A DNA stretch of 64,000 bases from Selaginella moellendorffii (lineage: Eukaryota; Plantae; Lycopodiophyta): NCBI RefSeq assembly GCF_000143415.4, contig NW_003314272.1:1620374-1684373 (forward strand). The letters are read 5' to 3'. The stretch's first letter is position 1, and every line of letters starts with the position of its first letter. Shown here piece by piece: positions 1 to 64,000 of the stretch. The notes beneath the pieces are model-generated. The model was not told the origin of the DNA. It searched no databases and worked only from the letters and a program-made list of their open reading frames with translations. The translations under genes were made by a program, and so were the position numbers.

Positions 1-376
1 TTTTTCACAGGCAATTCAAACTTCTAATATAAAAAGAAAAAATCAAACTTTTGCTCACTTTGCTTCCTAAAAAATCTAGCAACATCCTATCTCACTCTAA
101 ATTTTAGCATTAAGAGAGCATGCCATGTAATCCCGATATGGACAAAGGTTTAGCAAGATCAGGAAGATTTAGAGCATGCAAAACCCCCCAAGAGCAAGAA
201 GAAAATCATTAGGACTACAAAGAAAAACTGAGAAGAAAGCAAAAATAAATATTCATCTCCTAGCAGTTGCAGTAAATGGTCCCTCAAAGCTCTCCTAGTG
301 CCTCTAAATTTTTTTTTTCAAAAGTAAAAAAGCTAAAAAATCACTTTTTAAATAATATAATATTTCATATTTCCTT

Positions 377-760
377 ACATCCAACTCTCAATCTTTACCT
401 CTTAGTCTCCAAATCAAGAACCTCAGTGTATATTGATTGGATCTCATGTAGCACAGGCTGTGTCATAACTGGATAGGGGTAAATAAGCCTCGGATGCCCA
501 ATGTATTGTTTAAATGCATGCCACATTGGCATGTTGGGTCGTTTTGCTAAATCGTAGTCCTTTGGCCGCATGTTAATAAGCATATGATCCTTAAATAAAT
601 CCCTTTTTCAAAGTAAACATTGGGCATTGATAACACATACCACATGTTATTCACACTATTGCGTCTTAAAATGTATTCGATAATAGATAGGGTACACTCT
701 TTACAAAAGCCATTCAGCCAAACCTTTCCAAAAAGAAAAAAATAAAAATAAAAATTAGCA
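377..760. repeat. Dispersed repeat, copy 1 (copy 2 at ~45548-45890)
   Basis: Shares long blocks with 45548-45890, e.g. acatccaactctcaatctttacct, cctcagtgtat..gattggatctca.gtagcac.ggctgtgt.ataactgg, taataagcatatgatccttaaataaatc. Confidence 0.8.
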
Positions 761-1280
761 CATAAATACATGTTAACATTCCCTCTTCCTCCTCCTCAGT
801 AGCGTCCTGTGTCCCAAGCCGTCCATCTCAAAAAAAAAAAAAACAATACAAAACATCACAAAAAAAACACAACTTTAAGAGGAGAGAGGGACGAAAGATT
901 GTTCCTTACAAGTGAAGTCGTGGTTATAATAGATCCGGAGGTCGTAGCGTCCCAACCACGAGCGTGCATGTTGTGCACAAACTAACATGGCATAATAGTG
1001 CGGCAGCACAGACAGCGGTGCCCTCTCGAGAGTGAGTGCTCGCAGGAGCTTGTTGTTAACCATCCCTTGGAACAGCAGCGCCAATTCTCTCCCCAGAAAA
1101 GGCCCCGCGGGAATCCTGTCGGGTTTCTTTGAATGGTGGAATTCTCAGACGCAATGCAACCCGGGAGTAACCCCACTTTATATTCACTCCATGCTTCTGG
1201 CGTTCACGTAAAACGGCAAACTTGTTCCATCCCTGCAAGAACAGAGGAGGGAGGAAACAAATCACTGCCTGTAAATCTAA

Positions 1281-1430
1281 GTTGGCTGGCTATTTGTATG
1301 ACCAACAAGCTGCTGCTGCCAACGTGAGGAGGTGCAAGGGACCACAGTGCTTTCGGCTCACGTTTCTTATCATGGCCTTAGTCTGCTTGATCGGTTGCGT
1401 TGCTCTTGTCTGCCTTGTGTCCCGGACGCC
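1281..1430 (+). pseudogene. Fragment of nodulin-like MFS protein (C-terminal TM segment)
   Basis: LAGYLYDQQA..CKGPQCFRLTFLIMALVCLIGCVALVCLVSRT matches the typical C-terminus of plant nodulin-like/NFD4-type MFS proteins; no upstream exons seen. Confidence 0.6.
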
Positions 1431-1704
1431 AGAGCCAAAACCCTATATGGCACCAGCCTGTCCGCTGGATAAGTTAAAAAGAAGCTGCTTTCCAAGATTC
1501 GGGGTACCAAACCGAAGAGCTTTGGCACCATCATGGTGCCATACGAAGAAATGGAAGACCTTTTTGTGCTGGTCATGTCTATCAGGACCTAATGATCCCC
1601 TCGTGATGGGGAGCAGCGCCCTGGAAAGAAGTCGTAAACGAAAACCAGAAACAAATTTTAAGAACTCAAGAGGACTCACACATCTGAATTCTCCATTAGA
1701 TGGC

Positions 1705-1790
1705 TTACGGTAAGTTTACTTGCAATAGTCCAAAAGCACATTTACTTTCCTTAGCATACAATTGGTGTTCGTGCAATTTTTGAAACAGCT
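1705..1790 (-). mobile_element. Tiny Ty3/gypsy reverse transcriptase remnant
   Basis: FQKLHEHQLYAKESKCAFG resembles the gypsy RT motif LxKLRxHxLYAKxSKCxF. Confidence 0.4.
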
Positions 1791-2507
1791 CTGCCGGATA
1801 ATACTTATATATAGTCTGCCGTTCTGGCTCCTCAGAGCTCACTCCCAAAACAAAGAACCTTGTGTTAAAACATGACCAAGCTTTGAAAGAACTAACTGAC
1901 AAACTTTGAATGTTCCTCTTTTTACAGAATTTCACCCACAGGAGCTCCAAGTGCTCCGTCACGTCCTCGTCTTGCTAGGAGGCCAAGCCTTGTAGAAATG
2001 CAGCTCGTCCAGTACAAGAGAGCAGCTCCTGGCGGGCGAAATCAACCATGCAATGCAGGGCATCCCATGCAGCACACGCGCTCCTCTCGGCGTCAGAGAG
2101 GTGAGCAATATAGAACAAAGCCAAGACCAGGAACAACGTCTCGTCCGAGTGAGCATAGTCCCATTCAGCCACCAAGCTACTGAGACATTTCTTCGTACAA
2201 ATCCCGCACCACTGCCTCTTTCATGATCTCGTCACTCCATTTGCAACAAACTGGGACACGACATTGAGTGGTGATGAATTGGGGCACTTGAGTTTTCGAA
2301 GCAAGGCTTTTTTCTCGTGTTTCAAGAGTTCTTGATCCAAGAAGGAAGCCAAAGTCCTCTCCTTATGGAGGTTTCTTCTGTAGGAGAGATTCCTAGAGAA
2401 AAACATCTTCAAACTGACCTAACCTAAGATATCTGGTTTAAAAGAGGCTTAACCATGGCGCTAAATATAACCTTTTCCATTTCCACATGCATAAAAGATA
2501 CGTCTTA

Positions 2508-3890
2508 AGTTGATCAACCAAAGGTTTATTTTGCAACCTGAAATCTTCAAGATCCTGGTCCGCTTTCGGAGGACGAATCTAACTTCTCAGATTGAAAATA
2601 CTGGCCTGGTAATTAGTTGGGTTGGGTTAGTATATATCAAACGTGAACACAAAGTTGTCACCTGCGATTTTCAATTTTTCCAACTGCGCACCGATAACCG
2701 AATGCTTCTTTTCATTCTCCTTGAGATTCATCTCTCCTTCGAATCTTTCACCATTTTCTCCGCCTGTACAGTACAGCAAAATTAAGTCAATCCGTCGAGC
2801 GAAAGTAAGTCGAGTACCTCCAGCGCATCCATCATATCAAGCTTTTCGAGACCAAAAAGAAATATGCCCTGGTGCAGAACCTCCTGTCGCTCTTGACTTG
2901 AGCTACGCCACCGTGTTTGCCAAGCTCATTACTTGTGCTTCCATTTGACGACAGAGATTGACGCGCCGATTCAACCTCAGCTTCCGCATTCTGGACAGCC
3001 GCTCTCCTGACTTAAAGCATTCTCTGGAAAGGGTACGCAACGTTAGACCGAAAAGACCAACACAAAAGAAAAATAAAACTGCAGGAAGTTTGTGGCGAGG
3101 TTGCACAATCTGTGTTCGCAGCTGGAAGCCTTCTTTTTTCAGAAGAATAGAAGCTTTCTCACTTACAATCTAACTTTAAACCAACGCCTCACTCTTTAGG
3201 AAGAAGAAAAAAACCTCTTTGCCCCTCACCTTTTCGGTCAACTGTCGCTTTGCAACCGGGCTAGTTGTTTGTTGAGACCGTAGATTTTCTGCTCGAGTTC
3301 TTCGCCTCCACGGACAATTCCTGGGCTTGAGGCTCCTCAGCTTTTCGCTCCACCTCGTTTTGAGCAATTGCGTTTTCAAGAACAAATTAGCATGTCCTTG
3401 TACATCCGTCCAGCAGAAAGAAACCTCCTTACCTGTATCCTGGTCTCTTCCAATTGCTGAATTCTATCCACAAGCTCAGTTTCGGTATCTGGAGCTCCCT
3501 CTCCACTCTATGCGAAGTCTGTGATAAAACAAAAAAGAAGAAAAAACATTCCACACTTGCAGTACGCAGCGTGGAGTGGAGGGGCTTTCCTCGCTTGTTT
3601 CTTTGGACACCGAAAATATCCCTGGTTCCGAAATCATCCACACCAGCGGCATAGATGAGCTTGGAAATCGCAGGAAACGATGCCAGAGTCTCGATTGAAT
3701 CAGCATAGAGCTCCTGATGCCGCACGCAATCCAAGGCGCCAAGAAGGGGCTGCTGGAGCTCATTCCTAAGACGAGAAAGACGCTCACACATGGAGAACGA
3801 ATGGATTCCATCGCTTACCTGGGGATTCCCAAACGAATGTCCAATGATAATTGCGCCACACGCTAGCAAGTGATCTTCGCGGCTTGCATC
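2508..3890 (-). pseudogene. Chimeric inverted duplicate: POLH exon fragment (3829-3890) fused to partial NUF2 (2508-3831)
   Basis: Reverse complement of 3829-3890 matches POLH 4720-4783; 2508-3831 matches NUF2 ~6569-8019 including introns, with internal deletions. The 3429..3899 ORF reads DASREDHLLACGAIII (POLH) then RNELQQPLLGALDCVRHQELYADS (NUF2). Confidence 0.9.
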
Positions 3891-3990
3891 AGTATTCAAG
3901 AAATAAAATAATCATGTGACAAAGAGTCTGCAGTTCGATTCTCTTGCACTAATTTTGTTGCATCTTCCTGGTTTGAAATTAGGGCGAGAG

Positions 3991-6258
3991 ATGCCACTGG
4001 CAAGGCGCCCCGCGAGCCGCATTCGGGTAATAGCGCACGTTGATCTCGATTGCTTCTACGTCCAAGGTGTGGGAATAGAGCTTTCCGGCGCTTGTTGATC
4101 GGTGGTTTTCTCTTGATGCAGTGGAGCAGCGAAGGCAGCCCCAGTTGCGGGGGAAGCCCACGGCCGTGATTCAGTACAATTCTTGGAAGGGTGGAGCTTG
4201 CATCGCTGTTGGCTACGAAGCTCGCAAATGCGGTGTCAAACGGTAAGCTCTAAGATTTCGTAACTTTTAAGCAGCGAAGGTGTTTTTCTTTTTCTTTTAC
4301 TTTTTTTCAGCTCAATGCGAGGTGATGCTGCAAAGGCAGTGTGCCCGGATCTCAATCTGGTTCAAGTGCCTGTTCTGCACGAAAAGGCTGATCTTTCAAT
4401 CTATCGAGACGCTGGCTCCGAAGTAAGTCCAAGAAAAAAGTGCAAGGGGTGGATATTTCTTCCATTTCCAGGTGGTTGCAGTGCTTTCGCGCGTTGGAAA
4501 ATGCGAGAGAGCCTCCATTGACGAAGTGTACCTTGACGTTACCGAGGCTGCCGAGAGGCTTTCTTCAAAGGATTTGTCGACGCTCGTGAGCGAGGAAGCA
4601 TCGACGTCCCATATTGTTGGACTTCCCCAGGTGCGATGGCTTGAAAGTTCTGCCGTGGTTTATGACTTGGCGTGTGTGCGTTATAGAAGCTCGGCACGAA
4701 AGAATGGTTCTGTAGGCCGGATGCAAGCCGCGAAGATCATTTGCTAGCGTGTGGCGCAATTATCATTGCGGACATTCGTTTGGCAGTTCTAGCTGAAACT
4801 GAATTCACTTGTTCAGCCGGCGTAGCTCACAACAAAGTATGTTTTACGTTTTGGGGGACTAAGTGATTCCGGTCTTGTGTAGATGCTTGCGAAGCTCTCG
4901 AGTGGAATGCACAAGCCTGCTCAACAAACGTTAGTCCCGTCATCAGCGGTTGAATCCTTACTCGCAACCTTGCCTATAAGTAAAATGTAGCTCTCGTTGA
5001 TTACTTTTTCCTTTTGCTTATGCAAGTATGGATCTTGTGTTCAGCGGAAAACTAGGAGGCAAGCTTGGACAAGAACTTGAAGGGGAGCTTGGAGTAAAAA
5101 CGGTTGGGGATCTCTTGCAGTTTTCCGAATTGAAATTGCAGGATATGTATGGCCCAAACACTGGGTAAGGAACTTTATTCCGAGTCTATCGAGCCTTTAA
5201 CTCATCTTCTTTTGCGGTAGGACTTGGCTGTGGAATACTGCTCGCGGCATAAACGGGGACGAGGTTCAAGATCGAACGCTTCCAAAAAGTCACAGCAGCG
5301 GTAAAACGTTTCCAGGTCCTCGGGCGTTGAAAACACTTGAGACTGTAAGGTTAGTTTCTTGACTACGCATGAATTAACAAAGCGAAATTTCTCTTACAGG
5401 TTGTATATTGGCTTAAGGAGCTAGCAGAAACTCTTCAACTTCGTTTGGACGAAGATCTTTCACAAAACAATCGCACCGCGCATCTTCTCACAATTCATGC
5501 GAGCTGTCACATTGTAAGTCTCAGCTAAACTTTTGTGTTTTGGTCCTTACTTATCGCTCTCTTAGTTTCAGGAAGGTCGAGCCACGGAGGCTCCAAAGTT
5601 CTCCTCAAAGTCCCGGCCTTTAAGATATGGCGTAGACAAGATCGTAGAGGACAGCCGATACCTCTTCGAGCGAAGCTTGCACGAGTTTTGCTCTCACCAG
5701 TCAGCTGGAAAGGAGCAAAGCGAGATAACCAGCAGCTGGGCAGTGACAGGACTTTCTCTTACTGCATCAAATATCATGGCGAAGCCGATGGTAAAGACGT
5801 GATCTTTTCAAACCATTAGTAAGGATGTTGTTTGCTCTTTCCAGGGAGTAAACCCAATCACTCAGTACTTTGGCACGCGGCCTCCAGTAACAGGAGACGC
5901 TGGAAACGCCAGTGAGCAGCAACAACAGTGCCCATCGATCTCCAAGGAGGTACGTCTTGAGGAAGACAGGGCTGGCCCTAGTGTTACCACAGACGGCTCC
6001 ATTCCGGAATCCATCTCACCACCGCCGTCAAGAAAACCAGCGAAGCTCACAGATCTCTGGCAGAGAAAAGCATCACTCCAACCGGAGAGGAAGGAAGAAA
6101 CTGTGGCTTGGGAGTATAAGCAGGAAGAGATCGATCACAGCGTGTTTGCAGAGCTTCCCTCTGAAATCCAGCAAGAATTACAGGGTAGACTGGGTGTCCA
6201 AAGAAACAAGCGAGGAAAGCCGACAACAATAGCGGATTTTTTCATCTCGAAAACGTGA
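3991..6258 (+). CDS. POLH: DNA polymerase eta (Y-family translesion polymerase), multi-exon
   Basis: IAHVDLDCFYVQVEQR, AVIQYNSWKGG, SMRGDAAKAVCP, ERASIDEVYLD, FTCSAGVAHNKMLAKL motifs across GT-AG introns; C-terminal UBM-like EIDHSVFAELPSEIQQEL and PIP-like TIADFF before TGA at 6256-6258. Confidence 0.95.
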
Positions 6259-6369
6259 TACGGTGCCAGTCAACGCGCCTGGTCAATTTAGTCAACGAGC
6301 ACACTGCTAGGGTCAATGTGATCGCGTGGCACCCAGCATGGCGGGCAGCGTGTATAGAGTTTAAACTCT

Positions 6370-6379
6370 TCCCGCCAAA
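6370..6379 (-). promoter_or_regulatory. E2F-type site (TTTGGCGG) upstream of NUF2
   Basis: cccgccaaa on + strand matches TTTSSCGS on -, ~30 bp before the NUF2 ATG; fits a cell-cycle gene. Confidence 0.45.
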
Positions 6380-6405
6380 TTGTTTTCTAGGGTTGATGCT
6401 CTTCC

Positions 6406-8317
6406 ATGGCCGGGTCACGCAACACTTACTCGTTCCCCACGCTCGAGCGGAAGGAGATCCTCAAGTGCCTGGCGCAGATCGGCGTGACCGACCTCTCGGA
6501 GGAGAATCTGGTAAAGCCGTCTAGGGAGATCATCTGGCCGCTATACGAGAATCTGGTGCAATACCTTGTGGGAATCCCCAGGTAAGCGATGGAATCCACT
6601 CTTTCTCCATGAGTGAGCGTCTTTCTAGGAATGAGCTCCAGCAGCCCGTTCTTGGCGCCTTGGATTGCGTGCGGCATCAGGAGCTCTATGCTGATTCAGT
6701 CGGGACTCTGGCGTCATTTCGTGCGATTTCCAAGCTCATGCATGCCGCTGGTGTGGATGATTTCGGAACCAGGGATATTTTCAGGCCGGAGCCGGCTAGA
6801 ACAGTCCATGCGCTGAGCGCTGTGATCAACTTTGCATACTTCAGGTGTGGAGTCTTTTCTTTCTTGTTTTCTTTCCTCTTTCTTCTATAAATCACACTCG
6901 AGAATGCTGATTTTGCATAGAGCGGAGAGGGAACTTCCAGATACCGAGACTGAGCTTGTGGATAGAATCCAGCAATTGGAAGAAACCAGGATACAGGTGA
7001 GAAGGCTGCTTTCTTTCTGTGACAAGAACATGCTCATTTCTTCATCTTTAGCTTCAAAACGCAATTGCTCAAAACGAGGCAGAGCGAAAAGCTGAGGAGC
7101 CTCAAGTCCAGAAATTATCCGTGGAGGCGAAAGAACTGGAGCAGAAAATCTACGCTCTCAACAAACAACAGGCCGTGTTGCAAAGCGACATACGCGGGAT
7201 CAAAGAGGAGCTGAATAAGCTGACTGAAAAGGTGGGGACTGTGGAGTTCTTTTCTTCTTCCTAAACAGTGAGATGCTGGTTTGTATTTAGATTGTAAGCG
7301 AGAAAGCCTCTGTTGCTCAAATGAAACAAGAGGGGTTCCAGCTGCGGACACAGATTGTACAATCTCCCGACAAGCTTCGGGTAAGCTCTGAAATTCTATA
7401 TTCTACTTTTCCTTTTTGTTGTTCTTTTCGGTCTAACGTTGCGCTCCCTTTGCAGAAAATGCTTGAAGACAGGAGGGCGGCTGTTCAGAATGCGGAAGCT
7501 GAGGTTGAATCGGCCCGTCAATCTGTTGTCAAATGGAAGCACAAGTACGAGGCATACACAAAAGTGCGTTAATTTTTTTTTGTCTTTCCTTGGCCGAGCA
7601 AAACTTATATCATGTTGCAACCTCTTAGGCGAAAAGGAAAGTGCAAAAATGCCTTGATATGATGGACTCGCTGGACAAGCAGGTAATTTCGTTACTCTCG
7701 CTCGACACGCTTGACGGATTGACTTGTTTTGCTGTACAGGGGGCTCTTCAGAAGAAAATGGTGAAAGATTCGAAGGAGATGAAGATGAAACTTAAAGAGA
7801 ATGAAGAGAAGCATTCAGTTATCAGTGCGCAGCTGGAAAAGCTGAAAATCGAAGGTGACAACTTGGTATTCACATGTGATACTAACTCAAGTATCTTTCA
7901 GGCCAGCATTTTCACAATCTACTGGAGAAGCTAGATTCGTCCTTCGACGTCAAGTGCCAGGAGGCGGACAAGGAGCTTGAAGATTTCAGGTTGCAAAATG
8001 CGCCTCTGATTGATCAACTGGATAAACAGGAAGAGCAAATCGCGAGAAAGCAAGACGAGGTACGAACGCTTGATTTGATTTGCTCTTCAGATTCAAATTC
8101 TTTTGCAGGTGGAAATGATCACAAGTAACTTAAACGAGGCTCGGTCGAAGAAAGAAGCCGGGCTCAAGGCCTTACATGACGAAGTGGAGCTGATACAAAA
8201 CGAGGTAATGGACAAGGCTTATATTTGTGGGTCTCAGGCGCCAATTTTCAGGTTCTGAGATACAACGAGGACTTGATGAAAGTGATTGAGTCCTCCAATG
8301 GACGTTTCGTAGAATGA
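6406..8317 (+). CDS. NUF2: Kinetochore protein NUF2 (Ndc80 complex), multi-exon
   Basis: MAGSRNTYSFPTLERKEILKCL, DLSEENLVKPS, DDFGTRDIFRPEPARTVHALSAVINFAYFR (Nuf2 CH domain), IVQSPDKLR, coiled coil; last exon VLRYNEDLMKVIESSNGRFVE*. Confidence 0.9.
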
Positions 8318-8518
8318 GTTACCCACAGTATGACGCGCGGTACCGGCGCACAACCCAACGCCACTAGAGGCGTTCCAGCTATGCGTTCACGTTGACTATT
8401 TTGACCGGACGGTTGGAATGCGCTGACCAAATGTTTTTAAGCGCCATTTGTCTAAAAAGTAGGTTTATAGTTGCGAGCCAAAACCAAAAGGATTGGAGAT
8501 TTGTTTACCAGTGTCACG

Positions 8519-8740
8519 TTTTAAGCGCATTCTCAATCTAACTCCATCCATCTCGTGAAATGGCCCCTGCAATCCTTGTCTGCGCTTTGATTCTTCTCCC
8601 AGATCCATCTCTTGCTCTTAGAAGTGTCCCCATGGATTGTGGCTCACAACTTGAGCGCTTGGTGCTGCAATTATGTTCGATGCTCGTCGATGATTAGTAG
8701 CGGAGTGAGGCACAACGGCATCACGAGCCTTGGGAAATTC
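8519..8740 (+). pseudogene. Degenerate secreted Cys-containing (LTP-like?) fragment; related copy at ~9876-10090
   Basis: MAPAILVCALILLPDPSLA (signal-like) then DCGSQLERL..*. The second copy shares ttttaagcgcattct and atccatctcttgctc..gattgtg.ctcacaacttgagcg and reads DCASQLERF..GCCDYV. Confidence 0.35.
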
Positions 8741-8849
8741 TTCAAAGTCTGTAAGATTCAATGCGTAAAGCTGTGATGGAGGTTCTATCGATTGGTAATT
8801 CATCACGATAATATAATTTCGTTTATCAATCCATAGAAGCTTTTACAGG

Positions 8850-9860
8850 TTTTCGTCCAAGGAGTTCCAAGGCAGGAGCAAGCCCAGTGCGTTTGTGTTG
8901 TTGTATGGGTTTTGTTGATACTCCTCTAGAGCTGTACAGGAGTCGTCCACAACACTGACAGCTTATTTCAGTTGAGAAAGAAGCGGACAAAGAAAAACTA
9001 TCAGATTACTTGTGAGCCGCGTAAGACAATCCAAAGGCGATCCAGCTGAATACTGTCAGTAGCCAAAGAGCAACAGTAATGCTGCCATAACATAACGAAA
9101 AGGCATAGGATACTTTCAAAAAATTTGGAACAAGACATAAAAACCACTTACAACGGAAAGAACCACCACCAAAACGGATACGTCTTCTCTGCAACACCAT
9201 TTAATGTTCAGTATACACGAGTACTTATCACAGAAATCTGACCCTACCGATCAAAATAACTAGTCCCACTATCAAAAAGAGCATTATTACCGAGCTCGTA
9301 ACAAGGATAGTGATGTATCTGCAATGAGAAAAAAAATGGTTAACCACATCGCCTAACAATCGCAATGGAGCTAACCTCACATTTCTTTCAACGTTCTCTC
9401 AATCAGCTTCTTGTTGTCCTGAACCTTTTGTTGGATTTGCACGGCTTCAAAGTAGAGCCTGGCCTTCGACGAGAACAGAGTAGTAAGGTTACCATCGAAT
9501 GGCTCCAACTTGCTCGTTATATCCGTCATCTCTGTCGTGACATTGTATATAGTAGCTGTGGCATTGTTGGCAGCCTCAATAAGAACATCTTTCACAACGT
9601 TGGCGTCCTCGTGTAGCCTCTTGTTTCCGACAAGAAGCAAGCAGCAAAAGACACTAAACGAGCCCAAAGTCAGTCATAGATATAAACAAACTTCCAAGCA
9701 CGGAGAACACTTACAGTGCTAACAGTGTCAAAAGCATCAAAGCCGCCGAAGACACAATAGAGTGATGGGAATTTGAAGCACTAGGAGCCATCTTTTGGAA
9801 TTTTAAATCCCTCCTCTTCATCGATCGAACAAAAAGCAGCACCAGGAAAACGAGCCTTGA
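8850..9860 (-). pseudogene. Partial multi-pass membrane protein gene (At1g71110/At2g12400-like family)
   Basis: Spliced pieces: FCCLLLVGNKRLHEDANVVKDVLIEAANNATATIYNVT, ITILVTSSVIMLFLIVGLV, WLLTVFSWIAFGL, VDDSCTALEEYQQNPYNN; no clear start or C-terminal half. Confidence 0.5.
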
Positions 9861-10320
9861 ACATGTGATGGGCAATTTTTAAGCGCATTCTTGATCTTCT
9901 TCTCAATCTTATTCCGCGCTTTGATTTTCCAAATCCATCTCTTGCTCCAACAAGATTGTGCCTCACAACTTGAGCGATTTCCCAGGAATGGATGCTGCGA
10001 TTACGTTTGGGAGAACAGGATTTCCTCGTGAAGGAGCTGCCCGAGATCCAGAGCCCTGGCGCTCGCGCATTGCCGGAGGAGCGATTAGGTCTCGAGATCT
10101 CCAAATCCCCAAATCACAACGCTGAAGCTCCCAATCACCAATCCATCGCAATGAGTGAGCAAGAATTGACACCATTCCATCCAGTTTATTCACCATCTCG
10201 TTTCAAAAAAATTCCAACCATGGTGACGAATGCTTGCAAAGAACGCAGGATCTGTTATATTTTTGTGTATTTAAAATAAATATTAAAGTAAAGCTTTTTG
10301 GAAGTTATTAATGTTTGTTT

Positions 10321-10616
10321 TTGGTTTGATTAAAGGGACTAATGAATATACCTAAAATATGCTTGGATATTCTACGGTTATTATTCATTTAGATTAATTT
10401 TGTATTTATAATTTATAAAATTTCTTAAAACCTTTCTAGTATATATATTTTTATTCTATCATCGAATGGTTGATATGCAATAAGATTAATCTTGTGTTTA
10501 TAAATTACAAGCATGCTTATAATTATAAATTTAATTTGATTAATTGGATTAATAAGTAATAACAAAAACACTATTAAGCAAACCAAGCATTGCTACATAT
10601 AATGTGTAACAATTTA
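10321..10616. mobile_element. AT-rich MITE-like repeat, copy 1
   Basis: Highly similar to 38912-39210; imperfect 13-bp inverted repeats ttggtttgattaa (10321) / ttaagcaaaccaa (10574-10586). Confidence 0.6.
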
Positions 10617-11694
10617 TTGTGAAATCTTAAATATTTTATGTAATTCATTAGAACATAAATTAATAATTCTTTTGATATTAGAATCTTTTAATGTTTTTAC
10701 CATTGATTAAGGTTATCATTTGTAATTTTTCTGGGGTGTGTAAATTAAAATTAAAATATAATATTAAATTAACCTATCACCATCTTCAATATTGGTAAGA
10801 ACCACATGTTCTTGAAGCATCATTTGATTTGCATGAATTTTATACTTTTTTTTGGTGATACTTCAAATCACTAATTAAGAGCAGTTGTTTGTTTTTATCA
10901 TAAAAAACTTAAAAAAGTGGGCTTGAAGTTTTCATAAATTAGATATTTGTTAACAAAATGGGAAAAACACTCAAGATAAATGAATAACTTTTGACAATAC
11001 TTTGATTATTTATTTTTAAATATTAATTTTAATAAAAATAATTTTCCTACTTTTATTTTTTGTTTTTGAAATTATTATTTTAGTTTTATTTATTTATTTT
11101 ATTATAATGTAATACTATTTCTTTAACATGCTTTTCTTTATAAGTTTTACAAATATTTTAATAATTAAATTATTAAAATATAATTTATATTAAAATTCAT
11201 GTGAAGAGTACATGTGATTATTCAATGAATAAAAGTATATTCATTTGTTTATAATGTAATATAATTTTAAGTTTATTTTATTTAATAATTAGAAATTTAT
11301 TAATAGTTTATGAAGATATGCATTTATAGATGAGTTTCTTCAAGTACATATTTTAATTTTAATTTTTTATTATATTTTTATTTATTATATTAGTATTTTA
11401 TATATTAATTTGATGTTGTTCATCTTAATAATAAGCCCTAAAATTTTTTTTTTTTTTTCATTTTCATTATAAAAGTATAAATCTTGGAGTAAAATTTTAA
11501 ATATAAGGTTCAAAAATAAACTTTTGAATGAAGTGAAATATCCAAAATTTTAGTAATAAAATCAAATAAAAAGGAATCTGATTAATTTATTTAATTTAAA
11601 TATTCAATTAAATATTTGATAACATTTTTTAAAATTTTGAATAATGTATTAATTATTTAAAACTTAAGTAAATATATGACTTTGCTTCAAGTCA

Positions 11695-12200
11695 CCACCT
11701 TGTGGTCGTGGAGATAGCTGAGGCCTAGCACACAACCTAGAGCTATGATATCCAACTTGACAACAAGGAGCTGTGCAGCACCTCCCGGAGAATCACACTC
11801 TCCTCATACTCGTAGCAAATATATACTTGCAAAAGCACGCATCCAGAGTGGAAGCTGGTGAAGCTCGATGAAGTTCCCCACGAAGCTCCCTTTCTTCCAG
11901 ACGATCCCCACCGATCTTGCTAGCCTCTGCAAGTTGTCCGTGGCATGAATGCATATGGGCCTGTCTTGGGACTCCCTGGACAACTCCCTCAACGGGGTGG
12001 TGAAAGCCTCCTTCCCCTGAATCGAAATGTCTGCCCAAAGCTCCAGCTCCAAATCCATTGACTTTTGTGCACAAGCACGTCAAGAGCACCAACATTATCG
12101 TCACCAACGATCTGCTGGCCAAGATCGCCGCCCCCTAGCTGGTCCGAGAGATCCCGACGCCTCTCCCCACGATCAAGGAGAACGAGGAACAGATTTTAGT
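11695..12200. pseudogene. Rearranged pseudogene of the kinase at 42121-43500 (5' part on -, 3' part on +)
   Basis: Minus 11695-12060: ATDN..KKGSFVGNFIEL..YEYEESV..LSYLHDH. Plus 12063-12200: FVHKHVKSTNIIVTNDLLAKI..LVREIPTPLPTIKE. Both match the 42121-43500 protein. Confidence 0.85.
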
Positions 12201-12223
12201 GCAACAGAACCGGCGACTCTTCA

Positions 12224-14215
12224 TCACTTGCGCTTTTTCTTGGGCAGATCGATCTTCCCATACGATAGAAGCCTGCTCTGGGACATGTTAAGTCCCTGCT
12301 TCTTCCTCCTCCGTTTTTTCTTTCCGGGACCACTCTCTCCCTCCGCGGCAGCGCTGGCTCCTGGAGTGGTATCGACTTCCACTCCCTCGTTCTTCGTTTT
12401 CTTCCGTGGTGGCTGGTGTTCTTCAGCCTTGTCATGGAGACCTTCCACTTTCTTGTGCTGCTTCTCCTTCTTCGCCTTCTTCTCTGCCTCTCGCAGGGCC
12501 TGTTCTTCGCCAGGAACTTCCGTTTCATCGAGCTTCTCCTTTGTCTTCTCGCCTCTGATCTCCCTTGGTGCCTGCTCGTCAACTTTTCTCTTCTCCTTCT
12601 TTGCTATCTTTGCTTCTACTACTGCCGCTTCTTCCGCCTGAGCTTCCGGTTCTTTCTGCTGCTGTTGCTGCTGCTTCTTCTTTTTCTTCGCGTGTTCCTG
12701 AGAAACAGGAGTATCGCCACCAGTCCCTTCATTGGCAGCTTGCTTCTCCTTTTTCGCCTTCTTTGCCAAACGGTGATACTTGCCACGAGGAATCCATTCC
12801 TCCGTCCTGTATGGTGCCATTGCCTTCAACGACACGTACTGATTGAGCTCCTTCTCGTCCGCATCCAATATCTGTGCCGTCGACAAGCCAAACCTGTTCG
12901 GCCTCACTTGAGCGTACTTAAACCGCGTTGGCATGTCCGAAATCTTGTCTTCGTAGTCCAGGCTTACGAGTCCTTCGTCTTCACTCTTCTCTATCCCCTC
13001 ATCAAAATCCATGCCATCCATGCCTGCTGCTTCTCCATCACCAGAGTGGAAGTCTGGATCCTCTTCGTTGTAGTAGTCCTCGCCGAAAAGCTGCTGCATT
13101 TTCCTATCGTGCTCGTCCGGATCGAAGTCCTCCTCTAGATCACCCTCATCGATCTTACCAGGCCCCGCCTGGATCCCAGCAACAGTTTGGATCTTCGACA
13201 ACTTCTCCATCATCTCTTTCTTCTTCACGTTTTTGAGCCTCTTCACCTCTTCCTGCCTCGCCAACTCTGCCTGTGCCAGCCTTTCCTGCTTCTTCCGCCT
13301 CCGCTCCTTCCTCTTCTCGGATATCTTTCTCACCGAGTCCTCCACCACTCTCGAGTGTCCAAGTACCTGGGAATCGCCACCCTCCTCGAAACGAAAGTTA
13401 AGTAGAGACTCATACCGGTCCTGATCGTCGAGCTCCTCTTCCTCCTCACTCACTTCCCCAATCACATCCTCGTAAGACGGTAGCTTGTCTTTGTTCTTGT
13501 CGATCCATCCCTGGTTCTGGAGATAGTTCTTGAGAAACCTATCCTTCTCGTCGAGATCATCGTCCTTCCCAAAGTACTCTTCCAACTTCTGAGAAACAGG
13601 AGCTTCCTTCCTCAGTTTCTCGGCCTGTTCTTCCTCTCGCCTCAGCTCCTCTTTGCTCTTCTTCCTGACCGTGAAGAGCCCTTCCTCATCATCGTCCTCC
13701 TCGACCGCCGCAGCAAAACTCTTGCGAAGCGCATCTTTAAGCTCCTGCTGTTCTTGAGCATAGGTCTTGATGGGAGGATTTCCATCCTCCTCCTCGTCCT
13801 CGTCGCCCTCAGGATTTTCCAGAGCCTGCTTGGCCACAACATCTTTCAGATACACTGGTTTCTTCCTCTCCTTCAAAGCCTTCTCTTCCTCGACGTCTTC
13901 GTCTTCATCATCATCGTCTTCGAAAAACTTCACCTCTGGCTTGTAAATGCTGGGATCCTTCTTCTTGATCCTGGCTAGCGTCTCTAAAATTCGAACCTCG
14001 GTCTTCTCCGGCAGCACTCCATCCTCGTCTTCATCCTCCTCCTCGGACGACGAATCCGTGTCCACAAGCCCGCGCTTTCGAAGCTCTTGCAGCCGCTGGA
14101 GATCCTCCCGCCGCTTGTTGTGCTCCAGCCTCTTCGCGTACTCCTCGTTTATCCGCAGCGTCGGCTCAGCCTCGCCATCGCTGCCGTCGTCGAGAAGCGC
14201 GAGCTTGGCCGCCAT
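12224..14215 (-). CDS. KRI1: KRI1-like 40S ribosome biogenesis protein (intronless)
   Basis: LRINEEYAKRLEHNKRREDLQRL, NFRFEE, RFKYAQVRPNRFGLSTAQILDADEKELNQYVSLKAMAPYR (Kri1_C), SRLLSYG tail; the first true ATG (MAAKLALL) is at 14215. Confidence 0.92.
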   Translation of the reverse strand: MAAKLALLDDGSDGEAEPTLRINEEYAKRLEHNKRREDLQRLQELRKRGLVDTDSSSEEEDEDEDGVLPEKTEVRILETLARIKKKDPSIYKPEVKFFEDDDDEDEDVEEEKALKERKKPVYLKDVVAKQALENPEGDEDEEEDGNPPIKTYAQEQQELKDALRKSFAAAVEEDDDEEGLFTVRKKSKEELRREEEQAEKLRKEAPVSQKLEEYFGKDDDLDEKDRFLKNYLQNQGWIDKNKDKLPSYEDVIGEVSEEEEELDDQDRYESLLNFRFEEGGDSQVLGHSRVVEDSVRKISEKRKERRRKKQERLAQAELARQEEVKRLKNVKKKEMMEKLSKIQTVAGIQAGPGKIDEGDLEEDFDPDEHDRKMQQLFGEDYYNEEDPDFHSGDGEAAGMDGMDFDEGIEKSEDEGLVSLDYEDKISDMPTRFKYAQVRPNRFGLSTAQILDADEKELNQYVSLKAMAPYRTEEWIPRGKYHRLAKKAKKEKQAANEGTGGDTPVSQEHAKKKKKQQQQQQKEPEAQAEEAAVVEAKIAKKEKRKVDEQAPREIRGEKTKEKLDETEVPGEEQALREAEKKAKKEKQHKKVEGLHDKAEEHQPPRKKTKNEGVEVDTTPGASAAAEGESGPGKKKRRRKKQGLNMSQSRLLSYGKIDLPKKKRK

Positions 14216-14225
14216 ATGCCCTAGA

Positions 14226-14235
14226 AAAACCCTAA
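14226..14235. promoter_or_regulatory. Telo-box (AAACCCTA) immediately upstream of KRI1
   Basis: aaaaccctaa ~10 bp from the ATG; telo-boxes are typical of ribosome-biogenesis genes. Confidence 0.5.
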
Positions 14236-14247
14236 ATTCCCATTTGG

Positions 14248-15582
14248 CTAATCTGAGGCTGGAAAACTGAAGATTATGGCAATATGGCTGGTCACCACGA
14301 AGACGCCGACACGGATTTCCACTTCCACCAAGCTTTCTTGACTCCTCTGCCTCAGCTTTAGCTTCTTCAGGGTTGCTTGCCACCGTGACGTGCTTGCTAC
14401 TCTCGAGATGCAGCCATCGTCGGTGACTTTCAGCAGTTCACTCAAACGGCCAAAGGAAATGAACACCTTGGCGTATCCACGAGAGCGTATCTCCCTGCTT
14501 CAATACCGCGTCCATGCCAGTCACTATTTGCACCCCCAAAACGAGCCTCTCGTTGTCTCCAAAGCAAACGACCCCCGGGTGGCTGAACTTCACAGGTGCG
14601 AAGAAACGAGAAATCTTGTCGGCACGCAGCAAAACGGGGGAGAAATCACCTTCGAATCGAACAACCGCTTTAGGTCTGAAGTAAAGCTGCAGACCTTGCG
14701 CGTCAATAACGACACCATAGTGTTTGATGAAAATGAGAGTTGCCATTTCGGCGTTCCACCCAACCCGAGCACTGTTGTCGTCGTGCCGGATCAGCCTTGT
14801 CCATTCGCTGATACCATTACTAGCCTCAAAGTCGGACCTGCACTGCAGAGTCTCGGTGATGAGCGCCATAGTGCATGCACGCAGAGAATCTGATAGACAT
14901 TTTCCTGTTCCTGTCTCTGTATCCACGTAGAAGCATCTAGTGTCTAGTGCGTCCGGCAACTCCGTTATAATCGTTTCCACTCCGCCAACCACGGATACGA
15001 AGCGCCTCCAGCGAGATGGCCTCTGGGAGATACTCTTGTACGCCAGCTTCGTACATGTCGGACGTGGCCCGTAGCTTCCTGGTCCCGTAATGAGCAACAA
15101 GCCTGGGAACCCAGCCAGTGTCACTTTTGAATTCCGAGCAGAGCTGCATGTCGGACAAAGTCAGCTGCTCTTCAGATCCATCAGCCTGCTTAATCGCGTC
15201 GGTAAGCCGTAAAATCACACATTTCATTTACCTTAATGCGTTTCGCATTCCGCTTCCGGTGTTCTTGCCTTCTGGGAAGCCTGCAAAACGCCACAATCGG
15301 ATCCTCCTACTCCAAACCATTAGTAGGCTTTAAAGGAAGTAAACACTATGCTCACCTCCGCTTGGAGCCGCCCGGCACGACAAACCTCGTGCTCGCAATA
15401 TGCATGCAGTTCTTTAGCCTGTTGGATGAAACGAAAAGCACACAAGTTAGCCCCAGGCCACTTAACGTTGTAACCACCTGTGACTAACATGTACGTAGGG
15501 CTTTTGTCGCTCACTAATCTGTTCCTCCGCATACTTCGGACGGACGAGCAGTAGACAACGACGTGCTCCAGTTGCTCTCCAT
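14248..15582 (-). other. Hypothetical spliced gene or pseudogene of unknown family
   Basis: Protein-like ORF segments (14937-15227, 14438-14900, 14248-14466) with GT-AG intron-like gaps, but also frame breaks; no recognisable domain. Confidence 0.3.
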
Positions 15583-15769
15583 AAAATGGTAAGCCTCGTC
15601 CCTTCTTTCCGCGCTGGCAGCCGCCGGTTATCTCTTCAGCGTGGTGTCAAACGCGTTGAAGCTCCTCTGACGATCTCGACAGGATCCAAGAATCTAATCC
15701 TTTCAAGGTCCAGCACTGGAAGGTCGTCTATGTAGCCCAACAAAAGAGGCAGCCACATTGTCCTCAAGG

Positions 15770-16840
15770 GATCATGGACGAAGTCTTCGCCATTGACCTT
15801 CTTGGAGGTGGTCGTCCAAAGTTGCCGAAAGATGTCCAGCCACAGTAGCAAGAACAGTGGTCTTCCCAGACCCCGGAGTTCCAGTAATAATACCTGGAGG
15901 TTGCGAGACGTGGTGTCCTGGACGACCATCGTCTCCGCCGCTAAGCGCAAGCCGGATGCTAGCGCCCTCGTCCACGCCAAAGATTCCTTCGAGAGAATGG
16001 CGCAGTGGTGCGCAGTGTCGTGGAACGCCATGCTCTCAGCGTATGCCCATTGCGGGATCCCTGGAGGAATCCACCATCGCCCTCCCCGCTCGCCTGGACT
16101 GGCTTGATCCGGGCGCATCTCCAGGGAGGAGATCTCCCCCAAGCCTGGGAGATCTTCGAGAGGCCACAGCGCGATGCTAGCGAATCTCTTGCTGTCCTTG
16201 CACCTCCAGCTCGGGAATCGCGACAGTGTCATCGATCTCTTCCAGAGGATCCATCGCAGGGACACCACCTCGTGGAACGTCCTGGTGTCGATCAATGCCA
16301 GCAGAGGGAGGATCGGCGACGCGATCAATATCTTCCATATATGAACTAAGAGGGCCTGGCGCCAGACTCCATGACCTTCATCACGCTCCTGGCAATGTCG
16401 TGCATCGTCGACAATCTTGCGAAATCGGGCGAGCTCGGGCATGCCGAGAGGGCGATTCGCCAAATCCCCTGTATGTAAACTTTGACGAGGGCGCTCGGCT
16501 TGAGCTTAGTGGCGGAGACGATGGTCGTCCAGGACACCATGTCTCACGCGCGCTTCTGTGAGGAGAATCACTGGCACTGGGGCAGTGGCGAGTTCTGGGC
16601 GTGAGACGCGAGCATGAGATTCCAGGAGAAGATGTCACGGCCCATGGATTGGAAGACCGAGATCGACTGTGCAATGCCATACATCTGGAGGAGGAGATTG
16701 TCGAGGTAGCTCTGGTGCCTGTGCGAGAGCGAGGATTGGGCGATGGCGGCGTGGATGCGCCGGCCATTTGCAAGATCCGCGGGCTCGGAACACGATCGCA
16801 GGCTCGATGCCTAGCCGTGCGAGAGGACGGGCATCGCTAA
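15770..16840 (+). pseudogene. Degenerate PLS-class PPR fragments with local inversion
   Basis: RDVVSWTTIVSA, VSWNAMLSAYAHCG and RDTTSWNVLV motifs broken by frameshifts; 16480-16545 is an inverted copy of 15905-15975. Confidence 0.75.
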
Positions 16841-16880
16841 AGACGCTTAAACCCTAAACCCTAAATTTCCTTCCAGCTCC

Positions 16881-18692
16881 ATGGCGATGGTGAGCGGCGG
16901 CGTCGCGTCCCGGGCGCTCCTCCGCGTGCTGGGCAGGCGGCGCTGCCTCCACATTTCGGCGCTCGCATTGTCCACACCGCGCGGCACCGACAGAGGATTC
17001 GTTCTCTCTCGCGGTGAGTTCACAGCATTGGCGCCCGCGGCAAGGCGATCGGGATGGACGGGTCTGTCCATTCCAGGTTCGCGTCTCTATTCCAGGTTGA
17101 TCTCCCCGCTCGTGAAGCCGCAAGAGTATGATGTGGATGCCTGGAGCGACACTCCTTATCTCGAGTACATTGTGGGATTGGAGCCGGAGGGATCCACTCC
17201 GGCCACTTCCACTGGCGGATCGACGCTGGCGGGAGTCAGGGGTGACAAGAGGCCGCATCCCGGCTACGCAGCGCGGCTCATCCGGCTCAGGATCGAGAAT
17301 GGTGCCGCTGTCAAGGCGAGAGAGGCCATCCTCGACGAGAAGAGCTACATGAGAGACTTTGGAAGGTTTTGGATTCCAATGGTGGCCGATCTCATGGGAG
17401 GACCGCATCACCACCACAGTCTGGAGGTAAGTGACTGCTTTGTTCTTAGATCTTCGCTCCTTGTTCTGATAAGCTTGTCTTAGATCTTCACTTGGATGAA
17501 AGACCATCCTACTGTTCTAAAATCCGCGAGGGTCATGGAGCTCGACCGGCTCTACTCGATGATGATCTCCTACGCCGGCGTGGTCGGGCACACAATGCTG
17601 GCTCGGAGCTGGTTTGACGACATGTTCGAGAAGGGAATGAGGAAATCCAGCCAGTGCTGTAACGCGCTCATCATCGCCTACGCCAAGGACAACGACCTCG
17701 ACAGCGCCATGCAAATCCTCCACGGCATGAAGCAGTTCTCCCGCGAGTGCTCGCCAAACGCCATGACGTACCACATCCTCATCGCCATGTTTGCGCGCTA
17801 CCACCACTGGCAAGGCCTCGAGGCCATGGTGAGGGAGTGCCGGGATGCCGGGCTCTCGCCCGACGCCATAACTTTCAACACGCTCTTGCACGCCTACGCG
17901 AAAATGGGACGCATGGACAGGTTCGAGAGCACGTTCCAGGAGATGGAGCGGGTTTGCAGGAAAGGTGACGAGCCTTTCAAGCGAAGCCCGGAGACCTTCG
18001 CCGCGCTGCTCATCGGCTATTCTCGCCTGGACGCGCTGGGCAGGTTCCACCAGGTTCTCAGCGAGATGCGAGAGGAAAGCTCCCAGCTGCCGCAGAACAT
18101 CGCGGTTCCGGCGGTGGAGGAGGCCGCCAAGGCTCACAGCAGGACTGCGACCGTGGAAGGGATAGAGAAGCTGATCGAGTTTGTGGAGACAACTCCAGAG
18201 ATCGCATCGACGTCGGCGTTCCAGAGCTATGTCGTTGAGTCGTATGCGCAATGCGGCCGGCTCGAGGAGATCGAGAACTACTTGGGAGGAGTGATCGACC
18301 GCAAGGATGGCAGCTTTGTGGAGGACCCAGCGTTTGAGTCCATGGTGGGAGCTTTTGGCCGGAGAGGCGTGGAACAGCCCGAGAGCAAAGCGGTGGAGAG
18401 GGTGTACACGATCTACGCGAAGTGTAGAGAGGCGGGTATGGAGCTAAGTTTGCATTGCTACGAGAGTGTCGTGTCGGAGATGGCCAGGGCAGGGAGTTAC
18501 GAGAGGATGGAGGAGGTGGCCGCGGACATGGAGGCGGCAGGGGCAAAATGGCCGGCCAAAACGCTACGAGCTCTTCTGGATGCGTACCAGAGATCTGGGA
18601 ATGGCGCAAAGGTGGCGGAGATGTCCGAGAGGCTGAAAGATGTATCGCAAGAAGCGGAGATGCCAGACACCAAGGTTGCGGCTGCTTGCTGA
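16881..18692 (+). CDS. P-class pentatricopeptide repeat protein, probably organelle-targeted; one intron (~17427-17483)
   Basis: Arg/Leu/Ser-rich N-terminus; PPR motifs CCNALIIAYAK, PNAMTYHILIAMFAR, PDAITFNTLLHAYAKMG; gtaagt..cttag intron joins the two ORFs; tandem telo-box at 16848-16865. Confidence 0.85.
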
Positions 18693-18736
18693 GTAATGAT
18701 TGTAGTCCATGTATTTTAGAGATGGTATACAAGCTT

Positions 18737-19470
18737 TCAACTATCATGGCGTCCAAATCGTCTGTTTCCTCCCTGAAACTCCACCAGAGCTCTCACGTAA
18801 GCTTCCTCTCGGAAATCGGGCCATAACTTTCTGTCAAACACCAATTCTGTGAAGATGAAGTTGTTCACTATGAAGTTGCTCAATCTTTGCTCCCCGCTGG
18901 GGTCGCCCACCTCTTCGTCCCACTCGGTGAGCATCTTCTTCCTGATCAATGTCACTTGCCCTTACAGCTCCGCACTCAACTTCGAAGGCTATTCGCCGGC
19001 AATCTTGAACAACATCTTCTCGGCTGCCATAGGCCGTGGGCAGAATGAACTTCAGACCCTTGCTATTGCTAGTCATCACGTGTGCCTCGGCAATCCTTGC
19101 CTGAAGAGAGCTTGGAAGCAGAGACACGTCCCCAATGCAGCGAACTTTGAACCCATCCCTGTAAGCTTGCAAACAATCATGGGGAAGATCATCAAAAACT
19201 ATAGCTTAATACGGTGTTGGGATGATCAAGCGTGAGGATGTTCTCCAGGTGAGCCAGAACTCAACTTGTCTCAGCTTCACGATTGATAGTGCAAATGCCG
19301 TGAATGATTTGATCCCCCACTGGTTGGAGATCCGAGCGATGTCTCCAGGAAACACGCTTCAACACCTTTATCGACAGAGAGGCCATTGGCTTTCGGTCCA
19401 GCAGAGATTCCCATCGCAACATGCCGAGGCAGACGCAAATTCCAGAGGCATGCACACCCTGCAAGCTATT
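18737..19470 (-). pseudogene. cis-prenyltransferase (UPPS-like) pseudogene
   Basis: VRCIGDVSLLPSSL, AYGSREDVV, SGEQRLSNF, TELVFDRKLWPDF..RRFGR motifs split by frameshifts; the DLLIRT part is missing. Confidence 0.85.
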
Positions 19471-19699
19471 TCACTCTGCGAGGCAACCTGTGTATTATTG
19501 CAAGAGTAAACACTTCAAGGTCCTGGATCTTTATTAATGTCAGAAGCTTTGATCCCATTTGTTAACAACAACTTCCATGCTTACCAGTATATTTGGGCGC
19601 CCTGTTTGTTCGGCATCTGTGAACAATTCAGTAGTAAATTAGCAAAATTACAGTAGAAACATTTTTATAGAAAAAATTTTGCACTCTACACTTTGGCCC

Positions 19700-22600
19700 T
19701 TTTCACTGCCACTGCTGTTATGGTTTGTGGGATTAATGCATTTAAGGGTGAGCAACACATAAATAAGAGTGGGATATAATCTTGATGATAGTGATGAAAG
19801 CCAAAAAGGACATCCACAGCAGTGCAGCTAGTATTCTTTTTTATCTAAGTGTTACACATAAGTTTTTGAGCTCCAAGGTGGTGAAGAAATTTAGTTTGCG
19901 GTTATGGTAGATGGATGTAGGACTTGTGTTTATGGTGAATGGACTGTGAGTGTTCCTTTGATGGTTTAAGAAATTTTCAATTCTAAATTATAAATCTTGG
20001 TTATATAAATGTTATTCTTGGGAAGGAATGGTTTTATGATAAAAAGCTAAAGATCAATTAAGAGCATAATATTTTATATATCAAAATTAATGGCATTGTG
20101 AAAGAGATTGTTAACAGTGTTAGAATAGACAATAGTGATACTCCATTAATCAATACTTTGCAATTTGTGTCATACATGCATGAGATAATTGTATTTTTTT
20201 TTTTTAATATGATCATATCTAATTTGGAGTACATTTGTGGGCATAGGGCTTGTGTGAACTACATTCAAGAGGAGTTTCGTGATGTACTTCTAGATGAGTT
20301 GTTTTGCCTTTCAAACATGGAATTTAACATGAGATTGACTTAGTTCTTAGAGCTACTAATAATTGACTTATACTAGTCTTACTGAAGATGAAGAGATTAA
20401 TAGATCACTTGTTAAATACCTTTAGAAGGGGTGGTCATGGATAAGTAAATCTTTTTAGGTTGCTCTTGTAGTGATGGTCCAGAAGAAAGATGGTATATGG
20501 CATCACTACATGAATTATAAGGAATTAAATGATAAGACAATACAAAATATATTCTTAATCCCTTATATTGGTGATTTGCTCAATAGTCTTCGTGATGCTT
20601 GATATTTTACAAAGATTAATTTGAGGCAAAGGTATCATCAAATTTGTGTTAAGCCAAAAGATGTCCTGAAGACTACATTTTGGATGAGAATAAGGATGCC
20701 ATTTGGTTTAATGAATGCTCTTATAAGTTTTTAAAGATTGATGAATCAAGTTCTAGAGGAAAGTTTATAATTTATTATTTTGATGATATCTTGGTGTTCA
20801 ACTCTTCAATGGAGGAACATGAGATGCATGTGTAAAATGTTTTACAACTTTTAAGGGATAACAAGCTCTACTTGAAGTTATCTAAGTGTTAGTTTTTTTT
20901 AGAAGAGATTTGATATCTTAGGCATTTGATTTTAGTATATGGTATGGAAGTTGATCCTACAAAGATCCAAATCATGGTTAATTAGCCTATACCTTCAATT
21001 GTGCATAATCTTTGTAGTTTCTTTAGTATAGCTAGAGTTTTTTGACAATTTATGAAGGACTTTTCACAAATAACTACTCCCTTGACTAATCTTCTTCAAA
21101 ACACATCAAAGCATACTACTATCATAGTTAGGATGAAAAGTGCCAAATGGCATTTCAATGTTTGAAGCAATATTATATCTTTGTTTCTGTATTGAAGATT
21201 TTTGATTTGAAAAGCCTCTTGTGGTCAAAATAGATGTAATTAATATTGCTAATAGGCCCATATTGCTTTAAGTTGAGCATCCTCTTGTATACATGAGGCA
21301 GAAGTTTGATGTTATACAACAGAATTGGCCTACTCAAGATATGTATAATGTGATTGCTAATATAAAGGAAAGGCAATATTATCTATATGGATCAAATTTC
21401 CATGTGAATTCAGATCATTAATCTCTCCAATATTTCAGTCTTCAAAAGGATCTTCGAGGCCACCATGCTTGTTGGTAAGAGTTCATGTAAGAAATGTCCG
21501 TTAAGATCTAATACAAACATAGAGGTGACAATAAAATAGTTAATGCATTATCTAGGATGGTAAATTCTATTTCATTGTGAAGCTATCCAATGATCTCTTA
21601 GATAAGCTTAAGGAGTTTTTTGACTTTGACTCCTTTATCACTGATATTCGTATGAAGGTTTTGTTGAGGGATGCTTCTACAAACTTGAAAGGTGACAAAT
21701 TTGTGTTATTCAAGATACAAGATAGAATCCTAGTGAAGAAGGGACATGTAATGGTTTTTCGTGTTGACAAACTATTTTGGTTAAGTGTCATGATATGCCA
21801 AGTGTTGGGCATTCAAAAGTACTGAAAAACATATATATTGGTGAAAAGGTATTTCTTTTAGCTTAGGATGAAGTTTGATTGTTTAATTTACTATGTGGTC
21901 AAAGTTGATCATCAGAAGTTCATTAGCCTTTATCATCCTCTATATATACCCAAGAATAAATAGGATAATGTCTTAATGAATTTTATCACTAGTTTACCTA
22001 AGACTTTTCAAGGAAATGATGTTATTTGGGTTGTTGTGGATCATTTGACAAATATAACTCACTTCTTTTTAGTGAACACAACAATTAAAACTTTTAAAAT
22101 TGTTTAGTTATTTGTAGATCAATTATTCAATTTCTATGGTTTGTCGAGTGTGATTGTAATCCCAAGTTCACATCTAAGTTTTGGCAAATGGTCTTTAAGA
22201 AGCTAGAGATTAAGTTGAGCATGAGTAGTGGTGAACATCCAAATCTTTTTTTTTAGTGTTTTTTAGGTACATAAACTTATGTTTATGTGAGAGCAAAACA
22301 ATGTAATCCAAACTTTTTGATTGAGAAAAGTAGTGAAAGGTTGTGATTCATCATTCACAGGGGATTAGTTGTTGGAAGATATGTTAAAGTCTTTTGTGGG
22401 AAACATGACTCGACAAGGAGTATGGGAGAAGTACTTATTTTTACTTCAGTATGCTCACAATAATGTTTGTTAATCGGCTAATGGTATATCTCCATTCATG
22501 GCAATGTATTGTTATAAGCCTAGGTCTCTTGAGTTTGGCTTTGGTTCGGGTGCTTCATGCTTATGATTTTTTGGAGGATATGCAAAATAAACTTGAGTTG

Positions 22601-23600
22601 GCAAAGTTAAACATGAAACAAATTCAAGATTGAGACAAAAGATTGGCTAATGAGTATTATAGTCATCAAAGTATAAAGTTAGTGACAAGGTTTTCTTTAA
22701 GCTATTGAATGCACAACAATCTCTGAAAGGAGGTGGCAATTCTAAATTATCTTTATAGTATTGTGGGCCTTGGACAATTTTACAACATGTGGGGGATTCT
22801 GCTTACCTTTAAAACTTGCTATTAATTCAAAGATTCATCCAATGTTTTATATAAGTAAACTTAAAACATGTTTACACTCTAGTGGTATTGTGGATTAGTC
22901 CATCATCCAAATCCCAAAGATTAATGTTGAGAAGGCTAATTTGGCCAATATTCTTACTCAAAGATTGGTGAAAACACACTAAAAGACAACTCAAGAGTTA
23001 TTAGTTCAATGGAATAATTATTCTATAGACAAAGTTACATAGGAAATTGAGAATAATATAAAGAGAATGTTTCGTTTAGTTATAACTTAAATAACATTCT
23101 TAAGGAAGGGGAGAATTAAGTTTTATAACCATATTGTTATATGATTTGAGTTGTTTGTTCTATTCTCATTCTATTAATAATATTATTTTCCAAAAAAGCT
23201 ATATTGTTTTCTTTCTTTCGTGGCTATTTATTATGACATTAGTGTTGTCATTTGCACATTTTTTCTCATGGCCATATTGTCTTGGACTCCCTTCATGTGA
23301 GGCTTATTTAGCTTTTTAAGACTAGCATCCCTGGTTAATTCATGGGGAGGGAAGAATAACATGAACCATAAAATATTTTATAACTTGTGGGATTTAATTT
23401 TTAATGGCCTAAAGTTCACTCCTTGTTCATTTTAATTTGTCAGAAAAGTAAGTTCACAACCATAATATTCAACTAAGTCTTCTCTAAGAATCTAATAGTA
23501 CAATTTCAAATTCTATCAAGCTTCAATTGCTTCTTGGTGTTAAGATTTATGGGCCATCTTTGGGAGGCTGTGTATCTAACACTATCCTCTAAACCATAAT
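19700..23600 (+). mobile_element. Heavily decayed Ty3/gypsy (chromovirus-like) LTR retrotransposon
   Basis: Protease remnant (ILGKEW), RT (VQKKDG..YKELN, MPFGLMNA, FDDILVF), integrase (MNFITSLPKT..IWVVVDHLT), GPW motif (YCGPWTI), chromodomain-like LVQWNNY, polypurine tract aaggaaggggagaa at ~23102-23115; many stops, CpG-depleted. Confidence 0.85.
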
Positions 23601-23782
23601 GAAGTTGGCCATAGAAACTTAGTCACATTCTGCCAAAGCAGTCCAAGGCCCATTGGCCCCATTTGGAGGTACCGAGAGATCCAAACGCTAATATTTCAAG
23701 CTCTCGCAAAAAGCATTGCTAGATCGACCCCCTTATATACTCAAACCATGGCACTTTGCCACGTGTCGTGCCACCACGAATT

Positions 23783-24103
23783 TTATTTACTGGGAGCTGA
23801 ACTCTCGGCCAAATCTCCACTTAGCGATTGCAGCCTGGCAATGGCAGCCTGTATTTGATCCTCCCAGAATTTGGGACCCTGGCTCTCACTTCCCTCCGTG
23901 GCACTGCTCCACGGTCTCTTGGCCAGATTCGCGTCCTTGCAGCTCAACCGCTCTATGATCTTTTGAATCTTGTCCTGGATCCTGGCAAGTGCTGCCAATT
24001 GTGCTTCTTTCTCCTTGTTGAGACATCTGTCGCTGCGATCTACTACTTCTACCCCTTGCTCCATCTGAAAGACAGTAGATCTAGAGGCTATCTCCAATTC
24101 CAA
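23783..24103 (-). other. Hypothetical short coiled-coil ORF
   Basis: 106-codon protein-like helical ORF (EKEAQLAALARIQDKIQKIIERL) with non-ATG start; may be the last exon of an unrecognised gene. Confidence 0.25.
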
Positions 24104-24579
24104 TTCGAAGTTAGCAGAACCTTGGATGCATTTTTTAGTGGTGAAGATTCTGGATCATCGCTGGCCTCGAGTTCCCGAACGCGGAAGCCCTGAATTCTGC
24201 GAGAGTGGTAGCACATACGTCAAAATCACTTCAATGTCACAACTTTCTTTATTTCCAACCACTCCTGAAAGACTCTAAAGATTATGGAGGATCACTTGAC
24301 CTTGTCTTTCCTTCATCGCTGGGGATTCTACAGCAGAGAATTGCTTGTAATCGCCTCCTAATGCCCATTCTCTCCTGTCAAACCATAATAAAGATTTAGA
24401 ACCAGCTCAAAATCTCGGAGAGAAAGTTCTTCCAACTTTAATATTAGAGAGCGAAATGAATCAAGCTGGTTGGCACCAACGGCATTCTCTGATCTTCTCT
24501 AGCAGGGAATTTTTCTTCAATTGAAAAACAAAAAAAAACAACAGAGGAAAACGCCTGCCACTGACAAACTTGTCATAGT

Positions 24580-27219
24580 TCAAAACTCTCCACCTTCGGT
24601 AGCATACATGATCCCTGCATACATGTTAGCCAGCAGCACGTACTTAGCTGCAGCGTTCCGGTCGTTAAGCTCCGCGGCATGCCGCGCGGCAATGGCGCCT
24701 CGGCATACGTCACCGTGTTTACCGCACGCCCCCAGCAGCGTCATCCAGCCCACCAGCCCCGGCTGATATGGCATGCAGCCCAGCAAGCTCTCGGCCTCGT
24801 CGAGCTGCCCCAGCCGACCAAGCATGTCGACGATGCAAACGTAGTGCACGGCGCTGCAAGGTACTCCAAAGTCATCGCTCATGGACACAAAGATCCGCCA
24901 CCCTTGGTGCTTCAATCCGGCGTGGCTGCATCCCGAGAGTATCCCTGCCAAGCTCGCCTCGTCCGCGTTGAATCCTTGGAGCTCCATCTCCGAGAAGAGC
25001 TCCATGCTCGCGCTCCAAGATCGTGACCCGCCCAGCGCCGCCACAGCCCCAGCCATGGCGTTCCAGCTCGCGAGGCTCTTACGCTGGATGCCGCGGAATG
25101 CCACGCGGGCCTCCTCTAAGCTCCCGCAGCTCGCGTACATGGCCACCAGCGCGTTGCCGATGCACGAGCTCTCGCCCAAGAGCTCGCCCGGGATGGCATC
25201 ACGGTGGAGCGCTCTCCCCACCGCTATCTCGCCCAGCGCGCCACACGCGTTCAGCAGGAGCACGAATGTGATCTTGTCCGGCGTCACGCCGCCAGTGCCG
25301 CGCGTCGCATTGACTAGTTTGACCGTACCGCCCCTGCCGTTGACTGTACCGCCGTGGTTCAAGAGCTCGAGCGCGTCTCTCGGGCGACCGTTTTGGACGT
25401 AGACCGCGAGCATGGCGTTCCACGGCACGATGGTTTTGTCGGCAATGCGCTCGAATGACGATCGCGCAGCGTTGCAATCACCGCACTTGCCAAACATGTC
25501 GATCAGCGCGGTGCCCACGAACACTTCCGACTCCAAGCCGCGCGACACGACCGCGGAGTGAACCTCCCGCCCGGCGTCCAAGTCGGAGCTCCCTGCGCAG
25601 GCCTCGAGCACGCTCACAAACGTCGTCGCAGCCGGCTCGATCTCCATCTCGCGAAACAGCGCGAACGCTTCCTCGCGGCGGCCGCTCTGGGCGTAGGCCT
25701 GGATCATCGCAGTCCACGCCACCGTGCTCCTCGAGCGCATCGCGTCAAAGACTCCCCTCGCCTCGTCCGGCCGCCGGCGCTTGCCGTACAAGTCCACCAT
25801 CGCATTCCCGAGCACGCCATCGATTCCTAGCCCGGATCCCAGCGCGCGCTCCTCGAGCGATCTCGCCGCCGCGAGCGCGGCAAGCTCGTCCCTGGAAGAA
25901 GAACTGGATGCCAGCGCGTGCACGACGCTCACGAACGTCTGCTCGCTCGGCCTCACGCCTTCCAAGTCCATGGCGTGGAAAAGCTCCATCGCCTCGTCGC
26001 TGCGATCGCTCTGCGCGTAGGCCGCGATCATCGTCGTCCAGGATACGACGTTCTTCCTCTCGATGCTTGCGAAGATCTTCCTCGCGGCGTCTGGCATGGC
26101 ACACCTCCCATGCATCGTCACCAGGGCGCTGCTCACGACCTCGTCCTGCTCGAATCCGTGCTCCAAAACGCTTGCATGGAGCTCCCGCCCGAGCTTCCAG
26201 TCCGAGCACACCTTGAGGAGCTCGAGGTACGTGACGCAGTCGGGCTCCACGCCGTGGTTTCGTCGCATTTCCCGGTACAAATCCATAGCCGTGCTCGAGC
26301 TCGAGCTCCGGGCTTGCGCTGCGATCAGTTGGTTCCAGCAAAAAACGTTTTTTGCGTCGTGCCGGATCAAGTATCTCCGCGCATCGTCCAGGCTCCCGAG
26401 CTTGCAAAACATGCCAACGATCGCCAGTGCCACGGCTCTCACGGATCCAAAACCGCCATCCACGGCTCTTGTCTCGATCTCCCTTGCTTCTTCCAGATTC
26501 TCGCAGGCCTCGGCGATGGAAGCCAGAGTATACTCGTTTGGAGTCACGTCCATAGCCTTGTAGAGCTTCACGGCCTCTCGGTTTTGGCCACTTAGAGCAT
26601 ACGCTCGGATCATACTTGTCCAGGACACTACGTTCTTCTCACGTAGGCTGTCGAATATCTCGCGAGCTTCTCCCGGACGCTTGCATCGGCCATACATACC
26701 GATGAGCGCCGTCCCCACGACGAGATGAGCTCCAAATCCACAGGCATCCACGCGAGCACGTACATAAACCGCTAGATCGATCGAACCAAGCTCTGAGACC
26801 GACGATATGACGCTCACAAACGTTACTTCGCTCGGCTTGACTCCTTCCAGATCCATCTCTCGAAACAAATGCAATGCCTTCTTGCCATGCCCGGTCTGGG
26901 CATTTGCCGCAATGATAATGTTCCACGAGAAAACGTTCCTGTCGCCCATGCTTCTAAACACCGCATCTGCGTTACCCACGTCCTGGCACTTTCCATACAT
27001 CTCCATGAGAAGATTTGCCAGGAATCTATCAGATCCCATCCCCGATCCAGTAATCTGCCTGTGTAGGGACTTACCCCTGGAGAGATCCCTGCTGCGAGCG
27101 CATTCTCGCAAAGACCTCGCCAGCCTGCCACCATCTTGTGTGTTGGATTCGTGAAAATCACCCGCGGAAAGATGGAGATAGCAAGACGACCTTGGCCTTC
27201 TAGCAGAACGACCAAGCAT
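24580..27219 (-). CDS. PLS-class PPR protein with E domain (RNA editing factor type), intronless
   Basis: 879-aa ORF with repeated NVVSWT/N..MI.AYA motifs, HYVCIVDMLGRLGQL and E-domain WMTLLGAC..YVLLANMY; no DYW. Confidence 0.92.
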   Translation of the reverse strand: MLGRSARRPRSSCYLHLSAGDFHESNTQDGGRLARSLRECARSRDLSRGKSLHRQITGSGMGSDRFLANLLMEMYGKCQDVGNADAVFRSMGDRNVFSWNIIIAANAQTGHGKKALHLFREMDLEGVKPSEVTFVSVISSVSELGSIDLAVYVRARVDACGFGAHLVVGTALIGMYGRCKRPGEAREIFDSLREKNVVSWTSMIRAYALSGQNREAVKLYKAMDVTPNEYTLASIAEACENLEEAREIETRAVDGGFGSVRAVALAIVGMFCKLGSLDDARRYLIRHDAKNVFCWNQLIAAQARSSSSSTAMDLYREMRRNHGVEPDCVTYLELLKVCSDWKLGRELHASVLEHGFEQDEVVSSALVTMHGRCAMPDAARKIFASIERKNVVSWTTMIAAYAQSDRSDEAMELFHAMDLEGVRPSEQTFVSVVHALASSSSSRDELAALAAARSLEERALGSGLGIDGVLGNAMVDLYGKRRRPDEARGVFDAMRSRSTVAWTAMIQAYAQSGRREEAFALFREMEIEPAATTFVSVLEACAGSSDLDAGREVHSAVVSRGLESEVFVGTALIDMFGKCGDCNAARSSFERIADKTIVPWNAMLAVYVQNGRPRDALELLNHGGTVNGRGGTVKLVNATRGTGGVTPDKITFVLLLNACGALGEIAVGRALHRDAIPGELLGESSCIGNALVAMYASCGSLEEARVAFRGIQRKSLASWNAMAGAVAALGGSRSWSASMELFSEMELQGFNADEASLAGILSGCSHAGLKHQGWRIFVSMSDDFGVPCSAVHYVCIVDMLGRLGQLDEAESLLGCMPYQPGLVGWMTLLGACGKHGDVCRGAIAARHAAELNDRNAAAKYVLLANMYAGIMYATEGGEF

Positions 27220-29045
27220 CCACTGTTAAGTCGGGCAGCCGAGGTTGGGGCCGATATGCCTAGCCGGGCACCCGAGATAGTAGCGGAGACCGAGCTCGAC
27301 ATAATTCACATTTGCTGCCACACTGCCAGCCAAAGCTTCTGGATCAAACTAAGTACCATCGTTTTTTGGATTGATGGTGGCTCGTTCTAGAAACTTTTTA
27401 TGCGCAGCTAGCTGTGTGTCGCTACAACATCCAACCCGATTGGGCAGCAGCCCCTCGTGGAGTTGCCGGACAACTGCCAGGATCTTCTTCGCAGCATCAG
27501 GTCTTGAAGGAAAAATATAAAATCTGAGAGATAGGGACTTCGCCATCGTCGGAGAGCAACTTTTGAGAGCTTGCTACAACGTGGGCGATCGAGGTTTTCT
27601 GCTTTCTTTAAAATAATAATAACTTATTATTACTGCTACTATTATTATTATTGTTATTGTCAGCATATAGAAAAGACTCATTCATTTCCAAGCGGCTGTA
27701 AGGCCATTGACAAGAAAAGAGAAAGATGCTCTTGGCAGTGGCTCCATTTGGCTGTGTCTGGATGGATCGGCCGCCTCGAGATGTGTAGAACAACACACCC
27801 ATTATTATTACAGACTTGCAGCCAAAAGCTTGGAGCAAACCAAGAAATTTTCCCTCCAAGGACAAGAAAAGTGGGGGATCCGTCTTGAGCATGCTTTGTT
27901 TGTGGGTGTGCCTCGATTTTACTCACTACCAAAAGCAAAGATGCTAGCAACGGTGGATTTGTGAGCGATTCATGGGAGCATTTGTCATGAGAGATGGGCG
28001 ATAGATCTTTCAAAGGCTTCTCGCTTGCTTGTTCTTCACATCAAAGAAGAGAGAAACTTGACGCTAGCTAACTCAATCTTTCCCATCTTTCCCCCACCGA
28101 CTTGGCAACCCATGGGGTCCAAAACAATTTGGTGCATTGATTTAGCGGTGGAGGTGCTGCCACCCGCACAGTGCATCCCTGGCAGTGATCAAGGACGTGT
28201 TTCCTCGTCGATCCACATAAAGAAAACGAAATACATTTTCCAGGCATGAGAAACCAAAATATATATATACTGTATTTCTTTCTTTCTTTAAATTTTTTGG
28301 AATGGTGTTATAATCGGGCAACAAACATGCGTACCACGACGGTGCGCCCCAAAAACACGCAACACGAAAGCAATCACACCGCAAAACAAGACAAATTTTC
28401 TTGCCTTTTTTGACCCCCCCAAACTCTCTTTAATTGCAGGAAAACAAAAGAAAAGCACGCATTTTCCAAAAAAGAAACTTAATAAGAACACCTGCAGCTA
28501 CCCAACGAATTTATTTCAGTTTTTGCCTAGCGAGGAGCTACGTCGCCAGATTGAATGAAGCAGACTGTGACCACACCACCCCTCCAGAGAAATTGGATAA
28601 ACAGCCCAAAGTGATCCCATATAGTGACATGACTCTCCAATGCTCTTCTTCCTCTAAGTTGCGATGGAAGTGACAGATCCAGAGATCAAACAAAAAGGAA
28701 AAGAAAAAGATGTATCACGTACGTACACGGTGGTGGGTTATACTGTCACTATACCCAGAGTACTACACACACATGGCTACATGCCACTTTGAATGGAAGT
28801 GACCACGAGCAATGGAGTTAACAGTCCCTGTTAGACTTCTATTTTTAACAGGACCCGTGCCTTTAAGCTTGTCATCCATCTCTCTCTTGACACACACAAC
28901 ATTCTTCTTATATCCTCTTTATAACCATTTTCTCACTTGAAGCGTTGCTTTGCGCGTTTGACTCAGTGTACTTTGGACGTCAGATTAAAAAGCCTCGCTT
29001 CATGTGTGTGTACGCTCTCGCCTCCTTGATGAGGAGATTGGGGAG

Positions 29046-29053
29046 TATAAATA
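29046..29053 (+). promoter_or_regulatory. TATA box of CLE gene
   Basis: TATAAATA ~160 bp upstream of the ATG, followed by a pyrimidine-rich leader. Confidence 0.55.
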
Positions 29054-29205
29054 CTGCCGTCCCCAAACAATTTCTTCCAAGCGTTTTTACTTTCTCTCTT
29101 GTTCTGCTTCGTCCTCGTTTTCGGCCGAGAATTCATCTCCAACGTTTTGTTTGCTTGCTCTTGTCGTTGCTGGTTTCATTTCCCCCGAAAGTTGTCAGCG
29201 AAAGT

Positions 29206-29517
29206 ATGGCCGAGAGAAGCTCGAAGAATGCCGTGGTTTTCCTCTTGTTGGCCATGGCTTTGTCCTGTTACTTTGTCTTCCCGGTCTCGGCGAGCAGTCG
29301 AAAGCTGGCCCAAGCCATGAAGCAGCAGCACAAGGCGGAGGAGCTCGCGTCTCAAACGCCGCCGGGCTCGGCTACCAGCGTTGCTCCTCTCGATCCTGCT
29401 GCTGCCACCACTCAGTTCGTTGCCCCGGACACGAACTCCAACAAGCTCGATTCCGCCCCGGCCGAGGATGATCTGCATTACGTGAGGAGTGCTCCCAATC
29501 CGATGCACAACAAGTGA
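29206..29517 (+). CDS. CLE-family secreted peptide precursor (103 aa), atypical dodecapeptide HYVRSAPNPMHN
   Basis: Signal peptide MAERSSKNAVVFLLLAMALSCYFVFPVSA, SRKL motif, variable region, C-terminal 12-mer (29476-29511) plus K then stop. Confidence 0.85.
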   Translation: MAERSSKNAVVFLLLAMALSCYFVFPVSASSRKLAQAMKQQHKAEELASQTPPGSATSVAPLDPAAATTQFVAPDTNSNKLDSAPAEDDLHYVRSAPNPMHNK

Positions 29518-32050
29518 CATACCTCTCTCAAGTATCTCGTAGCGTAGCAGCGGATCCGCCCCGGAAGTTCCCAAAGTTCCATCTCCGGGAGTTTGTAGGA
29601 AGACGTTTCCACCTGGTTCAAAAGTCGGGGGCTTTGATCTCGAGTCAAGTCGAGTCGGGTCGAGTCGAGGAGTTTCTTTCCTTCCCGGTGGTGATGGTCG
29701 ATGATGATGATGATGATGATGAAGATGATGTTTCTGGCAAGTAAAAGAAGAATATCAGAGTCTCACGACTTGAAGAGTTTCGTGTCGTTTTCGTTCTAAC
29801 ATGGACTTTTGTTCTTTGTTCTTTGTTTCTCTTTCTTTCCTTGTTTGCGTTTCAGCTGAAGGAAAATCACCGTTGGAAGGTCGTTTGGTCAATCATCGCC
29901 CAACAGCAAGTCGCGGCAGCCACTCAAATCCTTCTGGATCTTGCACTGCTGCCGAATCAATAAATTAGTCCCAGGAGCGAGCAGCAGCCACTCAGATATG
30001 GTCCCCCGGCTCGTACGACGCAATGGAAACTTTTATCTCTCCTGTTCGCTGTCACTCCTGTTCCATCATCATCAGCTGCAGCAGCAGGAGCATGGCATCC
30101 AGAGTTAAGAGAGGAAAACAAAAATAAAAGAAGGAAAAATCTGCTTGCCTTCCAACTTTAACTTCTCCACCCGAAAGCCGTCCTGGGAGAGAGTGGAGCG
30201 TCGAGACGAGAGATGACGAAGACCGGAAGATATTTTCCCGGCAGCAGCGAAGGAGCTCGCGTGTTTGGAGCTTGGATCCACTGCGGAGGGGATGGGCGAT
30301 GATTGCCAGCATCACGGACAGATTGTAGGACTGTCGTGAGACGAGAGAGATCTTGACCTTCCTTTGGATTGGATTGCAAGCAACAATGGCCTCCAAACTC
30401 ATTCATGTGTCCATGTTTCTCGCTTCCACGAGTGTCCTGTCAAAGGCTTGTCTGCGTGTGTCCCATATCGATATGTCTCGTTGCTCTCAAACGCTCCAGC
30501 GAGTTTCGGGACGGGAGGAGAGTTGTAGTCCATATGTTTGCGATGAGTACTCGTGCACCAATCTATGGAGAGCTCCAAAAACTCAATCGTACTCTTCCAC
30601 TCCTGGAAATGCGTGCTTGCAGGAACAAAGAAAAACGGGAGTAAGGCAAAAACGTAAAAACGGGAAAGCAAAGTTCGGATCGAAAGGATAAGGGAGAGAG
30701 CAAGCTGTAGTTTCATCCTCATTCACACTCGCGAAACGACGTCCTACAGACACAGCGACGTAATGGCGTCAATGACACAGTGATTGACGCAAGGACAACA
30801 AGCACAAAAGAACACCGTGTTCTTTTCCGTGCACCAAAGCTAGGAAAAATATCACATACCAAGCAGAAATCGCAGTGAGCGACCGCGAGTGAGTTTCTTG
30901 CCTTCTTTTCCATCTCTGGCACGAATGCATCCTACCAGCAAGGCAAATCCAGCCGAAGATGGACTGAACACGAAGAGGGAGGAAACTTAACACACAGGCG
31001 AGACGAGCTATGCCAAAAGGAAAAGTGCTCCAACAAAAAGATCTCGCTGGGCACAGAATAAAGCTGCGATGATGATCCATCTAGGCTATACAGCGCTGGA
31101 CATGGCTGCTTGATTCAAGACACGGCAAAGACACACACATACACAGAGCTCTTCTTCGTTTCCGACACGAAACAAGCAAGCTCATAAAGAAAGGAATGGG
31201 ATTTGCAGGGCAGTCAGGGACCAACTTTTACCTGTGCGAGAGCGCCGGAGGAGCTGGCGATGTGGACATTGCGAGATCTCTCGGCGGATCGCCAATGACG
31301 CGCTCCCCCCATTTTTTAACTTTGAGTTTCTAAAAATTAGGGCTCTTGAGGGCAGGTATCGCTCTAGCTTCCTCTCTTAGTGGTTCTTTCGTTCTCACGC
31401 TTTTGTGGTTGATTTCGGGAAAAGAATGTAGTTTCTTCGATGGTATTGCCAGTTCTTGCACATTTATTTTGTGAGTTCTATCATTAAAAATGTGTAGTTT
31501 TATATATCTTTGCAGAGTTAGTGGATCTGGCAGCACTCGTTTTCATTTCGTTGCCGTCTCGTATAGTCGGTACCGACGTCCACTGTTCGTATTCCTTTTT
31601 TTAGTTCTCTCTTTAACTCACGCTGTGCTAGGAAGATCTTATTTCGCAACAGCTTCTGGACGAGGTTGGCAGTACTGTGGTAGTGGAAACGCATTGTATA
31701 TGCGAGACAGCTTCTTCTTTTATTTCTCTGCTCCTACATGCTTGAAGGTATAGTTTCTCTGGAGCAGGAAAACAAAGCTATCTGGCTGCCCCGAAAGAAG
31801 GTTCGCGTTCTATTCTCTTGCAAACTATGAAAGTTTTTTCGCGTGTTTGTGTTTGTTTCACGCATATACTCATTTTCGCTGCAATTTCTGAACTCATTCT
31901 TGACATAACATTGACTTTTGCTCGATCATTCCTTCGTTTGTAGATCCCTCTTTTTCACTTTCTTCCTGTCCTTTTCTTATTACATTGAATAGTTTTGTAC
32001 AAGTATTATCAATCGTGTTCGAGTTGAGCAATAGACATCTTATAAAGTGT

Positions 32051-32645
32051 ATGTCCCAGACTTCTTTCAACGAGCTCTGCGAGGTATGGAAGGTTTCTCT
32101 CGTCGGTTTTGGATTCACAATCAACTGTTTGCAGACTCTGACTATGGACTCGTAAGCCGATATGATCCAATTTTGGTTCCTCGGACAGGTACTGTAAGTA
32201 TATTTTGGTTACCATTTCAGAGTCTTACAGGTTCTATCTATCTATATATGCTGTTTTGATAGTCTTATAGTGCCCAACTTGAAGCATGAGACTGATGGAT
32301 GCAAAAATGCAAGTTGGATTATCTTTTTCGCGTCGGTGGCGTCCTTGTTGTACTAGTGTTACTGCCATATCCATTTCTCCCAAAGCTTCAAGGTGTTGCT
32401 TGCTATACTGTCTCATCGTTGTAATTATTAAAACTGGCTTATCGGTACGACTCGTTTCACCATTTCGTTTCCTAGATTTCTCTTCTATTCGATATTGCAG
32501 GGACTGCGTTCTTTATTCTCGTCAACAACTCAGTGGCATGTATTCAGTTGCGAGCTCGAAAACGAAGGGACACAGGAAAAATCGCAGCTAGAAACTGCAA
32601 ATGGAGCCTTGTTTCTTTCTAGGCCCTTCAATTGGAGGCTTCACT
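32051..32645 (+). pseudogene. Internally deleted duplicate of the ZIFL gene
   Basis: Exon 1 MSQTSFNELCE|gt is followed directly by copies of the late exons/introns (34860-35290); the central exons are absent. Confidence 0.8.
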
Positions 32646-33207
32646 CGCGGGAAATTTTAAGCACTTTCTTTTAAACAAAAACTGGTGTTTTTTTTGTTTT
32701 TTTGCAGAGTTATATGCTTTAGTCCTTCCCTCTGATGCCGCAATCCAGGTATCGATTTACTCTCCATCTTTTCTTCACCTTTGTGGTGCTTGTGTGATTT
32801 TGAGGAAAGAAAAATTATTTTTCTTTTGATCGATTTGCATTCATCTCTATCTCTCTATGTCGTCTAGTCATTCTCGGTTTAGTTAACTGTTTGTGATGAT
32901 TTATGATACTCTTTCAGATAGCAACTGCTGTAAATAAAAAGTCTGGCGATCATGGAGTCATTTTTGCTCTGCGGTTTGCCATTTGTGAGCTCATTCTTGC
33001 AACTCAACATTGAAGTTTGTTAAATCCTTCATTTGATTTGGAGCATTGTGCAGCGATCATTGTCTACTTCCTTGCTCAACTTCACTTTCTTTCTTTACTC
33101 CTCAGTTTTGTACAATCTGGACTGTTAAAGGATTGGACATCTTACCACGATCTTGTCTTACGCGGACATGTAAAGTGTCCACACTTTGATATTTCACAAC
33201 TATTGAG

Positions 33208-35549
33208 ATGTCCCAGAGCTCTTTCAACGCGCTCTGCGAGGTATGGCGATGTTCTTTGCTCGGTTTTGATTCTCAATCAACTGTTTACAGGGTTTGCTCG
33301 CCCCTGAGGACGAGGAGCAGCACCAAACGCACATCGTGGAGGGATGCCCCGGATGCAAATGCTCGCATTTGCAACGCTCGGGAGCTCCTTTTCCCAGAGG
33401 AATGATGCTCGTTGTCCTAACCATGTCGATGCTGAATGGTAACTTACTTGAGAGACTACACTTGAGATCACCAAAACAGTTCCATTCTTTGCCGTGCAGC
33501 GCTACCGATCCAGATCCTCTATCCATTCCTTTATTTTATGGTACGGCATACAACGTTGATACTGCTTCACCTATAGTCCTTTGTTTTCGCTTTCAACAGG
33601 TTGAAGATTTCCATGTCGACAAGAGGAAGATTGGCACATTCGCCGGCCTCATTGGTAATGCAGTGATTTCTTCCTTCTTTCTTTGTTATTCATTAAGCTA
33701 AGCAGCCAGTGGATATATGGTTGGAAGAACTGCTACCGGTTTTGCGTGGGGATATATGGCCGATCACCACGGAAGAAAACCGGTCATCTTTTGCGGGATG
33801 CTCTCCTTGTAAGGCTTCATTCGTGGTTACATGTTTTTTCTTATTCTCGTCATTACCTGCAGGATTGTGTTCAATGCTTTGTTCGGTGTGAGTACCTCTG
33901 TCTGGATGGCATTCATAACGCGCTTTCTGCTTGGAGCGGGCAATGGTCTGTTTGCCATTTTGGCGGTAAGTAGAATATAAAGTTTCTGCGTTTAGCGAAC
34001 GTTTCCCAGGTTTATGCGACGGAGATTTCTAGTATTGAGCATCGGCCTTTTGGACTGTCGACTGTAAGCTTTAGATTCTCTGGGTTCCGAGATCGGCATA
34101 ACGTTTTTCTTGATTTCTAGAATACTATAGTTTGGGGACTGGGACTGATCATTGGTCCAAGCATTGGAGGCTTTTTATCAAAGGTTTCATCACTTGGAGA
34201 TCTATATCTTACTCCTCTTGTTTACTTGCTTTTCTCTGTTTCCAGCCTGCAGAGAAGTATCCTGGTCTTTTTGAGAACACGTTCTTTGACAGGTAGGCGG
34301 AATGTTCTGACGAAGAAGTGTTCTGTACAAAAACGCTTGAACAGATATCCGTATTTGCTTCCACCGCTAGCATTGTCGTTATTCACATTTTTTTTGATGT
34401 TTTCCCTCCTCCAACTTCCGGTGAGTCCTGAATTTCGAGTAGATTATCTGATCGCGAGTGCTCTCACCAGGAAACTCGGCATAACCATATCATTGCATCT
34501 CCCAACAAAAGCGAGAAGAGTAACTCGATATTTAGAAACTATTCTTTCTGGATATCCAACGTCGTCTACTGCTTGTGGGCTTTTCACGAGATTGCATACA
34601 ATGAGGTAAAACTTTGGTTTCGATTTCTCCTTTATGTTTCTTCGTTATCATTTTTTTGGTCAAATTTGCAGACTTTTCCACTTTGGGCTGTAAGTCCTGG
34701 TGGACTCAGATGGTCAAGCCAAACTGTTGGTTTGGTTCTCGCATTTACAGGTGACGAACTCGAGAGTTTACTTCAAGCTGTGACATTGTTTTCTCTTTTA
34801 TTTTTTCCATCTCAGGTGTTTGCCTGGTGTTTAATATGCTGTTTATTTTTCCCATGCTCATAAACCGTTATGGTCCAATTTTGGTAGCGCGGACAGGCAC
34901 TGTAAGTATATTTCGTTTACCATTCCAGGATCTTCCTTGTTTTTCAGGTTCTAAGCCTAATAGTGTTACTGCCATATCCATTTCTCCCAAAGCTTCAAGG
35001 TGTTGCTTGCTACGTTACCGTGATTATCGTTATAGTTATTAAAACCGGCTTATCGGTACGACTTGTTTCACCATTTACTTTTCTAGATTTCTCTTCTCTT
35101 CGATATTGCAGGCAGTAACAATCACTGCGTTGTTTATTCTCGTCAACAACTCAGTGGTATGTATTTGGATGTGAGCCCGAAACGATGATATTTTCCATTC
35201 CAGGAAATATCGCAGCTAGGAACTGCAAATGGCATTTCAACCAGCCTCGTTTCTCTCTCTCGAGCTTTAGGCCCTTCAATTGGAGGCTTCATGTAAGTCC
35301 CTCAGGTTTCGTTCTCAGCGTATGTGCGTTTGGTTCTCGTGTAGATTCTCGTGTGCCCAGGCCCGACCAGACACCACATTTCTTCCTGGTAAACAATGCG
35401 AATGCTTGCTCGCAAGTTTACGCTCCCTCTCTACAGGTAATCAGCTACTATTTTCTTTCCTTGGCGGCTTTGCGATCGTCGTTTTTCTTGGAACTTGGGA
35501 GCCAATTCTTCCTAGCTCTACCAATAAACCAAAATTCCACCATGTATAG
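33208..35549 (+). CDS. Zinc-induced facilitator-like MFS transporter, multi-exon
   Basis: EGCPGC, LPIQILYPFLYFM|VEDFH, WGYMADHHGRKPVI, RFLLGAGNG, WGLGLIIGPSIGG, PAEKYP, FLPGNQLLF: ZIF1/ZIFL family signatures. Confidence 0.88.
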
Positions 35550-35624
35550 TCAAGTCAATATAATGTTAGTTGGATTATTGAGATCTTATTCTTTGTAGAG
35601 TTCCTGATAATCTCTATTTAGAAC

Positions 35625-36128
35625 ATTTGCGCGGCCGTCGCGTTAGAGGGGTTTGAGTGTTGTTCAACAAGCGGGAGGATGTGAAACTGGGAGGGATGGA
35701 GCACGGCCAAGTTCTTCAAGTAGGTGCGTAATGCGATCCTCTCCGACGCACCTCACACATGCCGTGTCAGCGCTTCATCCTCGACATCGGCGCATGCCAT
35801 CCTTGCAAAGAAGTTGTGGTTCTTGTATTTGGAACTAGAATAGTTTTAAAGTACACGATCCAGGACAAATCGCAGCTAGGAACTGGCAAGCCATGTAAAT
35901 GGCATTTCAACCAGCCTTGTTTCTCTCTCTCTCGCTCTTTAGACTCAATTGGAGGCTTCGCGTATGTCCCTCCAGTTCCATCCCTCTGAGCATATGTGCG
36001 TCTGGTTCTCGTGTAGATTCTCGTGTGACCAGACGTTGCATTTCTTCCTGGTAACTCTCCTTCCTCCCTCTTCACTGGTGGTCAGCGATGGTCGTTTTCC
36101 TTGAGCTCGCTCTACCAATAAACCAAAA
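35625..36128 (+). pseudogene. Tandem-duplication debris: deleted copy of the 36207 ORF plus second copy of the ZIFL 3' end
   Basis: 35663-35800 matches 36300-36650 with large deletions; 35862-36128 matches 35200-35536. Confidence 0.8.
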
Positions 36129-36206
36129 ATATTGCTAGAATATTGCTATTATCGTCTTAAATTATGGTGTTCCTCTTTTTAGGGTTCTTGAGAATCTGAG
36201 AAGACC

Positions 36207-37103
36207 ATGCCGAGGGAGTCATTCAGAACCAAATACATTCGTGCGGTCGGGGTCGCGTTGGAGAAGACAGAGCACGAGGACGATCTCGACTGGGAGGCGT
36301 TCAACAAGCGGGAGGATGTGACACTGGGCAAGGGATGGAACACGGCCAAGTTCTTCAAGTACCACGAGTGCGAGAAACTGTGCTGCAGGTGCGTGATGCG
36401 CAGCGGAAGGGTGTTCCTCTCCGACGCACACCCGCACTGCGAGCTCGTCAGGGAGAAAGTGCGCCGCGCGATTGATCCACCTGTGGACGCGATCCCCTCC
36501 CTCTTCCACCCCGACAAGAGGAGCATCCGGATGAACATGTTGGGTGGATACGAGCCAACGGTTTCCCGCACCGAGCGTCCGGATCGTCGTGCTCTCACCT
36601 CCAACTTGCCCTGCCAGCGCTTCATCCTCGACATCGGCGTGTGCCAGACGCTGCCGGAGCTGCTCTCCTACACCGATTGCTACTTCAACGTCCACGACTC
36701 CAGAGTGCAGATCTTCCTGGCGCTCAAGTTCTACTACCGCGAGTCTGATCCTGCTGCTCTGATGCCCATGCTGGCCGTGGTACACGAGCGGATGGAAGAT
36801 GGTAGCGTGGCGTGCACTACTGCGGTTTCATTCGGCGAGCAAGGCCTGCGTCCCAAGACTCTGGAGTTCCTGAGGAGCAAGGGGATCGAGGTGACTGGCG
36901 TTGGGCTTGGCGGGCCTGCCTGTGACCAGCCTGGCTTGCCTGAGTACGAGCTCAGACTAGCCACCACCAAGATGCTCCAAGGCGGTCCTTTGGATTCTGA
37001 CAGCATCAAGGAGCGATTCGGCGATCACATAAAACTGGATCTTAAGTGCATCCAGGATGCCTACTTGAAACGGGCCAAGGGTCCTCCCAACTATTGTTTC
37101 TAG
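36207..37103 (+). CDS. Intronless 298-aa protein, Crinkler/Uma2-like PD-(D/E)XK restriction-endonuclease-fold candidate
   Basis: Clean GC3-rich ORF; motif order YEPTVS..FILDIGVCQTLPEL..YF..VQIFLALKFY..AVSFG..TGVGLGGPACD..PEYEL..LDL resembles REase-fold proteins of fungi/oomycetes. Family call is by eye. Confidence 0.55.
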   Translation: MPRESFRTKYIRAVGVALEKTEHEDDLDWEAFNKREDVTLGKGWNTAKFFKYHECEKLCCRCVMRSGRVFLSDAHPHCELVREKVRRAIDPPVDAIPSLFHPDKRSIRMNMLGGYEPTVSRTERPDRRALTSNLPCQRFILDIGVCQTLPELLSYTDCYFNVHDSRVQIFLALKFYYRESDPAALMPMLAVVHERMEDGSVACTTAVSFGEQGLRPKTLEFLRSKGIEVTGVGLGGPACDQPGLPEYELRLATTKMLQGGPLDSDSIKERFGDHIKLDLKCIQDAYLKRAKGPPNYCF

Positions 37104-37220
37104 CTATCACAATCTCCACAAAATTCTACAGACTCGTAAGTGATTAGGATCTTCAGCTTGTACGGGTACCTATATTTTCTAGCATACAGATTGATTGGAT
37201 ACACAAGTGAACCCTAAGCG

Positions 37221-37890
37221 ATGGCGAGCGGAGATTCAACCGGGGTGCTGGAATTTGCTGATGCAAATGTTCTTAATTAGGCGTTTCACATTTGGCACAA
37301 CGGGGATTTTGGAACAATCAACAATTTCCGCCTTCATGTAAGCTGTTTTGTGGATGAAAACAATGCCCGTGTCTATTGTTGCACACTTTGGCACAATATT
37401 GCCAACTGAATTTTAGGTATGTAGATTTGTCTTGTTTTGTTTGCAGGATACCCATGGGAAGTTATCCCTGTATTGAAAAACACATATGAGCTGTGAGTTT
37501 TACTTTAGTGTTTTGTGAGGAACTTATACTTCCTGTGACAGGTATGGTCCAGTAACTCTGCTTTGGAGCACAAAGCAATGGTTTATTTCCTCGCATGCCT
37601 GAAAGAGTTTGCCGATTTGCAAATGCCATGGACCCGGCTACTAGAGTGGCTCTAGACAAATGCTTCACGCTACCTTACAAGTAAGTCGTTCGTTATCAAC
37701 AACGCTCTCTCATCGGCTGTTTTGAAGGATTGAGAATGACAAGGTGGAAGCTATTGCAATCGAGTGGACAAACAACCACCTAGAGAAGTGGACAAAGGCT
37801 CTCAAACTTATGCTCTGTAATCTTAAATGGTCACTGTATTGGCTGATAGAGGAACACACTATTTCAACCAGCTTTCCTCACAATCAGTAC
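37221..37890 (+). pseudogene. ATG6/Beclin-1 pseudogene (C-terminal BARA domain)
   Basis: [78 protein letters not shown]; contains stops and deletions, retains introns. Confidence 0.85.
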
Positions 37891-38911
37891 GTATATCCTG
37901 TCTTATATTGGTTTGAAAGATTAGCTTTTTAATCTTCCTTGTACCTTTTTCTTTTGGCTAAAATCTCTTCTTATCAGTTTAATAGCTAATATGTAAACTG
38001 AAGACAATCCAGTGACAACAGAATAAACTTGGTGACAACTAAGGACAAACAAAGACAACCGAGGACAATCAAAGTCACAACTAATATACAATGAAGACAA
38101 ACTAGTCCGTGTGGTACTGCCCAAAAAATTGATCCAACTTTCTTGGTTATAAAATATTCACTAGAATCTTCTTGGCTATGGAATGGCCATGGGTGGGATC
38201 ATAGCCCTTTCCTGTCCACTTTCCACACACCTTTGCCCTGGTGCACCTGGGAGGCTTCACTAGGATTCCCAGTACCATAGATTTCTTCTAATGCATGCTA
38301 TGAGTTTGGTTATGAACAAGAGGCTTCATTGGATGAGTCTTAAAAGCTTGGTCACAAACAAGAGGATGCCTCTAAAAAATAAACAATTTCTGTTCCTAAG
38401 GTTTGTTGCAATTTTTAATGTGAAGATGGTGGTTCTAAGCTTTCTCTAGGACCATAATGTTTTGTAAATCCAAGAATGAGTAGTGAAGAACTCATTAATA
38501 CATCAATTCTTACATGCCCAAATTTGTTATACCTTGTGAAATGGTTAAACATGCAGCGTAAATATAAGGAAAACATACTCTGAACTTCCTTCAGTAACTA
38601 CTAGTGATTTAGTAGAGCCCTTGCCAATAGCTGTGAAGGCCTAAATTAAGAAAGGCAAAGAAATGAAAATTATTATCCAATCTTGTTTTGCTTTAAAGAG
38701 ACAAACAAGCTCTTTAAACAACATCAAACTGATGCAACCTACTAAATGAAACCTTCTTGCACTACTAGCAAAAACCCCTATAGATACAAAACCCTTACCT
38801 CTGCTCCTATGTGCAATTGGTCTCCAACACAATAACCCATTGACATTGCAAAAATGAAAAAAAGAAAAAGAAAGTCGGAGGTTCTATATATTATATAACT
38901 TGGATTAATTT

Positions 38912-39210
38912 TTGGTTTGCTTAAGCAAATCTGAGAATATACTTAGATATTCTAGGATATTTACCATCTAACGGTTGTTATTCATTTAGATTAATCTTGT
39001 ATTTATAATTTATAAACTTTCTTAAACCCTTTCTAGTATATTCTTTTTTATTCTATTATCTAATGGTTGATATGCAATAAGATTAATCTTGTGTTTATAA
39101 ATTACAAACATGCTTATAATTATAAATTTTATTTGATCGATTGGATTAATAAGTAATAATAAAATTAATTAAGCAAACTAAATGTTGCCACATGCAATGT
39201 ATAACAATTT
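38912..39210. mobile_element. AT-rich MITE-like repeat, copy 2
   Basis: Homologous to 10321-10616; ttggtttgcttaa (38912) / ttaagcaaactaa (39169-39181). Confidence 0.6.
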
Positions 39211-39434
39211 TTTTTTACTTTGGTTGTCCTCGGTTGATTTTGATTGTCCTCAGTTGTCATCAAGTTGTATTTGGTATTGTCTTAGGTTATAGTTTGCTTT
39301 ACAAATTACATGCTATAAATATAAATTATAAACCAAGAAATATAAACATTGTCAAATTGTTTTGACGGTCACAAACCATGTTTTCCTCATACCTTTAATT
39401 TAATAGCTAATATGATCTAAAACTTTAGGGCGGG

Positions 39435-40378
39435 ATGGCGCTTCGGGGAGCTCACTCGCTGGCTCTGGCGCTTGATCGTCCGAATGCCGGTAGGAGGTGT
39501 GTAGCTGCGAGGTGGAATTGGGGCGAGGCGATGGAGCGCGCCAAGAGGAGTGTGCTATTGCCTGCCGCATTGAGTTTGTCCGTCGCCCTCTCTTCTGGTG
39601 AGTGATTTATGTCAAGCGTACGTTTTGTGTGATCTCCTTTCGTGTTTCAAGGCCCGACGCTGCTGCAAGCGAGGCCGGAAGGCGTGAACAAGCCGGAATT
39701 GCTACCGCGAAGCTACACTCCAGTGATTGACGTCGCTGGATTTCTTTCAGAAGGTCAGGTAAGCAAGAAATATCTAGCGAGCAAACTTTTCTTGTTCCTT
39801 TCCTTTTACTTTAATGTTCTTGCTTGGTTTCTAGGAGGGGCGCATTGCCCAGGAAATCAAAGAGATAGAAGAGCTCACTGGATTCAAGCTCCGAGTTCTT
39901 GCTCAAAACTATCCCAACACTCCAGGTACTTGCCTTTTGCAACTTACAACAAGAACAAATCTGTTGTGGTTTTTGCAGGGTTGGCGATCCGAGAATTCTG
40001 GAAAGTCGATGACAATACCATTGTTTTCGTTGCTGATCCTAGCCTTGGTACGCACCATCGACTTTGACGCATAGTTCTCACCTATGCAGAATAAAATCGT
40101 GGCAGGGAACATACTAAACTTCAACGTCGGTGCGTCCGTAGACCTTAATGTTCCTCGCAGCTTTTGGTCGAGGCTGGCGGGCCAATATGGAAATGTATTT
40201 TACTGGCGTGAAAAGGTTCGTTGATCAACTTTCTTTTTCTTTCGTTTTTTCTTCACAGTGTAAGACTTGATATTTCTTTCTCAAGGGAGAAGATGCTTCG
40301 ATAGAGGCCGCTGTTGCAGCTATCAGCTCGTGCTTGAGAGAACCGCCAGGGCCTAGAGCTTGCAGCACCATAAACTAG
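39435..40378 (+). CDS. Thylakoid lumenal 15 kDa protein 2-like (TPM domain), multi-exon
   Basis: [89 protein letters not shown]; transit-like N-terminus. Confidence 0.9.
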
Positions 40379-40605
40379 CAAAGTCTTCGTGTCATATACT
40401 ACTACCCAGCGTGAATGGTAGACTGGAATTTGACAAAGACGTGCGCTTGTCGTAGAGAAACGTGTTTCACAGAATCCGCCGTAAGAAGTTTATTCGCCTT
40501 TCTTTTCTGTTGCGTGTTTTTGATTGTTTGGTTTCCTCAGGGCTATCTATCATTGAAGTGAACAGAGTCTAAATACCACTGAAGCATAGAGCCGCTCTAG
40601 CAAAG

Positions 40606-42004
40606 ATGCAAGCTTCTAGCAGCAGCAGCAGCAGGATCCATGGTAAGAGGTGGAACCTACGTCTAACAGGCAGGAAGAGGGGAAGTTTAGTAGGATTGGA
40701 GCAAGCTAGACGAGGCAAGGTAAAAGGGCATGGAAGAAGCACTTCGTTCATGGTTCACTGTAGCCTGGGAGAAGACAGGCATTTTCACAGGGGGCATTAT
40801 CTCTACGACATTGCCGATTTTTCGGCCGCGGAGCAGCACGAGCAGCTTGTGTTAGGAGCACCACCTCGACCCCGACGAATCATTCTGGTACGCCATGGCC
40901 AAAGTGAAGGCAACATTGATGAAGGTGCTTACACTCGGATTCCAGACTCCAAGATATCTCTCACCGAGGCTGGATGGAGGCAGGCCATAGAATGTGGGAA
41001 AAGGATAAGAACTCTAGTCGAGAGTGATGGTGCTCCAGACTGGAAGGTTTACTTCTATGTTTCCCCGTATCGTCGAAGTTTGCAGACGCTCAAAGCGATT
41101 GGAATGGCATTCGAGCGAGAGAGAATTGCAGGTGTCCGAGAAGAACCGAGGCTCCGTGAGCAGGATTTTGGTATGTTTTTATTATTTTTCCTCGCCGTGA
41201 ATTTAACTCGGAACCTTTTTCTTTTTCACTTTTTCCACAGGAAACTTTCAAGACCAGGAGCGAATGCGAGTTGAAAAAGAAATCCGGCTGCGTTATGGTC
41301 GATTCTTCTACAGGTTCCCAAATGGAGAATCTGCAGCAGATGTCTACGATCGTATCACAGGTATCAAGCACTTTTCGTCTGAAAAGTTCAGTTTTTCTCT
41401 TTGCACTTTACAGTTTTCGTACACAGGATTCAGAGAAACTTTGAGAGCAGACATTGACATTGGTCGTTTCCAAAGACCCGAGGACAGGTCAAAAAACGTG
41501 AACTTGGTTCTCGTGTCACACGGTCTTACTTTGCGGGTCTTCCTGATGAGATGGTACAAGTGGACGGTGGAGCAATTCGAAGGTTTATGGAACTTTGGCA
41601 ACACGGGAACCATGGTGATGGAAACCGGGCCCGGAGGACGGTAAGTTTCTCATCAACAACTTAGCCAATACTCTTTTGCTCCTCCAGGTATAGCTTGCTT
41701 GTTCATCACACACGAGAGGAACTTAAAGCTTTTGGGATGACAGAGTGCATGATCGATGATCAAGAATGGTATCTAAGCTCTCGCTCCAATTTCCAGTCGC
41801 TGAAATTCCTCTCCTTTTTATCTCAGGCAAAAGTATGCCAAGCCTGGGGAGCTCAACTACGACTGGCTCACGTCCGGATCAAACTTTTTCAGCCATTTTG
41901 ATTCCGACAAGGACGAGCTCTCCCAAATGCCTTCCGAGATAAAGGATGCCTCGTCAATGAGAGATTTCTTCCAGCCGGAACCTCCTGTCGGCTGGCCAAG
42001 TTGA
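40606..42004 (+). CDS. Histidine phosphatase / phosphoglycerate mutase-like protein (AT74-like), multi-exon
   Basis: RIILVRHGQSEGN, YVSPYRRSLQT, REEPRLREQDFGNF, FFYRFPNGESAADVYDR, LVSHGLTLRVFLMRW. Confidence 0.92.
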
Positions 42005-42120
42005 GAATCAAAATCCTTTCTTCGTGAGAGCTACAAGAGCTACGTGTAAAATATACAGCAGCGAACTTGTTCTTTTGGGAAGAACCAAAAAATGAGAAAG
42101 ACAACAAAATTTTTGTTTCG

Positions 42121-43500
42121 CTATCTTCCTTCCATTGTTTGACTCTGGAGCTCCCGAAACGCCAGGAATTCCCTCTCCCATTCCTGGGACTTGATCAAAT
42201 AGTTGGACAGCTTCGCGGTAACGTTCTTCATGGGAGGCCGCGACTCCGGGTTGGAGTCGATGCAAAGCCTGGCGAGAGCAGCGACGCTCATCGCCGTGTC
42301 CACCGGATACGAGTCCCGGAGCCTGGCGTCGATCCACAGGCGGAGCTTCTTCCGGGGATCACGCTCCTCCATGATCTCCGTCACCTCGTCCGTGAGGGAA
42401 ACCACCTTGAGCTTCTTGGTCGCGGGATCCAGCTGAACGCCCGGTTGCTTGCCGGTGAGGAGCTCCAGCAGCACCACCCCAAACGCAAACACGTCCATCT
42501 TGCTGCTCACCACCCCGCTCGTCTGGTACTCGGGGGACATGTAGCCGGGAGTGCCTGTGATCTTGATGCTGTTCTTCCGGACGAGCTTCCGCCTCGGTAG
42601 CCTCTCGTGGTCCTCTAAGTTGATCTCAGCGTCCTCCTTGATCGTGGCGCTCGCAGGGAGAGGCGACGGGATCTCTCCAACCAACTGTGGGATGCCAAAC
42701 TTGACGATCTTCGCTCGGAGCTCGTTGGTGACGATAATGTTGGTGCTCTTGACGTGCTTGTGCACGAAAGGCGGCATGGTGTGGTCGTGGAGGTACTCGA
42801 GGCCCAGCGCCACGTCCAGCGCGACCTGGAGCCGCGACGTCCAGCTCGCCAGCGCGGAGAAGCCCTCGGCCCTGGGGCTGTGCAGCGCCTCCCGGAGATT
42901 CACCCCCTCCTCGTACTCGTAGCAAACGTAGACGTGCTCGCTCTCGCGCAAGCACGCCCCCAGCACCTTCACCAGGTTGACGTGGTGGACGCTGGTGATG
43001 ATCTTGAGGAGCTCGATGTAGTTCCCGACGAAGCTCCCTTTCTTCTGGACGATCGCGACGTCGGCGCCCCGGACGAGAGCGCGGAACACGGAGCCGCCGA
43101 TCTTGCTGGCCTCGCTGAAGTTGTCCGTGGCACGGACCAGGTCCTTGTATCGGTAGCGTATAGGCCCGTCTGGGAGGAGGTCCCTGATCCCGGCGAGAGA
43201 GCTCGCACTGCTGCTGGACGAGACCCTCGAGTCCCTGGATTCCCTGGAATTGTTGGTCTGGGACTCCTTGGACGCGGTGGTGGTGAAAGTGGTGAAGCCG
43301 CCGTCGGTGGTGCTGCCTAGGCTGCTGTCCCGGGCCGCCGACTCCCTCCTCGATGATTTCCTGTCACTGCCTCTCAGCGCTGCTTCTCCTCCTCCTTGGC
43401 TGCCTTTCTTGTCTTTCCTACTGCCCGGCAGGCACATTCTAAACATGAGCTCCTCAAACCTGTGCCACTGCTCCTCGCCCGCGCGCCGCGGGATCAACAT
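42121..43500 (-). CDS. Cytoplasmic LysM-RLK-related (pseudo)kinase, intronless
   Basis: Kinase fold (SVHHVNLVKVLGAC, LEYLHDH, GTPGYMSPE, DVFAFGVVLLELLTG) but HKHVKS replaces HRD, KFG replaces DFG and there is no Gly-loop; no TM or LysM. The true start may be a downstream Met. Confidence 0.88.
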   Translation of the reverse strand: MLIPRRAGEEQWHRFEELMFRMCLPGSRKDKKGSQGGGEAALRGSDRKSSRRESAARDSSLGSTTDGGFTTFTTTASKESQTNNSRESRDSRVSSSSSASSLAGIRDLLPDGPIRYRYKDLVRATDNFSEASKIGGSVFRALVRGADVAIVQKKGSFVGNYIELLKIITSVHHVNLVKVLGACLRESEHVYVCYEYEEGVNLREALHSPRAEGFSALASWTSRLQVALDVALGLEYLHDHTMPPFVHKHVKSTNIIVTNELRAKIVKFGIPQLVGEIPSPLPASATIKEDAEINLEDHERLPRRKLVRKNSIKITGTPGYMSPEYQTSGVVSSKMDVFAFGVVLLELLTGKQPGVQLDPATKKLKVVSLTDEVTEIMEERDPRKKLRLWIDARLRDSYPVDTAMSVAALARLCIDSNPESRPPMKNVTAKLSNYLIKSQEWEREFLAFRELQSQTMEGR

Positions 43501-45547
43501 GAAAGAGGTCTCGGTCCTGTTCTAAAAAATCCTTCCCTTGGATCGAAAATGCGAGGAATTCCTGCCCGGGGCTCCAGCTCCAATGCCCCCAAATCGATGG
43601 CGCACTGTCAGAGAAGTGCGGTGGGTCTCCAAAACCCTAGCGCTGGCGCCACCACCGTCCGCGAAACGCTAACAAAAGAGGGAGCTGGTCCGACGCGTCA
43701 CTGGAAAAGTCACACGTGGAGGCGCCAACTGTGCCACGTCACCACATCCGTATGCTAACTTTGGCTCTTGTAGTATCTTCGTTTTTCCCGAGGCGATTAT
43801 TCTCTTCACTGCTCTCCCGTAGTTCTTGCTCCATATCGTTTTTTTTATATGTATGTATATCTGTATGGACTCTTTTAGATATCAATTTTTTTGTTTTACT
43901 AGCTCTCATCACACTTGGGCTTTGTTTCTAGAAGCACAAGAAAGTCAAGCACGCACAAACCATTCACACTGAGTTTGGTGGCCAATAGCTAGCGTTTTTT
44001 CTGGAAGAGTGTATTTTAAACGCTTAAGATCTGAAATAACCACAGTTAGAAATCACCATATCAAACACTGCTCTGTTGGAATGAATGAAGCGAAGACTTT
44101 GTTGGTTGCTCAACAAACTATTGCTGCTGCTGTTGTTGAAATAAAGACGAAAGACTTTTGGTGGGCACCCCAAAAGCCTGTAAAAACTTAATAACCTTTT
44201 GGATGCTGGGTTTCATCATTTGACTATACTCTGCGTGACCTGCCTTCCACTATGTGATTTACCATCATCCTACGCCTGACGTACCAAGTAAAACAAAATC
44301 CAGAATATCGTAACAACACTCGTGCAGTTGAGAAGCTTGAGAAACTTGGACTTGAGGATGATTTATTATGTGCCATGGCCTGATCTAGATGAGCACGTAG
44401 CTGATATAACTTCTTCTCACTGCCCCTCGGCAGTCTGGCAAGACCTCGGTGGTGCTGAGGCAAAAGTGCTACCTTGTACTCACACCGGATGTAAGTTCAG
44501 GAGGCCAAACCCTCAAGTTTGAACTGGAAGCGGCAGACGCTTCTTTGAGTGTTGATTCGTTCAACAAAGTGATTGGGCCTTCAGGAAGAAGTTTAGCAAA
44601 GCTATTCCAGCAACCGGGGAATAAAGTTAAACGATGCTCAGATGCTGATATAAATCTTGCATAGATGCGGTTACTCAACTTTCGCAAGATCTCAGAGCCT
44701 TGTGGGACAAAGGAGACTTTAGCTTCTGATTACGCCGCGGCTCTTTGCATTTGCAGGACGGACTACAGCATGATCCTGTTCGTCCTTGGCGGACCATGCC
44801 TCCCTCCCACCTAAGCATCGTCGACGCTAGAAAGCGGGACTGGTAAGCGCGAGCTAGTCAATCAAAGAAGAAAGAACAAAGAAAAACGGAAGTGTGAGAG
44901 AAGCAGCTTCCACCCTGGGCTCCCTTTTGATCCAATGCGAGATGGGAGAAAAGGTGGTGGTGATATGAGACTATATAACTAATAGAGAGAGAAAAAAGGA
45001 AGAAATCTCTCTAAATGTATCTGTTCCACAACACGAAGCACCACTGTAGAGTCTTTGGAGTTTCTACCCACAAAGAGCAGGGTCCGGGTAGCGGCAGAGA
45101 CAATGGTCGTCGAGATCAAGGACAGTCAAGCAGTAGCAAAAGTATGCTAGAGAATTGTTCTAAAAATAAATGTGATAAAAAAAGGTTTTTGTTTTGAAAG
45201 AAATAAATTCAATTTTCTTATAACTGTGTTGTGAACTTGACATGGAAAACAGAAGATCCGATCCAGGATTCGGCATTTTGGCTATGCCGCTCTGTGGCAT
45301 GCATTGCAGAGCAACACAATGCTTTCTCCCCTTCGCTCGCAATGCTTTTGGTTTGTCCCGTGCAATCCTTCTTAGACTGACACTGTCTTGTTCACAAATC
45401 CAAGATAAATTTTTCAATCTACCTCATAATATGCCTCCATAGTTTATGTATTGTGTGATGAGTTTTCCTCAAATGGAAGTGATTACAGCAGAAACATATG
45501 AGAATCGTTTTAATAGTTCATTTTCATGGCGAATACCTTTGTACTTC

Positions 45548-45890
45548 ACATCCAACTCTCAATCTTTACCTCCTCAAGCTTTACATTTTCCTCAGGAGTG
45601 GGTGGAAAGAGGCCATCTTTACTTTGTTTTGACTTAGTCTCCAACCTCAGTGTATGTAGATTGGATCTCACGTAGCACGGGCTGTGTTATAACTGGGCGT
45701 GTTGGGTGTAGTTATGTTAATAAGCATATGATCCTTAAATAAATCACAAAGCAAAAATACTTAATAACACATACCAGATGTTATTCACAGTATTGTGTCT
45801 CAAAATGTATTTTATTGTAGATCGGGCTAATTTTTTTAGTTTTTCTTTTTGCAAAGGTTTGGTTGAATGGCTTTTCTAAAGAGTGTACAC
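45548..45890. repeat. Dispersed repeat, copy 2 (copy 1 at 377-760)
   Basis: Block-wise similarity to 377-760, with one internal segment inverted. Confidence 0.8.
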
Positions 45891-45899
45891 AAGGAGAAG

Positions 45900-48050
45900 T
45901 TATATAGTCTCATAATTATAGTTGATGTGCATAATTCAAAAAGAGAATAAAGAGAAATTTTCTATAGCTCTTTCTTCGTACTAAATTAAAATGTGATATT
46001 TTTTATATCTCAATGTTTTTTTTTTAATCTTAGGTTTACTAGCTTAAAGATTATAAACACTTAAATGTTACAGAAAAGAATTATACAAGATAATATTCTT
46101 AGAATATTCTTAAACATGCCTAAATAAAAGTGGATAATAATTTTAGTTTTCATGTTGTTAATTTTAATCACCATTTTAAAAGTTCTAATACTGTTAATAT
46201 TCAAGGAAGTGTTATTACAAAATTGTGATTGTAAGTATTGAAAATTACATGTTGGAAAGTCCTTTTGGATATTTTTCTTTAACTGCAACAACAATAAGAG
46301 ATCAATATTTCTAAACCTTTTATCAAACCCTATTGTGTTAGTGAAGCATTTTGATTATACTTAGACTAAACAAGTACAAAGATGGAATTCTTATATACTA
46401 TTAGTTAAACATACTTAGTTTCTATCTCATTATGTCTTTTATTAGCTAAGAACCTTTGCATATTAAACATTAGTCCCTCAATATTGCTACATAAGAGCTT
46501 ACCATGTTTAAACACCTTTATGTGTTAATTTTGTTCAGTCCTATTGACTATTTATAAAAAGTTTTTAGATTTACTAATTGGGTATATCTATGAAATGTGA
46601 AGATTGTTCTCAACATAATAGTGTTATTCCTGCATATAAATTTGCAATCAAGCACCATTATAATTGTTTTAGAGACTAACTCCTAGATTGAGGTGAAAGC
46701 CTAAAGTATGTGTTTATATAGGAGGGGTGGTTTCTTGTGGAGTTCTATAATAGGGATAGCTGGCATAGTATATTCTATATGACTTGCATTAGACCACTAG
46801 TATGTTAAGATAGCATAAAATTTCATTTGGTTCCACTTTATGTGGTAGGATGTTATTTTAACTAATTAGAAAAAGAGATTTATTTTTATTTATGGGCTTT
46901 TTTAAACCCTAATGACTTATCTCTCAAGTAATTCTTTTTGGTTATTTGATATTTTAAAATTATTTCAATGTCGATTTATGTTTTGTCTCTTTACTCTTTA
47001 TGCTATACACTTAGCAGTTATTTAGTGTTTTAGTTCTTTTGGTTATATGCTTGAGAGTTTAGATCCATCTTTTTATTTAATGACTTAAGGCTAGCCACAT
47101 GTTCAAGGGTTATATTCTATTTTGTGGTTATTTTATGATAAATAATAATAGAGTAAAGAGTGATAACTACATACACTATAAAAATACTATCATATTTATA
47201 TTAATTTCAGTTAATTTCTTTTCCTATTGTACTTATTATTTATAACATTTTTTCTTTTTAATCTATTAAAAATAAAAATAATTAAATTAATATTTTTAAT
47301 TAAAATCTATATTGATAAGCTTTATTTAAGTATAGTGTGATTTAATTAAGTATTGGTATTTACTGATATATTTATAAGACATTAAAAAACTTTTTAATGC
47401 AACAACACTAAATTTATAAAGTTTACTATAACTTATAATATATCAAAACAGTTCAAAACTATATTCTAAAATAAAATAGTTTTATAATTATAAAATGTAT
47501 GACTATGTTTTTAAAACCTTAAAATATTATTTTAAAAATTTAATTTATTTAGTGTTGTATTTATATAATTATATTACTCAATGATTTTAATTAATATCTC
47601 ATACTCTTTAAATTAATTATATATAGCACAAATTATTCATGTATATTACTTAATGACTGCTGGTTATTTTGGTATATTCACAGTTAATGGTTGAGATTTA
47701 TATGTCATATAAATATATGAATAAAATGTTATATTATAAGGTTTATACACATATTTTAATGATTTTCCAAATTGTTTAAAGATTTTTTAGAAGATAAAAT
47801 TTTAAAATCTTAATTTTTTAATATAAATATTAATAAATATATTAAATTATTTTAACCTAGAGTTATATGAGTGTGAGTGGGGAGTGAGTTGCTAATGGTG
47901 ATGCCACTTGGTAACTACTATTATTTAATTTGGGATAATTAATGTTTAATAAATTTAATATAATAAAGAAGAAAGCTTAATATATGCCATATTTTAATTT
48001 AATGCATAAAAATTCCATTAATAGGAAACGAAAAGGAGGAGCAAACCTTT
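45900..48050. other. Very AT-rich non-coding tract, probably eroded transposon DNA
   Basis: Extreme AT content, CpG depletion, no credible ORFs; similar in character to 10260-11680. Confidence 0.4.
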
Positions 48051-48524
48051 CTTATGCGTTGCATATTATGGCTTAAAATATCATGCTCAATAGCATACTA
48101 AAGAGAACTCAAACTCTTAAGCTTAGCTTGCTGAACAAAATGCGTCCTTACCTACCATGTTGCTGAGAAGGTAAGAAAATTTAGTGTAAGCTCCTGAAAT
48201 GATCGTCATCCTTCCAAAATCTGGGTCGGGCAGGGAGTAAGCAGCAGATTCTTTAGACAAAAGGTGGCGTCCGTACCACGCCTCGTTTTGAGTCGTATCA
48301 ATGCCTAGATTGTTGTTAAAGTGCTTGGATGCACGCTACAGATTTCTCAAACATAGACTCAATGCACAGTTCTTAGAGCTGAGCTGACAAAATACAAAGG
48401 CAAATCCAGTTTCCATGTACGTAGAGCAGTGACAAGTCCATCAAAAACCATGGTGCCATGGACACCGGTGACTGCGCCTGGAGAAGTTCCATAGCCTTTT
48501 TCTTCCAGGTTCTTGGCCCTGCCA

Positions 48525-49670
48525 TCAGTCGAACTTGCTGGGAATGCCCCTGTACAGCTCCACCTTGTCCTTGACGTATTTCTGACAAGAAAGCGCCACT
48601 TTGTTGCGAGGATCGAACTGTAAAGTCTGCTCGTAGGCCTTCAGAGCCCGTTTCCAGTCCTTCCGCTTCTCGTAAGAGCTTCCCAGGTTGTTCCAGGCCA
48701 CAGTATAGCCTGGGGACAAAGTCACTGCTTTCTCGTAGTGGGAGATAGCCTGCTCGACCTTGTTCTCGCTAAAGTACGCGAAACCAAGAGCATTGTACAC
48801 CTGGAAAGGAGAAACGAAACTCCTGAATAAAAATAAAGCAACACACACACAAGCAAGAATGCAAGACTTTATACCTGTGCTAGTTCTTGCTCATCGTCCT
48901 CCCATTTCTTTATGGCTTGTTCCAAGTATTTTCTGGCAACGGGATACAGCTTCTTACGCAGCATCACGGCTCCAAGTTCGTAGTATTCCACCGGAGTTGC
49001 CTGACTCGTTCTCACACGCTCCTGGCAGAATCGAAAACAAAAAAAATAAAATTATGAGTAGGCTAAGGAAGTGTCGAAGAATCCATATCAGACCAGCAAC
49101 TCCTTTGCAGCCATTTCGAGTTCTCGGCGGACGAGAATTTGCCGGATGACGAAGAAGCCACCACCTCCAAGTAGGAGCAACACTCCCCCGAGGTAAGCAT
49201 ACTGGAATCCAGTCTCTGCGAGCGAGACACTGATCTCTCCAACACTTCGATTTCCAGCAGCGTGTGCAACACCGGTTTGTAACAATGGAGCAAAGGTGAC
49301 AAGATTTTGAGCGATGCGAAGATCTGCAGCGGAAACCATTCTTTCCATCGTCAGAAAAGCAAGAACGAAATGAGAAAAACTTCATCGAAGAAATCGATAT
49401 CATCGATGGAAAAACATCGAGGAAAGAGAGAACACGAACTTGGCGAAGAATCCAGAAGACACCTTGCCTGAGAAGAAGAAAAATGAAATCCTATTATTTT
49501 TCCAATCCATAGTCTACATTCTTCCCACATACCTCGCAAAACTTTCCGACTCTTCTCGGCTTGGCACAAAATCTCCTCCGCTGCGCACAAACACTACTCC
49601 TGATCGACGCCGCCTCGTCCAGCGAGCCGCGAAGCCCTAGCAACGAGGCTCCACCGCTGGAGCACGCCAT
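48525..49670 (-). CDS. PYG7: TPR protein PYG7/Ycf37 (photosystem I assembly), multi-exon
   Basis: [75 protein letters not shown]. Confidence 0.9.
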
Positions 49671-49977
49671 AGCTGGGGTTTAAAAAAATCTAACGGTTCC
49701 ACCAACAAGATAGACCATGGCATACCGCGCGTCACTTCTAGTACCGCCATACTACCGCGCGTCACTAAATCCATTTAGAAAGTCCTGTTCCAAGCTCAAA
49801 AACAAGGGAGAGAAAGAAAAGCTGGAAAAGAACACTATAAATTCGGTGAGCACTAGCTATATAAAATTCCTGCCCGTGATCACGAGGAATATAGACGTCT
49901 TCGAGGTGTTCTTCGGGAGTATCTCTCCAAAGTTCTTGGAGAGGAAAATATAGAAGAATAGCCGAGCGATCGATCCA

Positions 49978-52900
49978 CTAGCTAGGCACAAAATCGTGCA
50001 GCAGCTGGCTCTCCATATGCTTCCTGCTCGCGTAGTTCATCCCGTCGTGCAACCCCGCCGCCGCCGCCGCCGCCGCCGCATTGTCGTACAAGCTGGAGAA
50101 ATCATCGCCGCCGCCACCTCCACCACCTCCGCCGCCACCGCCGCCACGAGCCAGCGCGTGGAATCCCTGCGGTTGCAAGTAGGCTGCTGCCGCCGCCGCC
50201 GCGTGAGGATGGATCACTCCTCCCAAGCTGCTGTCACTGTGCTGGAGTCCCAGAGTGAGAGATACTCCACCTCCCGGCGAAGGATTTAAGTTGTATCGAA
50301 AGCCTGGATTGGCGGCGGAGAAGCGGAGGCTCTGGTCGTGGTATCCTCCGCCGCCGCCACCTCCATAGCCGTGGACTCCCAAGCTATCATCGCTCTCCGG
50401 CTTCATGTCCACTTCCATATGGTGGTGTCCAAAGTCCGCCGAGGATGGATCGTGGTACCTGGATTTCTTGAGCTGCTGGTGGTGCTGGACGCTGGAATCC
50501 TCGTACAAATCCGCTGGAGACGATCCGACCACCATGTTTTGCTGCTGCTGCTTCCGGAGCCCCGGATTGTAGTCGACCGGGCTGGTCTCGTGGATGAAGT
50601 CCTGCTGCCCCGAGTGATCCATGGACATGAGCTTCCCCGACTTGGGATCGGTGAGAGCGTCACTGCTGTTCTTGAGCTCGTTTTCCTCGCTCGCGGCTTG
50701 CATCCGCGCCACCGCCGCGTCCAGCTCGTGATCTCTCGTTTCTTCCTGGTACATCTCCTCCACCATTGGCTTCCATAGCCTCACTCGAGCGTTGATGAAC
50801 CAGTTGGACACCTGTGATCGCGATAAGTGTCAGTCGATACTCCGTTATTTGGAAGTTTAGCTCCAAGAACATTGGAGCATTAAAGTTCCGGGAACTTTGG
50901 GAGAGGAAATTACCTGACTTCTTGTAAGACCAGTCTGCCTCGCTAGCATCATCTTGTCCGCGTCTTTGGGATACCTGGAAAATCCAGCAAAGTTAGCTTC
51001 GCTCGAGCGTTACACAAGAACACTTAATTGCTCGGTCGATCCATGCATGCATCACGTCAAACATTTCTACTTCCAGGAAGCGACAATCGCCCGCAAATCA
51101 AGCAATCACCCAGTCAGGGACCAATCCAGCAGCACCAAACATTCCAAGCTCCAACTTTCGAGGAAGAGAAAAAGCCAAACAAAACTTACGGATGGAGGAA
51201 GTGCTCAAAGAGCCAAGCTCGCAAGATCGAAACCGATCGCTCGGGGAGTCCTCGCTGCGGCCTCCAGGCGTGCTGGTTGAGCATCCCGAGCTGCTGGAAC
51301 GCTCGCTGCTGCCGGATCTGCTGGTCGATGAAGCGGAGCCGGGAAGTGGGGCTCTTGGTGGTGATCTGCTTGGAGATGTCCTCCTCGCCCAGGGACTTGC
51401 AAACCAGCGAGATTTGCCCCGTGATGGCGTCCTTCAGGCACCGAAAGTAGCGAGACATGGCTTGCAACGCGAGAGCCGTGTAGGGAGTGGCCGCTCCAAC
51501 GCCGGCCACCGCATCAAACGAGCTGATCACCACTTGCATTTGATCGTAGTACTGCCGGTATCTCCGATCCACCTGCCAAGAAAAACAGAACGTTTTAGCT
51601 CGATCCAAATCACGCATGGGAAAAGTTCGTCACCTCTTGGAGCATGGCGATGAGCTTGGATTTCTTCGTCTCAAGTTCCTGCTTCTCCTCGGCGCTCAGC
51701 GCGCTCGTCGACTCCACTCCACCTTCGATCGAGCTTGGGGCCGCTGCCGCAGACGCTGTTCCAGTCCCACTCGTGGTAGCACCCCCAGCTCCTCCAGTTC
51801 CAGGCGCGGTTTTAGCTCCTCCGCCACCCGGCGAAGTGGAGCTTACGGCGGTATTGTTTCCAGCGCTCACGCAAGCATCCTTCTCGTTCGAAAGTTCTTG
51901 AGATGACCCCGCAGCCGGAGCTGGAGCGCTTTGATCTTTGCTCGTCGTCGGTGCTGGATTGTTGTTCGCCGGAGCACTAGGAGTAGTAGCAGAAGTCGGG
52001 CTTGTGAGAGGGCTCGCCGCTCCTCCTCCGCCGCCCCCCGCCGCTGTCCATCCCTGAGAGTTGGATGGTTTGCTCTTTTGCTTGCCACCTCTTCCAACGC
52101 TGCAAACTTCCTCTAAGAGCTGCTGGCAAGCCTTGAGGTAGCGGCTGCTGGAGATGATGTTAAAGCTGGCGGACATGGCCGGAGTGGCGCTGGCGGCGTC
52201 CGGGACCTTGGGAGCGGCGGCGCCGCCAATAAAATCCCGCCGGAAGTGGCTCAAGTCCGCCGCCAGCTTGGATCGCTTGCTGTCTGCCTGGTGATCCTGG
52301 CCGTGATCCAGCCCCGACTGCTGGATCACGTCGAAAGCGTTGAGCGGCGGCGGCTGCTGGGAGGAGAGCGAGAGCGAGAGGCCCTGGAAGACTCCACCGC
52401 CGCCACCGCCGGCGGCGCCACCCGGGGCTTGCGAGGAGAGATGGTCTTGCATCTGGTGGAACGCCGCCGCCGCCGCCGCGTGCTGGTGGTAGTCGGAGAA
52501 GTCGCTTACGTCCATCGACGTCTTGGCGGCGCGCTCGCTCCCGGGCATGAAAACCAGCTCGTCGCCACTCTTCCAGCTCGAGAAGTGCGATCCTCCGCCA
52601 CCATTTCCACTTCCACCACGGTACGCCACCGGAGAGTTCGACACGGACGTAACTTGCGAGGTCTGGGAGAGTGAGTTTTGCGAGCTGTGGAGCGGCACTC
52701 CAATGGGAGTCTGCGACGCCGCCGGCCCCGGGATGAAAACCATGCTCCCGGGAGCTCCCGCCGCCGCCTGGGCCGGCGGCGGTCCATCTCCAGAACTGGC
52801 GGCGAATCCGCCGTATCCGGCAGCAGCCGCCGCCGCCGCTGCGTTCATGAGATAGAGCTGCATTGCCTCCTGCGAGTTTGGAGCTCCGCCGCCGCCGCCG

Positions 52901-53838
52901 GTCGCAAAGTAAGCGCTCAGGTCCCGCCCGGTCGTGCTTCCAAACGTTTGCTGCATGCTCATATTGTTCGCGGCAAAGCCACCGCCGCCAGGCCATGCAG
53001 CTCCTCCGCCACCTTTTCCAAGAACGTTGGAGTTGAAAGCTCCGGCTTGCGATCCCGGGGTGTAAACCACGCCGCCTTGAGTGATACCATCGGTGCCACC
53101 GCCGGTGAGAATGTAGCCTTGGTTCTTCCCGGACACCGCGGTGAGGAGGTCCGAGCCGGACGTGTAGTTGTAGAGCTCCGGGCCGAGCATTGGATTGTTG
53201 TAGACCGAGAGCATGGCGTCCTGCCCCGCGCTTCCGCCATAGCCACTACCACGAACCGACGCTTCCATGTTGTCGTGATGATCATGACCTTGGTGGTGGT
53301 GGTGGTGGTGGATTTCTCCGCCGCCTTGCGATCGTCCATGATCGCCGCTGTGATTTGGAGAGGCTGGCTGATGCTGCTGCTGCTGCTGCAAGGAGCCGGG
53401 GATCCGAAGCTTCTCCCGCCGGCTTTGCTGCGCTACGTGCTGTAAGTTGGTGTTCATGCTATGGTGGCCAGAGTTTGATCTTGTTTGATCGATGGAACTG
53501 GCGTTGATCGCCTCGGCCTTGCTGCTACCCCTACCACCACCGCTGCTACTGCTGCTGCTGTGGCTGCTAAGTTTTAGATCTCCCGTCGCCGCTGGTGTAG
53601 ATCCCAGAGAGTAAGCTCCATGATCGCCGCCGCTGGCCCGCTGGTGGTGGTGGTGGTGGTGACTGAAATGATCGCTAGGATGATCGCGTGTGGAGGAAAA
53701 ATAGAGTGGAGTATCGGTGGTGGTGGCGGTGTCTCGCGGTTCGTGGTGGAAGGTGGAGGCGCCGCCGAGGAAGGAGTATGGCGTTGTGGGCGATTGGAAC
53801 GAGTCTCTAGCACTCGTCAGGACTTGCATCAAGGACAT
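49978..53838 (-). CDS. BEL1-like (BELL/TALE) homeodomain transcription factor, ~1160 aa; exons 53838-51634, 51572-51190, 50974-50914, 50811-49978
   Basis: [14 protein letters not shown] box [21 protein letters not shown] domain, [62 protein letters not shown] end. Confidence 0.96.
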
Positions 53839-56800
53839 GGTGTTGCGGTGCTTCTACTGGACGAGTTCTTTCCGAGGGTACTTAACATGCTTCTCTAGGA
53901 ATCTGCGAGAGAGTCAAAGCCACCACACACAAAGCATGCACTCGTGAGCGTGATTAATCGCACAAGCGGCATGAATTCACGAAGAAATAACAAGAAAAGA
54001 AAGAAAAAGCTCGCAAGAAGATAAGAAAGAGATTCGAGCGTTCAAACAAGCCATTCGACAAGAGTTTCTGCGAGGACTCACAGCAACTTCGCATTTCAAC
54101 TTCCAGGCCGAGAGAAATTCCAGAAACTTGGCTGTAGGGAGTGCACAAACGAACGAGTTAGAATTCTCGACAAGCTTTGGATGAAACTAGGAGGAAGATG
54201 GATTGACGATGGATAAAAATCACATCTTTGAGCAGGAATAAAGTTTTCCTCTCCCGTTCCCCCTTCCCTCTCCCACAATCTATCCGTGAAGTGACGCTTC
54301 TCAAAGAAAAGAAAAGAAAAGAAACCCACAAAGATGCGACGGATGGATGCTTCCTGCTGCGGTGATTTTGCTGCTAGCCCCACAACTTTTGGGATATGAA
54401 TGAATCTCTTTCGGAAAGCTCGAAAGTTCTCGCCTCGAGCGGCCAGCGCAGCCTTTGATAAAGAGTGGAAGACTTCCATGATGCTCTCAAGAACATAGAG
54501 GCTACAGCACTCGTCCTTGGAAATTCAATGCTAGAAGGAAGATGGCCCAGACCTTTGGAAGAGAACAATCCAGCCAAGCTATCGCACGACCAATTCTTTC
54601 TATCCGGAAGGCAAGCCCATCGACCCTCTTCATGGAGAAGAAAGAGAGGAGGAAGAAAAAAGAGGGAGAGAGAGAGAAAGAGAGAGTCTAAAGAAGCATG
54701 GACCTGGAATCGAGAGAAGTAGAACTCACCAGCGTGATCTTGATAAAGTCCACGATGATCCGCCTCACTGTTCACTCCACCGATCGCAAGAACAAAATCA
54801 GAACCCGCAACCAATCGACAGGCTTCCGTCGCTCCACGAGAAAGAAAGAACCAAGGAAGGGGCAACTCGACTACTTCTACCTCGATGTTCTCTCTAGTAA
54901 AGAGCGCACACACTCCACACTCCACACGACCACACACAAAACGCTACGCTCTCGCTAGAGCAAAGAGACACACTCTCTAGACTCTCGCGCACACACACTT
55001 TGGACTTCTCGCAAATCGATGGAAGAAGGGAGAAGAGGGGAGGAGGAGCACAGCAAGCACTCTTTAGACCCGCCTCTCATCGCTTTCACACCCAACAACA
55101 ACGCCCTCCAACATCTTTTCCTCTCTAGCGAAGAACAAGCTTGGAGCTTGGATCCCACAAGAAAAACACCACTTTGGCGAGGAGCTCCCTCTCAACCTGG
55201 GTTGATCCACGGAGAATCAAATGAATCCACTGCTTCGCAGCTACTGCTGCTGCTCCTTCCTGGATCGATTTGATTTGCTTTCTTCTCTCTATATGCTGTT
55301 ATAAGTTTGTGCTGCTGGCCGCCATGCTACTTCGATCCACGAATCCGTCCATGTCCGCCCATCCACATCTCACTCTGGATGATCTGGGGTCTTGTTTCTC
55401 ATCCCCAGGAACTCCAACCACCAAACACACACACACATACACAAAAACGTAGCTCACTAGTAACACACCATGAAAACGAGAGCTTTCTCTCCCAGCCCTT
55501 CTCTCCTTCTCTGGGTGTGATTTGACGCACCGCGAGAGGGACACACAACACAAGGAATATGAAAAGGGCTTCTTCTTCTTCTTCTTCTTCGTCCCCCTCC
55601 TCCGTCCCTCTTCCCCTCTGTTCTAACTTAAAGTATTAAAGGACAAAGAACTATAAAACGGAGAAACGCGAGAACGTCGAGTAGAGACCAGCCTTGGATC
55701 GAGAAATCGATGTTGGTGTTGCTGGTTTTGGCTTGGATCCCACTGCAAGCCACCAAAGTAGCTCGTCTCGCGGCCGGATCAATCAATCGGTCGTTGCTTC
55801 GCCCAAGTCTCTCTACTATCTGTGATCATTCCCCATCATTCTCTTCGTTCTTGGTTCTTCTTCCTCTTCTTCTTCTTCCTCTTGGTCGTCGTCGAGCTTC
55901 GTTCCGGACACACCAGGTCGGATCAGGCAAGCACGGACCATCGCGATTGATTGCTCGTCGTCGCCGCAGTGGCAGCGGCAGCGCTGCGGACGAGCATCAT
56001 CGCCCCCCTTTTAAGAAACCCAATCAGTCACGAATCACGAATCACGATTCACGAACACAAGGGGGGCTTGGGACAAGGTTGCTGTCAGTCAGGTGACAAC
56101 CCTTTGTCTGGGCGAGTGTGAGTGAAGTGAGAGTTGAGAGGAAAGATGAGCCTGATAACGAGAAAGAGCCTCGAGATCTCCTTGATTGATGGAAGAAACC
56201 CAAGAACTCTCTTAAGAACTGGAAAGGGGAAAAGAAGCAAAGGGCAAAAGAGAAAGAAGAAAGAAAACGAGAGAAAGAAGAAAAAGGAGAGACGAAGGAT
56301 TTGAATGAACACCGGAAAGCTGCCAGGAGCAAAAGGCGAGAGAAGAGTATATTATTCTGCTAATGCCGGATTAGTGGGACGGTGGATTAAGCCGCCATAG
56401 CCAGCGAGCCGCGAAAGCATGGCACGCACGCGAAAATCGATCGCTCGCTCGGCGACGAGCGAACGACCGACCGATCGGCCCCGCCCTGTCTTTTGGAAGA
56501 CGAGAAGCTGGATCGATCGACCAACCGGGCAGGCCTTTACAAAAAAGAAGAAAAATTTGGATCCCTCTTTCAATTTCTTTTGTTTAGCTAAGCGCCTCCA
56601 AGGCAAGCATGAGATCATCACCAAAGGACCGCGTTACCATAGCTTAGCTTTCGCGGTTAAAATTTTCAAGTTTTTCTAAAATTTGAATTTGAATTTTTTT
56701 TCAAAATTTTTTTTAAAAAAAATCTGTTGTTTACTTCCACGCCCGTACATGGGCGACAAAATAGACACTCCCCCGTCGGTCGCTGTTAAAAGTTAAAACC

Positions 56801-59800
56801 ACAAAAACACTATCATTTCGGCCGGCTTGCCTTGTTAATTAACAAACCAAGTGCAAAAATCATCAGTCACCATCCGGTCTTTTAGTCTTTTACCACATCC
56901 CTGTCTTAAACGCCCGCCAAGGGATATTCCCGGGCATTTTCTCGACGAGATAGTCCTCTCTCACCGCGGAGTACTTCATATGCGTAGGAATCGGCCCGGC
57001 ATTTTGAGTGGTTTTCTTTTCCACCCGAGATAAACGATTGATCGACAAGATGCCGCCAAGATCCCCGTCCTCGAATAGCCCTGGTGTTTTAGCACCGGAT
57101 CAGATCATTGACAACACCGCCAAACGGAATGTTTAGGGGAACCCCGTCCCGGGCATTTCGCCGGCCCCTCGCACGAATTTCCAACGCCAGAACACGAATA
57201 AAAAACAATGCCCTTACAGACGGCGGGCAGCAAATGCCCGCAGGCGCGCCCGTACGGGGATGCCGTACGTGGGGATGGCCCATTTTGACCGTCCGATCCG
57301 CGTATCCAACGCTCCCAATCATCCAGTATACACTGGGTTGACCAGAGGACGCGTGGCGCCAATCTGTTCAAGACCGTACGAACGTTGTCTTATCCGGTGG
57401 TATCTTCCACGAGAAAAACAGCGCCCCAAAAAGGTGGTGGGATAAGCTGGCTAATGGAAAAGAAGATTAAGACTAATGCGGTTCTTGGAGAATGTAATCC
57501 CCTTTAAAGTACACTGCAGCAAAGTAGAGGGGGATCAAAGCGTGCCAAAATTTGGATTGGAGGGATACTTTGATGCTTCCAGCAGCCCATGCAGCCAGCC
57601 AGCTCTGCGCTCACTGCTAGCAAGCTTGTGACACAAATTGGAGATCGTATTTCTAGTGCTCCTGATGATCTTGCCCCAGATTTGTACCCAAGCTTTAAAC
57701 GCCCGCTCGTCCTTGTTTGCAAGAGAGAGATATGGAGGCCCTCCTCATCTTCCTGGCGAGATCGAGACGAGAATTTAACTCTTCCTTCATATAATATTTG
57801 GGAGGTATCAATCTTTCGCTATCAAGGCCTGTGTGTGCTTTGCAGATGTGTGCCTGGGCCGCTGCTGGCCACTGCTGACTTTGTGTTGGGCTGGGTCAGA
57901 TTGTTTTTGGGCGATCCTGGGCGGGGTGGTGATGGATGGGTGATGGATCCATCCATCGGCTCTTGGCCGGGTTGGGAGCTTGATTGAATTTCGGGGCGGC
58001 GGAAGTGAAGTGTGTGCGTGGAGGTGGATCCGTCCAAGGCTGCTGTATATGCTTCTGGCAGCGAACACAGGCTCGACAGCAAGCCAGCCGGCAAGCAGCG
58101 CGAGCCAGAGCGAAAGAAACTTTCGAGAAAAGAAAAGGAGATTAGGAGGATCCGTCCCCGTCTATACTCAATGCAAGTGCGATGTGGCAGAGGAGAGAGA
58201 GCGCGCGCGGAAGAGAGAGAGAGAGAGAGCTTACATTGACAAAGCCACCTCGTCAATCACCTTTGTTCCAGATGCGTGCCTACCAAAACAGAGGTTCCTT
58301 TTCCTCTCACTCATTTTCTCCTTCCATCCCAGCCAACAGCAGACAAAAGCGGCGAAGAAATTGATTCAATTCCGCCACGAACAAAACAGGGGATGAACAG
58401 AGAGAGACGATCATCATATGATCTGATCAAACTATCCCAAACCCGGGTTTCAATCGGCCCAGGCTCGCTCGCTGGAACTGAGCGCCCAAAAGCTCTTCGA
58501 TCAGACAGCGACGCCATGAGTCAGTTCCTTTAATTTGTTCGATGGCCACTGGCGCCACTTTTTTGTAAACTATTTAGGGCTCTTGCGGATGCTCTGCTTC
58601 CCAAGGGAGATCCTCCCGTCCCATCCGAGAGATGCAAAATTAAAATTGTGGGCATTTGCTACCCGACCCGACACATGGTGCCTTTTTTCTACTTCCCCTC
58701 ACTGCCAAGCCAATCGCCATCGCAGTTCTTATGTTTTTTCAGTTCTCCTTGGAACATCAACGCAAGTTGAAAGGGAATAATGGACTATAGGAAAAAGATC
58801 CATGGAAAGAAGGAAAGCAAACGCAGCGACAAAAAGAGCCAGAAGTTATCATTCGCGTGATCAGGCAGGAAGAACAAAGCTGAAAGCTGCCTCGACTTTC
58901 TCTCCTTGAGACCACCACCACCACCGGCACCACCATTTCCATCCAATCCATCCATTTTCCACTCCATGGGCTTGGCTTCGCCACCATCAATCAGCAATCA
59001 ATCCAATCAATCAGCCGAGATTGCTGTCTCAGATAGTCGGTCACCCTCACGGATCAAAGGCTTCTCCTTCTTCCTTTACACGATCCCACAAAAACAAGAG
59101 GGGGAAAATTGTCCAATCACTCCAACCATGTCCAAATCGTTCGTTGGTTTGTTCGCCATATCGCTTTTCAATCGGCTTGTACAAGCACCGGCAATTTGGA
59201 TCTCCCCTCGTGCACCAACATAGAGTGCTCGCTCAGCAACAGCAGCAGCGATAGCGTTTCCTTATCCATCACAGACAAAAGAACTTTTTTTTTTTAATCT
59301 AGAGCAAGCTTTGCAAGGGAAAAAAAGTCCTTTGCATATTGCAGCAGCAGCAATGCATACAAAGTACGCAGAGATTTTTGGCTCCTCCAAGTTGATCCCA
59401 CGAAGAAAGAAAAACCGAAGAACAAAGGGAAACTTTTGCTTGGAGGAGGAATCATAAACGAGAAAAAGAAAGGCGGGATGGGACTTGTCCTCCAAGAGAC
59501 AAGTGCAGCAGCGTGATATTCTTTTTGCCCAAGGAACGACCACTTCGTAGTTAAAAACGTTTCTCTCAACCTCAAGAGTATCTGCGAGGAGGAGGTCTCA
59601 ACATCAAAACCCACAAATCTCTATATAGAGCTAGCTCCATCGCCGCAGCCAAGAAACAAACAAAAGCACGAGCTACAAAAGGTGGCGGACACGGACATTA
59701 CAAGCCTCTCCTCCCTTAAGCCAAAAAATCCTTGTGATTGGAACTGACAGCGATCGAATCGCAAGATTTTTCCCTTCACAATATGGAATTGATTGACGAA

Positions 59801-62800
59801 TCAACGAGAAAGTCGATCCATGACAAACACCAAATGCCAAGTGAGTTCACTCCACGCATACAGGTATATGGTATATCACATCAAAATCAGTCACGCACGT
59901 TTCCAATTGGCGAAGCTTCTCTTCTTGGCAATCGAACCAGCCAACAGGGGACGCGTGGGGCAATCCGGCCCGTCCAGCTGCCCAAATGCTGTCTTGGAAA
60001 GCTGGAGCAGCCATGGAAAGATCCGGGGAATAAACCTGGATGCTCCATGGATGTTTGAGCTTCCACGCAAAGGCTTCCACGACCGTACGCACACGCGTGT
60101 TGCTTGTGGGCCGTCCGTGCCCCATTTTTCCAGCGGCCAGTGGCCCAAGCCAATGCAAAAAAGCCGGTGGTGGCCCGCCTTCTCGGTCTGTGATGTGACG
60201 GGCCCAATTGTCCACACCAAACTCATTAAGCCAATTTGGGACCACCACCTCTAGACCATTTATTTTTCATGTAAAACACACAAGTAATATACCTCGAAAG
60301 CCGGGCGCGCGCCAGCCAGAACTTTTACTGATTCACAACTTGCGCATACGTACACAGGGGCGTAGAGCTACGCTTGGCCTCGGTCTTGGAAACTCCCGTG
60401 CCAGATCCAAATTGCTTTTTCCTTTAAAAAATATGTGTATTTTGAAACGCCACCAAGGGATCATCTTAGAAGTCCGTGTATTTCCTTTCCCCACTAAAGG
60501 CAGAGTTTAGCGCCTAATAACATTGGGTATGATAAATGGAGAGGAACATTCTCGCTCTTGCATGGTCTTAACCTATGCGCATACTTTTCCGTGGGGCTCT
60601 TTGTTTTCGCCGCCACCTTTTTTCCTTATCTGTGGGGACAACTCGAAGGGAGAAAGAACTTCCTCTCCCTTCAATCAGAAAAATGCCCCAATCATACAGA
60701 GTGCTTTCTTCTTTTCGAGTTTACAAACGCCTTGAATGAAAGGATGGAATTTGCTCCCTCGGATGATCCTTGCTCTGGGCTTCGTACTGCACTTGTAGTT
60801 TGTGAGCCCACACCCTTGTATACTTCCGGGTTAATTGGTTCTTCGAGTTCTAATTTGGGTAGATCGGTTTGATCTTGCCTTCGGAGTTGCGTGCACACTT
60901 TGTCCACTGGGTTGCATTGATTTCCCTTGGAAAAAATTGATGTTTTTTCTCTTTTGTGGCCGGGGAGGTGTTGTAGTAGCTTAGCTCTTTATTTTTTCCT
61001 CACCAAAGCTTGTACCTTCGATCTTCCATCTCTTTTGACTTCTTCTTCCTTTCTATTTATTTATTTATTTATTTTCTTTTTTCAAAAAAGTATCTAGAAC
61101 AATATTTGAGCGCGACTTCCTCTCCCCTTCTTTTATCCCTTTCTTGTGGTTGAGATGCAAATTCCGCGGGGGAGATTTTGTGTGTTGCTAAAGAACTCGA
61201 ACTAAAAATCAATCTTGGTGTCCAAAGGGGTTGTTTGTGATTGATAGCGACAAGTGAGGTTGCAATCAATCCCCGTCGGCATCAAGCCCCCCAACTTTTT
61301 GATCCCCACACACACATTGAAAGGTCTCTTGACAAGGCGAACACCCTCCAAGAACAAAGAAGTTCATGCACATCTGATCTCTTTTAAAATAATGTTTTTT
61401 GTCAACTTTTTTCCGGGTTTTCTCAAATGGGGCTTGGACAAACACATGAACTCCAGGTTAACAATCGGCAGTGTGTTTGTATCTGTAGAGGGTGGATTGA
61501 CCACAAGCCCTTCCGTGTGCTGATGTGAGATGTCGAAGGATCACCAGAAGTTGATCTCAAAAAGAAAGGAAAAAAAGTAAGAAAAAGTAAAAAAGAAAGG
61601 TGGTGGAGGCTTTGACTATCTCACAGACATGTGATTTCATCAGGGTGGTAAGCTTTCACTTACAATACGACTTTAGTCACCGTCCTGGGAACTGTGTCAT
61701 GTCTCGATACCGAGACGAGCAAGCATATATACATTTCACTTAGTGGAACTGGAGTCAAAGAAAAGTCAATCCAAGGTATCCGGAGGGAATCTCAATAGAG
61801 GCTCGTCCAAATGAGTGAGTGCTTTGATCGCATGCCTCGAAAACCAGCAACAAACAGCAGTTTAGCGCGCGCACACACAAGAAAGCTTTTCTAGCATCAG
61901 CATTCTTTAATATCATTTGCAAGTGTGATTATCTATGATTTGATGATGAGCCCTTCTCGTGGATCACCCCATTCACGTTGAGCCGGGGAGAAAAACTAAG
62001 AAAGTTATATGAAACGAATGGGAATGATTCTGGGCGGTGCATTATGATCATCATCCCTGTGAGCACTGGACTAGGAGAGGGACCCCTCTTGAGAAATATA
62101 TATAGGAACTCTAGAACTTCCTTTTTGCAAACTCCTCCAATTCCTTCCAATTGATGCTACAAGCTTACCATCTAGAAAGTTGCATCTACAAGAAGGAACA
62201 GCCCCTCCCCTTGGAAAGCGACGTCGGCGATTCCATCATCTCTGGACGAATCGCATATAAACAAACGAGAAAGTTCCCAAAGTTTTTATAAGAATCACAA
62301 GCCCACTGAATGCTCAATAATTTGCGTGCGTGGAAGCCATGGCCACCACTTTGAGAGAGATCTCGTAATGCTGCTCCCATTACCAAGCATATTACCAAGC
62401 GCGCTAATCACAAGATGAGGATGAATGGAAAGACTCTCGCAAAAGAGAGGATTTCGTGGAGAATTTCGAGGGGCTGTGGTTGGGAAAGTTTGGTCGGTTT
62501 TGTTAAGCGCGTGGAGGCCACCACACTTAAAACAATATAATCATCGAATCGAGCTATGGGTTTGTGGAATCGATGCCACCCAATTATTTAAGTATGGAAA
62601 GAGGGAATCGATCTCGCGACCACCACTTGGAGCGCTCGTTTGTTGAATGCGCGTTAGTTCGTTCGTTCGTGTCCCCACAAAAGTTGTGTCCGGCCTGGCA
62701 ACTCTCGGCTTTCCTCCGCGGGCAGCGCGGGCAGCCTTGATTCCCAGAGATTCCCAGACGAACAAAAGGAAAAAGGAGAAGGAAAACAACAAAGCCGGGA

Positions 62801-63031
62801 TGGCGAAGAAAAGAGGTGTCGCCTTGTAAAAGCATTTGCACTGTGCACGTCCCTAGCCTACGATCATGAGCAAAAACAAACGAAAGGGGGAAGGAAAATC
62901 CACACGATATATCTACAAACACTTCAAGCTTTGAGCAGTGGCGAACCTTAGAGAAGAGAGAGAGGAAAAAAAAAAAACTTCTTTCGGTTTGGTGCTGCGA
63001 CGATGAATCCGACGAGGAGGCAAGGATCCTC

Positions 63032-63953
63032 TCATTTGCGACAGGATGATAGGCCAAGGCCGCCGCAGAACATTGCGATGACAATGTAGAGCAAGAAGAC
63101 GATGAGGCACGTCATGCAAGCCCTGCAAAGACAAAAGAGGAACGTCAGTGTTATATATGCTCAAAGCTAGAAAAAAGAGATGCGATGATCATCGGATCGA
63201 GAGCGAGAGCTATGGGTATAACTCACAAGAGTTTGGCGTTTTTCATCCACATTGCCTGCTGAAGGCGACGGGATTGTTTTTTGAAGCGGAAACTATTATC
63301 TTGCATCGTGGATGTCTTGTCCACCAGGAGCTCTATTCTGTCACCTCGTTCCAAGACTTTGTCAATGTTTTCGACCATAACTGATCGGACCTGGAACACC
63401 GCGAGCGACAGCCAGTGTGAGAAGAACCAAACAAAGAATGGATAGTCATGCCTACCTCGTTTAGATCGCCTTTGACCCGATTGATCGTGTCCGCCTCGGG
63501 GTTATTGGAAAAGTATTCCATCTGCTGGTGCAAAACTCTAGAAAACTCGTCGTTCATCGAGTATGCCAGAGCGGTGCGAGCAACTCGTCCATATGTCTTG
63601 ATAAATCTCATGTGAATGTCTTCCAGATAAGCGAAAGGAATTCGTCCTGATCGACAAAAAAAGAAAGAACAAGTGTGTGAGACTAGAAAACTATAGAGCT
63701 CCAAAAGAAAGGAAGAAAAAATCTTCACTCACTCACTTCCAAATGTATCTGTTGCCATGCAAAGAAAAGTGAGACCATCGGCCTTCATGATGTGGAAAAT
63801 GTGGCGATCCTGCGAATAGGAGAGGCGGCTATCGCTGGAAGCCGGCAGCTTCTCGATAATCCGCCGGGCGATGGTGGTAGCATTCCCTGTGACAGCACTA
63901 AACTCGGCTAGCACGACCGATCCTCTAGCGACGAGCGCGTACAAGATCGTCAT
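63032..63953 (-). CDS. Vesicle-associated membrane protein VAMP71 family (VAMP714-like R-SNARE), 4 exons
   Basis: Longin MTILYALVARGSVVLAEF, RRIPFAYLEDIH, SNARE MVENIDKVLERGDRIELLVDKT, C-terminal TM then CGG..C. Confidence 0.95.
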
Positions 63954-64000
63954 CGCCCTACCGCCTGCCGCTGCTAGTGCTGCTCCTGCTGCTAGACCTG

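What the first reader, a model, noticed from the sequence alone, without database searches (positions are those of the whole stretch)
29206..29517. Hybrid, possibly antagonistic CLE peptide HYVRSAPNPMHN
Seen: a small single-exon ORF with TATA box, signal peptide and a terminal CLE-like 12-mer. Established: CLE ligands split into R-type (e.g. RLVPSGPNPLHN, CLV1/BAM receptors) and H-type TDIF (HEVPSGPNPISN, PXY/TDR). This motif has TDIF-like His1 but an R-type His11-Asn12 end. It also replaces the conserved Pro4 with Arg and Gly6 with Ala; Gly6 substitutions in CLV3 are known to weaken activity or give antagonistic behaviour. Inference: it could be a natural dual-specificity ligand, an endogenous antagonist, or the ligand of a lycophyte-specific receptor. 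Caveat: CLE catalogues exist for lycophytes, so it may already be listed.
Basis: partly seen in the sequence, partly recalled or inferred. Interest (0 to 1): 0.75.

Follow-up and report, generated by a model that had tools for sequence, protein, structure and literature searches.

The report
Catalogued divergent spikemoss CLE hormone gene
This is a real, apparently transcribed gene of the spikemoss Selaginella moellendorffii for a small secreted CLE-family peptide-hormone precursor with an unusual peptide (HYVRSAPNPMHN); a published catalogue already lists it, the deposited gene models are wrong at the 3' end, and nothing yet shows the peptide is an antagonist or a dual ligand.

Summary
Window 29206-29517 (+) is an intact 103-codon ORF. 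It has a TATA box 160 nt upstream, a classic signal peptide, and HYVRSAPNPMHN followed by one Lys and a stop.

The genome is Selaginella moellendorffii. The gene is deposited as SELMODRAFT_409888 (this haplotype) and SELMODRAFT_431015 (the other). Zhang et al. 2020 (PMC7552357, Table S1) already list it as CLE candidate Sm409888, TDIF-like Group 4, with exactly this 12-mer. So it is not new.

New here:
- The deposited 169/167-aa models skip the stop through a 29-nt "intron". Contigs from four public runs (probably RNA) run straight through it, so the product is the 103-aa protein with the CLE motif at its C-terminus.
- The two haplotypes are identical across the whole ORF, while the flanks differ about every 80 bp.
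- Codon usage favours this frame.
- No orthologue was detectable.

The antagonist or dual-ligand idea is untested. A synthetic TDIF with His11 is bifunctional (Hirakawa 2017), which supports it. But Gly6-to-Ala usually just weakens CLE peptides. Arg4 (CLE45) and Ala6 also occur in other catalogued CLE motifs (CLE45 is a known ligand), and IDA peptides naturally have Ser-Ala-Pro.

Other CLE genes of this genome were noted earlier in this scan; this locus was not.

The parts
29046..29053 (+). TATA box (TATAAATA), 160 nt upstream of the ATG
   Evidence: Read. Unchanged between haplotypes. Function as a promoter is inferred.
29119..29205 (+). 5' UTR as far as contigs show it; the true start is probably near 29080
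   Evidence: Contigs of runs X2 and X3 begin at 29119, one base after a haplotype SNP at 29118, where k-mer contigs break. There is no upstream ATG.
29206..29517 (+). Coding sequence of the 103-aa CLE prepropeptide, stop included
   Evidence: Codon log-odds is +0.24 per codon against negative values for the other five frames. There are no differences between haplotypes.
29206..29292 (+). Signal peptide, residues 1-29 (predicted cut Val-Ser-Ala / Ser)
   Evidence: Hydropathy. SignalP and TargetP values in Zhang et al. Table S1. The cut site is inferred from the -3/-1 rule.
29293..29475 (+). Variable propeptide region, residues 30-90 (Ala/Pro/Thr-rich)
   Evidence: Its only library match is to a low-complexity protein.
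29476..29511 (+). CLE motif HYVRSAPNPMHN, residues 91-102
   Evidence: Listed with the same limits by Zhang et al. 2020.
29512..29517 (+). Lys103 and the TGA stop; the single basic tail residue is probably trimmed
   Evidence: Trimming by a SOL1-type carboxypeptidase is inferred from Arabidopsis (cited in PMC4659896).
29514..29542 (+). 29-nt GT..AG 'intron' of the deposited models that removes the stop codon; not spliced in the contigs
   Evidence: The model was reproduced. Colinear contigs of X1, X2, X3 and X13 span it without a joint.
29518..29980 (+). 3' UTR with (TCGAG)n at 29640-29669, (GAT)n at 29700-29730 and AATAAA at 29959-29964; the 3' end is approximate
   Evidence: Contigs reach 29863 (X13) and 30043 (X2). 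Repeats are and the polyA signal. Haplotypes differ here by four substitutions or indels within the part the deposited models call coding.
29741..29855 (+). Second 'intron' of the deposited 169-aa model; also colinear in the contigs
   Evidence: model; X13 contig 29187-29863 without a gap.

Best explanation
The locus is a real, expressed, single-exon gene of Selaginella moellendorffii that encodes a 103-aa prepropeptide of the CLE peptide-hormone family. It is already catalogued as Sm409888 / SELMODRAFT_409888.

Proposed mechanism (all steps inferred from what is established for CLE peptides; none shown here):
1. The signal peptide, residues 1-29, sends the protein into the secretory pathway.
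2. A subtilase cuts in front of His91.
3. A SOL1-type carboxypeptidase removes the single C-terminal Lys. This frees the carboxylate of Asn12, which subfamily-XI LRR receptor kinases hold with their Arg-x-Arg motif.
4. Pro7 is hydroxylated.
5. The 12-mer HYVRSAPNPMHN acts as a ligand, most likely an agonist, possibly weak, of a TDR/PXY-type or CLV1/BAM-type receptor of the plant.

Which receptor it uses, and whether it activates or blocks, is open.

I put about 0.9 on 'expressed CLE-family precursor with the 103-aa product' and about 0.5 on 'active agonist'.
For: - ORF, signal peptide and C-terminal motif.
- The motif is far beyond chance in the window.
- Species and deposited entries EFJ29898.1 and EFJ06075.1.
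- Listed as a Group 4 CLE candidate with the same 12-mer.
- Language-model features place it among CLE_plant clusters: scores 0.94, 0.93 and 0.92, and 23 of 30 hits.
- 18 public runs from six named studies hold the stretch.
- In four runs laid on 3 kb, contigs lie colinear over 29119-29863 with no joint. In three of those runs they cover almost nothing else, as expected of a transcript. Both alleles are present.
- There are no haplotype differences across 29202-29666. The local rate is 1.23 events per 100 bp, so 3.8 are expected in the ORF (Poisson P about 0.02).
- Coding-type codon usage is found only in this frame.
- A one-residue tail is typical of CLE precursors.
- Its catalogue motif score of 24.8 is in the range of other listed H-type motifs, such as MpCLE1 at 24.0 and SmCLE14 at 27.1.
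Against: - Pfam gave no hit even at E = 10.
- No orthologue was found by the word search or by HMMER over 1.84 billion representatives, so motif conservation across species is untested.
- Positions 4 and 6 depart from the consensus, and G6A abolishes activity in TDIF and other CLEs.
- The runs are only guessed to be RNA. Contigs show neither strand nor transcript ends and drop rare isoforms.
- There is no evidence for the mature peptide or for any receptor.
Confidence: 0.62

Rival explanations
1. Natural antagonist or dual-specificity ligand. The peptide binds TDR/PXY-type and/or CLV1/BAM-type receptors. Because of Ala6 and Arg4 it either blocks them or, because of His11-Asn12 in an H-type frame, addresses both.
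For: - Synthetic CLE41-His11 is bifunctional and binds TDR and CLV1.
- CLV3 with Gly6 changed to Ala gave a weak clv3-like phenotype in plants.
- The Hyp4 side chain is solvent-exposed and not read by TDR, so Arg4 need not block binding.
Against: - G6A abrogates TDIF and other CLE activities.
- In a re-test, Ala6/Thr6 versions were mostly weaker agonists or inactive, not antagonists.
- The kink pocket recognises Gly6-Hyp7 by shape.
- Nothing here bears on binding.
- HLVPAGPNPLHN of the same genome is a cleaner candidate for natural bifunctionality.
Confidence: 0.1
2. Expressed but signalling-dead paralogue. It is a young duplicate of an H-type CLE gene that lost Pro4 and Gly6 and is drifting.
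For: - Two positions deviate, and one of them (Gly6) is functionally critical.
- No orthologue was detected.
- The evidence for constraint is only two haplotypes.
Against: - The ORF, signal peptide, Asn8-Pro9, His11-Asn12 and the near-terminal stop are all intact.
- The ORF shows no haplotype differences while the flanks vary.
- It is held by runs of six studies.
- Ala6 after Ser5 works well in IDA, and Ala6 or Arg4 occur in other listed CLE motifs.
Confidence: 0.22
3. The deposited 167/169-aa 'transmembrane protein' models are right. The stop is spliced out and the CLE-like motif is internal.
For: GT..AG borders exist, and the joined exons reproduce the deposited protein P0003 exactly.
Against: - A 29-nt intron is shorter than known plant introns (own knowledge).
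- Contigs of four runs cross both proposed introns colinearly, and no joint was seen.
- The read-through part carries a 6-bp microsatellite indel and three substitutions between haplotypes.
- Its codon score is near zero, at 0.06.
Confidence: 0.03
4. It is functionally an IDA-like ligand of a HAESA-like receptor. Its Ser-Ala-Pro core and His-Asn end match IDA (PIPPSAPSKRHN).
For: - Ser5, Ala6, Pro7, His11 and Asn12 are shared with IDA.
- S. moellendorffii has three HSL-clade receptors.
- Other precursors of this genome mix CLE-like and IDA-like motifs.
Against: - Positions 8-10 are Asn-Pro-Met as in CLE, not Ser-Lys-Arg.
- The Arg before His-Asn that HAESA reads is missing (own knowledge).
- Only 5 of 12 residues match IDA, against 8 of 12 for the H-type CLE pattern.
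Confidence: 0.03

Closest known systems
TDIF / H-type CLE peptides (AtCLE41/44 HEVPSGPNPISN; SmCLE14 HSVPSGPNPVGN; MpCLE1 HKNPAGPNPIGN)
   Same: - His1, Val3, Ser5, Pro7-Asn8-Pro9 and Asn12.
- Small secreted precursor with the motif near the C-terminus.
- Placed in the same Group 4 by Zhang et al..
- By eye, its signal peptide and the Leu-His junction resemble SmCLE14. This was not tested statistically.
   Different: - His11 instead of Ser or Gly.
- Arg4 instead of Pro.
- Ala6 instead of the kink-forming Gly.
- Tyr2 and Met10.
Synthetic bifunctional CLE41-His11 and KIN peptides (Hirakawa et al. 2017, PMC5303819)
   Same: An H-type frame ending His11-Asn12. In CLE41 this combination gives both CLV3-type and TDIF-type activity and binding to TDR and CLV1.
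   Different: The synthetic peptides keep Pro4 and Gly6. This one is natural, lacks both, and is untested.
HLVPAGPNPLHN of the multi-motif precursors Sm416983/Sm420331 in the same genome
   Same: His1 with His11-Asn12, so the 'hybrid' ends are not unique to this gene in this species.
   Different: That motif keeps Pro4 and Gly6 and sits in a long multi-motif precursor. This gene has one motif and a different precursor.
AtCLE45 (RRVRRGSDPIHN) and catalogued Ala6 CLE motifs (RKIPSAPDPLHN, KKVPSAPNPKGN)
   Same: Val3-Arg4 and His-Asn in CLE45, and Ser-Ala-Pro in the two others. Each deviation occurs elsewhere in the catalogue of CLE motifs.
   Different: No listed motif combines Arg4 with Ala6. 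RSAPNP occurs only in Sm409888 in the stored part of the 69-species table.
IDA (PIPPSAPSKRHN)
   Same: Ser-Ala-Pro core and His-Asn C-terminus. Ala at position 6 is compatible with full activity there.
   Different: Positions 1-4 and 8-10 are CLE-like, and it lacks the Lys/Arg-Arg before His-Asn.

Membership tests
CLE peptide precursors | N-terminal secretory signal peptide | tested here: met
   Charged n-region, 17-residue hydrophobic core and Val-Ser-Ala cut motif. Published SignalP 0.533 and TargetP 0.954. No signal-peptide predictor was available here.
CLE peptide precursors | Small protein (about 50-150 aa) with one 12-residue motif at or near the C-terminus and a tail of 0-2 residues | tested here: met
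   103 aa, motif at residues 91-102, tail of one Lys. This holds only with the unspliced model supported. In the deposited models the motif is internal.
CLE peptide precursors | Conserved motif residues R/H1, V/I/L3, P4, G6, P7, N/D8, P9, H11 (or S/G in the H-type), N/H12 | tested here: inconclusive
   Seven of the nine are met. Pro4 (Arg) and Gly6 (Ala) are not. Both substitutions occur in other listed CLE motifs.
CLE peptide precursors | Match to a curated family model | tested here: not met
   No Pfam-A hit at E up to 10. I did not check whether the CLE_plant model PF27922 named by the Atlas is in this Pfam copy. Atlas features place the protein among CLE_plant clusters; that is a lead, not an alignment.
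CLE peptide precursors | Processed, hydroxyprolinated 12-13-mer perceived by a subfamily-XI LRR receptor kinase | not testable with these tools
   Needs peptidomics and binding or bioassays.
TDIF / H-type CLE subfamily | His1, Val3, Gly6-Hyp7 kink, Asn8-Pro9, Ser or Gly at 11, Asn12 | tested here: not met
   His1, Val3, Pro7, Asn8, Pro9 and Asn12 are present. Gly6 is Ala and residue 11 is His (criteria). It can be called H-type by residue 1 and by the Group 4 placement, but not a TDIF orthologue.
R-type (CLV3-like) CLE subfamily | Arg1 with His11 and His/Asn12 | tested here: not met
   Residue 1 is His; His11-Asn12 are present. Hirakawa 2017 shows that residue 1 does not decide specificity.
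IDA/IDL peptides | PIP motif: Pro-Pro-Ser-Ala/Gly-Pro-Ser-Lys/x-Arg-His-Asn | tested here: not met
   Only Ser5, Ala6, Pro7, His11 and Asn12 match. Positions 8-10 are Asn-Pro-Met (IDA sequence).

The most novel reading that the evidence does not exclude
HYVRSAPNPMHN is a natural counterpart of the synthetic bifunctional CLE41-His11 peptide, or a natural competitive antagonist. It would be one secreted lycophyte peptide that engages both TDR/PXY-type and CLV1/BAM-type receptors, or that damps them through its Ala6 kink change. Hirakawa et al. 2017 state that such bifunctional peptides have not been found in nature.
Probability: 0.1. Interest if true: 0.7.

Novelty: already known. Interest (0 to 1): 0.3.

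Why it matters
Lycophytes sit at the base of the vascular plants, and exogenous TDIF did not affect xylem in Selaginella kraussiana (PMC4659896). How the H-type and R-type CLE pathways separated is therefore an open question.

A natural peptide that mixes the ends of both types, in a species with only a handful of CLE genes, is a cheap test of the idea that His11 opens cross-talk between TDR and CLV1. The same genome offers a cleaner candidate, HLVPAGPNPLHN.

The practical gain here is modest. The gene model is corrected: the product is 103 aa with the motif at the C-terminus, not a 167/169-aa 'transmembrane protein'. This raises the gene's standing as a true CLE and tells anyone synthesising or expressing it what the product is.

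Tried and rejected
- Pfam scan of the ORF: no family.
- Word-index protein search: only the other haplotype's model.
- Full HMMER search of 1.84 billion representatives: the same model plus a low-complexity 844-aa match to the Ala/Pro/Thr-rich variable region, which is irrelevant.
- Exact look-up of the 103-aa product: not on record. So transcript-derived ORFs of this plant are not in that collection, and the lack of orthologues says little.
- Other CLE motifs in the window: none.
- Exact 12-mer and locus tags in the main text of papers: no hits. The 12-mer was found only in a supplement.
- Mapping to the SmCLE1-15 names of Miwa et al. 2009: the paper is not held and Table S1 of PMC11771683 is not held. 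SmCLE12 is H-type and clusters with AtCLE45/26, so it may be this gene. That is unverified.
- Supplements of Whitewoods 2018 and Furumizu 2021: no such motif, or not held.
- Antisense ORF (29574-29176, called as a 189-aa gene on the other haplotype): rejected, with negative codon score and no domain.
- Bacterial-type promoter and terminator scan: not meaningful for a plant.
- Nearby kinase ORF 42121-43500 as a possible linked receptor: only the kinase domain matched in the 459-aa ORF, which has about 160 unmatched residues before it; upstream exons were not examined. Dropped.
- A Pfam call on 30400-31004 failed because of stop codons.
- I did not type SmCLE14 or other published precursors into tools, so their likeness to this protein was judged by eye only.
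- The deposited spliced models were used only by id (P0001, P0003). In one search the window's exons were joined inside a script solely to check that they reproduce P0003.

Full report
**1. What is in the sequence**

Window 29206-29517 on the + strand is an open frame of 103 codons from the first ATG to a TGA at 29515-29517.

- Residues 1-29 form a signal peptide. Arg4 and Lys7 make the charged start, and a 17-residue hydrophobic core follows (peak hydropathy 2.8). It ends in Val-Ser-Ala, a standard signal-peptidase site.
- Residues 30-90 are an Ala/Pro/Thr-rich stretch with no recognisable domain.
- Residues 91-102 read HYVRSAPNPMHN. One Lys and the stop follow.
- TATAAATA lies at 29046-29053, 160 nt before the ATG. 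No other ATG lies between them, and the start has A at -3 and G at +4.
- AATAAA lies at 29959-29964.

**2. Is it more than chance?**

- A deliberately loose CLE pattern is expected 1.4e-4 times in the six-frame translation of these 64 kb. It occurred in none of 200 shuffles. This is the only hit in the window.
- The scan covers several thousand windows of this genome, so the motif alone could turn up by chance about once in two genomes.
- It also has to end a 90-codon open frame, sit one codon from the stop and follow a signal peptide. Together these push chance far below 0.001 (my estimate from stop-codon frequencies).
- Codon usage, scored against five domain-bearing ORFs of the same window, is coding-like only in this frame: +0.24 bits per codon, where the training genes give 0.21-0.47. 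All five other frames, including the antisense ORF, are negative.

**3. Whose gene it is, and whether it is known**

- The word-index search returned one protein, 100% identical over residues 1-102: SELMODRAFT_431015 of Selaginella moellendorffii, 167 aa.
- Its cluster mate is SELMODRAFT_409888 (EFJ29898.1, UniProt D8RCS8, 169 aa) on a 2.9-Mb scaffold. This matches the window's haplotype.
- SELMODRAFT_431015 (EFJ06075.1) lies on scaffold GL377708.1, the other haplotype of this heterozygous assembly. It is 98.4% identical to the window over 10.6 kb.
- Zhang et al. 2020 (BMC Genomics 21:709, PMC7552357), Table S1, list 'Sm409888' as a predicted CLE candidate. The entry gives Group 4 (the TDIF-like group), motif HYVRSAPNPMHN at residues 91-102, motif score 24.8, SignalP 0.533 and TargetP 0.954.
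- I found no paper that discusses the gene, names the peptide in its main text or tests it.
- Miwa et al. 2009 named SmCLE1-15 but is not held, so I could not assign the SmCLE number. SmCLE12 is H-type and clusters with AtCLE45 and AtCLE26. It is a plausible but unverified match.

**4. The deposited gene models are wrong at the 3' end**

- Both deposited proteins continue past Asn102 for another 65-67 residues.
- The 169-aa protein is reproduced exactly from three pieces: 29206-29513, 29543-29740 and a third exon starting at 29856. That requires a 29-nt GT..AG 'intron' (29514-29542) that removes the stop codon, and a second intron of 115 nt.
- A 29-nt intron is below what plant spliceosomes are known to handle (own knowledge).
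- Public runs decide the matter as far as contigs can.
  - Eighteen runs from six named studies hold the stretch, none with more than 0.76 of the words of 29000-29800.
  - I laid four runs from four studies on 28000-31000. Their contigs were X1 29202-29766, X3 29119-29685, X13 29187-29863, and X2 29267-29666 plus 29749-30043. All are colinear with the genome, with no joint and no gap.
  - In X1, X3 and X13 nothing else in the 3 kb is covered, except one 248-nt piece 0.8 kb downstream in X13.
- That pattern, and run sizes of 3-57 Mb of contigs against a genome of about 200 Mb (genome size from own knowledge), is what a transcriptome gives. The tool still labels 'RNA' as a guess.
- Contig ends sit next to haplotype SNPs (29118, 29178/29201, 29667, 29866), where k-mer assemblies break. 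They do not mark transcript ends. X1 carries both alleles of 29178/29201, so both haplotypes are present in that run.
- Conclusion: the main product is the 103-aa protein, with the CLE motif one residue from the C-terminus. About two thirds of catalogued CLE precursors have this arrangement.
- The exact 103-aa product is not on record in the gene-call collection.

**5. Signs of constraint**

- The two haplotypes differ by 131 events over 10,656 bp, or 1.23 per 100 bp. There is none between 29202 and 29666, which includes the whole ORF.
- For the 312-bp ORF, 3.8 events are expected. Zero has a Poisson probability of about 0.02.
- The flanks vary normally: six substitutions in 28978-29201, then 29667, a 6-bp (GAT)n indel at 29700-29705, 29731, 29736, 29769 and 29782.
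- Four of these fall in the part that the deposited models call coding. That stretch has a codon score near zero (0.06), so it behaves as a UTR.
- This is modest evidence from only two alleles.

**6. Relatives**

- HMMER against 1.84 billion representatives found only the other haplotype's model and a low-complexity match. Pfam found nothing.
- The ESM Atlas feature search put 23 of its 30 nearest clusters in CLE_plant (PF27922), with top scores of 0.94, 0.93 and 0.92. This is an independent but soft pointer to the family.
- The plant's own 103-aa ORF is absent from the collections, so they clearly do not hold its transcriptome ORFs. The lack of orthologues therefore says little.
It could not be run with these tools.

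**7. How unusual the peptide is**

In the same catalogue S. moellendorffii has these motifs:

| Motif | Source |
|---|---|
| HSVPSGPNPVGN | SmCLE14, the TDIF-like gene whose S. kraussiana orthologue peptide is active in Arabidopsis |
| HLVPAGPNPLHN | listed twice, probably two alleles |
| RLVPSGPDPLHH | R-type |
| RYVPGGPDPLHH | R-type |
| RQVPSGADPIHH | R-type |

- His1 combined with His11-Asn12 is therefore not unique to this gene in this species.
- Arg4 occurs in CLE45 (RRVRRGSDPIHN), the commonest CLE motif of monocots.
- Ser-Ala-Pro occurs in RKIPSAPDPLHN (Eutrema) and KKVPSAPNPKGN (cotton).
- The combination of Arg4 with Ala6 occurs only here in the stored part of the 69-species table.
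- The motif score of 24.8 looks low beside R-type scores of 34-38. It is ordinary for H-type peptides: MpCLE1 scores 24.0 and SmCLE14 scores 27.1.

**8. What the literature says about the functional idea**

- TDR recognises TDIF through three contacts (PMC4979064).
  - His1 and Val3 bind at the N-terminus.
  - A shape-complementary pocket holds the Gly6-Hyp7 kink.
  - Arg421 and Arg423 hold Asn12.
- In the same structure the Hyp4 side chain is solvent-exposed and not read. G6A abrogates TDIF and other CLE activities. So Arg4 is probably tolerable, and Ala6 is the real problem for a canonical receptor.
- Hirakawa et al. 2017 (PMC5303819) report the following.
  - Residue 1 (R or H) does not set specificity.
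  - CLE41 with His11 gains CLV3-type activity, keeps TDIF activity and binds both TDR and, weakly, CLV1.
  - Ser11 appears to be kept in euphyllophyte TDIF to avoid such cross-talk.
It applies more cleanly to HLVPAGPNPLHN than to this peptide.
- Czyzewicz et al. 2015 (PMC4526918) re-tested Gly6-to-Ala/Thr 'antagonists'. Mostly they found loss or weakening of activity. They also point out that IDA naturally has a Pro-Ser-Ala-Pro core that is fully active, perhaps because Ser5 stabilises the turn.
- This peptide has Ser5-Ala6-Pro7, so Ala6 need not be disabling in the right receptor. Its positions 8-10 (Asn-Pro-Met) are CLE-like, not IDA-like (Ser-Lys-Arg).

**9. Most likely mechanism**

- Shown: an intact ORF in both haplotypes, coding-type codon usage, and colinear, probably RNA-derived contigs in several studies.
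- Inferred from established CLE biology:
  - secretion, and cleavage before His91;
  - removal of Lys103 by a SOL1-type carboxypeptidase (the enzyme is cited);
  - hydroxylation of Pro7;
  - binding of the free Asn12 carboxylate by the Arg-x-Arg motif of a subfamily-XI LRR receptor kinase. S. moellendorffii has TDR/PXY-clade and HSL-clade receptors, and the BAM/CLV1 clade also includes S. moellendorffii orthologues.
- My odds:

| Reading | Odds |
|---|---|
| Active agonist of one of these receptors | about 0.5 |
| Expressed but inactive drifting paralogue | about 0.2-0.25 |
| Antagonist or dual ligand | about 0.1 |
| IDA-type ligand | about 0.03 |
| Deposited long protein | about 0.03 |
| Chance motif | under 0.03 |

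**10. Verdict**

The gene, the family and the description are right. The functional ideas are untested and only partly favoured by the literature.
- The gene is already known as a catalogued candidate.
- The added value here is the corrected gene model, the expression and allele evidence, and a sharper hypothesis linking it to the synthetic His11 bifunctional peptides.
- Earlier notes of this scan describe other CLE genes of this genome, but not this locus.

Noticed in passing
L001:4758-5377 (-), equivalent to about window 28970-29590 (-): On the other haplotype a 189-aa gene with no Pfam family is called antisense across the CLE gene. The antisense frames in the window have negative codon scores, so this call is probably spurious.
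   Followed up: partly
window 29640-29669 and 29700-29730: (TCGAG)6 and (GAT)10 microsatellites lie in the 3' UTR. The GAT run differs by 6 bp between haplotypes, and the deposited models translate it as a poly-Asp tract.
   Followed up: yes
window 30486-30615 and 30651-30898: Short contigs of runs X2 and X13 lie 0.5-0.9 kb downstream of the CLE gene. One has a 42-nt loose end at 30615, possibly a splice or another small transcript. No convincing ORF lies there.
   Followed up: partly
window 24580-27219 (-) and 17496-18692 (+): Two pentatricopeptide-repeat protein ORFs. The first (879 aa) is the CLE gene's upstream neighbour.
   Followed up: partly
window 51610-53838 (-): A 742-aa ORF with a POX domain ('associated with HOX'), likely the first exon of a BELL-type homeobox gene.
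   Followed up: no
window 12224-14383 (-) and 42121-43500 (-): A KRI1-like ORF (ribosome-biogenesis family) and a 459-aa protein kinase ORF in which only the kinase domain matched Pfam; upstream exons were not examined.
   Followed up: no
window 10001-12000, 20001-24000, 46001-48000: AT-rich blocks (GC 0.22-0.35 against about 0.47 elsewhere), probably repeats or transposon remains.
   Followed up: no
window 32716-33215: Local peak of haplotype divergence, with 22 events in 500 bp against a mean of about 6. It lies inside or next to the MFS sugar-transporter gene downstream.
   Followed up: no
Zhang et al. 2020 Table S1, Sm416983/Sm420331 (not in this window): Multi-motif precursors of the same genome end in HLVPAGPNPLHN and HSVPEGPDPVGN. 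The first is a natural His1/His11-Asn12 peptide with Pro4 and Gly6 intact, so it is a cleaner candidate for natural bifunctionality.
   Followed up: no
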